NCBI GenBank assembly: GCA_002104945.1
Contig: MCFH01000083.1
Coordinates: 1 to 64,000 of the forward strand
Source of the DNA: Piromyces finnis finn
Lineage: Eukaryota > Fungi > Neocallimastigomycota
DNA: 64,000 nt
Reading direction: 5' to 3'
Both the position numbers and the translations under genes were made by a program. Positions 1-64,000 of this stretch are shown piece by piece; position 1 is the first letter of the stretch, and each line of letters opens with the position of its first letter. The notes under the pieces were generated by a model. That model worked only from the letters and a program-made list of their open reading frames with translations, was not told the origin of the DNA and ran no database searches.

Positions 1-333
1 CACCAATCATGGTTATTTGTGTGGTACCATTTACCAAATTCATCTTCATAATTAGATTGACAATGATCGCAACACACATAACCTATTCTAATTATAGACT
101 CTGGACAATCCTTACTAATTTCGAAGTCTTCTCCACCACAGCCACACCATTCGTTATTTTCAGCTCCCCAGTCACCATCAACATCAGTGTAAATAACATC
201 ACAAGGTTCTTTACAACATTTATAACCTAAATCTTTAACTCTTTGATAACAATTAGAAATTTTATTATCTCCATAAGAATGGACAGTAGCAATTATGGCA
301 GTAAAAAATAGTAATGGCGAAGAATAATTTCAT
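1..333 (-). pseudogene. Tandem-dockerin-only secreted miniprotein, copy 1 (3' end outside window; +1 A near the start)
   Basis: Matches 17949-18280. ATG at 333; an A6 run at 303-308 versus A5 in copy 2 shifts the frame, which may be a consensus error. Confidence 0.75.
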
Positions 334-1099
334 TTTTTTTTTTTTTATTAAATATAATTATTTAAAATTTTTATTTTTAATTTAAAAAAAAAGACTTATA
401 TATAGCTTTTTATATTAATAATATTTTTTTTAAATAAAAAACAAAAAAAAAATATACAAATAATTATTATAATTAATAATATATAATTACATATGTTACA
501 ATTTATATACTATATATATTATAGAATATATTTTATATTTGTATAGGCTTTATAATTGTTTATTGTATAATTATTATAATTATATGTATTGTTTATATAT
601 TGTATTGTAAATTGTATATATTTTAATTAGATATAAAGTCTCTTTTTTTTTTTTTTGTGAAACATAATTTATTGTTTCTTTTTTTTTTGTGAAACATAAT
701 TTATTGTTTCTAAGTTTCTAAACGAAATTGAATATTTTCAAAAATGGATACAAATAAATTAATTTATATTTAGAATCATAATATATATATATATTTTTTT
801 AATTATACTCAATTAATAATACTTTTTTTGTATATTATAATTTATGATTTTATATATGATTATATATATAAAATAATATAAATAATAAATAAAAATGCCA
901 TTAAAAATTTTTTATATTAAATTTTTAATATATAATATATATTTAATTTTATTATTATATATTGATATTATAATAACAAAAATAGATATAAATAAATTAA
1001 TGTTTGGCAAAAGTTTTGAAAAAACAAAAAAGATTGCAATTATTATAATTGTAAAATCCATATTCAACAAATTAAAGGGATAAAATAAAAATAAAAACC

Positions 1100-3142
1100 A
1101 TGATAAAATTAAAATTAATATTATTTTATATTACATTTATTTTTGCTTGGGTTAGACCATTTGATCTTGAATCATTTTTATCTATACCTGAAGGAATAAA
1201 CGAAGTATTTGAAAATAATCATATTTCTAATTCCGAAAATACCGGCGAAATAAGGGATATTTCTAATGATGATGTTTCTTATTCTAGTTTTACGGAAAAC
1301 ATTAATAAAAAATTAAAACGAGATTTGCATGAAGAACTAGATTATATTAAAATTTCAGAAGAATATCTTAAAAGTGTAACGTCTGTTGATTTTAAAATAA
1401 TTAAATGTAATGTGTTAAAAGATAATAATCTAGTTTCAATCCATTTTTACCAGGTTATTAAAGATATTACTGTAATAAATACTTATGCCGTGGTGAATGT
1501 TAATTATTATAATGGATCAATTATTAGTAGTAGATATTCTTTCTTCAATGAAACTACTAGTATTGATTCAGTTCAAGATATGAAAGAAATGCTATGCGAT
1601 ATAGTAAATTCATTTATAAAGTATTTGGGATATGAAAATAATAAAGGCAATCAAATGTTTATTGATTTCAATGAAGATGATAACGTATATGAAGTTTTTT
1701 AATGACAACTTTATGGAAGTTAATATTAAACTCAAATTATTGCTATATTGTTAATGAAGGGAAAGCAAATATTATTGTTGTCCTTTCATTAAAAGAAAAT
1801 GATAATTTTAAAAAATATATTTATATTAAGTCATCTAATGAATTTTATGAATTAAATGATAATAATGGAATTACAATGAACGTCGTCCCTTTAACCAATA
1901 ATAACATTCTTGAGGGTACAAAAATAATATATAATCCAGAATCTTTGGATTATTCTCCTCAAGGATGGAATAGGGAAAATAAGATTTATTATGAAGTAAC
2001 AATAGGAAATAATGTGCGTGTTATACGCATTCCAGCAGTAGGGATTTCAACCTCTTCATCTATGAACAGTCAAGGCTTATTTAATCATTATTATGACTAC
2101 AAAAGGGGAATTAATGATTCTAATAATACAGATTTTATTTTGGATAATATATTTTATGTAATGAATATGGCCCACGACATGTTCGCTTTTGCCGGATTTG
2201 ACGAAAAAGAAAAGAACATGCAGACCTATTATTTCAATTATAATAATCAAGAGAGAAATTATTATTCCAAGGGAGGTAACCTTCACGTTACCTTAAACCA
2301 TAATAAAAAATTTGAAAATGGTTCTAATAATATATGCGAATCTACTTACGACACAAACTTCAAGGAATCTAAAATTACTCTAGGAACCTTTTTTGTTAAC
2401 GGAGAAGTTAGAAGTTCTGGGTTAGATAATGGTGTATTAATTCATGAATATACACATTTAGTTTTTGAGCATTTAGTTAAAAATGATGAAGGTTTCAATT
2501 GTTCATTTAATAGAGAATCAGAATGCTTAAATGAAGGCACAGCCGATTTTTTTGCTGAAGCTTTTCATTATAAAAAAACTAATAATAAGAATGATGAATA
2601 TGTTATAGGTAAGTACCTTAATATCACAAGATATGCTGTTATATCATCCGATAAGAATGTTAGCCCTTTACATTATGGTGATTTTAACTATAGAAATGGA
2701 AATAGCAAGTACAAATATTTAGGAGGCGCTATTTGGCATTCTATGCTTCATGATGCTCTTTATAATCTCTGCGAAAAAATATAACTGCGAAGAAATCACA
2801 AGTGATAAGATTAGAAGATATGAAAATGATGAAGAACCACCCATGAACTATTTATTTATGAAATACATAATTGAAGCCTTAAAATTAACTGGATGCCAAC
2901 CAACATTCCTACAATTAAGAAATGAAATACTTAACCTATCTCTTAGTGACAAAAATATCAAAAATAATAAAGATGTCTACTGTCGTATCTATGCCGGATT
3001 TGCCAATAGATATTTTGGGGTCGATGCTGAAAAAATAAGGATAAGTTCTAATGATAGAGCTGTTTTAGCTGCGGGAAACGTCAGCAGTAAACTACCTTCT
3101 CTTTGTGGTAATGATTATGATTATTTAATTGAAAATATTTAA
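1100..3142 (+). pseudogene. M36 fungalysin metalloprotease 1, copy 1 (three +1 indels near 1700, 1741 and 2775)
   Basis: Signal peptide, propeptide, TIGNNV, NMAHDMF..AGFDE, HEYTH and LNEGTAD motifs. It is split across ORFs 1100-1702, 1702-2784 and 2750-3142; the consensus with copy 2 gives one 679-aa ORF. Confidence 0.85.
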
Positions 3143-3632
3143 ATACTTTATAAATATCTTTTGTTTAAAACAAAGTGATGTGATACAGTAAATAAAAGAA
3201 AAAAAGAAATAAATAAAATAAATAGTAGAATTAGAAGAAAAAAAAAGAAATAAATAAAATAAATAGTAGAATTAGAAGAAAAAAAAGAAATAAATAAAAT
3301 AAATAAAGGATTACGATTTAAAAATATAAATATTATTAAAGTAAATTTATTTACATGATTTTAAAAGATTTTTTTCACTTTTTTATTTATAATTTTATTA
3401 ATATTTTATTTTGAATGTATTAGCATTTATATTTATATTTCTTTTCATGATACATTTTTAATAAGGATAATTATTATTTTTTATTTTATTTTATTTTAAG
3501 TTATCATGTTTAATATCTTAATTGATAAATACTTTTTTTTGTTTATTTCATAAAATGTTAATATAAAAAGTATAAAAGAAATTATTATTATTTTTTTTGT
3601 TTGTAAATACATATTTAATCATTAAAGCCATT

Positions 3633-4004
3633 TTAGCTTTCTATTTTTTTTGGGCAAAATCTTTCATACTTTACACCGCATCTTCTGCCATCTTCCCAAG
3701 CCCATTTAATACCATCTTCTTTTTCTATTTCAGAATCGTAATGACATGTTCGGCAGCAGTTATAGCCTTTATAAAAAACTTCTGGTGGGCATTTTTGACT
3801 AGAACGGAAATCGCCTCCACAACCACACCACTCATTATTTTGAAATGCCCAATCACCATCATCATCAGTATAAATAACAGTACATGGTAGACTACAACAT
3901 AAATAACCGAGTCTTATAACGTCACCAGAGCAACGTGATATTTCAACACAAACACAGAAATTTATTATAGAAATTATAAATAAAATTAAATTTATTAATT
4001 TCAT
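3633..4004 (-). CDS. Secreted miniprotein with two fungal dockerin (CBM10-like) domains and no catalytic domain
   Basis: Signal peptide followed by [28 protein letters not shown] and a more divergent GYNCCRTC...[12 protein letters not shown]. Confidence 0.85.
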
Positions 4005-4971
4005 TTTTTTTTCCTATTTTTACTTTTTACTAATAGTGAATTAATATTCAATGCAAACGAAGATATATATTTTTCAATTTATGTATACATACATACATAC
4101 ATACATACATATGTATTTTATTTTATTTTATTTTATTTTTTTTTTTGAATTTTAAAAAAGTATTTTTATAGAACAATTTATATAAATTTTTAAAACTTTT
4201 TTTTTTGTATTTTATGAACATACAACAATCCATTTATTAATTTATTATTATTTCTGTATATATAATATATATAATATATATAAAGTTTAATTTATTATAT
4301 AATCTATAATAATATATGGAAATAATGGAAATAATATATTAAATATATCAAAATATCAAAAAAATAGATAAACATAAACAGAAAAAATAAACAAAATTGT
4401 TTTATATATGAGGATCATGGAAAATAAATTTAATAAAACTTTAATTTCTTTTTTTTTTTTTTTTAATTTATTTTGTACATAATTTACCCCTTTATGTTTT
4501 TTGTATATGCTACACAACTAGTTATTAATTTTTTTTTTCTTTTTTTAAAATAATATATTTATATATACACTTAATATATAGCAATAAATAATAGTAAAAT
4601 AATAAATTATAATATAAATATATATATTAAGTTAGATTTTTCTTTTTTCCTTTTAAAATAAAAAAAAATATATTAAATAGAAAATAGAAAAAATGTATAA
4701 ATATTTATTACAATAATAATTTTAAATAAATAAATAAATATAGATATTAATTTGTAATAAAGTATCTATTATTAAAAAAAAAAAAAAAAGTTTTTTGTAA
4801 TAATTATAATTTAATAACCAAAGAGAAATAATAAAAAGGTCTATTTATATTAATATTTTTTAAGTTGATGTTTTAAAATAATAAAGTAAAAGTTTTTAAT
4901 CATAAAAATAAAAAAATAAACATAAAATTAAAAGTTAAATTAATAAACAAAAACATAATTTCTTATTAAAA

Positions 4972-6166
4972 ATGAAAACCTCACAATTATTATTTTGTGT
5001 TATTTTTTTGGCAGCTTTATCTTTTATTAATGCTTCTAATTCTGATTATACCACTGTAAATGCCGCCGCTAAAACTATACCAGGTCAACCAACTGATCCT
5101 GCTGAAAAAGAAAAATTCTGTGAAGGTCGAACTCCTGTAACACCTTTACCTGGATATAAAGAAGAATGTCTTCGAGTAGGCGGAGTTTGGAAACTAAGAC
5201 ATGAATATTGTTTCGATACTTATTACTGTGATTATTCTGGAATAACAACAACTACAACAACCACCCTTCCTACCCTTAGAACAATACCAATTTTTACTAA
5301 ATCAAAACTAGCCACTACTTCCACCATAACTCTTTCAACAAGCACTGCGGAAATTATTGGTACTAGACCTCTTCCACTTTTTTCAACTTCTATTATCTCA
5401 ACCCCTACCAAGGCTATTCCTACCACTACTACTACCACTACTACCAAGGCTATTCCTACCACTACTACTACCACTACTACCAAGGCTATTCCTACCACTA
5501 CTACTACCACTACTACCAAGGCTATTCCTACCACTACTACTACCACTACTACCAAGGCTATTCCTACCACTACTACTACCACTACTACCAAGGCTATTCC
5601 TACCACTACTACTACCACTACTACCAAGGCTATTCCTACCACTACTACTACCACTACTACCAAGGCTATTCCTACCACTACTACTACCACTACTACCAAG
5701 GCTATTCCTACCACTACTACTACCACTACTACCAAGGCTATTCCTACCACTACTACTACCACTACTACCAAGGCTATTCCTACCACTACTACTACCACTA
5801 CTACCAAGGCTATTCCTACCACTACTACCACTACTACAAGCTATCTACACTACTACTACCACTACTACCAAGGCTATTCCTACCACTACTACTACCACTA
5901 CTACCAAGGCTATTCCTACCACTACTACTTCAACCAAAACTATAACAAGTAAACCAAGTGCATGTTCTTCAATTACTGTGACTGTTACTGAAATTGATAT
6001 TGTTACTATTACTGAAACAATTAAAGTAACATCAACTACTATTAATTATCAAAATTGTGCTATTAAATGGGGACAATGTGGTGGTGTAGGTTTTAACGGT
6101 CCTACATGTTGTCAATCAGGTTCAAAATGTGTATTTGTTAATGATTATTATTCTCAATGTATTTAA
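4972..6166 (+). pseudogene. Secreted Cys-rich module + Thr-rich linker + CBM1 protein, copy 1 (frameshift within the repeat near 5835-5850)
   Basis: Same as 22915-24117 but one garbled repeat unit is 8 nt short. The C-terminal CBM1 is [25 protein letters not shown]...YYSQC. Confidence 0.8.
5410..5929 (+). repeat. 36-bp coding tandem repeat ([12 protein letters not shown])
   Basis: Unit is aaggctattcctaccactactactaccactactacc. Confidence 0.95.
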
Positions 6167-6995
6167 TATATGGATTTTTTTTAAAGAAAATAATCTTATA
6201 ATGAAAAAAAAAAATTAATATTACTTAGCTTATATGAAAGGAAAAAAAATCTCTAGTAAATTAAAAATAAAATAAAAATAAAAAATGTTTTTTTTTTTTT
6301 AAATTGAATAAAAATAAAATAAATCAAGTCTAAACATCAAGACAAAACTAAATTAAACAAAACTAAAAAAAAAAATAATAGTGAATATAGGAATGAAAAA
6401 AGTAATGAAATATTCTATTAGAAAGTTAAGATAATTTAATAAAAATACAAAGTTACGACTAAAATAAACTTAAATAAATTGAAGGTTCCTTTTATTGTGT
6501 TATGAATATTCGGGTGTTCATATCATTTCTACTAAATTTTGAAAACAAAAAATGTATACATAATATATGCTAAAGTTAATAAAGCCACTAAATCAATATA
6601 TATTATAAATTATATATTATATATTAAAATAACTAACATAATCATTATATAATAATAATAATCATCAAAGTAACTCTCATTTATGATACATACATAAAAC
6701 AGATAATAAACCTTAATTATTCATTTATAATAGATTATAATAAAATAATTATTTATAATTTATATATATATATATATATATATAGATATATATATATATT
6801 TTTTTTGTACTCAAATTCTACAAATGACTCATCGTTTGTGTTTTATTTCAAAGAAATAAAAAATTAATATATTTCTATTATTCTATTAAATGTATATATA
6901 TTATAAATACAATTATAGGGTTAAAAAATATTTATATAAATATAAATAAGATATATAATAATCAATTTAAATATTCAAAAATAAATTACAAAAAA

Positions 6996-8964
6996 ATGAA
7001 GTTAAATATTATTTTAAGTATTATTCAATCTTTGTTGCCATTAAGCTTGGCTGCCACACTTAGGGAATCCGCCTCTCATGTAAAAGATATATACTTGCCT
7101 GACCCATCAGTTACCTATTACAATGACACTGAAGGCTACCCAAATCAAGATTTCGTCAAACATATAAATACTAATCATATTGATCCAAATACCCCGGATT
7201 ATCTTGAACAAATTTATGATTTTAGAAAAATTGCTACTGATTTTATCAATTATTCTTTTCCTGAACTAGAAATATCTGATTATTCAAGTATTACTTATGG
7301 AGAAAATTCTATTTTAGTGGGTTATCACAATAAACAAACTATTAATAGCATTCCAGTTTTGAACTCAGATATTACAATTACAATTAATGCTGAAACTGGA
7401 TTAATTATTAATAAAAGTTTTTTAACAATTAATAATGTTAGTGACGTAGAAACTTCCGATATATTGAATGCTGATGATATAACTAAAAAAATAAATCTAA
7501 TAGAAGCAATAAATATTATTACTAAAGAATATGAATTATTTGAAGATGAATTTAACTATAATGATGTTATTTTCACACAAGATCCAATCGAAAAAGGAAT
7601 TATTATAAAAAATGTACCATTTACTACAGATAAGAAAATTATTGCCAAGATGGGTATTATGGTACAAAAGAAGAAAATGAAGAAACAAAATTAAATTTAA
7701 TTTGGAATATTAAATTTAATTATGAGTATCAATATTATACTATTCAATATGATATTCCCCAAAAAAAAATACTAACCGTTTATGATAATATAAGTAACTT
7801 AAATGTTATTCCATATGACAATATGGGAACTATTGATGGGGATGATTGGTACTTTAAAATAATCGAAAACGCCTTTATTAAAAATGCTTCACCAAACGGC
7901 TGGAATAAAGTTGGAAATATCAATTATTATGTTACAATGGGCAATAATGCACGAGTATATTCAAACATTGAAAATCGTGAAACAATTGCTGATTATAACC
8001 AACAATTTAATTTCAGATATAATAAAAACTTTAGTAATGATAAAAACAAAGAAGCTAGTGTAACCAATACATTTTATCTTATCAATTTAATGCATGATAT
8101 ATTTTTTAATCTTGGATTTACTGAAGAAAAAGGTAATTTCCAAGTTGAAAATTATTCAGGAAAAGGTATTGGTAATGATCCAATGACTGTTATTATTCAT
8201 AACTATCATTTTGCTTCTGACGCAGTAGAAATGAATGGTAAAGATCTTGTAAGAAAATACTTTTACCAAAATTGTCCGTTTATGTGTACATCTACACCTT
8301 CCGATGGACAATATCCAATAATTCATATGACTAATTTAGATTATGCTACTGCTAATCATGGAATTATTCATGAATACACCCATGCAGTTACTCGAAGAAT
8401 GTCATCCTATGGTAGAAACGATAATTGCTTTTCCGATGGTAATTCCAGCGAAATGAATGAAGCACTCAGTGAATTTTTCGCATCTTCTATTGCTTTTAAG
8501 AAAAAAAACAATCCAACTAAATTTGGTGATTTGTATACTGTACCAGATATAAGTAAGTATGCTCACGCTTTTGGGGAATTTTTTGCTGGTGCTCTAAGTG
8601 ACGCTTTTTTCTTAGTTTGTGATTATTATAGATGTGATCCAAATATGTTACAAGAATTTGGTAATATGGAATTGTATGAACTTCCATATAATGTAATCTT
8701 CTTGACCAATGTTTTAAATGCTTTATACATGTTACTTGCAAGCCATATTATATTGATTTAAGAAATGCTATTATCGAAGAAGCTGAGAATAATTATATAA
8801 TTAGAGACGACAAATTCTTTAAATGTTTATTGTGGATTGGTTTTGCTAAAAGAGGTCTTGGCTATAACGCTAATAATGAAATAGAATATAGAAATGGAAA
8901 TTATCATTATATCAACAATTATGATGTTCCAGAAAGTTGTAAAGATTATTCCTATTTAATTTAA
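6996..8964 (+). pseudogene. M36 fungalysin 2, copy 1 (two 1-nt deletions near 7652 and 8727)
   Basis: Matches the intact ORF 24948-26918 except ATGGG vs ATGGGG and TTATACAT vs TTATCACAT. Confidence 0.85.
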
Positions 8965-9059
8965 TATAATATAATATAATATAATATAATTATATGATAT
9001 ATTTATTCCTATTTTATTAAAGAAGATCAAATCACAAAATAATAAAATATTAAAAATAA

Positions 9060-9330
9060 TATAAAATATAAAATAAAGTGATAGAATATAAAGTATAAAA
9101 TATAAAATTTAAAATAAAATATAAAATATATAAAGTATAAAATAAGGTGATAGAATATAAAGTATGAAATATAAAATATAAAATAAAATGATAAAATATA
9201 AGATATAAAATATAAAATATAGTGATAGAATATAAAGTATGAAATATAAAATATAAAATAAAATGATAAAATATAAGATATAAAATATAGTGATAGAATA
9301 TAAAGTATGAAATATAAAATATATAATAGT
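9060..9330 (+). repeat. AT-rich minisatellite 3' of fungalysin 2 (GTGATAGAATATAAAGTATGAAATATAAAATATA-containing units)
   Basis: Five GTGATAGAATATAAAGTA starts; the same array recurs at ~27015-27280. Confidence 0.8.
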
Positions 9331-11879
9331 ATTTACATTTAATTAAAATGATTAATTTTAATAAAAAAGAATATTTTAAAAAAATTTTAAATTTTAAAGT
9401 AAGGGAATTATCAATCACAATTTAATATAAAATAGATTTTTTTAAAAAACTCTTTCTTTATGAGAAAGATATATTATTTTTTTATATATATTTTTATAAA
9501 TTCATTAAAATGAAATTTGTTTAAACTTATTTTATCATGTTTTACCATAAATTATCAAATTTTGATATAAAAATATGAATAATATTTTTATTGGTATATG
9601 AAGAAAATATTTATTTATTCTTATTCCATTTTTATATAATATATAACCTGAAAAGATTAGTATAATATTCTATTTGTATTATTATTGTAATATTACTTTT
9701 TGTTATGATAATTTTATTTTATAATGTTACATTCCATATATTTTAATAAAATTTTATTTTTTATAATTTTTTAACATGGAATATTTCAATATTCTTTAAA
9801 AAAAAAAAGATAAAAATCATTTTTATTATAGTCAAATTTTTATATTTTATTTTATCTGAGATTTTTATAAATTTTATTGTTTTATACTTTATTTATTCAT
9901 TTTCTGAATTAGTTATTATGTAAACATAACATGTTATTCATATTTTCATATAATATTTAATTTTACTGTATTTTCTTTTATGTACATTAGACCATTCTTT
10001 ATCAATTTTATTTATTAATGCTAAATGTAGAAATTATGAAATATTTTTTAAAGATAATAGCAATATATTTTTATCACTAAAGTTTAGGATTAATTTCAAT
10101 AACTTTTTTTTATTATTGAAACAAATATATATATATAAAAAAAAAAAAATAGTTGATTTTATTATTATAAATGATATATCAATTATTAATAGACAGTACA
10201 GTCTAGATTCTTTAAGATCATTCTTCGATTTTCAATCTGTCATTACAATAAAAATTGTATCGCGTATAATAATTGTAATAATTAAATCGATTAAATATCT
10301 ATCTGTTTCTTTTCAAGAAGTAAAAGGAATTTGGGATTTAAAAGCAACTATATATCCCGTATTATTCTTCGAAATTATAACCTATTATATCCGGAAAAAG
10401 ACTTCTTTACTTCTTTATACGCAAATCACTTAAAATATAAACTAAAGGTTATAAATAATAATAATATTATTAATTTATTTTTATATTTTAAGTTTATGGA
10501 ACAAATATAAATGCTTCATTGAAAATGGTCTCAAACTAAATATAAAAATTAAGAAAAATCAAGTCAAGCATCATACAAAGCTTGAAGTATTTAATTAGCT
10601 GAATTTCTATTCAGTTTATTTGGTAATTTTTATTGATAATTTCAGTTTTTTAATAGAAAATAATTTCTTTGAATTAGATTATGAATACTAGATTATTTTA
10701 TATGTATAATTTCTACTTGATTTTAGGGGTAGGAGAATTTGAAAGATATATACTAAATTTGATAAACAAGTAAATTAAAATTATCTGGATTATACTAACT
10801 TTTATTCATGTTTTAAGTATACATTAATTAATTAAATTTATTATGTTTAATAATATAAATATTAAGAAGACTTATGGTCAACTTGTTAAGAAGATATTCC
10901 AAAAAAAAAAAAGTATAATAATAGTAACGGCGATAAAAATAATATAATGATAGTGTAAACTCCAATTTTATTAATTTAAATAATTCTATTCATTTAAATA
11001 ATCAAATAACTAAGTGATTAATACAAATTTTAATTATGCAATTAATAAATACATATTATTTATAATAGAATTGGAATTGTTAGATTCATTCTTAGAAAGA
11101 ATAATTAGAATTAATAATTAATAATATGGTTGAAAGAAATGGGTAAGAATAAAATTAAATGAAATAATTAATCAATACAACCATTTTTTTTTTTTTTTGT
11201 TGTTGTTGTTGTTGTTATAGAAATATTTCTTAGTAATTTATTTATATTTTTATTGGGTAGCATTGGTTAACATTTAGTAGATATAAAGCAACAAGAAGTA
11301 AAAATGCCCGGTAGGAACAACTTTGCTGATAATGATCATTATTTTGTTCTATTGTATATAATTAAAATTCTTCAAGTGTTAACAAAACATTTCCATTATA
11401 ATTATTATAATACCTAAAACTCTAAAATAAATTCGATTATCAATTATAAATTTATTTCCATGTGGAATCATAAATATGTAAATTTAAATATATAATATAT
11501 AATATATAATATATATTAATATAAGTATTATAATCTATCATATATATTAATTCCAAAAACAATATATTAATTTAAATTATAAATTTAATTTTGGTTTATT
11601 AAGAATTAAAACTTTTTTTAATGAAACTTTATTAATTTATGAATTTGTGTTACGTTTCCGAAATTATATTAAATTTATTTTCCTTTTTTTTTTTTTTTTT
11701 TTTTTTATTATTATATTAAATTTTTAATAGATTTTAAAAAGTCTAATATATATTTAATATATGAAATTTATATTTCTTATTATATTAACAATATATCAAG
11801 GAAATAAATATAAAAGAAAAAAGAAAATACACTAATTTTTTTTATTTATTTAAAATATAACTTTATAATTATTGATTTA

Positions 11880-11917
<38 letters not shown>

Positions 11918-12019
11918 TATAATATTTAAACTAAAAATAAAAAAGTAGAATTGAAATTATAACTTAGATATACTAAATTAGGAAAAGCAAAGAAAAGAAA
12001 AGAAAGTAAAATAAAATTC

Positions 12020-12050
<31 letters not shown>

Positions 12051-12063
12051 TTAAAATAGTATA

Positions 12064-12792
12064 ATGACAAAGTTATTTTTTCTATTTATTTTATCTATAC
12101 TACTTATAAAGGTTTTCTGTAATGATAAATTTGATGATATACCTAGAGAAGAAATTTATAAATTAGTAGAAGGTCATATATCTAAAAAGTATGGTAAAAG
12201 TTTAGATTACATATATAATGCCTATGTTCCAGATAGCCGTGCTAAAGCTTTTTATATTGAAGTTACACAACTTGCTAACGGTTATAGTATAGGAGAAAAA
12301 GCAAAGATTTATATCAAACTTAAGGATTACACTCTTTCTGATAACCTTGATTTTGTATTAAATGATTACACTATTACTGATAATTTGGAATTTGTATCGA
12401 GTGGTAATGAAAGATATATTGAAGGTAAAGAACCTATGAATCTCGAAGAATTTATTCAATTTTTCATTGATAAAAAATTTGGTGGACAATATAAAGCAGA
12501 TTTAAGTAAATATATAATACAAGAAGGAGGAGGGGATAGTAAAGGAGAACCCCACTATTATACTTTAACTAATGTAGATTTCATTAATGAAGCTGATTTA
12601 GGTTACAAAAATAATGAATTCACAGTTTATGAATTTTATCAACACGTTCCAGGATATACTGATCTTTATGAATTATATTATTACGCTGGAACTAATTATC
12701 GAGAAAAAGACTGTAATGGATATATTGCTTATGGTGTGTTTGCTTATACTCGTGAAGTTAAAGTTGATGAATTATTCTGCTATAGAGGATAA
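12064..12792 (+). CDS. Secreted 242-aa protein resembling a free-standing M36 propeptide (FTP/PepSY-like), copy 1
   Basis: Signal peptide; QLANGYSI, PMNLEEFIQFF and TNVDFINEADLGY are collinear with propeptide motifs of fungalysin 2; no HEXXH. The CDS is solid, but the homology call is by eye. Confidence 0.6.
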   Translation: MTKLFFLFILSILLIKVFCNDKFDDIPREEIYKLVEGHISKKYGKSLDYIYNAYVPDSRAKAFYIEVTQLANGYSIGEKAKIYIKLKDYTLSDNLDFVLNDYTITDNLEFVSSGNERYIEGKEPMNLEEFIQFFIDKKFGGQYKADLSKYIIQEGGGDSKGEPHYYTLTNVDFINEADLGYKNNEFTVYEFYQHVPGYTDLYELYYYAGTNYREKDCNGYIAYGVFAYTREVKVDELFCYRG

Positions 12793-13166
12793 ATAAAAAA
12801 AAAAAAAAAGACATTATATCAATTATTATTTCATTTTAAAAAAAAAAAAAAATCGATAAATTAAAAATAAACTTCTTATTAAAGAAGATGAACAGAGAAA
12901 TAAATAAAAAATAAAACTAAAAGATTATAAGACTATATATAATATAAATTTCATGAATATAAAAAAATATATAATAAATACAATGTTTATTTTATAAATT
13001 ATATCATATTATCATATGTTGAATTATTATATAAAGGTATATTATAATATATATTTAAAAAAGTATATATAATATATATAGAAATATTAAAAATTCACGT
13101 TTTTATATAATTTATTTAAGTAATAAAATAAAAGTTTTACCTAAAAGATAGTAAATAAAAATGATG

Positions 13167-13208
<42 letters not shown>

Positions 13209-14254
13209 ATAATAAATGTATATATATAAGAGCAAAAATAAAACAATAAATAAAATTATTAAAAAATATATGTATGTAAAAATTTTATTTTAAGCATAAT
13301 TCTATTGTGAGCTATTTACTTTAAATATTTTTAAAATATAATAGTAACATGATAATAAATACTATTTAATTTTTATAATATTGATTATTATTTCAAAATA
13401 AATCTTGTATAATATGTTATAGAGAGCGTTTTTATACAAAAACCCTCGTATATTACTACAATATAATATATATATATATTTTCTTCTATTCTTAAAATAT
13501 CACTGTGATAACTGTGATATTTCAATTAATTAATTGATAATTGATGAAATCGATATTTGCATTAATACTCTTATTCCTCTTATTCTATTTTGTAGTAAAG
13601 ATATATAACAACAAATTTCACATAAATTTTTTCTTTAAGGGTTAAAATTTTAATCATTTCATTTAATAATTAATTATTATTTCAATAATGTAATAATGTA
13701 ATACATTAAAAATGTAATACTGAATTAAATTCATAACATAATATAGAAAGCAAAGTTTAAAATTTAAAAAATATTAAGATATTAAAACAAAATAGATACA
13801 ATATATATCACTTGTAGTATTTAGTATTGAATGAATTTCAATATACCAAAAAATAGCATTAAAATGTACAATTTTTATAGCCCTTTTATTATTTCAAAGT
13901 CTCATGGTCTCATGTAATATTAATTAAATAAAAATTATCTCAAAATGAATATATTTTTCACATATAATTTTTATATGTGTTGTTAATAAGTAAAATTTTT
14001 ATTTTTAATTATACCATTATTCTTATATAAATTATATAATTTTCTTTATTTTTTATTGATATATTGCCTGTGTTTACACTGGTTTAAAATATTTATATAT
14101 ATAAATGAAATAATAACAATATACAATAATTAAAACTAACCCTTTAATTATCTTTTAGAAATAGTAAATATTAAAAAGATGATATAATATGATTAAAATT
14201 ATAAATAATTCTTTAGGTATTATATATATATTTATTATATTTAATTATTTACAA

Positions 14255-14287
<33 letters not shown>

Positions 14288-15327
14288 TCCTTTATATTTG
14301 GGTTATTATTTATACATTTATTACAATAAATATAAAATTTCCTTCACATATTAGAATAATTATTTGTTTTTATGCGCTTGATAAAAATATTAAATCTACA
14401 AATAAATAAAATTATTATTATTTCTATATTTCTGTCGCTAATATTAATATAACATTTATACATTTATTATTATTATTATTATTATTAATATACTAGAATT
14501 ATTAAAAAAAAGAAAAACTAAAATGTCATCTACTAAAGAAATTTTTAATCCAGATTATATAATTGAAATGCTTGTTTGGCATATACAATTGAACGTATGC
14601 TTATCCGTTAACCAATTCTAAATACTTTAATGATCATTATTACAGTATTTAAAGTAATCCGAGTAAACAAAATCAACCATTTCAATAACTTACTCAATCA
14701 TATATTCAATCCATTCCTTTTTATAACATTTAATATAAAACACATTTAAAATTATATTAATTTACCATCATTAATTTAATGTAAAACAGATACTAAGTAT
14801 TTAACATATAATAGTAAATTTAAATATACATTTTAATAAATATATGGCTTGATTGTATAAAGAATATAATACATAACCCCATTAATATAATTTAAATATG
14901 AAATTAAATACGAAATATAATGAAAATATTAAACAACATAATTTAATTATCAATATTTAATTTAATATATTGATGAATTTTATCCATATCAATCTATACT
15001 CTTTTCAAAATTGAAATATTACCATAAAATTATGTTGTATATATTTAACATACTTATAAACTTTATATTATATTTATTTTATAATATTTAAAATTTATTA
15101 ATATATAGTACATGAAAAATTTATTTTTTATCTACAATTTACGGCTTGGTTCTAAATACTATATATTTAATACATTAAATATATATAAATAAAATGATGG
15201 ATTTGTTGAACAATGTAGTAAATTAATATAATTTTAATTATTTTAGAATATAGTAATAATTTCCTTTTTAATTAATATATATTAAAAAAATTTTTTTTAT
15301 GTTGCATCTAAATTCTAAATAATATAA

Positions 15328-15383
<56 letters not shown>

Positions 15384-15534
15384 AAGGATATAAAAGTAAA
15401 AAAATTATTATGTTAATATTTTTTTTAAAAAAAAAATAAAAATTGAAAGGGTTTAATTATTTTTAAACTAAAAATAATTAATTTAAAATATATTAAAATA
15501 TATAAAAATATATAAAATAAACTAAAAAATAAAA

Positions 15535-16764
15535 ATGAAATTTTGTTATATTCTATTAATTGGTTTATTTGTAGTTGTATTTTCTAATGCTCAAACAACT
15601 ACTTATATGAACCCTTCTTATGAATATATATCAAAACAAACAAGCCTCCCTTCAAAAATTCCACTAAACCCACCGATAGCTGAAAAAACTATTACAACTA
15701 CAATGAAAACTGTATTCATTACAACTACCAAGACTGCTTCTGCAACATTATTACCCTTACCTGACGATATAAACTATTGTAAAGACAATAATACTTGTGA
15801 TATTATTTACATTAGGGATAAATATGGTGAATGGAGTATTGAAAATGCAAAATGGTGTTTTTGTGGACGTGATACAAGAACTTTTACTAAAGCATTACCA
15901 GTATATACCACCACTGCTACTTCAACCAAGACTATCCCAACTTCTACCACCACTGCTACTTCAACCAAGACTATCCCAACTTCTACCACCACTGCTACTT
16001 CAACCAAGACTATCCCAACTTCTACCACCACTGCTACTTCAACCAAGACTATCCCAACTTCTACCACCACTGCTACTTCAACCAAGACTATCCCAACTTC
16101 TACCACCACTGCTACTTCAACCAAGACTATCCCAACTTCTACCACCACTGCTACTTCAACCAAGACTATCCCAACTTCTACCACCACTGCTACTTCAACC
16201 AAGACTATCCCAACTTCTACCACCACTGCTACTTCAACCAAGACTATCCCAACTTCTACCACCACTGCTACTTCAACCAAGACTATCCCAACTTCTACCA
16301 CCACTGCTACTTCAACCAAGACTATCCCAACTTCTACCACCACCACTGCTACTTCAACCAAGACTATCCCAACTTCTACCACCACTGCTACTTCAACCAA
16401 GACTATCCCAACTTCTACCACCACTGCTACTTCAACCAAGACTATCCCAACTTCTACCACCACTGCTACTTCAACCAAGACTATCCCAACTTCTACCACC
16501 ACTGCTACTTCAACCAAGACTATCCCAACAATATCAACATCAGATTTTAATTGTTTACCAATTACAATTACTGTCACTAAAAAGGTTACTGTTACTGAAA
16601 AAGTTACCGTTACCATAAATTCATCTGAGCCAACAAGTCAATCACAAGAGAATTGTGTTAAAAAATGGGCGCAATGTGGTGGTATTGGTTATTCTGGTCC
16701 AACATGTTGTGAACAAGGTACTACCTGTCATGAATATAACCAATTCTACTCTCAATGTATTTAA
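15535..16764 (+). CDS. Secreted non-catalytic protein: degenerate dockerin + Thr-rich linker + CBM1
   Basis: Signal peptide; CDIIYIRDKYGEWSIENAKWC (dockerin-like); 39-bp repeats; CVKKWAQCGGIGYSGPTCC...FYSQC (CBM1). Confidence 0.85.
   Translation: MKFCYILLIGLFVVVFSNAQTTTYMNPSYEYISKQTSLPSKIPLNPPIAEKTITTTMKTVFITTTKTASATLLPLPDDINYCKDNNTCDIIYIRDKYGEWSIENAKWCFCGRDTRTFTKALPVYTTTATSTKTIPTSTTTATSTKTIPTSTTTATSTKTIPTSTTTATSTKTIPTSTTTATSTKTIPTSTTTATSTKTIPTSTTTATSTKTIPTSTTTATSTKTIPTSTTTATSTKTIPTSTTTATSTKTIPTSTTTATSTKTIPTSTTTTATSTKTIPTSTTTATSTKTIPTSTTTATSTKTIPTSTTTATSTKTIPTSTTTATSTKTIPTISTSDFNCLPITITVTKKVTVTEKVTVTINSSEPTSQSQENCVKKWAQCGGIGYSGPTCCEQGTTCHEYNQFYSQCI
15901..16530 (+). repeat. 39-bp coding tandem repeat (KTIPTSTTTATST), 16 KTIP occurrences, one unit with an extra Thr
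   Basis: First aag at 15928 and last at 16516, a span of 15x39+3 bp. Confidence 0.9.
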
Positions 16765-17917
16765 ACTTTAGGTAAAATATAAAAAAATAAAACTAATAAA
16801 AATATAATTTAAAGTATAAATAAATACATTAATAATTAATATATATATATATTGATCATGCATGTATTTAAATATATTTTAATAAAATATTAAAAATATC
16901 TTTTTAGTAATCATTTTATTGCTAAATTATTTTATAAAACATATTACTTATTTTATAAGCATAATTTATAAAATTCAATGTAATTAATTAATAAAACTAT
17001 TATAAATTCTTTATAATATAAAATCCCAATAAAATTTTCAAAAGAAATTGAAAGTATTTGACATATCTAACTTCTTAATTTGTAATATTTGTTTTGTTAT
17101 TTCTATTGTTGTTATTTATTAGTAAAATATTTATATATATATATATATATATATTTTTCTTTTTGATATAATTCATTTAAGATTTTAATCATTAGAATTC
17201 ATTAGAAATGCAATAGAGAAATATGATATTATCTTGTTTTTACATAAAAAAATTTGTTTTTTTAATACGTTAAAAAATTTTCACTGATAAAATCCTTATT
17301 ATTATAAATTAATAATTGACAATTATTATTAAATGATTTTTGAATAATAATCTTCATTAGATTCAATATAACAAATTTTTTAGGAATTTTGAAATGATCA
17401 TTTAATAAAAGAATTTTTAAAAAGAAAATGATTTTTGATCGGAAAAAGAAAGACAATCAATAGTAAAAAGGGTTAAGTAGATAGGCTTCAAAATAACAGA
17501 TTATTATGAATGAATTTTAAACAAGCATCATAAAAGGTACTTTTATGAATTTATTTTAAAATGGTATAAAAATTACAAATTACAAATAGACAACGCCAAA
17601 AATATATCGTTTATTAAACAATTATAAAGACTATTAATAGAAAATAAATTTTATCCAGTAAATACATTATAGGAAATAAATTATAAGATATTTATACAGT
17701 TAGATGGAACACACATTTATAATTATAATTTTTAATAATTCATTTTTTTTGTTTTATATTTTTATAATATATTTTATTTTTTATTTATATTTTATATATT
17801 TAGTTTGTTGTTACTATTCTTTTTAACTATTACTATAAATAATATATATTAATAATATTTTATTTTATTTTTTATTTATTAATTTATTATAGTATCGATT
17901 TCTTTTACATTTTAATT

Positions 17918-18280
17918 TTAATAATTGTTACAAGATGGTTTAAGAGCACACCAATCATGGTTATTTGTGTGGTACCATTTACCAAATTCATCTTCATAAT
18001 TAGATTGACAATGATCGCAACACACATAACCTATTCTAATTATAGACTCTGGACAATCCTTACTAATTTCGAAGTCTTCTCCACCACAGCCACACCATTC
18101 GTTATTTTCAGCTCCCCAGTCACCATCAACATCAGTGTAAATAACATCACAAGGTTCTTTACAACATTTATAACCTAAATCTTTAACTCTTTGATAACAA
18201 TTAGAAATTTTATTATCTCCATAAGAATGGACAGTAGCAATTATGGCAGTAAAAATAGTAATGGCGAAGAATAATTTCAT
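17918..18280 (-). CDS. Secreted miniprotein with two fungal dockerin (CBM10-like) domains
   Basis: Signal peptide; [28 protein letters not shown] and [25 protein letters not shown]. Confidence 0.9.
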
Positions 18281-19044
18281 TTTTTTTTTTTTTATTAAAT
18301 ATAATTATTTAAAATTTTTATTTTTAATTTAAAAAAAAAGACTTATATATAGCTTTTTATATTAATAATATTTTTTTAAATAAAAAACAAAAAAAAAATA
18401 TACAAATAATTATTATAATTAATAATATATAATTACATATGTTACAATTTATATACTATATATATTATAGAATATATTTTATATTTGTATAGGCTTTATA
18501 ATTGTTTATTGTATAATTATTATAATTATATGTATTGTTTATATATTGTATTGTATAATTGTATATATTTTAATTAGATATAAAGTCTCTCTTTTTTTTT
18601 TTTTGTGAAACATAATTTATTGTTTCTTTTTTTTTTGTGAAACATAATTTATTGTTTCTAAGTTTCTAAACGAAATTGAATATTTTCAAAATTGGATACA
18701 AATAAATTAATTTATATTTAGAATCATAATATATATATATATTTTTTTAATTATACTCAATTAATAATACTTTTTTTGTATATTATAATTTATGATTTTA
18801 TATATGATTATATATATAAATAATATAAATAATAAATAAAAATGCATTAAAAATTTTTTATATTAAATTTTAATATATAATATATATTTAATTTTATTAT
18901 TATATATTGATATTATAATAACAAAAATAGATATAAATAAATTAATGTTTGGCAAAAGTTTTGAAAAAACAAAAAAGATTGCAATTATTATAATTGTAAA
19001 ATCCATATTCAACAAATTAAAGGGATAAAATAAAAATAAAAACC

Positions 19045-21083
19045 ATGATAAAATTAAAATTAATATTATTTTATATTACATTTATTTTTGCTTGGGTTAG
19101 ACCATTTGATCTTGAATCATTTTTATCTATACCTGAAGGAATAAACGAAGTATTTGAAAATAATCATATTTCTAATTCCGAAAATACCGGCGAAATAAGG
19201 GATATTTCTAATGATGATGTTTCTTATTCTAGTTTTACGGAAAACATTAATAAAAAATTAAAACGAGATTTGCATGAAGAACTAGATTATATTAAAATTT
19301 CAGAAGAATATCTTAAAAGTGTAACGTCTGTTGATTTTAAAATAATTAAATGTAATGTGTTAAAAGATAATAATCTAGTTTCAATCCATTTTTACCAGGT
19401 TATTAAAGATATTACTGTAATAAATACTTATGCCGTGGTGAATGTTAATTATTATAATGGATCAATTATTAGTAGTAGATATTCTTTCTTCAATGAAACT
19501 ACTAGTATTGATTCAGTTCAAGATATGAAAGAAATGCTATGCGATATAGTAAATTCATTTATAAAGTATTTGGGATATGAAAATAATAAAGGCAATCAAA
19601 TGTTTATTGATTTCAATGAAGATGATAACGTATATGAAGTTTTTAATGACAACTTTATGGAAGTTAATATTAAACTCAAATTATGCTATATTGTTAATGA
19701 AGGGAAAGCAAATATTATTGTTTCCTTTCATTAAAAGAAAATGATAATTTTAAAAAATATATTTATATTAAGTCATCTAATGAATTTTATGAATTAAATG
19801 ATAATAATGGAATTACAATGAACGTCGTCCCTTTAACCAATAATAACATTCTTGAGGGTACAAAAATAATATATAATCCAGAATCTTTGGATTATTCTCC
19901 TCAAGGATGGAATAGGGAAAATAAGATTTATTATGAAGTAACAATAGGAAATAATGTGCGTGTTATACGCATTCCAGCAGTAGGGATTTCAACCTCTTCA
20001 TCTATGAACAGTCAAGGCTTATTTAATCATTATTATGACTACAAAAGGGGAATTAATGATTCTAATAATACAGATTTTATTTTGGATAATATATTTTATG
20101 TAATGAATATGGCCCACGACATGTTCGCTTTTGCCGGATTTGACGAAAAAGAAAAGAACATGCAGACCTATTATTTCAATTATAATAATCAAGAGAGAAA
20201 TTATTATTCCAAGGGAGGTAACCTTCACGTTACCTTAAACCATAATAAAAAATTTGAAAATGGTTCTAATAATATATGCGAATCTACTTACGACACAAAC
20301 TTCAAGGAATCTAAAATTACTCTAGGAACCTTTTTTGTTAACGGAGAAGTTAGAAGTTCTGGGTTAGATAATGGTGTATTAATTCATGAATATACACATT
20401 TAGTTTTTGAGCATTTAGTTAAAAATGATGAAGGTTTCAATTGTTCATTTAATAGAGAATCAGAATGCTTAAATGAAGGCACAGCCGATTTTTTTGCTGA
20501 AGCTTTTCATTATAAAAAAACTAATAATAAGAATGATGAATATGTTATAGGTAAGTACCTTAATATCACAAGATATGCTGTTATATCATCCGATAAGAAT
20601 GTTAGCCCTTTACATTATGGTGATTTTAACTATAGAAATGGAAATAGCAAGTACAAATATTTAGGAGGCGCTATTTGGCATTCTATGCTTCATGATGCTC
20701 TTTATAATCTCTGCGAAAAATATAACTGCGAAGAAATCACAAGTGATAAGATTAGAAGATATGAAAATGATGAAGAACCACCCATGAACTATTTATTTAT
20801 GAAATACATAATTGAAGCCTTAAAATTAACTGGATGCCAACCAACATTCCTACAATTAAGAAATGAAATACTTAACCTATCTCTTAGTGACAAAAATATC
20901 AAAAATAATAAAGATGTCTACTGTCGTATCTATGCCGGATTTGCCAATAGATATTTTGGGGTCGATGCTGAAAAAATAAGGATAAGTTCTAATGATAGAG
21001 CTGTTTTAGCTGCGGGAAACGTCAGCAGTAAACTACCTTCTCTTTGTGGTAATGATTATGATTATTTAATTGAAAATATTTAA
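19045..21083 (+). pseudogene. M36 fungalysin 1, copy 2 (single 1-nt deletion near 19722)
   Basis: ATTGTTTCC vs ATTGTTGTCC in copy 1; HEYTH and NEGTAD motifs. Restoring one base gives 679 aa. Confidence 0.85.
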
Positions 21084-21573
21084 ATACTTTATAAATATCT
21101 TTTGTTTAAAACAAAGTGATGTGATACAGTAAATAAAAGAAAAAAAGAAATAAATAAAATAAATAGTAGAATTAGAAGAAAAAAAAAGAAATAAATAAAA
21201 TAAATAGTAGAATTAGAAGAAAAAAAAGAAATAAATAAAATAAATAAAGGATTACGATTTAAAAATATAAATATTATTAAAGTAAATTTATTTACATGAT
21301 TTTAAAAGATTTTTTTCACTTTTTTATTTATAATTTTATTAATATTTTATTTTGAATGTATTAGCATTTATATTTATATTTCTTTTCATGATACATTTTT
21401 AATAAGGATAATTATTATTTTTTATTTTATTTTATTTTAAGTTATCATGTTTAATATCTTAATTGATAAATACTTTTTTTTGTTTATTTCATAAAATGTT
21501 AATATAAAAAGTATAAAAGAAATTATTATTATTTTTTTTGTTTGTAAATACATATTTAATCATTAAAGCCATT

Positions 21574-21945
21574 TTAGCTTTCTATTTTTTTTGGGCAAAA
21601 TCTTTCATACTTTACACCGCATCTTCTGCCATCTTCCCAAGCCCATTTAATACCATCTTCTTTTTCTATTTCAGAATCGTAATGACATGTTCGGCAGCAG
21701 TTATAGCCTTTATAAAAAACTTCTGGTGGGCATTTTTGACTAGAACGGAAATCGCCTCCACAACCACACCACTCATTATTTTGAAATGCCCAATCACCAT
21801 CATCATCAGTATAAATAACAGTACATGGTAGACTACAACATAAATAACCGAGTCTTATAACGTCACCAGAGCAACGTGATATTTCAACACAAACACAGAA
21901 ATTTATTATAGAAATTATAAATAAAATTAAATTTATTAATTTCAT
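21574..21945 (-). CDS. Tandem-dockerin-only miniprotein, copy 2
   Basis: Same translation as 3633-4004. Confidence 0.85.
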
Positions 21946-22914
21946 TTTTTTTTCCTATTTTTACTTTTTACTAATAGTGAATTAATATTCAATGCAAACG
22001 AAGATATATATTTTTCAATTTATGTATACATACATACATACATACATACATATGTATTTTATTTTATTTTATTTTATTTTTTTTTTTTGAATTTTAAAAA
22101 AGTATTTTTATAGAACAATTTATATAAATTTTTAAAACTTTTTTTTTTGTATTTTATGAACATACAACAATCCATTTATTAATTTATTATTATTTCTGTA
22201 TATATAATATATATAATATATATAAAGTTTAATTTATTATATAATCTATAATAATATATGGAAATAATGGAAATAATATATTAAATATATCAAAATATCA
22301 AAAAAATAGATAAACATAAACAGAAAAAATAAACAAAATTGTTTTATATATGAGGATCATGGAAAATAAATTTAATAAAACTTTAATTTCTTTTTTTTTT
22401 TTTTTTAATTTATTTTGTACATAATTTACCCCTTTATGTTTTTTGTATATGCTACACAACTAGTTATTAATTTTTTTTTTCTTTTTTTAAAATAATATAT
22501 TTATATATACACTTAATATATAGCAATAAATAATAGTAAAATAATAAATTATAATATAAATATATATATTAAGTTAGATTTTTCTTTTTTTCCTTTTAAA
22601 ATAAAAAAAAATATATTAAATAGAAAATAGAAAAAATGTATAAATATTTATTACAATAATAATTTTAAATAAATAAATAAATATAGATATTAATTTGTAA
22701 TAAAGTATCTATTATTAAAAAAAAAAAAAAAAGTTTTTTGTAATAATTATAATTTAATAACCAAAGAGAAATAATAAAAAGGTCTATTTATATTAATATT
22801 TTTTAAGTTGATGTTTTAAAATAATAAAGTAAAAGTTTTTAATCATAAAAATAAAAAAATAAACATAAAATTAAAAGTTAAATTAATAAACAAAAACATA
22901 ATTTCTTATTAAAA

Positions 22915-24117
22915 ATGAAAACCTCACAATTATTATTTTGTGTTATTTTTTTGGCAGCTTTATCTTTTATTAATGCTTCTAATTCTGATTATACCACTGT
23001 AAATGCCGCCGCTAAAACTATACCAGGTCAACCAACTGATCCTGCTGAAAAAGAAAAATTCTGTGAAGGTCGAACTCCTGTAACACCTTTACCTGGATAT
23101 AAAGAAGAATGTCTTCGAGTAGGCGGAGTTTGGAAACTAAGACATGAATATTGTTTCGATACTTATTACTGTGATTATTCTGGAATAACAACAACTACAA
23201 CAACCACCCTTCCTACCCTTAGAACAATACCAATTTTTACTAAATCAAAACTAGCCACTACTTCCACCATAACTCTTTCAACAAGCACTGCGGAAATTAT
23301 TGGTACTAGACCTCTTCCACTTTTTTCAACTTCTATTATCTCAACCCCTACCAAGGCTATTCCTACCACTACTACTACCACTACTACCAAGGCTATTCCT
23401 ACCACTACTACTACCACTACTACCAAGGCTATTCCTACCACTACTACTACCACTACTACCAAGGCTATTCCTACCACTACTACTACCACTACTACCAAGG
23501 CTATTCCTACCACTACTACTACCACTACTACCAAGGCTATTCCTACCACTACTACTACCACTACTACCAAGGCTATTCCTACCACTACTACTACCACTAC
23601 TACCAAGGCTATTCCTACCACTACTACTACCACTACTACCAAGGCTATTCCTACCACTACTACTACCACTACTACCAAGGCTATTCCTACCACTACTACT
23701 ACCACTACTACCAAGGCTATTCCTACCACTACTACTACCACTACTACCAAGGCTATTCCTACCACTACTACTACCACTACTACCAAGGCTATTCCTACCA
23801 CTACTACTACCACTACTACCAAGGCTATTCCTACCACTACTACTACCACTACTACCAAGGCTATTCCTACCACTACTACTTCAACCAAAACTATAACAAG
23901 TAAACCAAGTGCATGTTCTTCAATTACTGTGACTGTTACTGAAATTGATATTGTTACTATTACTGAAACAATTAAAGTAACATCAACTACTATTAATTAT
24001 CAAAATTGTGCTATTAAATGGGGACAATGTGGTGGTGTAGGTTTTAACGGTCCTACATGTTGTCAATCAGGTTCAAAATGTGTATTTGTTAATGATTATT
24101 ATTCTCAATGTATTTAA
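22915..24117 (+). CDS. Secreted Cys-rich module + Thr-rich linker + CBM1 protein (intact, 400 aa)
   Basis: Signal peptide, four-Cys N-terminal module, 14 full [12 protein letters not shown] units plus a partial unit (from 23353), and a C-terminal CBM1. Confidence 0.9.
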   Translation: MKTSQLLFCVIFLAALSFINASNSDYTTVNAAAKTIPGQPTDPAEKEKFCEGRTPVTPLPGYKEECLRVGGVWKLRHEYCFDTYYCDYSGITTTTTTTLPTLRTIPIFTKSKLATTSTITLSTSTAEIIGTRPLPLFSTSIISTPTKAIPTTTTTTTTKAIPTTTTTTTTKAIPTTTTTTTTKAIPTTTTTTTTKAIPTTTTTTTTKAIPTTTTTTTTKAIPTTTTTTTTKAIPTTTTTTTTKAIPTTTTTTTTKAIPTTTTTTTTKAIPTTTTTTTTKAIPTTTTTTTTKAIPTTTTTTTTKAIPTTTTTTTTKAIPTTTTSTKTITSKPSACSSITVTVTEIDIVTITETIKVTSTTINYQNCAIKWGQCGGVGFNGPTCCQSGSKCVFVNDYYSQCI

Positions 24118-24947
24118 TATATGGATTTTTTTTAAAGAAAATAATCTTATAATGAAAAAAAAAATTAATATTACTTAGCTTATATGAAAGGAAAAAAAAT
24201 CTCTAGTAAATTAAAAATAAAATAAAAATAAAAAATGTTTTTTTTTTTTTAAATTGAATAAAAATAAAATAAATCAAGTCTAAACATCAAGACAAAACTA
24301 AATTAAACAAAACTAAAAAAAAAAATAATAGTGAATATAGGAATGAAAAAAGTAATGAAATATTCTATTAGAAAGTTAAGATAATTTAATAAAAATACAA
24401 AGTTACGACTAAAATAAACTTAAATAAATTGAAGGTTCCTTTTATTGTGTTATGAATATTCGGGTGTTCATATCATTTCTACTAAATTTTGAAAACAAAA
24501 AATGTATACATAATATATGCTAAAGTTAATAAAGCCACTAAATCAATATATATTATAAATTATATATTATATATTAAAATAACTAACATAATCATTATAT
24601 AATAATAATAATCATCAAAGTAACTCTCATTTATGATACATACATAAAACAGATAATAAACCTTAATTATTCATTTATAATAGATTATAATAAAATAATT
24701 ATTTATAATTTATATATATATATATATATATATATAGATATATATATATATTTTTTTTGTACTCAAATTCTACAAATGACTCATCGTTTGTGTTTTATTT
24801 CAAAGAAATAAAAAATTAATATATTTCTATTATTCTATTAAATGTATATATATTATAAATACAATTATAGGGTTAAAAAATATTTATATAAATATAAATA
24901 AGATATATAATAATCAATTTAAATATTCAAAAATAAATTACAAAAAA

Positions 24948-26918
24948 ATGAAGTTAAATATTATTTTAAGTATTATTCAATCTTTGTTGCCATTAAGCTT
25001 GGCTGCCACACTTAGGGAATCCGCCTCTCATGTAAAAGATATATACTTGCCTGACCCATCAGTTACCTATTACAATGACACTGAAGGCTACCCAAATCAA
25101 GATTTCGTCAAACATATAAATACTAATCATATTGATCCAAATACCCCGGATTATCTTGAACAAATTTATGATTTTAGAAAAATTGCTACTGATTTTATCA
25201 ATTATTCTTTTCCTGAACTAGAAATATCTGATTATTCAAGTATTACTTATGGAGAAAATTCTATTTTAGTGGGTTATCACAATAAACAAACTATTAATAG
25301 CATTCCAGTTTTGAACTCAGATATTACAATTACAATTAATGCTGAAACTGGATTAATTATTAATAAAAGTTTTTTAACAATTAATAATGTTAGTGACGTA
25401 GAAACTTCCGATATATTGAATGCTGATGATATAACTAAAAAAATAAATCTAATAGAAGCAATAAATATTATTACTAAAGAATATGAATTATTTGAAGATG
25501 AATTTAACTATAATGATGTTATTTTCACACAAGATCCAATCGAAAAAGGAATTATTATAAAAAATGTACCATTTACTACAGATAAGAAAATTATTGCCAA
25601 GATGGGGTATTATGGTACAAAAGAAGAAAATGAAGAAACAAAATTAAATTTAATTTGGAATATTAAATTTAATTATGAGTATCAATATTATACTATTCAA
25701 TATGATATTCCCCAAAAAAAAATACTAACCGTTTATGATAATATAAGTAACTTAAATGTTATTCCATATGACAATATGGGAACTATTGATGGGGATGATT
25801 GGTACTTTAAAATAATCGAAAACGCCTTTATTAAAAATGCTTCACCAAACGGCTGGAATAAAGTTGGAAATATCAATTATTATGTTACAATGGGCAATAA
25901 TGCACGAGTATATTCAAACATTGAAAATCGTGAAACAATTGCTGATTATAACCAACAATTTAATTTCAGATATAATAAAAACTTTAGTAATGATAAAAAC
26001 AAAGAAGCTAGTGTAACCAATACATTTTATCTTATCAATTTAATGCATGATATATTTTTTAATCTTGGATTTACTGAAGAAAAAGGTAATTTCCAAGTTG
26101 AAAATTATTCAGGAAAAGGTATTGGTAATGATCCAATGACTGTTATTATTCATAACTATCATTTTGCTTCTGACGCAGTAGAAATGAATGGTAAAGATCT
26201 TGTAAGAAAATACTTTTACCAAAATTGTCCGTTTATGTGTACATCTACACCTTCCGATGGACAATATCCAATAATTCATATGACTAATTTAGATTATGCT
26301 ACTGCTAATCATGGAATTATTCATGAATACACCCATGCAGTTACTCGAAGAATGTCATCCTATGGTAGAAACGATAATTGCTTTTCCGATGGTAATTCCA
26401 GCGAAATGAATGAAGCACTCAGTGAATTTTTCGCATCTTCTATTGCTTTTAAGAAAAAAAACAATCCAACTAAATTTGGTGATTTGTATACTGTACCAGA
26501 TATAAGTAAGTATGCTCACGCTTTTGGGGAATTTTTTGCTGGTGCTCTAAGTGACGCTTTTTTCTTAGTTTGTGATTATTATAGATGTGATCCAAATATG
26601 TTACAAGAATTTGGTAATATGGAATTGTATGAACTTCCATATAATGTAATCTTCTTGACCAATGTTTTAAATGCTTTATCACATGTTACTTGCAAGCCAT
26701 ATTATATTGATTTAAGAAATGCTATTATCGAAGAAGCTGAGAATAATTATATAATTAGAGACGACAAATTCTTTAAATGTTTATTGTGGATTGGTTTTGC
26801 TAAAAGAGGTCTTGGCTATAACGCTAATAATGAAATAGAATATAGAAATGGAAATTATCATTATATCAACAATTATGATGTTCCAGAAAGTTGTAAAGAT
26901 TATTCCTATTTAATTTAA
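24948..26918 (+). CDS. M36 fungalysin metalloprotease 2 (intact, 656 aa)
   Basis: Signal peptide, propeptide, TMGNNA, FYLINLMHDIFFNLGFTEEKGNFQ..N...GIGND, HEYTH, downstream Glu in MNEALSE, and FAKRGLG. Confidence 0.92.
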   Translation: MKLNIILSIIQSLLPLSLAATLRESASHVKDIYLPDPSVTYYNDTEGYPNQDFVKHINTNHIDPNTPDYLEQIYDFRKIATDFINYSFPELEISDYSSITYGENSILVGYHNKQTINSIPVLNSDITITINAETGLIINKSFLTINNVSDVETSDILNADDITKKINLIEAINIITKEYELFEDEFNYNDVIFTQDPIEKGIIIKNVPFTTDKKIIAKMGYYGTKEENEETKLNLIWNIKFNYEYQYYTIQYDIPQKKILTVYDNISNLNVIPYDNMGTIDGDDWYFKIIENAFIKNASPNGWNKVGNINYYVTMGNNARVYSNIENRETIADYNQQFNFRYNKNFSNDKNKEASVTNTFYLINLMHDIFFNLGFTEEKGNFQVENYSGKGIGNDPMTVIIHNYHFASDAVEMNGKDLVRKYFYQNCPFMCTSTPSDGQYPIIHMTNLDYATANHGIIHEYTHAVTRRMSSYGRNDNCFSDGNSSEMNEALSEFFASSIAFKKKNNPTKFGDLYTVPDISKYAHAFGEFFAGALSDAFFLVCDYYRCDPNMLQEFGNMELYELPYNVIFLTNVLNALSHVTCKPYYIDLRNAIIEEAENNYIIRDDKFFKCLLWIGFAKRGLGYNANNEIEYRNGNYHYINNYDVPESCKDYSYLI

Positions 26919-29839
26919 TATAATATAATATAATATAATATAATTATATGATATATTTATTCCTATTTTATTAAAGAAGATCAAATCACAAAATAATAAA
27001 ATATTAAAAATAATATAAAATATAAAATAAAGTGATAGAATATAAAGTATAAAATATAAAATTTAAAATAAAATATAAAATATATAAAGTATAAAATAAG
27101 GTGATAGAATATAAAGTATGAAATATAAAATATAAAATAAAATGATAAAATATAAGATATAAAATATAAAATATAGTGATAGAATATAAAGTATGAAATA
27201 TAAAATATAAAATAAAATGATAAAATATAAGATATAAAATATAGTGATAGAATATAAAGTATGAAATATAAAATATATAATAGTATTTACATTTAATTAA
27301 AATGATTAATTTTAATAAAAAAGAATATTTTAAAAAAAATTTTAAATTTTAAAGTAAGGGAATTATCAATCACAATTTAATATAAAATAGATTTTTTTAA
27401 AAAACTCTTTCTTTATGAGAAAGATATATTATTTTTTTATATATATTTTTATAAATTCATTAAAATGAAATTTGTTTAAACTTATTTTATCATGTTTTAC
27501 CATAAATTATCAAATTTTGATATAAAAATATGAATAATATTTTTATTGGTATATGAAGAAAATATTTATTTATTCTTATTCCATTTTTATATAATATATA
27601 ACCTGAAAAGATTAGTATAATATTCTATTTGTATTATTATTGTAATATTACTTTTTGTTATGATAATTTTATTTTATAATGTTACATTCCATATATTTTA
27701 ATAAAATTTTATTTTTTATAATTTTTTAACATGGAATATTTCAATATTCTTTAAAAAAAAAAAAGATAAAAATCATTTTTATTATAGTCAAATTTTTATA
27801 TTTTATTTTATCTGAGATTTTTATAAATTTTATTGTTTTATACTTTATTTATTCATTTTCTGAATTAGTTATTATGTAAACATAACATGTTATTCATATT
27901 TTCATATAATATTTAATTTTACTGTATTTTCTTTTATGTACATTAGACCATTCTTTATCAATTTTATTTATTAATGCTAAATGTAGAAATTATGAAATAT
28001 TTTTTAAAGATAATAGCAATATATTTTTATCACTAAAGTTTAGGATTAATTTCAATAACTTTTTTTTTATTATTGAAACAAATATATATATATAAAAAAA
28101 AAAAAAATAGTTGATTTTATTATTATAAATGATATATCAATTATTAATAGACAGTACAGTCTAGATTCTTTAAGATCATTCTTCGATTTTCAATCTGTCA
28201 TTACAATAAAAATTGTATCGCGTATAATAATTGTAATAATTAAATCGATTAAATATCTATCTGTTTCTTTTCAAGAAGTAAAAGGAATTTGGGATTTAAA
28301 AGCAACTATATATCCCGTATTATTCTTCGAAATTATAACCTATTATATCCGGAAAAAGACTTCTTTACTTCTTTATACGCAAATCACTTAAAATATAAAC
28401 TAAAGGTTATAAATAATAATAATATTATTAATTTATTTTTATATTTTAAGTTTATGGAACAAATATAAATGCTTCATTGAAAATGGTCTCAAACTAAATA
28501 TAAAAATTAAGAAAAATCAAGTCAAGCATCATACAAAGCTTGAAGTATTTAATTAGCTGAATTTCTATTCAGTTTATTTGGTAATTTTTATTGATAATTT
28601 CAGTTTTTTAATAGAAAATAATTTCTTTGAATTAGATTATGAATACTAGATTATTTTATATGTATAATTTCTACTTGATTTTAGGGGTAGGAGAATTTGA
28701 AAGATATATACTAAATTTGATAAACAAGTAAATTAAAATTATCTGGATTATACTAACTTTTATTCATGTTTTAAGTATACATTAATTAATTAAATTTATT
28801 ATGTTTAATAATATAAATATTAAGAAGACTTATGGTCAACTTGTTAAGAAGATATTCCAAAAAAAAAAAAGTATAATAATAGTAACGGCGATAAAAATAA
28901 TATAATGATAGTGTAAACTCCAATTTTATTAATTTAAATAATTCTATTCATTTAAATAATCAAATAACTAAGTGATTAATACAAATTTTAATTATGCAAT
29001 TAATAATATACATATTATTTATAATAGAATTGGAATTGTTAGATTCATTCTTAGAAAGAATAATTAGAATTAATAATTAATAATATGGTTGAAAGAAATG
29101 GGTAAGAATAAAATTAAATGAAATAATTAATCAATACAACCATTTTTTTTTTTTTTTGTTGTTGTTGTTGTTGTTATAGAAATATTTCTTAGTAATTTAT
29201 TTATATTTTTATTGGGTAGCATTGGTTAACATTTAGTAGATATAAAGCAACAAGAAGTAAAAATGCCCGGTAGGAACAACTTTGCTGATAATGATCATTA
29301 TTTTGTTCTATTGTATATAATTAAAATTCTTCAAGTGTTAACAAAACATTTCCATTATAATTATTATAATACCTAAAACTCTAAAATAAATTCGATTATC
29401 AATTATAAATTTATTTCCATGTGGAATCATAAATATGTAAATTTAAATATATAATATATAATATATAATATATATTAATATAAGTATTATAATCTATCAT
29501 ATATATTAATTCCAAAAACAATATATTAATTTAAATTATAAATTTAATTTTGGTTTATTAAGAATTAAAACTTTTTTTAATGAAACTTTATTAATTTATG
29601 AATTTGTGTTACGTTTCCGAAATTATATTAAATTTATTTTCCTTTTTTTTTTTTTTTTTTTTTTTATTATTATATTAAATTTTTAATAGATTTTAAAAAG
29701 TCTAATATATATTTAATATATGAAATTTATATTTCTTATTATATTAACAATATATCAAGGAAATAAATATAAAAGAAAAAAGAAAATACACTAATTTTTT
29801 TTTATTTATTTAAAATATAACTTTATAATTATTGATTTA

Positions 29840-29877
<38 letters not shown>

Positions 29878-29979
29878 TATAATATTTAAACTAAAAATAA
29901 AAAAGTAGAATTGAAATTATAACTTAGATATACTAAATTAGGAAAAGCAAAGAAAAGAAAAGAAAGTAAAATAAAATTC

Positions 29980-30010
<31 letters not shown>

Positions 30011-30023
30011 TTAAAATAGTATA

Positions 30024-30752
30024 ATGACAAAGTTATTTTTTCTATTTATTTTATCTATACTACTTATAAAGGTTTTCTGTAATGATAAATTTGATGATAT
30101 ACCTAGAGAAGAAATTTATAAATTAGTAGAAGGTCATATATCTAAAAAGTATGGTAAAAGTTTAGATTACATATATAATGCCTATGTTCCAGATAGCCGT
30201 GCTAAAGCTTTTTATATTGAAGTTACACAACTTGCTAACGGTTATAGTATAGGAGAAAAAGCAAAGATTTATATCAAACTTAAGGATTACACTCTTTCTG
30301 ATAACCTTGATTTTGTATTAAATGATTACACTATTACTGATAATTTGGAATTTGTATCGAGTGGTAATGAAAGATATATTGAAGGTAAAGAACCTATGAA
30401 TCTCGAAGAATTTATTCAATTTTTCATTGATAAAAAATTTGGTGGACAATATAAAGCAGATTTAAGTAAATATATAATACAAGAAGGAGGAGGGGATAGT
30501 AAAGGAGAACCCCACTATTATACTTTAACTAATGTAGATTTCATTAATGAAGCTGATTTAGGTTACAAAAATAATGAATTCACAGTTTATGAATTTTATC
30601 AACACGTTCCAGGATATACTGATCTTTATGAATTATATTATTACGCTGGAACTAATTATCGAGAAAAAGACTGTAATGGATATATTGCTTATGGTGTGTT
30701 TGCTTATACTCGTGAAGTTAAAGTTGATGAATTATTCTGCTATAGAGGATAA
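30024..30752 (+). CDS. Secreted 242-aa fungalysin-propeptide-like protein, copy 2
   Basis: Same translation as 12064-12792. Confidence 0.6.
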   Translation: MTKLFFLFILSILLIKVFCNDKFDDIPREEIYKLVEGHISKKYGKSLDYIYNAYVPDSRAKAFYIEVTQLANGYSIGEKAKIYIKLKDYTLSDNLDFVLNDYTITDNLEFVSSGNERYIEGKEPMNLEEFIQFFIDKKFGGQYKADLSKYIIQEGGGDSKGEPHYYTLTNVDFINEADLGYKNNEFTVYEFYQHVPGYTDLYELYYYAGTNYREKDCNGYIAYGVFAYTREVKVDELFCYRG

Positions 30753-31126
30753 ATAAAAAAAAAAAAAAAGACATTATATCAATTATTATTTCATTTTAAA
30801 AAAAAAAAAAAATCGATAAATTAAAAATAAACTTCTTATTAAAGAAGATGAACAGAGAAATAAATAAAAAATAAAACTAAAAGATTATAAGACTATATAT
30901 AATATAAATTTCATGAATATAAAAAAATATATAATAAATACAATGTTTATTTTATAAATTATATCATATTATCATATGTTGAATTATTATATAAAGGTAT
31001 ATTATAATATATATTTAAAAAAGTATATATAATATATATAGAAATATTAAAAATTCACGTTTTTATATAATTTATTTAAGTAATAAAATAAAAGTTTTAC
31101 CTAAAAGATAGTAAATAAAAATGATG

Positions 31127-31172
<46 letters not shown>

Positions 31173-32131
31173 ATAATAAATGTATATATATAAGAGCAAA
31201 AATAAAACAATAAATAAAATTATTAAAAAATATATGTATGTAAAAATTTTATTTTAAGCATAATTCTATTGTGAGCTATTTACTTTAAATATTTTTAAAA
31301 TATAATAGTAACATGATAATAAATACTATTTAATTTTTATAATATTGATTATTATTTCAAAATAAATCTTGTATAATATGTTATAGAGAGCGTTTTTATA
31401 CAAAAACCCTCGTATATTACTACAATATAATATATATATATATTTTCTTCTATTCTTAAAATATCACTGTGATAACTGTGATATTTCAATTAATTAATTG
31501 ATAATTGATGAAATCGATATTTGCATTAATACTCTTATTCCTCTTATTCTATTTTGTAGTAAAGATATATAACAACAAATTTCACATAAATTTTTTCTTT
31601 AAGGGTTAAAATTTTAATCATTTCATTTAATAATTAATTATTATTTCAATAATGTAATAATGTAATACATTAAAAATGTAATACTGAATTAAATTCATAA
31701 CATAATATAGAAAGCAAAGTTTAAAATTTAAAAAATATTAAGATATTAAAACAAAATAGATACAATATATATCACTTGTAGTATTTAGTATTGAATGAAT
31801 TTCAATATACCAAAAAATAGCATTAAAATGTACAATTTTTATAGCCCTTTTATTATTTCAAAGTCTCATGGTCTCATGTAATATTAATTAAATAAAAATT
31901 ATCTCAAAATGAATAATATTTTTCACATATAATTTTTATATGTGTTGTTAATAAGTAAAATTTTTATTTTTAATTATACCATTATTCTTATATAAATTAT
32001 ATAATTTTCTTTATTTTTTATTGATATATTGCCTGTGTTTACACTGGTTTAAAATATTTATATATATAAATGAAATAATAACAATATACAATAATTAAAA
32101 CTAACCCTTTAATTATCTTTTAGAAATAGTA

Positions 32132-32366
32132 TGTCAGATAAATTTAGTTTACACTTAAATTTATTTATAAAACTATTTGGGTTTTTATAATCTTTTATTT
32201 ATTTATATTTATTTTATAATATAAATATTGTAACTTTCTTAAAATCTTTTTATTAAAAAATAACCAAAGAATAAAAATGTAGTACAATATTAATTTATAA
32301 TTTTATAAAATACAAATACATAAAAAATACATAAAATATTATTTTGGAATGTATTTTATTTTCACA
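32132..32366 (-). repeat. Copia 3' LTR (235 bp)
   Basis: No difference seen from 37891-38125; preceded on the minus strand by the PPT GGGGGAG (32367-32373). Confidence 0.95.
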
Positions 32367-32388
32367 CTCCCCCAAAGTTATAAATTCA

Positions 32389-35300
32389 TTATTTGTATTT
32401 ATATAATAAACTATCTCTAAATATTTTCATTTTATTTTTATTCAAGTATTTAGTAAAACCATCTGCTAAATTTTCTTCTGATTTTATATATTCTAGACTG
32501 ATTTTATTTTCTTTAATTAATTCTCTTACTTTATGGTACTTAATATCAATATGTTTTGACTTTGGATTAATCGTTTCATTATTTGCGTTGTAAATAGTTG
32601 CTTGATTATCAATATTGATTTTTAAGCATTCTTCCTTTATTTTTAATTCACTAAAAATATTTCTATACCACAGAGCTTGCTTTGAGCATTCACAAAGTCC
32701 ATAATATTCTGCTTCGGCGGTTGAAGTTGATACACATTTTTGCAGTTTTGAGTACCAGCTTGTTGGTCCATTTCCCAATAAAAATACAAATCCAGTGGTA
32801 GATTTTCTTGTTTCTTCATCTCCCCCATAGTCTGAATCTACAAAAATCTTCAAATTTAAGTTTCTTTCAAAACGGATTCCATAATGAGGATTTTCTTTCA
32901 GATATTTGAATATTTGTAATACATTCTTCCAATTTTGGATAGTAGGATTTTGTGAGAACCTAGATGCTTTGGTTACTGAAAATAAGATATCTGGACGAGT
33001 ACCTATGGCTAAATATAAAAGACTTCCTATTGCAGCTCTATAAGTAGTAGGGTCAAAAGGCTGATTGAGTTGTTCATCATTCTTGATTGGTGTAGTTGTC
33101 TTTGATCCTCTGCAGTTTTCTAAACCAAATTTGTGTAATATATCCTTTAAATACCTTTCTTGATGTAACAAATACCCATCTTTTAACGTTTCTACTTTGA
33201 TTCCTATGATGAAATTTGCATCACCAACATCCGTGATAACATATTTCTCTTTAATTAATTTAATAGTTTTATCTATTTCTTCCTTTTTACCAGTTATTAG
33301 GATGTCATCAACATATATTCCAACTAAACATACTAATTTATTGTTTTTGGTCTTTATAAATATGCATGGTTCGCTAACTAATTTCTGAAATCCTAGTTCA
33401 ATGAGAGTATTGCTGATGTTGTTATTCCATTCTCTTGCTGCTTGTTTTAAGCCATATAATGCTTTATTTAATTTCCATAATCCTTTTTTATACATTTTAT
33501 CTCCTTCAGGTGCTTTCATATATATATCTTCCTTTAAATCTGCATACAAATATGCGGCCTTAACATCTAATTGATGGATTTTATAGTTATTAATTGCAGC
33601 TATTCCTATTAGGATTCTTAATGAGTCTTGTTTTAGAGTAGGAGAAAAGGTCTCATTGTAGTCTTCTCCATATTCTTGTGTAAAACCTCTGGCTACAAGT
33701 CTAGCTTTGTATTTTTCTATCTCACCAGTGCTATTCCTTTTTATCTTAAATACCCATCTTGAATCAATAATATTGGCGTCTTCTGGAACTTCATCTATTC
33801 TTTTGAACACTTTTCTTTCTTTCATATTTAGCAATTCGGCTTCTATTGCTTTTATCCACTTATCCTTATCTTTTCTTTTAAATATATCATTATAGGAATT
33901 TGGCTCCTTGATTTGTGCTATAGTTAGCGCCACTTCCTTAATTTTCTTCTTTTCTGGTTCATGTTCATGTGGCTTACTAAATTTTTCTTCTATGACATCT
34001 TCACTTGGAACAAGTTTCCGCTTTCTTGGGAATTTTTCTTCCTTTGGTGGATGATTTTCATTTAATTTAAAATTTTTATTGGATTTTAATTTTCTATTTA
34101 GATTTCTCTTATTCAAAAAATTTTGTTTTGATAATAACTTTTTCTTATCAAAAAATTTTTTCTTAGATTTATCTTTATTGATTGGATCTTTAATTTCATT
34201 TTTATTTTTTAAATTTCTCAAATTATATTCCTTTTTATTTTGATTATTTAAATTACTTTCTTTTTCATCAGAAATATTTTTAAATTTGGACTTTTCTTCA
34301 GGAATATTGATATTTTCTTTATTCAAATTTCTTCTTATTTCATTCTCATTAATAGGTATGTAATTTTTCTTATAATATTCTTCATTCTTATAATTTACTT
34401 TTACATTTGAATAATTATTTTCTATTTCTTTTCTATTATTTTTATTTATATTATTTTTGACACTCTCAATATTTTCAAAATCAATTTTCTTTCTTGTTCC
34501 TAAATCAATGTCAGGACTCAGGATATTTAAAAAATCATTATTGTCAATTTCTCCAGTTAAATCATTTATCTCCATTTCTGATGGTGTTTTTAATACTTCT
34601 TCAATTAATTCATTTTTATTTACAATGTCTGAATTTTCTTCTATAAAATAAACATTTCCTTTTGCATTCAGGTATTTATTATTCCTTTTATTATCCTTTG
34701 ATATATTTGAATTGTCTTTACTGTTTATATTTTTATTTTTCTTGTCGTCATTTCTCTTTATATTCACTTCTTTAATTTCACAAATTTCAGTTTCGTCAGC
34801 ACTATTATATTTTAAATTATTATATTTTAAATTATTTTCTTCCAAGGTAAAGTTATTTATATTGCCGTCGTTACTTCCTGAAATGTCATTATTGTTTTCT
34901 TTTTCTTTATTGGTTTCACTTACAGATTCCATTGAAGTACTTATTTTAATTTCTTTATTTTCTTCCATTTCTTCAATTTTCTGGTAATTATTTTTGTTCA
35001 AACGTTCTTTTTTCTTTTCTTTTAGTTTAATATAGTCTAAGAGATTTAAGTCTTCTTCTTCTGAGTCTTCTATACTCATATTACTATCATTAGTGTCCTC
35101 GCAGACTTGCATAAAACTTTCAGAACTATTATTTTTTTCTTTATTTAATAGTGACGTGAGCTTATCCAGCTTTTCTTCTATATTTCTAAATTTTTCTTCA
35201 TAATTTACTTCTTTTAAGTCTTCTTTATTACTAGTTTTATCATTGAGTGTTTCTAGGTTTTCATTCATTAATTTATCATTTTCATTTGAAATGTCCTTTT

Positions 35301-37842
35301 CTTTTTTGTCTTTATTGTTATTGTTTTCATTTTCTTTATCATACATATAATTAAAGTTCCTTACTTGAAAAGTTTCTGTATCTTGACTATATGTTTCATT
35401 ATTATTTTCTTTTTCTAAATTATAATTGTAGTCACCAGGTTCTTCTTCTAAAAAACCTACGACTCTTTTCACTTTAATTTTCCTTGATTTTATGTCGAAT
35501 ATTCTGTATCCTACTGAAGATTCATCATATCCGATAAAGATTCCCTCCTTAGTTTTGTCTTGAAATTTTGGAATGTTACTGTCATCTAAATAATACACTT
35601 TACATCCAAATACTCTTAAATTTTTATAATCAACTTTTCTGTTGTACATTAATTCAAATGGTATTTCACCATTAATTCCACTGTGCGGAACTCGATTATG
35701 AACATAGTTCGCTGTTTTCACAGCATCTTCCCAAAAGCGACGACATAACCTTGCGTCCATTAACATTGCAGTAGCAGTTTTTATTAACTTTCCATTGAAT
35801 CTTTCTGCTCTTCCATTCTGCTCCGGATTTCCAGGGACGGTGAATTGTTGAGTTATTCCATATTCGTTACATAACTCCTTGAAGTTATTAGAAGTGAATT
35901 CAGTTCCATTATCGCTTCTAAGATATTTTACTTTGGATGATAATTCATTAGTAGTTTTATTCAGCCAATTTCCAAATTCTTTGAAAACATCACTTTTATT
36001 CTTGACAAATATTACCCATCCATATCGACTGTAATCATCTAAGATACTTAAAAAGTATACGTTGTCATGAATTGATGGTGTGATTGGACCTACCAAATCG
36101 ATGTGTACTAGTTCCAAAACACTTGATGCTCTACTATCTGACCTTTTATGAGGGATTTCTTTCATTTTGCTTCTCATGCATATTGTACAATTGTGAATAT
36201 TGTTCTTTTCATCATTATTGTTGAAATTCAGATGCCCTATTCTTCTATGCCAGTATTCACCATTGTTTCGTACATTATCGCACATTGAGTAATTATTAAC
36301 TACATTACCTTCTTTGATGTACAAATTGAATACATCATATTCATTTGCTTTAACTTCGTATACATTATCTGTTTTCTTATCTTTTATATATGCAAATACA
36401 TTATTGTTCTTCTCATCAAAGATTATTTGGTAGCCACTTTTAACTAACTTGGCAACAGAAATTAAATTTCGTTTTACATCTGGGATGTACATTACATCTT
36501 CTAATTTTATTGGTTCTTCATTAATAGATCCATTTACTTCACCCATATGTGTTGACTTTGTAGTCGCTCCATTTGCATAATTGATTGGTTCTACATGTTC
36601 AAAAACATTTTTGAGAATTCCTATATCTTTGGTAATATGATTAGAAGCACCAGAATCTAAAGTCCATGTAGTAAAACTTGTAGGTACATTTTCACAAGAT
36701 ACGTAATTGCATGATTTATTATTACATTCATCATTGTTATTGTCAAATAATGTATTGTAATCAACTGTAAACAAATCTTGATATCCAACTTCTGGTTCAA
36801 AGTCTTCAGTGGTTTGTTTATTTACTATTTCACCTGTTGCTAAAAATGCTTCCTTGCCTTTATTTTTCTCTTTTCTTAGCCTTCTTGTAACTTCTTCTGA
36901 AAGTTCTTTTTGAATACGACATTGTTTTACAGTATGTCCTTTTTGATGACAAAAATAACATGTAATGTTTTGTTTATTTTTGTTATTCCAATTTCTTTCT
37001 TCATTGGACTTTTCTTTTCCTTTATTTGTATTTTTATTATGATTATTACTTTGTTTGTTGCGGTAGTATTTAGTACTTTCCTTTCTTTTATCACCTTTGT
37101 AACTACCTTCAACACTAAAGATATGTCTAATTCCGAAGGTTTCAGATTTCTCTTTCGGATCAAATTTGTTCATCTTATCTATCATTCTTGCTGTGTCCTT
37201 TTTGCATTCTTCCCAGTCTTCATGCTTAAGGACTGTGACTTTCCTATATTTTTCTGGTAAGGCTTGATACAGTAAACCAATTTTTTCTTCATCATCTATT
37301 TTCACATTTAGTTGTTCTAACTTATTAAAGTTGGAATTTAACTTATTTACAAATCTTGAGAAACTTTCTTTCGGGTCGTATTTTAAGGAGTTTGTTTCCT
37401 TAATAAGCCTATTCTTTCTTTCTATTTTATCCCCTAAATAAATGTCTTCTAATAGTTTCCACATTTCGTAGCTTGTTAAAGACCTATCTTGGATATCTTG
37501 TTGGCAGTTTGGGCCTAAAGTATACCTAATTAAAAATTGGATATTCCTATCTGTTTTTAAGTCATCTTCGGTTACGTTCTTATCATAGTAGGTATTGATT
37601 TCAAAAGGTGCCTTTAGATATTCTTCTCCGTCGATATCCATTCCTTCGTCACTTTTGATCTTTGGGGTTTTGTTTTCATCAACCCAATCTTCAAGACCAT
37701 AATAATTTAAAATATTCCTCATAAACATTTGCCACGTTATGAAATTTTTATTGTTCAATTCATAAGTGACCTTTCCTAGCATAACGGTAGGATCGAATAT
37801 AGGGATTGATCCAGTATCTCCGTTAGATTTTCTTTTTGACAT
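32389..37842 (-). CDS. Copia gag-pol polyprotein (first ATG at 37842, ~1817 aa)
   Basis: CYFCHQKGHTVKQC knuckle, WTLDSGAS protease, WHRRIGH..CTIC and DLVGP/SDNGTEF/NGRAER integrase, YVDD RT and DSD/AEAEY/IDNQ RNase H in PR-IN-RT-RH order. The ORF track start at 37875 is TTG. Confidence 0.95.
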   Translation of the reverse strand: MSKRKSNGDTGSIPIFDPTVMLGKVTYELNNKNFITWQMFMRNILNYYGLEDWVDENKTPKIKSDEGMDIDGEEYLKAPFEINTYYDKNVTEDDLKTDRNIQFLIRYTLGPNCQQDIQDRSLTSYEMWKLLEDIYLGDKIERKNRLIKETNSLKYDPKESFSRFVNKLNSNFNKLEQLNVKIDDEEKIGLLYQALPEKYRKVTVLKHEDWEECKKDTARMIDKMNKFDPKEKSETFGIRHIFSVEGSYKGDKRKESTKYYRNKQSNNHNKNTNKGKEKSNEERNWNNKNKQNITCYFCHQKGHTVKQCRIQKELSEEVTRRLRKEKNKGKEAFLATGEIVNKQTTEDFEPEVGYQDLFTVDYNTLFDNNNDECNNKSCNYVSCENVPTSFTTWTLDSGASNHITKDIGILKNVFEHVEPINYANGATTKSTHMGEVNGSINEEPIKLEDVMYIPDVKRNLISVAKLVKSGYQIIFDEKNNNVFAYIKDKKTDNVYEVKANEYDVFNLYIKEGNVVNNYSMCDNVRNNGEYWHRRIGHLNFNNNDEKNNIHNCTICMRSKMKEIPHKRSDSRASSVLELVHIDLVGPITPSIHDNVYFLSILDDYSRYGWVIFVKNKSDVFKEFGNWLNKTTNELSSKVKYLRSDNGTEFTSNNFKELCNEYGITQQFTVPGNPEQNGRAERFNGKLIKTATAMLMDARLCRRFWEDAVKTANYVHNRVPHSGINGEIPFELMYNRKVDYKNLRVFGCKVYYLDDSNIPKFQDKTKEGIFIGYDESSVGYRIFDIKSRKIKVKRVVGFLEEEPGDYNYNLEKENNNETYSQDTETFQVRNFNYMYDKENENNNNKDKKEKDISNENDKLMNENLETLNDKTSNKEDLKEVNYEEKFRNIEEKLDKLTSLLNKEKNNSSESFMQVCEDTNDSNMSIEDSEEEDLNLLDYIKLKEKKKERLNKNNYQKIEEMEENKEIKISTSMESVSETNKEKENNNDISGSNDGNINNFTLEENNLKYNNLKYNSADETEICEIKEVNIKRNDDKKNKNINSKDNSNISKDNKRNNKYLNAKGNVYFIEENSDIVNKNELIEEVLKTPSEMEINDLTGEIDNNDFLNILSPDIDLGTRKKIDFENIESVKNNINKNNRKEIENNYSNVKVNYKNEEYYKKNYIPINENEIRRNLNKENINIPEEKSKFKNISDEKESNLNNQNKKEYNLRNLKNKNEIKDPINKDKSKKKFFDKKKLLSKQNFLNKRNLNRKLKSNKNFKLNENHPPKEEKFPRKRKLVPSEDVIEEKFSKPHEHEPEKKKIKEVALTIAQIKEPNSYNDIFKRKDKDKWIKAIEAELLNMKERKVFKRIDEVPEDANIIDSRWVFKIKRNSTGEIEKYKARLVARGFTQEYGEDYNETFSPTLKQDSLRILIGIAAINNYKIHQLDVKAAYLYADLKEDIYMKAPEGDKMYKKGLWKLNKALYGLKQAAREWNNNISNTLIELGFQKLVSEPCIFIKTKNNKLVCLVGIYVDDILITGKKEEIDKTIKLIKEKYVITDVGDANFIIGIKVETLKDGYLLHQERYLKDILHKFGLENCRGSKTTTPIKNDEQLNQPFDPTTYRAAIGSLLYLAIGTRPDILFSVTKASRFSQNPTIQNWKNVLQIFKYLKENPHYGIRFERNLNLKIFVDSDYGGDEETRKSTTGFVFLLGNGPTSWYSKLQKCVSTSTAEAEYYGLCECSKQALWYRNIFSELKIKEECLKINIDNQATIYNANNETINPKSKHIDIKYHKVRELIKENKISLEYIKSEENLADGFTKYLNKNKMKIFRDSLLYKYK

Positions 37843-37876
37843 ATTAAAAAAAAACTTACTTAAATATAAGAGCAAT

Positions 37877-37890
37877 TGAGACTCTTAATC
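37877..37890 (-). promoter_or_regulatory. Copia PBS complementary to a tRNA-Lys(CUU) anticodon arm (half-tRNA primer)
   Basis: GATTAAGAGTCTCA directly abuts the 5' LTR, with no TGG. Its complement GACTCTTAATC is the anticodon arm of eukaryotic tRNA-Lys(CUU) as recalled. Confidence 0.65.
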
Positions 37891-38125
37891 TGTCAGATAA
37901 ATTTAGTTTACACTTAAATTTATTTATAAAACTATTTGGGTTTTTATAATCTTTTATTTATTTATATTTATTTTATAATATAAATATTGTAACTTTCTTA
38001 AAATCTTTTTATTAAAAAATAACCAAAGAATAAAAATGTAGTACAATATTAATTTATAATTTTATAAAATACAAATACATAAAAAATACATAAAATATTA
38101 TTTTGGAATGTATTTTATTTTCACA
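37891..38125 (-). repeat. Copia 5' LTR (235 bp)
   Basis: Direct repeat of 32132-32366. Confidence 0.95.
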
Positions 38126-38218
38126 TAGTAAATATTAAAAAGATGATATAATATGATTAAAATTATAAATAATTCTTTAGGTATTATATATATATTTATT
38201 ATATTTAATTATTTACAA

Positions 38219-38251
<33 letters not shown>

Positions 38252-38270
38252 TCCTTTATATTTGGGTTAT

Positions 38271-39400
38271 TGTAAAAGTTTTACTAAACTTATAATTTAA
38301 TATTAAAATATCAAATTAAATAAAAGGTTAAGAGATAACTAGGTTAGAAAAAAAAATGTTTTATTAAAATAATCTTAATTGATTTATAAATGAATAATTA
38401 AATTATATATTATGGTTAAAATAATTTCTTTTATTTTATTTAATGATATATTGCTAAAATATATAATAATAAGATTATTTAGTAGTAATACTCATTAAGT
38501 ATTAATTATTATTAATAGTTAATAATTTATAGTTAATAATCTTTAGTTAATAATTTATAGTTAATAATTTAATAATTTATGGTTAATAATTTTTGGTTAA
38601 TAATCTTTACAAAGATTTTAATTTCATAAACTATTCTAAACTATTTATACTATTTGCAATTTTACATTTAATAATAAAATAACTTTTCAATACATGATTA
38701 TATTCATAATATATTTTATAATACTTAAACTAAACTTAAGACTTATTCCTAATTATTAAAAAATAACTATTGTTTATAATATTCATAATATTAATTATTT
38801 CTTAATTATAATATAATTCATTGAATATAATATTAATAATTATAATCCTCTAGTTCAAAGATTATAAATTATGTTATTGAAATAATTATTATAAAATAAA
38901 GTTAATTAGTTCCGGAAAATAATGTTGATTTAATTAAACAATAATTTTTATACTTTGAGTGAATGATTTATGTTTGATATATCAGGGGTGATCATTCTCT
39001 GAATAAACAATTAATCATTGCTAACAAAATATCTTTAAATTGGAATATCTCGTGAACCAGCAGAGATATTGACCTGATTTTAAGATATGTTGTTTGTCTC
39101 GAGCGTGGCTTTCTAACGAACGTAATTATAACCAAAATATTTTTATTCAAAAATCGTCATTCGTTGAGGAGATACGCGTGTTTTTTCTTATTCCATTTTA
39201 ACGATAAGGGTTAAAGTTATTTATTATAAAAATTATTAAGGGTTAAGGTCATATTTTAACCTTTCCTAAATTTTTAAATATTTCTTAATAAAATTTTATA
39301 ATTTATTTGAAAATAAACTATTTGTTGATTTTGAATTTTCATAAGTGATTTCACAATTCCAAGTGATCTTGAAATTGTAATTTCACTAGTATTCGTGACA
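38271..39400 (-). repeat. Putative 3' LTR of element A (~1130 bp)
   Basis: Minus strand reads GGCGGAGCGA (PPT-like) then TGTCACG ... CTTTTACA followed by the candidate TSD. The second LTR is not in the window, so the inner boundary is unverified. Confidence 0.5.
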
Positions 39401-40320
39401 TCGCTCCGCCAAAAAAAATCGAATACCAGGCGATTGAAATAATATAAAATAAAATTGTATAATAAAGTATAATTGAAATAAATTGAAGTAGTATATATTA
39501 AATATAAACCAATATATAGTTGTATGTGTAACATGAAATAAAATGGTAACTAAATAAAGAATATATTTAATATAATATGTTGAATATATTGCAATATATG
39601 AAATAAAATTAAAAAACATTTTCTTGTGTAACATTCAGTCAAATTCATAAAATTTTTGAAAGAAATGTTGAAATTTAAATTGATCATTGAGTGAAAAAAT
39701 TGAAATTCGTACGAAAAATTAAAATTTGAATAAGAAATATTATTCCTAGGATATTGAAGCACTTTTTATTTTTGAAAAATGTTAACATTTGCTAAAATAA
39801 TTGAAATTTCAAAAATTGATCAAATAAACTTTAATTAATATGATTTTGAAAAAAAAAATTTTTGAAATTTTTGAAAAATTTTTAATAATAAAAAATTTTT
39901 TCATTAAATACAAAAAAAATTTTGAACTAAACTTTTTGAAAAAATGTCACTGAAAAATATTGATTTTAATGATCGATCGAGATAGTGACAATATTGAAAT
40001 TGATACTATTGAATAGAGAATAAAATAAGCATTAACAACATATAAATATTTGTAATTGTACTGCTAAAATAAATTGAAAATTATTCTCTTTAAATATTTA
40101 ATTTTCATTATAAAAATTTTGTGTTTTAAATTAAATAAATTGATAAAATTGTTGGATCAAAAATTATTGAATTGAAATTTAACATTCATAGAAAAAAATT
40201 TTTGAAATTTGTGTTGAAATGTATTAGATGAGTAATACAAATTATAATAAAACATAATGTTAGTGAAAGATATTAATAAATTTTTAAAAAAATAAAATTG
40301 TTGAAATGCAATTTAAAGAA

Positions 40321-42613
40321 TTAGATTTTGTGTTTTCTAATACTTTTATTGAATTGAATTAATAATTCTTGATATCTTGGGTTACTTTCTATTACTGTAG
40401 CAGGAACCCAGTGCCAACTTAGGCGGTGTTTATAACGAATTTTATATTCGTAGCGTTTTTCTTTATAATTTGTCCTAAAGTCACCAATTTCTATAATTTC
40501 TGCATTAGTTTCTTTATATTTAAATCTATTTTTAAATTTATCTGGCGTAGATACATAAGGTTCAAGTTCCGATATGTGAAATACAGGGTGGTGTTTTGGA
40601 AAAGGTGATTTTGAAATATCTATTTTATAATTACCATTGTTTAAAACTTCTAAAACCTTGTAAGGACCATACTTACGAGGCGCTAGTTTGGCATTTTCAG
40701 TAGTAGCAAAAGCAGGAGGTGCATGAATCCAAACTTTTTGTCCTTCATTCAATTCAGGAGCAATAATTCTTTTCTTATCGGCAGCTCTTTTGTATAAATC
40801 TTGAGATCTAAGCAAAACATCTTTAACTAAAAGGAAATTTTTACTAACATCTTTAATGTATTTAAAGTTTGAATCAGAACCTTGAAACAAAAAGACATCA
40901 TCCATAGGTGGGTGGAATCCATAATTAATGAAAAATGGAGTTTGTTTTGTAGATTCATGAACTGTATTATTATAAACAAATTCAGCTAGATGTAACCATT
41001 CAATCCAGTCATCGTGGAAAAATGTTCTTGAATAGCAACGTAAATATTGTTCAATGAAAGAGTTACAACGTTCTACTTGACCAACGGTCTCATGGTGATC
41101 TGTGGTAGCTATTTTTGGCTTAACACGCAATTTTTCCATAATTTCTATCCATAAAGCACTAGTAAATTGTGTTCCTCTGTCCGTATAAATATCTGTAGGT
41201 AGTCCATGGAGTTTAAAAATATTTTTTAGGAAAGCTTTGGCAGTTTCTTCAGCTGTAGGTATTTCTTTGAACGGAATAAGGTGAATCATTTTTGAAAAGC
41301 GATCTACAACAACCATTATAACGGAAAACTTTTTTGATTCAGGGAGACCACAAAGAAAATCGATTTCAATAGATTTCCAAGGGCGATCAGGAATTTCTAA
41401 AGGTCTTAAAAGATCATATCTTTTATGTCTATTAACTTTATTTCTGGAACATTGTTCGCAAGAATTGACAAAATTTACGATATCTTGATGCATTTTGGGC
41501 CACCAAAAATTACGGTTAATTAGTTCTTCAGTTCTTCGAATACCTAAATGTCCAGCAGTAGCGTTATCATGGTACCTGGTTAAAATATCTACATGAAGTT
41601 TTTCTGGTACATAAATTAAATTATTATATAAAATTAAATTATTTTTTATTTTAAATTTTTCCATTTTTCTGAAAGGTCTGTAAAAGTAACCTTGATTAGC
41701 ATTATTAGGACTAAAGTAAAGATAAATATTATTCGCATTTTCATCATCCTTATAATTTTCTATTATTTGATCAATGAGAGAACCAACAATACCAACAAAA
41801 CATGGAGTATCGGGAACGTTTTTATAATCTAATATATGTTCTGGTTTAGGTTCAACATTATTTTTCTCGTAATCAGGTCTTCTTGATAAACTATCAGGTT
41901 TACCATTTTTTCTCCCTTGGCGGTATATTAATTGAAAATTATATTCTTGGAAAAATAAATGCCAACGATGTTGACGTTGGTTTCCGACTTTACCACCTAA
42001 GGTGTATAGAAGGTTTTTATGGTCAGTAAAAACGGTTACTTGGTATTTAGCACCTAGTAATAAATGTCTCCAGGTAGAAAATGCACATTTTATAGCTAAA
42101 AGTTCCTTTTCAGTAATTGAATAATTTAATTCAGCATTGTTTAAACATCTTGAATAATATGCTACAGGATGTAATTTGTTATCTTCATCCTTTTGAGAAA
42201 GTATACAACCAATGGCAAAATTACTAGCATCGCATTCGACAATAAATGGTTTGGTTGGATCTGGATGTAATAAAATAGGTGAAGAGATTAGTCTCTTTTT
42301 TAATTCTAAAAATGAGTTATTACATTTATCATTCCAATTAAAACTAGTATTTTTCTTTGTTAAATTGTGAAGCGGTTTAGCAATAGTAGCAAAATCTTTT
42401 ATAAATCTTCTATAATAGTTGCATAATCCAACAAAGCGTTGAACATCTTTTACACAATTAGGTGTAGGCCATTCTTGGACAGATTTAATTTTCTTTGGAT
42501 CAGTAGATATACCATTGCCTGATATAACGTGTCCTAAAAATTCAACTTCTGGCTTGTGAAATTCACATTTCTTTAATTTAGCAAATAAATTATTTTTGAG
42601 TAATGTTTGGAGA
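40321..42613 (-). CDS. Element A pol, C-terminal part: RT end, RNase H, integrase, divergent chromodomain
   Basis: ECDASNFAIG, TDHKNL, HDNATAGH..C..C, IEIDF/TDRGTQF/GQVER and YEYKIRYKH..W.PA motifs. The MSALH start in the ORF track comes from the B LTR. Confidence 0.9.
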
Positions 42614-43218
42614 TGTAATGCTGACACAGAAAGAATAGATTAGGATATCTATTCTATTACAATAACACAAAATTTAAAATAAAATAAAAAATTGTTTTAT
42701 TAAAAATATCTTTTATTATAATAGAAATTTTATTAATAACAATTACATCGATAAAATGATGAAAAATATCTTCTATTTATATTTTTCCTAAATACATTTA
42801 TATTATATTATAACTATTTATTTCTTATATATTATTATTTAAAATCTACACTAAAATCTTAATTATTAATAAATATTTAAACTATAACTATTTTTAGTAA
42901 AATACAATTGGCAATTCAAATTAAGTACTATTTAATTTGAATATGTGCCCATGTATTATTGATATATTAATCATTTATTATTTATCTATTTCTATAAAAA
43001 AAACAATACTAAAACTAGGGATTTAAATTGAGAATATTAATTTACTTGTTAAACATTAAAAATAAATTAATAATTTATTTTGTTTTAAACTTTAATTATT
43101 AATAAATAAATTATGTCTCATTTTCTTTTTCTGAATATAATTTGTGTAACTTAAACAATAATACTTGTGGCTTAAGTTACATTAAAGATATCAAACAGAG
43201 GCGTTTGATGTCTTTACA
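42614..43218 (-). repeat. B-1 3' LTR (605 bp)
   Basis: Reverse complement of 61182-61786; PPT AGAGAGAGAGA lies just upstream on the minus strand. Confidence 0.95.
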
Positions 43219-43254
43219 ATCTCTCTCTCTAAGTCGAGCTCCTGCGAGATTAAT

Positions 43255-46200
43255 TTATAAGGAATCTTTTCTCGAAGGAATTTCAATTACAAATGGTTGG
43301 TATCTGTGCTTGATTAGATTACCACCTTTATTCTTTCTTATTCTCATGGAGGAGTCATTCAACTTATGTTTTGACTTTTTAGAGTTTCTTTCGAACTCTT
43401 GTATTAATTGTTTGTCCGGGATCTGATCTTCAGAAACCCAAGTGGATTTGTCAAATCCTTTCCACGATAACTTATAAAATGTCTCACCATTAACAGATTT
43501 CATCTTCTCAATTTTTTCTGGAATTTTTTCAATTAAATCTGTGCTAAGATGAATATTTCTTTTCCTACTATTAGACCTATCTATAAACTCGTTTTCAAAG
43601 TATGGTTCTAACAATGAGACATGAAAGACTGGATGACATCTCATTGTCTTTGGGAGTTTCAATTTAAAAGCGAGAGAACTAACTTTTTCAATTATTTCAA
43701 ATGGACCAAGCATTTGAGGTGCTAATTTCTTCTTCAAGTTAGTTCTCGGAGAATCTTTCAATAACCATACCTTCTTTCCCACTTCAAATTCCGGGGGACT
43801 CATTCTTTTCATATCGGCATATTTCTTATATGTTTCTTTTGCTTTTTCTAAGTTTCCTTTTAATAATTTAAAGTTTTCACTCATATCAATTACTCTTTGT
43901 TCAGCTCTACTAGGTCTATCATTAGCCGGGATTTCCAAGCTGAACTTTGGATGAAAACCATAATTAGCAAAGAATGGGGATTGATTTATAGATTGCTGTA
44001 AAGTATTATTATAAGCAAATTCAGCAAACGGGATAAGATCAACCCAGTTATTCTGCTTTTTATTGATAAAACAACGGAAATATTGTTCTAATATGCCGTT
44101 CACCCTCTCCGTTTGACCATCTGTCTGCGGATGGTTAGCAGTTGACAATGAATGATTGATATTAAGAAGGTCACAAAGTCTTGACCAGAAATCAGAAGTA
44201 AATTGCGAGCCTCTATCAGAAATAATGGAATTAGGAAGACCATGCAAACGGAAGACATTGGCAATAAAAGCATCAGCAGCAATTGAAGCAGTAGGAAGAC
44301 AACGTAAAGGAATGGCGTGAGCAAATTTAGTAAATCTATCGACAACAACCATGAGAGTTGTCATATCTCTGGACTTAGGAAGATCAACAATAAAATCAAT
44401 AGAAATATCAGACCAGGGCCTACTGGGAGTGTCCAAAGGGGATAACAATCCATAAGGCTTATGTCTGGGGACTTTGGATTTGCAACAAGTCACGCAAGAT
44501 TTGATAAAAGATTTAACGTCTGAATGAAACCTTGGCCACCAAAAGTTTCTGGAAATCAGTTCAGTGGTTTTCTTAATACCGAAATGACCAGCAGCAACAG
44601 AATCATGATGAAGTTCCAAAACTCTTGTCCTAAGAGATTTAGGAACATAAATAAGATTATTATATAACAAAAATCCCTCGTTATCAATAATAACTTTATC
44701 AATATTTTTAATAGGTGCATTACATGCAGAACCATTCATTTTAAATTGGACAATAGAATTATACAAATCGTCATTTTTAAGTTCTAATAAAATAGAATCG
44801 ATTAACGGTTTGTTATCGCTATGATGAAACGAAATAGTAAGACAAGAAACATCAGAGTTAATAACATTCACTAAATGATCACTTCTACGAGACAGAATGT
44901 CAGGCTTACCAGATTTCTTACCAGCTCTATAAATGAGTTTAAAGTCAAATCTGGATAAGAACAAATTCCATCTAATTTGTCTCTGAGATAACATTTCAGG
45001 TTTTCTAGGAAATGTTAAGTTCTTGTGATCGGTATAAATTATGAACTGATGGCGTGCACCCTCTAAGTAATGACGCCATTCTTCAAGTGCAACTATAATG
45101 GCTAACAGTTCCTTGTCATATATAGGATAGTTTCTTTGACAACTCGTCAAACGTTTAGAAAGAAATGCAATGGGATGTAATTTGCCGTCAAACTCTTGAG
45201 AGAGAATAGCACCGACAGCATAATTACTAGCATCAGTTTCAACAATAAATTGTTTATTACTATCCGCATGTTTCAGAATAGGAGCTGACGTGAACAGAGA
45301 TTTTAATAAAATAAAAGCGTCCTGATCTTCTTTCACCCAGTTAAAAGCAACATTCTTTCTAGTGAGTTTGTGAAGAGGGTTTGCAATTTTAGCAAAGTCT
45401 TTAATAAAAATTCTGTAATAGTTGCATAAACCAATAAAAGACTGAACCTCTTTAACATTCTTGGGAACCGGCCAATCAAGAATTGTTTTAACTTTATTCT
45501 CATCCATTTGCAATCCATCCTTTGAAATGACATAACCAAGAAAAGTGGTTTTCTCAACATCAAACTCACATTTTTCTAATTTAACATAAAGATTATTTTC
45601 AAGTAGTTTCTTAAGTACCTTTTTAACATGCTCATGATGTTCTTCGATATTATTAGAATAAATAAGAATATCATCAATATATGAGATAACAAAATCGTCT
45701 AAATAGTCACTAAGGACATCGTTAATGAAGTGTTGAAAAGTTGCAGGTGCATTCTTTAATCCAAAAGGCATAACCAGATATTCAAAATGACCATACCTAG
45801 TACGAAAAGCCGTTTTGTATTCGTCACCTTCTTTAATACGAACAAGATTATAAGCGGATTTAAGGTCTAATTTGGTAAAAATCTTAGCATTTTTCACCCT
45901 ATCCAAAAGGTCACTTATTAAAGGTAAAGGATATGAATTACGAATTGTAATATTATTCAACCTTCTATAATCAATACAAAGTCTTAAGGAACCGTCCTTC
46001 TTTTTAACAAACAAAATTGGGGCACCAGCAGGAGACGATGATTTCCTAATAAAACCTTTATTTAAATTTTCATCTATATACTTTTTAAGTTCCTCTCTTT
46101 CAACTTCAGTTAATGGATACAAGGGTCCATAAAATAAAGTTGAATCATCCTTAAGTTTGATTTCACAATCATAAGGTCTATGAGGAGGTAACACTTCACA

Positions 46201-47844
46201 ATTTTTTTCGTTAAACACTTCACTAAATTCTAAATATTGGGTTGGTACGGCGACCAATTTATCTTTATTAATATTCTTTTCATTATTATTATTACTACAT
46301 GATTCATTATCATTATTACATGTTTCATTAATTTTCGTTACAATACATTTAACTTTTTTATTAAAACTAATATATTCATCATCGCTGTCATCTTCATCAT
46401 TAATGGTTCTAACAAGGCGGCCTTTAACATATTCTTTTTCTTCATGGTTTGGGACGGAGGGATCTACTTTCGGTTTTTTGGTTAAGCTTCGGTCGAGAAC
46501 ATCATGATCTAATTGATCATTCTTGGACTTCTTTCTTGGTTTTCTTTTTCTTTTACCTTTGTTACAGTGTCTGGCACAATAACCAGAACTAAAAGCGATT
46601 TTCTTAGAGTCGTAGAAAGCATTTGGATTATGCTTCTTTATCCACGGCAAACCAAGAATAACATCAACACCGGGGACTTGTAATCCATAAAGTTGAATTA
46701 CTTCGAAGTGATTTTTGCAACGGAGCATGCACTTCTCAGTCCTTTCCCAAACACTAACAACTCCATCACTAACACCTGAAACACGGAATGGTTCCACTTT
46801 TTCCAAATTAATACCAAGTTCTTCAGCAAGACTTGGATTAATGAAATTTAATTCAGAACCGGAATCAATTAAAACCTTAATCTTAACTTCCGAAACTTCA
46901 TTGGTACTCAAGTAAAAGTCCACAAGGTTTAAATCACTTTTCACTCCCTTGACTCCAACTTTGTAAATTTTTGGATTAACAATTTTTGGAGTCCTTTCTT
47001 TCACAATTCTTAACACTTTTCTGGGCTTTACTCTATTAGGACAATTAAATTTTAAATGTCCTGGTTGTTTACAAAGAAAACATAACCCCTTTTTCTTTTC
47101 TTCTTCAAAGTTGTCTATGTTTTCATTGTAATTTTTACTTGATCCTTGGATATTCACATACCTTTTGCGTTTATTTTCTCTACTAATTCTAAATACATCC
47201 ACATCCATAGGATCGTTAGCCCTTCTACCATTAAAATAAAATTCACTTAGAGAATTCCTTTTCATCATATCTTCAACTAAAATAGTTGAAGAAATCAATT
47301 GTTCAATTGAAGTTGGGTTTGATTCAATGAAAGCCAACTTCTCCCTAAGTGGTGGTAATAAACCTTTCAGAAACATGTAGATTTTTGCGCTGTCATTAAA
47401 GCTTGAATTTTGGCTAATACGTTGAAACTCGGTAATGTAATCTAATACCTGACCAAGTTTCCTTTGGCGAAGATTATCTAATTTACCGTTAGCTACAACG
47501 GTATCGTATCTATAACTGCCAAAATTAGCCTTCAACCTATCTACAAATTCATCATAATGGTTTAAAACCCCACTATTATTCTTCATCAACACTGAAGCCC
47601 ATTCCAAAGGTTTACCAGAGAAGTATGATATAACGAAGTCGACCTTGACTCGATCTGTATTATACAGTGTCGGTCGAGTACGAAATACCAACTCAACTCT
47701 GGTTAAAAATCCATCCAATTCTCTTTGTTTACCAGAAAATATCGGTGGAGCATTAATAATGTTCCCCGAATTCCCAGAAACACCCACAGTCCTATCACCC
47801 ATCTCTAAATTTAAATTTTCAAACTCACTAATTAAGTCCTCCAA
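43255..47844 (-). CDS. B-1 single-ORF gag-pol polyprotein with chromodomain
   Basis: DPMDVD, CFLCKQPGHLKFNC, LIDSGS, YIDD, ETDAS, HH..CC/DDE integrase and FYKLSWKGFDKSTW chromodomain; same translation as 56556-61145. Confidence 0.95.
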   Translation of the reverse strand: MEDLISEFENLNLEMGDRTVGVSGNSGNIINAPPIFSGKQRELDGFLTRVELVFRTRPTLYNTDRVKVDFVISYFSGKPLEWASVLMKNNSGVLNHYDEFVDRLKANFGSYRYDTVVANGKLDNLRQRKLGQVLDYITEFQRISQNSSFNDSAKIYMFLKGLLPPLREKLAFIESNPTSIEQLISSTILVEDMMKRNSLSEFYFNGRRANDPMDVDVFRISRENKRKRYVNIQGSSKNYNENIDNFEEEKKKGLCFLCKQPGHLKFNCPNRVKPRKVLRIVKERTPKIVNPKIYKVGVKGVKSDLNLVDFYLSTNEVSEVKIKVLIDSGSELNFINPSLAEELGINLEKVEPFRVSGVSDGVVSVWERTEKCMLRCKNHFEVIQLYGLQVPGVDVILGLPWIKKHNPNAFYDSKKIAFSSGYCARHCNKGKRKRKPRKKSKNDQLDHDVLDRSLTKKPKVDPSVPNHEEKEYVKGRLVRTINDEDDSDDEYISFNKKVKCIVTKINETCNNDNESCSNNNNEKNINKDKLVAVPTQYLEFSEVFNEKNCEVLPPHRPYDCEIKLKDDSTLFYGPLYPLTEVEREELKKYIDENLNKGFIRKSSSPAGAPILFVKKKDGSLRLCIDYRRLNNITIRNSYPLPLISDLLDRVKNAKIFTKLDLKSAYNLVRIKEGDEYKTAFRTRYGHFEYLVMPFGLKNAPATFQHFINDVLSDYLDDFVISYIDDILIYSNNIEEHHEHVKKVLKKLLENNLYVKLEKCEFDVEKTTFLGYVISKDGLQMDENKVKTILDWPVPKNVKEVQSFIGLCNYYRIFIKDFAKIANPLHKLTRKNVAFNWVKEDQDAFILLKSLFTSAPILKHADSNKQFIVETDASNYAVGAILSQEFDGKLHPIAFLSKRLTSCQRNYPIYDKELLAIIVALEEWRHYLEGARHQFIIYTDHKNLTFPRKPEMLSQRQIRWNLFLSRFDFKLIYRAGKKSGKPDILSRRSDHLVNVINSDVSCLTISFHHSDNKPLIDSILLELKNDDLYNSIVQFKMNGSACNAPIKNIDKVIIDNEGFLLYNNLIYVPKSLRTRVLELHHDSVAAGHFGIKKTTELISRNFWWPRFHSDVKSFIKSCVTCCKSKVPRHKPYGLLSPLDTPSRPWSDISIDFIVDLPKSRDMTTLMVVVDRFTKFAHAIPLRCLPTASIAADAFIANVFRLHGLPNSIISDRGSQFTSDFWSRLCDLLNINHSLSTANHPQTDGQTERVNGILEQYFRCFINKKQNNWVDLIPFAEFAYNNTLQQSINQSPFFANYGFHPKFSLEIPANDRPSRAEQRVIDMSENFKLLKGNLEKAKETYKKYADMKRMSPPEFEVGKKVWLLKDSPRTNLKKKLAPQMLGPFEIIEKVSSLAFKLKLPKTMRCHPVFHVSLLEPYFENEFIDRSNSRKRNIHLSTDLIEKIPEKIEKMKSVNGETFYKLSWKGFDKSTWVSEDQIPDKQLIQEFERNSKKSKHKLNDSSMRIRKNKGGNLIKHRYQPFVIEIPSRKDSL

Positions 47845-47900
47845 CGTTAAATATAAAACAAAATATAAAAAATGTTTTCTTACTACTGTTTCAAGTAAGT

Positions 47901-47951
<51 letters not shown>

Positions 47952-48061
47952 AAACTATTTCTACAAAAACGATGTTAGTTAATACAAAAGTTATTCAAAC
48001 TCGATCTGTTATACAGTGTCGAACAAGTTTTGTATTATATAATAATAATATTAATCAGAGT

Positions 48062-48102
<41 letters not shown>

Positions 48103-48110
48103 CTTCTGCT

Positions 48111-48247
48111 AGGGTAGCAACAAAGTTTCTTCAATACTCTCTTGAACCAAGGTAGCAACAAAGTTTCTTCAATAATCTCTTGAACCAAGGTAGCAACAAA
48201 ATTTCTTCAATAATCTCTTGAACCAAGGTAGCAACAAAGTTTCTTCG
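48111..48247 (-). repeat. 38-bp leader tandem repeat of B-1 (3 full units + partial)
   Basis: Unit is GAAGAAACTTTGTTGCTACCTTGGTTCAAGAGA(T/G)TATT on the minus strand. Confidence 0.9.
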
Positions 48248-48635
48248 GGCGGTAGATATCCTAACGTACTCTTGAAGTAGTTAGGTAATTGTTATTGTAA
48301 TGCTGACACAGAAAGAATAGATTAGGATATCTATTCTATTACAATAACACAAAATTTAAAATAAAATAAAAAATTGTTTTATTAAAAATATCTTTTATTA
48401 TAATAGAAATTTTATTAATAACAATTACATCGATAAAATGATGAAAAATATCTTCTATTTATATTTTTCCTAAATACATTTATATTATATTATAACTATT
48501 TATTTCTTATATATTATTATTTAAAATCTACACTAAAATCTTAATTATTAATAAATATTTAAACTATAACTATTTTTAGTAAAATACAATTGGCAATTCA
48601 AATTAAGTACTATTTAATTTGAATATGTGCCCATG

Positions 48636-49423
48636 TGTAAAGATATAATATATATCTTTAGATTATTTAATAATTAATTATTAATTATTAAATAATAAAT
48701 TAATATTTAGTAAAACTGATTATAAAATTTTTGAGTAAATTTTATGGAATAATTTAATAATAAATTATTTTATAATAATTCCGTTAAATTTAAATTAAGA
48801 TAAATATTTAAGTTTAAGGAATAAAAGAATTTTAATTAAATTTAAATATTTCAAATATTTTAAATAATTAAAATATTTTTCAAATACTTTTTATTTAGTT
48901 TTAGAATAGATTATACTTTTTTATTTAAATTTAGAATAGTTTAATAATTTTAACTTAGTTTTAAAAATAGATTTATTTATATTTCAATAGGAAATATATT
49001 AAGAATAGTATTGATAATATTAAATTAATTTATAGAAAATACATGGGCTTTATTCAATTTTGAGTTTACTCAAATTGAATTAAAAGTATAATGAATTAGT
49101 TTAGTTTAGTTCTGTTATTTTATTATTTAATTAAATTAGTTTTGTTTATTTTATATTAAATATATGTTTATTTAAATAGAATAATATATTAGAATATAAT
49201 TATGAAAAAATATAAATACATGTAATTTTTATTTGTTAAATCGATGTAATTGTTATTTTCAATTTTTTAATTATTAACTATTATATAGTTAATAATCTTT
49301 TTAAGAGTTTTAAATAAAATGATTTTTAAAATAAAAATTTAATGTTTTATTTTTTTATTTTTGTGTTAATAAAAATTGTTTTGTTTTAAGTATGAAATCT
49401 GTTTTAAATTTTATACTTTTACA
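48636..49423 (+). repeat. Element C 5' LTR (788 bp)
   Basis: Direct repeat of 54190-54977; contains the self-primer GTAATTGTTAT at 49246-49256. Confidence 0.93.
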
Positions 49424-49434
49424 ATAACAATTAC
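49424..49434 (+). promoter_or_regulatory. Element C self-priming PBS ATAACAATTAC
   Basis: Exact complement of 49246-49256 in its own LTR; same 11-mer as in B and B'. Confidence 0.8.
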
Positions 49435-49970
49435 CTTTTCTTATTAAAAAACACGTTTTATATTTAATAATAAAACAATTTTTATTTTCTGAAGTTACAA
49501 CATTGGGAATTGCTACCGTAGAAAATTTGGAACTTTTCGGAAATTTTTTCTCTTCGGAAATTTTTTTGTCTACTTGAGAAGCCTACCTTGTGGAACTATT
49601 TATGGTGTAACTTCTGTCAGTGTAACATCAATTTTGTGTTACCCTACTTTGTGAAATTCTAAATAAATTTTGTGAATACTACCTTGTGAAACCCTACTTT
49701 GTGGAACTATAATTGTGGAATTTTTACTTGTGGAACACTACCTTGTGAAATCCTCCCTTCGTGGAATTCTTTTGAACGAATCTCGTGGAACTTTGCTTGT
49801 GGAACATCTTTACTTTGTGAAACTTTCTTTTATATATTAGAATTGGAATGAGTGTAACTCTACTTTGTGAAACAATGAAATCTTTATATATAAAATCTAT
49901 CTGTAATACTAATAGAAATATATTTATGAAATACTCTTGTTTTTAAATTGATGAAACTCTTTTAAAATTA

Positions 49971-51500
49971 AATTTAATTATAATATACTATAAAAAGAAC
50001 TCGCTCGACACCGTTTGATAGGATAGAGTCTGAGCGACATCTTTTATACATAGTATATTATAAATTAAATTGGATATATACAATTAAAAGAGTAAATTAA
50101 ATCAAAAAATTAATTGCAAAGTAAGAAAATTAAAACTTATTTAAAAAGGAAGAAAATTAAGAAAAAGTTAATAAAATTTTAAAATTATTTAAATATATTG
50201 AGAAATAAGTGAATTAGTATGTTGATTTCACTTATTTGAATGAATTATTAATTGTTATTTTGAAATGAACTTATTATATACTTAAAAGACCTCGCTCGAC
50301 ACCGTTTGATAGGATAGAGTCTGAGCGACATCTTTTAAACATGGTATATAATAATTATAGAATTATTTAAAATATATTGTATGAAAATTAAAATTTTGAT
50401 ATTTATTAATTAAAATGAATTTGAGAAATAAGTGAATTAAAATGTAAATATCACTTATTGGAAAAAGTTATTTTATTGAAATATATTTATTATATATTAT
50501 AAAAGACCTCGCTCGACACCTTTTGATAGGATAGAGTCTGAGCGACATCTTTTAGACGTAGTATATAATAATTTTAGATTTATTTAAAATACATTGAGAA
50601 ATATGAAAATTAAAATTTTGATATTTATTAATTAAAAGTAGTTGAGGAATAAGTTATCTTATTGAAATAAATTTATTATATACTATAAAAGACCTCGCTC
50701 GACACCTTTTGATAGGATAGAGTCTGAGCGACATCTTTAGATATTGTATATAATAAATTAAATTGAATATATAATTAAAACAAATTAAAATTTGATTATA
50801 TAATAAGTAAATTTGAAATGAATTTATTATATACTTAAAAGACCTCGCTCGACACCTTTTGATAGGATAGAGTCTGAGCGACATCTTTTAGATATAGTAT
50901 ATAATAAATTAAAATTAAGAAATGAATTAAAATTTTACAATAAAAGTAAAAGTAATAAATGTGTAAAGTTAGTTAAATAAATAAATTATTCTTTATTATA
51001 ATAAGATTTCGATGACACCTTTTTAGAGGACAGAGTCAGATCGACATCTTTTTGGGAAATAGTATATAATAAATTAAATTGAAAATACTATAAATTAATT
51101 TAACTTGAAAATTTGAAATATATAATTTAATTTAATGAAGTTAGAAAATGATTTGATATTTAAAATTACTTTTAAAATAATTTAATTTTATACTAAATAA
51201 ATAATTCGATGACACCTTTTCTTTAAAGGATAGAGTCAGGTCGACTTCTTTAATATGAAGATACAATATAAATTCGATTAACTAACTAAATAAATAAAAT
51301 ATATTCAAGGATTATATATTATTAATTAAATTAGATAAATACAATTAAGAAGTTTATTAAATAATATATTAAAATATTATGAAGTAATACGAAAACGAGC
51401 TTAAAAAAAAAATAATTTAATTTCATTGTAATAACATGTTTTATACTTTATAAAGAATTCGCTGACACCAGTTGATAGGATGGAGTTGACTTCTTTTATA
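49971..51500 (+). repeat. Array of 8 structured hairpin units in element C (candidate cis-acting RNA element)
   Basis: Cores start near 49993, 50284, 50501, 50687, 50837, 51003, 51206 and 51452. Consensus of units 1-5 is AAAAGA(C/A)CTCGCTCGACACC(G/T)TTTGATAGGATAGAGTCTGAGCGACATCTTT; units 6-8 diverge but largely keep the pairing. Confidence 0.92.
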
Positions 51501-52029
51501 TAAAGGTGTATTTTATATAACTGAATATTTGACTAAATAGAAAATTCTTAATAATTAGAATATAAATTTAAAGCATTTTTAATTTGATTTGAATTTATCA
51601 ACAAAAGTCAATACAAATTTAGTTATTTAAAAAGTTATACATTTATTAAAAAAAAAATTATTTTTATATTTAGTAAATTAAGATAATTTGATTGTAATAG
51701 TTTATTAAATAATTTATTAAACAAATGATTAAGAATAAATAATTAAAATAATTTGAATTCAATATGAGGAGGTTTTACAAATTTAGTTGTTAAATAAATT
51801 ATGTTTTTTATATTTAATAAATTAAAATAAATTAATTAAATAAAGAATTTTTTATAAAGAAGTTATTGTATATCTAGTTAATAAGTTTATATTTTTATTA
51901 AGAAGTAAGTTTTATATTTAAAAGATTCAAATAACTTGAATAAATTAATATAGTAGTTTTGATTGAATAATTATAAAGTTAAATAAATATATAATAAGAA
52001 ATGAGTGTAATATTTTTTATTCTTAATAA

Positions 52030-54155
52030 TATGATGGTAGTGAAATCAGAGCTAGAAAATTAATCTATTCTGGATCTGTTCTTAATTTCATTTATCTGGA
52101 TTTTATAAAGAATAAAATGAAAATAAAAAGAAACAAGAAAGAAGAACAATTCAGTAATGAAATAATAAATTTGAAAATTCCAATGTTTTAAAAAGAAACT
52201 TAATGAATTACTGAATTGTGGAGGATTATAACAAAATGTTAAGTACATTTGTCCTATGGAAAATAATGTTATCTAAATAATTTTAATTATAATAAATGTA
52301 ATTTAAAAAATAAATATGATTGTAATGTATTAGTATTGTAGAATTAGAAATAGCTATAATAGAAATTAATGAGGAATAGTTTTAGTAATAGTAACAACTT
52401 GATAGTATAATAGTTAGTATTAATAATAATTAAAAAAAAAATAGAATTAATAAATACAACAAATGAAAAAAAAAATATAATAAAATGTAATAAATAGAAT
52501 AAAGTAATAAATAGAATAAGTTAATAAATATGATAAATGTAATAAATAGAATAAATTAATAAATATAATAAGTTAATAAATATGATAAATGTAATAAATA
52601 TAATGAATAAAACAAATATAAATTAATGTAATATGTATAATAATTATAAGAGTTTTTAATAAATGAATAGTTTTTATGTACTTAATAAAACGAACTTTAT
52701 AAAGGAAAAAAAAAAGATTTTAATCTTTATACAATTCTTTTTAATGGAAGTATAATGAGATTGATAACTATAATTACTATATATTGATTGTAGGAAATTA
52801 AATGATATAATTATTGAAATTCATATATTCCTTTAATCAATAAATAAGATAAATGGAGTAAAATATGTTTTTAAACTAAATTTAAATATATCAATAGCTT
52901 AGTAAGAATTAAATAAAGTGATGAATTTAAAATTGCTTTAATCTTTATATGGCATTTTTAATTTATTATCATACCTTTTATTCAAAAATGTATCAGCTCT
53001 ATTTTAATATTTTAAGTGATGCTTTTGATGAAGTATTTTAATTACTTTATAATTAATAATATTTAGTACAACATTATGTATATGTTTATATCAATTCTGT
53101 GATGTTTTATTGATGATATTTAAATTTATGAATTCATTGTTAAATTTTTAAAAAAGAAATAATTTTATAATACCATATATTGATAAATTATAAAATAAAA
53201 GAGAATTATAAATATGCTAAAAGTATTTTAAAAACGTCTAAAAATGATAAATTTGTTAATTAAATTATAGTATTTACTTGATGACTTGATACCACTTTTG
53301 TTTATTTAATAATAAGATTAAAAAAAAATAGTGGTATAGTTAATATAATTATTGAATGATGTTTTTCCATTATTATTAATGAATGTTAATTTTTTTACAA
53401 ATATTTTATTACTAAGAATTTTGTTATATTTATTTGCTTAATAATAACCTTTAAAAAAAATAAGTTCCACTTGGTTTAAAGCTTGTACAATAATAAAAAA
53501 CATTTAATACTCTTTAAATGCTATTTTCTTTATAATTTTAGAATTGTCTGTTTGATATATTTAATATAAATTTTATCACAGACTTTTCATTTAAATGAGA
53601 GGGTGAACGAGATATTGTTCCAATATCTCCGTTGGTTAATAAAATCGAATTGATTGTTATATTGGAATCTACTTATAATATTTTATTGTAATCAATCAAT
53701 CAATTTCAATTTTATACAAACTATGGATTTAATTTAAAATTTAATATTGAAATTTCTTCAGCTAATAAATCAAAGAAAGTTGAACAGATTATTATAAGTA
53801 TTAATAAAAAGTATTAAAATTGTAAAATAGAATTTTAATCATGCATAAGAAGATTATAAAAGTCATGATGATCAAGAAGAATTGAATAAATAAAAATTTG
53901 AAACTTAAGTAAATGTTTTGTTTTGAATACTTAAATAAAAATGTTAATAGAAAACAATTTATAAATAACCATAATCTGAATATAAAAACAAATGGATTCT
54001 TGATGATTAAGTTTTAGATAAATTATTAGAATTATGTATAAGTAACAAGAATGATAATAAGAGTATAAATAAATTAAATACTTATATATTTTTTTAACAA
54101 TGTTATGATTTAGAAAAAGTAGTAACCATTTGTTATTTAAATTTCTTCAAGAAAA
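52030..54155 (+). pseudogene. Decayed Gypsy pol remnants in element C
   Basis: LIYSGSVLNFI at 52060 (cf. B LIDSGSELNFI); DEFKIA at 52920; KNVSALF* at 52984 (cf. KNAPATFQ); FIDDI*IY at 53106; ERVNEILFQYLR at 53597; YTNYGFNLKFNIEI at 53713; *PFVI*ISSRK at 54123 (cf. QPFVIEIPSRK). Confidence 0.8.
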
Positions 54156-54189
54156 TAATCTCGCAGGAGCTCGACTTAAAGGGCGAGAT

Positions 54190-54977
54190 TGTAAAGATAT
54201 AATATATATCTTTAGATTATTTAATAATTAATTATTAATTATTAAATAATAAATTAATATTTAGTAAAACTGATTATAAAATTTTTGAGTAAATTTTATG
54301 GAATAATTTAATAATAAATTATTTTATAATAATTCCGTTAAATTTAAATTAAGATAAATATTTAAGTTTAAGGAATAAAAGAATTTTAATTAAATTTAAA
54401 TATTTCAAATATTTTAAATAATTAAAATATTTTTCAAATACTTTTTATTTAGTTTTAGAATAGATTATACTTTTTTATTTAAATTTAGAATAGTTTAATA
54501 ATTTTAACTTAGTTTTAAAAATAGATTTATTTATATTTCAATAGGAAATATATTAAGAATAGTATTGATAATATTAAATTAATTTATAGAAAATACATGG
54601 GCTTTATTCAATTTTGAGTTTACTCAAATTGAATTAAAAGTATAATGAATTAGTTTAGTTTAGTTCTGTTATTTTATTATTTAATTAAATTAGTTTTGTT
54701 TATTTTATATTAAATATATGTTTATTTAAATAGAATAATATATTAGAATATAATTATGAAAAAATATAAATACATGTAATTTTTATTTGTTAAATCGATG
54801 TAATTGTTATTTTCAATTTTTTAATTATTAACTATTATATAGTTAATAATCTTTTTAAGAGTTTTAAATAAAATGATTTTTAAAATAAAAATTTAATGTT
54901 TTATTTTTTTATTTTTGTGTTAATAAAAATTGTTTTGTTTTAAGTATGAAATCTGTTTTAAATTTTATACTTTTACA
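54190..54977 (+). repeat. Element C 3' LTR (788 bp)
   Basis: Preceded by AATCTCGCAGGAGCTCGACTTAAAGGGCGAGAT. Confidence 0.93.
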
Positions 54978-55247
54978 CCATGTATTATTGATATATTAAT
55001 CATTTATTATTTATCTATTTCTATAAAAAAAACAATACTAAAACTAGGGATTTAAATTGAGAATATTAATTTACTTGTTAAACATTAAAAATAAATTAAT
55101 AATTTATTTTGTTTTAAACTTTAATTATTAATAAATAAATTATGTCTCATTTTCTTTTTCTGAATATAATTTGTGTAACTTAAACAATAATACTTGTGGC
55201 TTAAGTTACATTAAAGATATCAAACAGAGGCGTTTGATGTCTTTACA

Positions 55248-55384
55248 GGAGAACAGTACGAACATGTTGTATATGTTCATCTAATGTTTTCGAATAAATC
55301 AGAATATCATCTAAATATAAAATAACAAATTTTTCTAAATAAGGGCGTAATACTGAATTAATAAATGATTGAAATGTAGCAGGG
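55248..55384 (-). CDS. Element A RT fragment (ATFQSF...YLDDILIY...HVRTVL) stranded between B-1 and B-2
   Basis: 137 bp bounded by the TSDs GGAGA and CAGGG; contains the YLDD catalytic motif. Confidence 0.9.
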
Positions 55385-55990
55385 TGTAAAGACATCAAAC
55401 GCCTCTGTTTGATATCTTTAATGTAACTTAAGCCACAAGTATTATTGTTTAAGTTACACAAATTATATTCAGAAAAAGAAAATGAGACATAATTTATTTA
55501 TTAATAATTAAAGTTTAAAACAAAATAAATTATTAATTTATTTTTAATGTTTAACAAGTAAATTAATATTCTCAATTTAAATCCCTAGTTTTAGTATTGT
55601 TTTTTTTATAGAAATAGATAAATAATAAATGATTAATATATCAATAATACATGGGCACATATTCAAATTAAATAGTACTTAATTTGAATTGCCAATTGTA
55701 TTTTACTAAAAATAGTTATAGTTTAAATATTTATTAATAATTAAGATTTTAGTGTAGATTTTAAATAATAATATATAAGAAATAAATAGTTATAATATAA
55801 TATAAATGTATTTAGGAAAAATATAAATAGAAGATATTTTTCATCATTTTATCGATGTAATTGTTATTAATAAAATTTCTATTATAATAAAAGATATTTT
55901 TAATAAAACAATTTTTTATTTTATTTTAAATTTTGTGTTATTGTAATAGAATAGATATCCTAAATCTATTCTTTCTGTGTCAGCATTACA
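55385..55990 (+). repeat. B-2 5' LTR
   Basis: TGTAAAGAC...GCATTACA; self-primer GTAATTGTTAT at 55857-55867. Confidence 0.95.
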
Positions 55991-56001
55991 ATAACAATTA
56001 C
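55991..56001 (+). promoter_or_regulatory. B-2 self-priming PBS ATAACAATTAC
   Basis: Abuts the LTR, lacks TGG and is complementary to 55857-55867. Confidence 0.8.
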
Positions 56002-56039
56002 CTAACTACTTCAAGAGTACGTTAGGATATCTACCGCCC

Positions 56040-56290
56040 GAAGAAACTTTGTTGCTACCTTGGTTCAAGAGATTATTGAAGAAATTTTGTTGCTACCTTG
56101 GTTCAAGAGATTATTGAAGAAACTTTGTTGCTACCTTGGTTCAAGAGATTATTGAAGAAACTTTGTTGCTACCTTAGTTCAAGAGAGTATTGAAGAAACT
56201 TTGTTGCTACCTTGGTTCAAGAGAGTATTGAAGAAACTTTGTTGCTACCTTGGTTCAAGAGAGTATTGAAGAAACTTTGTTGCTACCCTA
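56040..56290 (+). repeat. 38-bp leader tandem repeat of B-2 (6 full units + partial)
   Basis: Units start at 56040, 56078, 56116, 56154, 56192 and 56230, with a partial unit at 56268. Confidence 0.92.
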
Positions 56291-56297
56291 GCAGAAG

Positions 56298-56338
<41 letters not shown>

Positions 56339-56363
56339 ACTCTGATTAATATTATTATTATAT

Positions 56364-56419
56364 AATACAAAACTTGTTCGACACTGTATAACAGATCGAG
56401 TTTGAATAACTTTTGTATT
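56364..56419 (+). promoter_or_regulatory. B leader hairpin, same fold as the C array unit
   Basis: AATACAAAA-C-TTGTTC-GAC-A-CTGT-ATA-ACAG-ATCGA-GTT-T-GAATAA-C-TTTTGTATT. Confidence 0.7.
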
Positions 56420-56448
56420 AACTAACATCGTTTTTGTAGAAATAGTTT

Positions 56449-56499
<51 letters not shown>

Positions 56500-56555
56500 A
56501 CTTACTTGAAACAGTAGTAAGAAAACATTTTTTATATTTTGTTTTATATTTAACG

Positions 56556-59500
56556 TTGGAGGACTTAATTAGTGAGTTTGAAAATTTAAATTTAGAGATG
56601 GGTGATAGGACTGTGGGTGTTTCTGGGAATTCGGGGAACATTATTAATGCTCCACCGATATTTTCTGGTAAACAAAGAGAATTGGATGGATTTTTAACCA
56701 GAGTTGAGTTGGTATTTCGTACTCGACCGACACTGTATAATACAGATCGAGTCAAGGTCGACTTCGTTATATCATACTTCTCTGGTAAACCTTTGGAATG
56801 GGCTTCAGTGTTGATGAAGAATAATAGTGGGGTTTTAAACCATTATGATGAATTTGTAGATAGGTTGAAGGCTAATTTTGGCAGTTATAGATACGATACC
56901 GTTGTAGCTAACGGTAAATTAGATAATCTTCGCCAAAGGAAACTTGGTCAGGTATTAGATTACATTACCGAGTTTCAACGTATTAGCCAAAATTCAAGCT
57001 TTAATGACAGCGCAAAAATCTACATGTTTCTGAAAGGTTTATTACCACCACTTAGGGAGAAGTTGGCTTTCATTGAATCAAACCCAACTTCAATTGAACA
57101 ATTGATTTCTTCAACTATTTTAGTTGAAGATATGATGAAAAGGAATTCTCTAAGTGAATTTTATTTTAATGGTAGAAGGGCTAACGATCCTATGGATGTG
57201 GATGTATTTAGAATTAGTAGAGAAAATAAACGCAAAAGGTATGTGAATATCCAAGGATCAAGTAAAAATTACAATGAAAACATAGACAACTTTGAAGAAG
57301 AAAAGAAAAAGGGGTTATGTTTTCTTTGTAAACAACCAGGACATTTAAAATTTAATTGTCCTAATAGAGTAAAGCCCAGAAAAGTGTTAAGAATTGTGAA
57401 AGAAAGGACTCCAAAAATTGTTAATCCAAAAATTTACAAAGTTGGAGTCAAGGGAGTGAAAAGTGATTTAAACCTTGTGGACTTTTACTTGAGTACCAAT
57501 GAAGTTTCGGAAGTTAAGATTAAGGTTTTAATTGATTCCGGTTCTGAATTAAATTTCATTAATCCAAGTCTTGCTGAAGAACTTGGTATTAATTTGGAAA
57601 AAGTGGAACCATTCCGTGTTTCAGGTGTTAGTGATGGAGTTGTTAGTGTTTGGGAAAGGACTGAGAAGTGCATGCTCCGTTGCAAAAATCACTTCGAAGT
57701 AATTCAACTTTATGGATTACAAGTCCCCGGTGTTGATGTTATTCTTGGTTTGCCGTGGATAAAGAAGCATAATCCAAATGCTTTCTACGACTCTAAGAAA
57801 ATCGCTTTTAGTTCTGGTTATTGTGCCAGACACTGTAACAAAGGTAAAAGAAAAAGAAAACCAAGAAAGAAGTCCAAGAATGATCAATTAGATCATGATG
57901 TTCTCGACCGAAGCTTAACCAAAAAACCGAAAGTAGATCCCTCCGTCCCAAACCATGAAGAAAAAGAATATGTTAAAGGCCGCCTTGTTAGAACCATTAA
58001 TGATGAAGATGACAGCGATGATGAATATATTAGTTTTAATAAAAAAGTTAAATGTATTGTAACGAAAATTAATGAAACATGTAATAATGATAATGAATCA
58101 TGTAGTAATAATAATAATGAAAAGAATATTAATAAAGATAAATTGGTCGCCGTACCAACCCAATATTTAGAATTTAGTGAAGTGTTTAACGAAAAAAATT
58201 GTGAAGTGTTACCTCCTCATAGACCTTATGATTGTGAAATCAAACTTAAGGATGATTCAACTTTATTTTATGGACCCTTGTATCCATTAACTGAAGTTGA
58301 AAGAGAGGAACTTAAAAAGTATATAGATGAAAATTTAAATAAAGGTTTTATTAGGAAATCATCGTCTCCTGCTGGTGCCCCAATTTTGTTTGTTAAAAAG
58401 AAGGACGGTTCCTTAAGACTTTGTATTGATTATAGAAGGTTGAATAATATTACAATTCGTAATTCATATCCTTTACCTTTAATAAGTGACCTTTTGGATA
58501 GGGTGAAAAATGCTAAGATTTTTACCAAATTAGACCTTAAATCCGCTTATAATCTTGTTCGTATTAAAGAAGGTGACGAATACAAAACGGCTTTTCGTAC
58601 TAGGTATGGTCATTTTGAATATCTGGTTATGCCTTTTGGATTAAAGAATGCACCTGCAACTTTTCAACACTTCATTAACGATGTCCTTAGTGACTATTTA
58701 GACGATTTTGTTATCTCATATATTGATGATATTCTTATTTATTCTAATAATATCGAAGAACATCATGAGCATGTTAAAAAGGTACTTAAGAAACTACTTG
58801 AAAATAATCTTTATGTTAAATTAGAAAAATGTGAGTTTGATGTTGAGAAAACCACTTTTCTTGGTTATGTCATTTCAAAGGATGGATTGCAAATGGATGA
58901 GAATAAAGTTAAAACAATTCTTGATTGGCCGGTTCCCAAGAATGTTAAAGAGGTTCAGTCTTTTATTGGTTTATGCAACTATTACAGAATTTTTATTAAA
59001 GACTTTGCTAAAATTGCAAACCCTCTTCACAAACTCACTAGAAAGAATGTTGCTTTTAACTGGGTGAAAGAAGATCAGGACGCTTTTATTTTATTAAAAT
59101 CTCTGTTCACGTCAGCTCCTATTCTGAAACATGCGGATAGTAATAAACAATTTATTGTTGAAACTGATGCTAGTAATTATGCTGTCGGTGCTATTCTCTC
59201 TCAAGAGTTTGACGGCAAATTACATCCCATTGCATTTCTTTCTAAACGTTTGACGAGTTGTCAAAGAAACTATCCTATATATGACAAGGAACTGTTAGCC
59301 ATTATAGTTGCACTTGAAGAATGGCGTCATTACTTAGAGGGTGCACGCCATCAGTTCATAATTTATACCGATCACAAGAACTTAACATTTCCTAGAAAAC
59401 CTGAAATGTTATCTCAGAGACAAATTAGATGGAATTTGTTCTTATCCAGATTTGACTTTAAACTCATTTATAGAGCTGGTAAGAAATCTGGTAAGCCTGA

Positions 59501-61145
59501 CATTCTGTCTCGTAGAAGTGATCATTTAGTGAATGTTATTAACTCTGATGTTTCTTGTCTTACTATTTCGTTTCATCATAGCGATAACAAACCGTTAATC
59601 GATTCTATTTTATTAGAACTTAAAAATGACGATTTGTATAATTCTATTGTCCAATTTAAAATGAATGGTTCTGCATGTAATGCACCTATTAAAAATATTG
59701 ATAAAGTTATTATTGATAACGAGGGATTTTTGTTATATAATAATCTTATTTATGTTCCTAAATCTCTTAGGACAAGAGTTTTGGAACTTCATCATGATTC
59801 TGTTGCTGCTGGTCATTTCGGTATTAAGAAAACCACTGAACTGATTTCCAGAAACTTTTGGTGGCCAAGGTTTCATTCAGACGTTAAATCTTTTATCAAA
59901 TCTTGCGTGACTTGTTGCAAATCCAAAGTCCCCAGACATAAGCCTTATGGATTGTTATCCCCTTTGGACACTCCCAGTAGGCCCTGGTCTGATATTTCTA
60001 TTGATTTTATTGTTGATCTTCCTAAGTCCAGAGATATGACAACTCTCATGGTTGTTGTCGATAGATTTACTAAATTTGCTCACGCCATTCCTTTACGTTG
60101 TCTTCCTACTGCTTCAATTGCTGCTGATGCTTTTATTGCCAATGTCTTCCGTTTGCATGGTCTTCCTAATTCCATTATTTCTGATAGAGGCTCGCAATTT
60201 ACTTCTGATTTCTGGTCAAGACTTTGTGACCTTCTTAATATCAATCATTCATTGTCAACTGCTAACCATCCGCAGACAGATGGTCAAACGGAGAGGGTGA
60301 ACGGCATATTAGAACAATATTTCCGTTGTTTTATCAATAAAAAGCAGAATAACTGGGTTGATCTTATCCCGTTTGCTGAATTTGCTTATAATAATACTTT
60401 ACAGCAATCTATAAATCAATCCCCATTCTTTGCTAATTATGGTTTTCATCCAAAGTTCAGCTTGGAAATCCCGGCTAATGATAGACCTAGTAGAGCTGAA
60501 CAAAGAGTAATTGATATGAGTGAAAACTTTAAATTATTAAAAGGAAACTTAGAAAAAGCAAAAGAAACATATAAGAAATATGCCGATATGAAAAGAATGA
60601 GTCCCCCGGAATTTGAAGTGGGAAAGAAGGTATGGTTATTGAAAGATTCTCCGAGAACTAACTTGAAGAAGAAATTAGCACCTCAAATGCTTGGTCCATT
60701 TGAAATAATTGAAAAAGTTAGTTCTCTCGCTTTTAAATTGAAACTCCCAAAGACAATGAGATGTCATCCAGTCTTTCATGTCTCATTGTTAGAACCATAC
60801 TTTGAAAACGAGTTTATAGATAGGTCTAATAGTAGGAAAAGAAATATTCATCTTAGCACAGATTTAATTGAAAAAATTCCAGAAAAAATTGAGAAGATGA
60901 AATCTGTTAATGGTGAGACATTTTATAAGTTATCGTGGAAAGGATTTGACAAATCCACTTGGGTTTCTGAAGATCAGATCCCGGACAAACAATTAATACA
61001 AGAGTTCGAAAGAAACTCTAAAAAGTCAAAACATAAGTTGAATGACTCCTCCATGAGAATAAGAAAGAATAAAGGTGGTAATCTAATCAAGCACAGATAC
61101 CAACCATTTGTAATTGAAATTCCTTCGAGAAAAGATTCCTTATAA
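56556..61145 (+). CDS. B-2 single-ORF gag-pol polyprotein with chromodomain
   Basis: Same domains as B-1; the track start is TTG and the first in-frame ATG is at 56598. Confidence 0.95.
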   Translation: MEDLISEFENLNLEMGDRTVGVSGNSGNIINAPPIFSGKQRELDGFLTRVELVFRTRPTLYNTDRVKVDFVISYFSGKPLEWASVLMKNNSGVLNHYDEFVDRLKANFGSYRYDTVVANGKLDNLRQRKLGQVLDYITEFQRISQNSSFNDSAKIYMFLKGLLPPLREKLAFIESNPTSIEQLISSTILVEDMMKRNSLSEFYFNGRRANDPMDVDVFRISRENKRKRYVNIQGSSKNYNENIDNFEEEKKKGLCFLCKQPGHLKFNCPNRVKPRKVLRIVKERTPKIVNPKIYKVGVKGVKSDLNLVDFYLSTNEVSEVKIKVLIDSGSELNFINPSLAEELGINLEKVEPFRVSGVSDGVVSVWERTEKCMLRCKNHFEVIQLYGLQVPGVDVILGLPWIKKHNPNAFYDSKKIAFSSGYCARHCNKGKRKRKPRKKSKNDQLDHDVLDRSLTKKPKVDPSVPNHEEKEYVKGRLVRTINDEDDSDDEYISFNKKVKCIVTKINETCNNDNESCSNNNNEKNINKDKLVAVPTQYLEFSEVFNEKNCEVLPPHRPYDCEIKLKDDSTLFYGPLYPLTEVEREELKKYIDENLNKGFIRKSSSPAGAPILFVKKKDGSLRLCIDYRRLNNITIRNSYPLPLISDLLDRVKNAKIFTKLDLKSAYNLVRIKEGDEYKTAFRTRYGHFEYLVMPFGLKNAPATFQHFINDVLSDYLDDFVISYIDDILIYSNNIEEHHEHVKKVLKKLLENNLYVKLEKCEFDVEKTTFLGYVISKDGLQMDENKVKTILDWPVPKNVKEVQSFIGLCNYYRIFIKDFAKIANPLHKLTRKNVAFNWVKEDQDAFILLKSLFTSAPILKHADSNKQFIVETDASNYAVGAILSQEFDGKLHPIAFLSKRLTSCQRNYPIYDKELLAIIVALEEWRHYLEGARHQFIIYTDHKNLTFPRKPEMLSQRQIRWNLFLSRFDFKLIYRAGKKSGKPDILSRRSDHLVNVINSDVSCLTISFHHSDNKPLIDSILLELKNDDLYNSIVQFKMNGSACNAPIKNIDKVIIDNEGFLLYNNLIYVPKSLRTRVLELHHDSVAAGHFGIKKTTELISRNFWWPRFHSDVKSFIKSCVTCCKSKVPRHKPYGLLSPLDTPSRPWSDISIDFIVDLPKSRDMTTLMVVVDRFTKFAHAIPLRCLPTASIAADAFIANVFRLHGLPNSIISDRGSQFTSDFWSRLCDLLNINHSLSTANHPQTDGQTERVNGILEQYFRCFINKKQNNWVDLIPFAEFAYNNTLQQSINQSPFFANYGFHPKFSLEIPANDRPSRAEQRVIDMSENFKLLKGNLEKAKETYKKYADMKRMSPPEFEVGKKVWLLKDSPRTNLKKKLAPQMLGPFEIIEKVSSLAFKLKLPKTMRCHPVFHVSLLEPYFENEFIDRSNSRKRNIHLSTDLIEKIPEKIEKMKSVNGETFYKLSWKGFDKSTWVSEDQIPDKQLIQEFERNSKKSKHKLNDSSMRIRKNKGGNLIKHRYQPFVIEIPSRKDSL
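56722..56762 (+). promoter_or_regulatory. Hairpin embedded in B gag, same fold as the C array unit
   Basis: C-TCGACC-GAC-A-CTGTA-TAA-TACAG-ATCGA-GTC-AA-GGTCGA-C. Confidence 0.7.
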
Positions 61146-61181
61146 ATTAATCTCGCAGGAGCTCGACTTAGAGAGAGAGAT

Positions 61182-61786
61182 TGTAAAGACATCAAACGCC
61201 TCTGTTTGATATCTTTAATGTAACTTAAGCCACAAGTATTATTGTTTAAGTTACACAAATTATATTCAGAAAAAGAAAATGAGACATAATTTATTTATTA
61301 ATAATTAAAGTTTAAAACAAAATAAATTATTAATTTATTTTTAATGTTTAACAAGTAAATTAATATTCTCAATTTAAATCCCTAGTTTTAGTATTGTTTT
61401 TTTTATAGAAATAGATAAATAATAAATGATTAATATATCAATAATACATGGGCACATATTCAAATTAAATAGTACTTAATTTGAATTGCCAATTGTATTT
61501 TACTAAAAATAGTTATAGTTTAAATATTTATTAATAATTAAGATTTTAGTGTAGATTTTAAATAATAATATATAAGAAATAAATAGTTATAATATAATAT
61601 AAATGTATTTAGGAAAAATATAAATAGAAGATATTTTTCATCATTTTATCGATGTAATTGTTATTAATAAAATTTCTATTATAATAAAAGATATTTTTAA
61701 TAAAACAATTTTTTATTTTATTTTAAATTTTGTGTTATTGTAATAGAATAGATATCCTAATCTATTCTTTCTGTGTCAGCATTACA
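61182..61786 (+). repeat. B-2 3' LTR
   Basis: Preceded by the PPT AGAGAGAGAGA at 61170-61180. Confidence 0.95.
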
Positions 61787-63067
61787 CAGGGGCATTTCTT
61801 AGACCAAAAGGCATTACTAAATATTCATAGTGACCATATTTAGTTCTAAAAGCTGTCTTATATTCGTCTCCTTCACGAATACGCACTAAATTGTAAGCAG
61901 AACGAAGATCTAATTTTGAAAAGAATTTAGCACCTTTCACTCTTTCGATAATATCAGTAATTAGAGGAAGTGGGTAAGAATTGCGAATTGTAACTGCATT
62001 TAATTTTTTGTAATCAATACAAAGACGTAACGATCCATCCTTCTTTTTCTGAAATAAAACAGGATAACCAGCTGGAGATTCAGATGGTCTAATGAATCCT
62101 TTCTTGAGATTTTCATCTATGTATTCTTTAAGAACTAGAGATTCATCTTCAGATAGAGGATATATAGGACCATAATGTAAAGAAGCATCTTTTTGTAAAA
62201 CGATTTTACAATCCGTTAGCCTATGTGGTGGTAGTTTATCAGCCTTAACCTTGCTGAAAACTTCCGCTAAATCACGATATGGTTCTGGTACTTCTTCTAA
62301 TTTGAAGTCTTCTTCATTATCATCTTCATCATCAGTATTATAATCTTTTTCTCTATTAGCTAAAAATGAGTGAATAAAGTAATTATAGCTGAAATTTTGA
62401 TATTTTGGTTTAGAGCAATTTTTCAAATTATTAAAAGATGTATTGGAAGTTAATTTATTATGATTAATGTTTTTAATTTTTAAATTTTTGGATTTATTCA
62501 ATCGGTTTTTATTAATTTTATATATAATTTTATTAGAATTTAATTTTTTAAAATTGTTAAAATTTAAACTTGAATATACAAAATTTTTATTATAATTAAA
62601 ATGTAGTTGATATTTGTGTAAAAATTTATTGCCTAATAACAAATCTATTGGAAGATTTTTAATAATTAGAAATTTTTCTTTAAAAGTAATTAAAAATTTT
62701 GAATGATTAATATAGATAGTAGTCTTAAAATATAAGAAGGTGTATGTATCAATAAATATTGAACCACTAATTCCATTTATTTCAATTGAGTGTAATAATT
62801 TGTGTGGTTTTAGTTTTAATTTATTGACCAAGTTGATTGAAATAAAGTTGCAATATGAGCCACTATCTAAAATTAAATTGTATTGATTTTTATTAATTGA
62901 ATTTTTTAAATCATAAAGTTTGTTTAATTTAATTGGGATAAAAAATTTTAAGTTGAAAAATGTTGTAGGCAATTTTTTATTTATTTTAGAGTCATATGTA
63001 GGAAAGTTGTAATGTATTATTTTTGTATTATGAACTCTCTTAGACTCTCTTGAGAGTTCATTTCTTA
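61787..63067 (-). CDS. Element A pol N-terminal part (protease, RT start), entered by a -1 frameshift
   Basis: LILDSGS protease, [17 protein letters not shown] and [14 protein letters not shown]. The frame is open from the slippery site to the TTG at 62972. Confidence 0.85.
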
Positions 63068-63074
63068 GTTTTTT
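62988..63074 (-). promoter_or_regulatory. Putative -1 programmed frameshift signal of element A
   Basis: A AAA AAC (63074-63068) directly before the gag TAA, a 7-nt spacer and a 9-bp stem TGAACTCTC/GAGAGTTCA. Confidence 0.75.
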
Positions 63075-63263
63075 GAGTTCATTTTTTGAACTTTATTGAC
63101 ATAATTATTATTATTGTTTGAATTTTGATAATGGGTTTTATTCTTATTGAATTTCCTATTGTTTCTCTTATTGTAATGTTGATTTTTATTATTATTATTA
63201 TTGATATTTAATTTATTATTAGTAGCAAGAGAATTTTCAAAAATTATACACTTTGTAACCATT
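63065..63263 (-). CDS. Element A gag C-terminal fragment (Asn-rich), cut by B'
   Basis: Open frame ending MNSKN* just upstream of pol; interrupted at 63264 by an LTR. Confidence 0.65.
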
Positions 63264-64000
63264 TGTAAAGACATCAAACGCCTCTGTTTGATATCTTTAA
63301 TGTAACTTAAGCCACAAGTATTATTGTTTAAGTTACACAAATTATATTCAGAAAAAGAAAATGAGACATAATTTATTTATTAATAATTAAAGTTTAAAAC
63401 AAAATAAATTATTAGTTTATTTTTAATGTTTAACAAGTAAATTAATATTCTCAATTTAAATCCCTAGTTTTAGTATTGTTTTTTCATAGAAATAAATAAA
63501 TAATAAATGATTAATATATCAATAATACATGGGCACATATTCAAATTGAATAGTACTTAATTTGAATTGCCAATTGTATTTTACTAAAAATAGTTATAGT
63601 TTAAATATTTATTAATAATTAAGATTTTAGTGTAGATTTTAAATAATAATATATAAGAAATAAATAGTTATAATATAATATAAATGTATTTAGGAAAAAT
63701 ATAAATAGAAGATATTTTTCATCATTTTATCGATGTAATTGTTATTATTAAAATTCTATTATAATAAAAGATATTTTTAATAAAACAATTTTTTATTTTT
63801 ATTTTAAATTTAGTGTTATTGTAATAGAATAGATATCCTAATCTATTCTTTCTGTGTCGACTTTACAATAACAATTACCCAACGAAGATAGAGAATACGT
63901 TAGGGTATCTACCGCCGGGTACAAAAAGCAAGAAAGAACTTTAATTACTGGTTAGAATTGGAAACTACCGCCGAATAAAAAGAAAGAAGAAATTTTGACT
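63264..64000 (+). mobile_element. B-like element B' (5' LTR 63264-63867 plus leader; continues beyond window)
   Basis: 604-bp LTR nearly identical to B but ending GTCGACTTTACA; followed by the PBS ATAACAATTAC and a different leader; candidate TSD CCATT at 63259-63263. Confidence 0.88.

Follow-up and report, generated by a model that had tools for sequence, protein, structure and literature searches.

Retroelements at the locus

The region analysed here (the window) comprises 64,000 nt of Piromyces finnis (GenBank assembly GCA_002104945.1, contig MCFH01000083.1, positions 1–64,000), and the coordinates of its features are given in Table 1. It holds an intact Ty3/gypsy retrotransposon (element B), a second copy of this element on the opposite strand (B-1) and a non-coding LTR retrotransposon (element C) that is inserted within the 5′ LTR of B-1. 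The domains of the B open reading frame were assigned with Pfam and follow the order gag–PR–RT–RNaseH–IN, with a Tf2-1-type SH3 domain after the integrase; a chromodomain, which is recorded for relatives, was not detected among the Pfam matches on this frame. B Gag contains a single conserved CCHC knuckle (amino acids 255–268). The segment GTAATTGTTAT is found in B at 55857, opposite ATAACAATTAC, and the related element L001 shows the same arrangement.

In the interior of C (window positions 49424–54189) there is no open reading frame of 120 or more amino acids. A low-stringency blastn comparison of C with B was dominated by AT-rich low-complexity matches, and tblastn gave only a decayed integrase remnant. 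This remnant is 36–46% identical to the C-terminal part of the integrase of B and of all relatives (57–62% over a 21-residue piece) and is about equally distant from every member of the clade. Apart from it, C retains only parts that act in cis: the LTRs, the priming site, the polypurine flank, the leader repeats and the hairpins described below. An 11 nt segment of its LTR (GTAATTGTTAT, 49246–49256) is complementary to the priming site. The composition is that of a LARD-type element, with two LTRs and a target-site duplication, a non-coding interior of several kilobases, and a priming site and polypurine tract in common with an autonomous family. The sequence-only reading had taken C to be non-autonomous, which is borne out by its non-coding interior, identical LTRs and CCATG duplication and by a priming site, polypurine flank and LTR termini that are conserved with the clade. 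The 100% identity of the LTRs and the intact duplication indicate that C has been mobile recently. C is closer to an L001-type relative than to B in its apical loop, in its polypurine flank and in the stretch that comes after the priming site, and the helper of C may be B or another member of the clade.

Table 1. Retroelement features and hairpin copies in the 64,000 nt window. R1 and R2 are covariance models; R2 was built from the relatives only.
Feature	Position	Strand	Basis
B-1 gag hairpin, identical copy	47625–47689	−	R1
B-1 leader hairpin, identical copy	47976–48038	−	R1
Target-site duplication CCATG, left copy	48631–48635	.	Window reads ccatg, C, ccatg
Element C, non-autonomous LTR retrotransposon (LARD-like), 6.3 kb	48636–54977	+	LTRs, no long ORF
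C 5′ LTR (TGTAAAGA...TTTTACA), 788 bp	48636–49423	+	Direct repeat
Self-priming-type primer binding site ATAACAATTACC	49424–49435	+	Identical in B (55991–56002) and L001
CTACYTTGTG(G/A)AA repeats, C leader, upstream of array	49583–49870	+	Counterparts: B 38-nt repeats, L001 CTACYGCTTTTGGA repeats
Hairpin unit C1	49989–50052	+	R1 85.2 bits, R2 54.8 bits
Hairpin unit C2	50280–50343	+	R1 81.9 bits, R2 47.1 bits
Hairpin unit C3	50497–50560	+	R1 83.7 bits, R2 48.9 bits
Hairpin unit C4	50683–50746	+	R1 76.0 bits, R2 46.3 bits
Hairpin unit C5	50833–50896	+	R1 84.4 bits, R2 50.1 bits
Hairpin unit C6, P2 UCGAU/AUCGA, 2-nt bulge	50996–51059	+	R1 61.3 bits, R2 36.7 bits
Hairpin unit C7, P2 UCGAU/GUCGA with U·G pair, apical stem CCUUU/AAAGG	51193–51259	+	R1 62.0 bits, R2 42.1 bits
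Hairpin unit C8, broken: 3′ strand of P2 deleted	51446–51504	+	R1 57.2 bits (5 pairs unpaired), R2 16.5 bits
Decayed integrase remnant in C, ~75 aa	53579–53808	+	tblastn
Polypurine-tract region of C (AATCTCGCAGGAGCTCGACTTAAAGGGCGAGAT)	54157–54189	+	Conserved with B (61147–61181) and L001
C 3′ LTR, 788 bp	54190–54977	+	100% identical to C 5′ LTR
Target-site duplication CCATG, right copy	54978–54982	.	Uninterrupted B LTR reads ...gtgcccatgtattattg
Element B, intact Ty3/gypsy, 606-bp LTRs, 1529-aa gag-pol ORF (56556–61145)	55385–61786	+	ORF, Pfam
B leader hairpin, positional homologue of the single copy of relatives	56362–56424	+	R1 64.2 bits, R2 30.6 bits
B gag hairpin, in frame, codons for RTRPTLYNTDRVKVDF	56711–56775	+	R1 52.1 bits, R2 51.2 bits

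The hairpin array of element C

At the leader position where autonomous elements have a single hairpin, C carries an array of spaced hairpins of ~64 nt (49989–51504). It had been described from the letters alone as an eightfold repeat; all eight units were recovered in place by R1, but unit 8 is broken, leaving seven intact hairpins and a remnant. The units of C and the copies in B and B-1 scored 52–85 bits with R1, the next best match in the 64 kb being 21.6 bits, in agreement with the earlier claim that B has the fold both in its leader and in gag and that B-1 mirrors it. A strict motif pattern gave seven matches in the window, compared with none in 100 shuffles.

Each hairpin is built of an outer A/U stem (P1), a 2×2 mismatch, a P2 helix of 5–6 bp, a 3′ bulge of 1–2 nt, a P3 helix of 3–4 bp (3 bp in the window copies) and an asymmetric 1×5 internal loop, in which A lies opposite A-N-N-G-A; above the loop stands an apical stem with C–G as its first pair. 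Two loop nucleotides, the lone A and the fourth residue (G) of the five-nucleotide strand, are invariant in the aligned intact copies, and the fifth position of that strand is A except in one relative. The apical loop of the C units is CCGUUUGAUAGG. It had been proposed that every unit adopts the same fold. This holds for the core layout, but the long outer stem is absent in units 6–8 (100 nt folds, z = −0.2 to −0.7) and a G·A mismatch replaces the third apical pair in units 1 and 2. With their outer stems, C1–C5 form extended folds of ~35–40 bp (−28 to −33 kcal/mol, z = −5 to −7.8; −32.6 kcal/mol and z = −7.8 for 108 nt around C1), and the perfect 15 bp outer stem noted earlier for unit 5 was confirmed by folding.

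The high stability of the C1–C5 folds would suit long hairpins that serve as Dicer substrates, MITE-like foldback insertions, or self-cleaving ribozymes cutting the array to monomers; plant retrozymes are non-autonomous LTR elements with ribozymes. We consider explanations of this kind highly improbable. What the clade conserves is the core with its loops, whereas the long outer stems are missing from units 6–8 and are short in relatives. No ribozyme or miRNA family in Rfam matched, even at E values of up to 10, and no known class of self-cleaving RNA is built as a lone 45 nt hairpin; a proper hammerhead core in particular is not present in the sequence. Independent foldback insertions would lie in unrelated flanks, but neighbouring units share spacer segments (families D5–D7), which therefore points to tandem duplication and not to separate insertions. 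Two further motifs were rejected. A kink-turn requires an A·G pair where the internal loop has A·C, and it clashes with the Watson–Crick covariation in P3; a C/D-box snoRNA would have proper boxes, which are lacking here, and the best Rfam match, snR75, reached 14.5 bits where 40 are required.

The cores of C1–C5 differ at one base (98% identity) and stem flanks within the array are 83–86% identical, while array sequence at 25–75 nt from the hairpin is 60–64% identical, compared with a random baseline of 56%. The cores of C6 and C7 are ~86% identical, with every helix kept through compensatory or wobble changes. Three sequencing runs, of which the label 'probable RNA' is a guess, hold 71–74% of the 31-mers of the array.

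Hairpins in element B and in related elements

The leader hairpin of B is situated ~370 nt downstream of the priming site and ~170 nt upstream of the first ATG, between A34 and A41 runs. The region of its gag hairpin aligns codon for codon with relatives that have no hairpin there; the hairpin consists of in-frame substitutions that are absent in the relatives, with loss of a nearly conserved arginine (KVRF to KVDF).

Nine related lineages of Ty3/gypsy elements in gut metagenomes have, by covariance model, exactly one hairpin in each 5′ leader that was present (lineages with a single leader hairpin: L001, L002, L003, L004/L005, L008, L009/L010, L012 and L013). The gag sequences of these relatives are ~45–53% identical to that of B. 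Where the same contig carries gag (L001, L002, L008, L009, L010, L012 and L013), the hairpin precedes the gag ATG by 79–161 nt, and in several lineages it is bracketed by leader poly(A) tracts. R2 recovered C1–C7 (37–55 bits), the B gag copy (51 bits) and the B leader copy (31 bits); beyond these, its scan of the 64 kb gave no match above 15 bits except the unit 8 remnant (16.5 bits). Hairpin number forms a series, as counted with these models: one in the autonomous relatives, two in B, and seven intact plus one broken in C.

Elsewhere, a pattern scan of metagenomes returned two true matches and one GC-rich chance match (L011), scans of viral contigs returned none, and the sole match among genome contigs was a mis-binned retroelement contig from the set of relatives. 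The retroelement contigs L013 and L014 are binned as bacteria in gut metagenomes. No Rfam 15 family matched the window at gathering level, and with E values of up to 10 only unrelated sub-threshold matches were obtained on the array, the B leader, B gag and the L001 leader. In a non-exhaustive literature search, neither the motif nor any non-autonomous LTR element with several copies of a leader hairpin was found to have been described. The hairpin is a new RNA element, conserved in leaders and acting in cis, that is amplified in a non-autonomous element.

Covariation and strandedness

The set used for covariation contained 18 distinct sequences from ~10 independent lineages, C1–C5 being nearly identical. 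MAFFT shifted the P2 strands of C6, C7 and B gag, and B gag also looked shifted in the alignment of the first model; because these alignments were mis-registered, realignment with the relatives-only model was used together with RNAalifold. Pair counts are partly circular, as the alignment was model-fitted and the model that retrieved the relatives had itself been trained on the copies of the window, but the stems were free to vary and the RNAalifold result agrees. Paired cells amounted to 88.2% over the 18 sequences, compared with 69.3% after shuffling (reached in 0 of 500 shuffles) and 29–42% after sliding. Double compensatory changes were present in 11 of the 18 pairs, and the covariation score was 0.50, compared with 0.16 for shuffled and at most 0.14 for slid alignments. 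RNAalifold found P1–P3 unaided, with ten of 14 pairs compensated. P3 occurs as GAC/GUC, GUC/GAC, CAC/GUG, UAUC/GAUA and GGC/GCC. The earlier observation that pairing is maintained while sequence changes is upheld by the double changes, the shuffled and slid controls and RNAalifold. The evidence is now stronger than could be seen from the window, because nine related lineages have kept the hairpin in their leaders.

Reverse complements scored 13–19 bits, compared with 76–85 bits on the plus strand. G·U pairs, which would be A·C on the opposite strand, occur in P2 of C7, in P2 and P3 of the B leader copy and in several others. The hairpin is thus a plus-strand RNA element kept by compensatory change. 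Palindromic transcription-factor sites acting at the DNA level, as a downstream enhancer multiplied to boost transcription of C, have very little probability by comparison. The P2 core TCGAC...GTCGA is indeed palindromic. The yeast element Ty1 has an enhancer layout in its leader and gag region, which the positions of the hairpins downstream of the LTR and inside gag may be said to recall. The stems, however, covary to unrelated pairs, with five versions of P3, as is the signature of nucleic-acid pairing and not of a fixed half-site, and the one-stranded conservation of the internal loop, the G·U pairs and the marked strand asymmetry of the model argue in the same direction.

Proposed role and amplification

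As in Psi-like packaging signals, the hairpin has a 5′-leader location (in B also a location in gag) and a conserved secondary structure. A role confined to the translation of gag is disfavoured because the non-coding C keeps the hairpin and multiplies it. On the basis of its position and retention, we tentatively propose that the hairpin would be a recognition module for the Gag of the element, which has a single CCHC knuckle, in the selection of genomic RNA and/or in dimerization. The conserved knuckle and the invariant unpaired G are suggestive of a candidate site for Gag/NC binding. The sequence-only reading, in which a Gag-binding packaging or dimerization signal has been multimerized by a parasite to outcompete its helper B, is supported in part. 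The autonomous relatives have the single leader hairpin, and B has this copy and a second one in its gag frame; C has lost all coding capacity and moved very recently in trans, with the array at the position of the leader hairpin. To this explanation as a whole, i.e. a cis-acting leader RNA hairpin with putative Gag recognition that is amplified in a trans-mobilized C, we assign a probability of roughly 0.5.

A genuine cis-acting hairpin could also have a role other than Gag capture, such as export, localization or stability through a host factor, reverse transcription or strand transfer in a clade that primes itself, or long-range pairing with the 3′ end. Structure, position and retention in C would suit any cis function of a trans-mobilized RNA, and nothing distinguishes such functions from packaging. 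Immediately upstream of the polypurine tract, the conserved 3′ flank GAGCTCGACTT repeats the P2 5′ strand (CTCGAC), and an alternative pairing with the P2 3′ strand is therefore possible; the poly(A) tracts around the hairpin in several leaders also accord with a role of this kind. Strict 5′–3′ pairing is weakened by C1–C5, in which P2 is now UCGCUC/GAGCGA while the 3′ flank still reads CTCGAC, and no known export or stability element in Rfam matches. Overall, we judge a role outside Gag capture to be the less probable one, although worth keeping in mind.

If the hairpin is recognized by Gag, extra copies would raise the chance of capture and the array would be adaptive for the parasite, a proposal that we regard as doubtful at present. 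It is also unlikely, in our estimate, that one hairpin is functional and the array has no copy-number function, having arisen incidentally, by tandem duplication or by template switches at a stable hairpin during reverse transcription, in an element free of coding constraint. Such an origin would explain the 217 nt period of the spacers (85% identity; TRF), the 96% identity of the C3 and C4 upstream flanks over 93 nt, the single base difference among the C1–C5 cores and the tolerated decay of unit 8. Leader repeats expand easily in these elements, the 38 nt repeat of B numbering from 3.5 to 6.5 copies between B copies that are 99.9% identical. It would not readily explain why C6 and C7 have diverged yet keep all of their helices, or why cores are conserved while distal spacers are near the random baseline. 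The independent second copy in B gag, at a cost to the protein, suggests an advantage in this genome for having more than a single copy. We further speculate, with low confidence, that the copy number for Gag capture may be subject to an arms race between autonomous elements and their parasites, from an ancestral single copy to 7–8 in the parasite C and to the gag copy that B would have added, in response or in competition, at the cost of a conserved residue.

Against the proposed explanation it counts that C1–C5 are near-identical and that some spacers are recent duplicates; part of the array could therefore be a young neutral expansion by slippage or template switching, homogenized by conversion.

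Comparison with known systems

A close parallel is BARE2 of barley, which is parasitic on BARE1: it makes no Gag, keeps the priming, dimerization and packaging signals of BARE1 and is packaged in BARE1 particles (PMC3735527). In C, too, the leader hairpin of the clade persists together with the priming site and the polypurine flank, and transposition was recent. BARE2, however, has most of its open reading frame and a single set of signals, whereas C, for which packaging is putative, has no open reading frame and 7–8 hairpins. VL30 RNA, from a non-coding LTR retroelement, is efficiently packaged and reverse-transcribed by MLV proteins (PMC4997597); it differs from C in its vertebrate retrovirus helper, its RNA motif and its tRNA priming. 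The alphavirus packaging signal in the nsP1 region consists of several stem-loops with a repeated GGG motif, wholly or partly within coding sequence (PMC6283419), and resembles both the multiple equivalent hairpins of C and the in-frame gag copy of B. Virus, capsid protein and motif are unrelated, and multiplicity is found there in an autonomous genome and here in a parasite.

B, C and the relatives share with Tf1/sushi elements an LTR segment (GTAATTGTTAT) that is complementary to the site bordering the 5′ LTR on its inner side, and B also has the Tf2-1-type SH3 domain noted above. The clade is one of Tf1-like Ty3/gypsy retrotransposons of the self-priming type, probably from anaerobic gut fungi. 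The self-priming structure of Tf1 is at the priming site, whereas the present hairpin, a separate element, lies several hundred nucleotides downstream. The literature searched, which was not exhaustive, gave no counterpart of this leader hairpin.

Significance

Beyond a few yeast, plant and retroviral models, the RNA signals that LTR retrotransposons use in cis, those for packaging included, have been delimited only poorly. The hairpin is a small and sharply defined motif, absent from Rfam, with clear covariation across a clade. Annotation of this clade can use it as a marker, both in gut metagenomes and in fungal genomes of very high AT content. The natural copy-number series (one in relatives, two in B and seven intact plus a remnant in C) makes the dose-dependence of RNA capture testable with short constructs. 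Competition of non-coding elements for helper proteins has mostly been inferred so far, and C, dead in coding terms but recently mobile, is a natural test case for the competition of a parasite for the machinery of its helper.

Organization of the elements

Elements were delimited by self-comparison of the window, which is very AT-rich (G+C ~17–33%), and from a list of its ORFs (see table). The ORF of B, a Ty3/gypsy element, encodes gag, protease, RT, RNase H, integrase and a Tf2-1-type SH3 domain. B and its inverted copy B-1 are arranged head to head, with 137 bp between them after subtraction of C and with 3′ LTRs at both outer ends; this composite is inserted in pol of a more distant gypsy element. 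The arrangement could reflect inverted-dimer integration, inverted duplication or an assembly artefact. A third B-family copy begins with a 5′ LTR (96.6% identical to the B 5′ LTR and 98.5% to the B 3′ LTR) and a priming site before the window ends; its leader hairpin is expected past that end. The hairpin motif is absent from the Ty1/copia element.

Features of the window and of related retroelement contigs (L numbers, from gut or rumen metagenomes)
Feature	Positions	Strand	Details
Direct segmental duplication	1–14166 and 17949–32131		14.2 kb, 99.7% identity
Tandem arrays inside the duplication	5405–5929 and 23348–23880		36-nt period
Ty1/copia element, intact	32132–38125	−	235-bp LTRs 100% identical; 1828-aa ORF
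Interrupted gypsy element, RNaseH-IN half	40324–42627	−	flanks B/B-1 composite
B-1	42614–48669	−	inverted copy of B, 99.9% identical
C	48636–54977	+	inserted into 5′ LTR of B-1; 788-bp LTRs
B	55385–61786	+	606-bp LTRs; intact 1529-aa ORF at 56556–61145
Interrupted gypsy element, PR-RT half	61785–62972	−	flanks B/B-1 composite
Third B-family copy, beginning	63264–64000	+	5′ LTR and priming site
Integrase remnant of C	53579–53808		decayed
AT-rich spacer hairpins of C	50198–50249, 50421–50472		behind units 1 and 2
Leader repeats	56040–56287 (B), 48113–48246 (B-1), 49583–49870 (C), L001 6470–6600		CUACC/CUACY...UUGG core, upstream of hairpin
Conserved sequence before 3′ LTR	54157–54189 (C), 61147–61181 (B), L001 5411–5443
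Poly(A) runs, B leader	56303–56336, 56457–56497		A34, A41
Poly(A) runs, L004	1–126 and 6314–6388		at least 126 A; contig wraps at run
Poly(A) runs, L012 and L013	L012 about 520–535; L013 about 92–104

Element C and its candidate partners

The LTRs of C are 100% identical to each other, and a 5-bp duplication, CCATG, lies on both sides of the element, the unbroken target being legible in the other B LTR. All ORFs in C are shorter than 120 aa; its sole coding trace is the integrase remnant, with 36–46% identity to every clade member. The 12 nt after the 5′ LTR, ATAACAATTACC, are common to C and B, and the complementary GTAATTGTTAT lies inside the LTR (position 49246 in C, 55857 in B); by sequence, the pair has the signature of Tf1-type self-priming. 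The LTR termini and ~30 nt before the 3′ LTR are also common to both. Given the LTR identity, the duplication, the ORF loss and the retained cis-sequences, C is a real non-autonomous LTR element that transposed recently.

The apical loop of C (CCGUUUGAUAGG) is the same as in L001 and unlike that of B (CUGUAUAACAG). Two further stretches of C, the one after its priming site and its polypurine flank (AAAGGGCGAGAU), are likewise closer to L001 than to B. C thus descends from a clade member other than B. Its helper could be B or any co-resident family with these cis-sequences. Ahead of the 3′ LTR, the sequence is strongly conserved in the clade; in C and L001 an inverted repeat, AUCUCGC...GCGAGAU, surrounds GAGCUCGACUU, which repeats the 5′ strand of hairpin helix P2, so that 5′–3′ pairing is possible.

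The hairpin array

The sequence-only reading had placed eight copies of one hairpin in C. All eight lie at the stated positions, but unit 8 lacks the 3′ strand of P2, leaving seven intact units and one remnant. Folding in ViennaRNA reproduced the described structure; the long outer stem is confined to units 1–5, whose extended hairpins fold at −28 to −33 kcal/mol (z −5 to −7.8), and is missing from units 6–8. The motif pattern matched seven times in the window versus none in 100 shuffles. A covariance model trained on ten window instances (R1) scored these at 52–85 bits, the runner-up elsewhere in the 64 kb at 21.6 bits and the reverse complements of the hairpin sites at 13–19 bits. A second, AT-rich hairpin (AAAUAAGUGAA...UUCACUUAUUU) occupies the spacers behind units 1 and 2; its counterpart behind unit 3 is degenerate.

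Identity among units 1–5 is 98% in the core, 83–86% in the 25-nt stem flanks and 60–64% in the next 50 nt, against a random baseline of 56 ± 6%. Recent duplication of some spacers shows that part of the array is young; units 6 and 7 are older and diverged (core ~86% identical) but retain every helix by means of compensatory and wobble changes. The copy number itself may be adaptive; neutral expansion is a rival reading that we hold less likely than not.

Relatives without the motif can be aligned to the hairpin copy in B gag codon by codon. This copy carries the B-specific apical stem of the B leader copy, and forms P2 with a GUCGAC that stands where relatives mostly have a basic residue (KVRF to KVDF). 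Together these features suggest that selection favoured an additional RNA copy, or that the gag copy arose by conversion from the one in the leader. No relative has a hairpin at the equivalent gag position.

Covariation and distribution

Contigs matching the B gag region at 45–53% identity, each of gut or rumen metagenome origin, were scanned with R1. Exactly one match per lineage was found wherever leader sequence is present, always on the coding strand. Where gag is on the same contig (L001, L002, L008, L009, L010, L012 and L013), 79–161 nt separate the hairpin from the gag ATG downstream of it; in L003 and L004/L005 the hairpin lies downstream of pol, past the 3′ LTR, so the distance is not measurable, and the L004 contig wraps at a long poly(A) run lying between hairpin and gag. 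A strict pattern retrieved two further AT-rich retroelement leaders from the metagenome collection (L009, L010); a GC-rich match was a chance hit. In 596 Gb of genomes from bacteria and archaea, the family pattern matched only a retroelement contig binned as a bacterium. The eukaryotic Ty3/gypsy contig L013/L014 (SVBD01000027.1), with its leader hairpin, was deposited in an Erysipelotrichaceae MAG, probably through a binning error.

A second model (R2), built from the relatives' hairpins only, scored units 1–7 at 37–55 bits, the B gag copy at 51, the B leader copy at 31, unit 8 at 16.5 and all other window sites at ≤15 bits.

In a joint alignment of 18 distinct sequences, fitted to the model and including relatives found by the model trained on window copies, standard pairs fill 88.2% of pair cells versus 69.3% with shuffled partners (0/500 shuffles reach 88.2%) and 29–42% with partners slid by 1–3 columns. 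Changes are two-sided in 11 of 18 pairs, and the covariation score is 0.50 (0.16 shuffled, ≤0.14 slid), with about ten independent lineages behind it. Unguided RNAalifold recovered the outer helix P1 together with P2 and P3, with 10 of 14 pairs compensated. The earlier claim that pairing persists while sequence changes is thereby supported. P2 occurs as UCGACC/GGUCGA, UCGACA/UGUCGA, UCGUC/GACGA, UCGCUC/GAGCGA, UCGAU/AUCGA and UUGUUC/GAAUAA, and P3 as GAC/GUC, GUC/GAC, (G)CAC/GUG(C), UAUC/GAUA, UGAC/GUCA and GGC/GCC. In this alignment, from which the B leader copy and unit 8 are absent, no variation is seen in the UCG opening P2, the CGAC closing it, an unpaired A, the C–G pairs on either side of the internal loop or the G that comes fourth in the loop's 5-nt strand (AUAGA, ACAGA, AGAGA, UCAGA, AUCGA or AUAGC). 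The G·U pairs and the one-sided internal loop point to a hairpin acting as plus-strand RNA; a DNA-level role is unlikely.

Leader architecture

L001 has the order LTR end (...TTTACA), ATAACAATTACC, ~8 CUACYGCUUUUGGA-type repeats, T run, hairpin, ~80-nt spacer and gag. B follows it with 38-nt repeats containing CUACCUUGG (6.5 copies versus 3.5 in B-1), then A34, hairpin and A41; C follows it with at least seven CUACYUUGUG repeats and then the array. By this common order, the array occupies the place of the single leader hairpin. The repeat core is a candidate cis-element and second conserved leader motif. In several lineages, long poly(A) runs stand inside the element, either on both sides of the leader hairpin or behind it.

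Function and relation to known systems

The hairpin is a conserved plus-strand leader element, retained and multiplied in a non-coding element mobilised in trans. Such a parasite would keep only what its RNA needs for transcription, capture, reverse transcription and integration; since C keeps the hairpin, a role confined to gag translation is unlikely. Gag has one CCHC knuckle throughout the clade and the hairpin presents an unpaired G that does not vary, on which basis we favour, at a probability of roughly 45%, recognition by Gag/NC for packaging and/or dimerisation. A different cis role, be it in export, localisation or stability, as an aid to reverse transcription, or through 5′–3′ pairing with CTCGACTT before the polypurine tract, seems less probable, and the units are unlikely to be a small-RNA source or ribozyme. 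In three runs labelled probable RNA, 71–74% of array 31-mers are present, a slight indication that the array is transcribed.

Rfam 15 gave no match to the hairpin, and the literature searched held no description of the motif, nor of any non-autonomous LTR element with its leader hairpin multiplied; the sequence-only reading likewise knew of no such array. The closest analogues are the BARE2 parasite, which retains the packaging and dimerisation signals of its partner BARE1 (PMC3735527), VL30, a non-coding retroelement RNA packaged by helper MLV (PMC4997597), and the alphavirus packaging signal, with multiple stem-loops within coding sequence (PMC6283419). The hairpin is a new RNA motif family, and its copy number forms an unusual series in nature: one, two, and seven intact plus one remnant.
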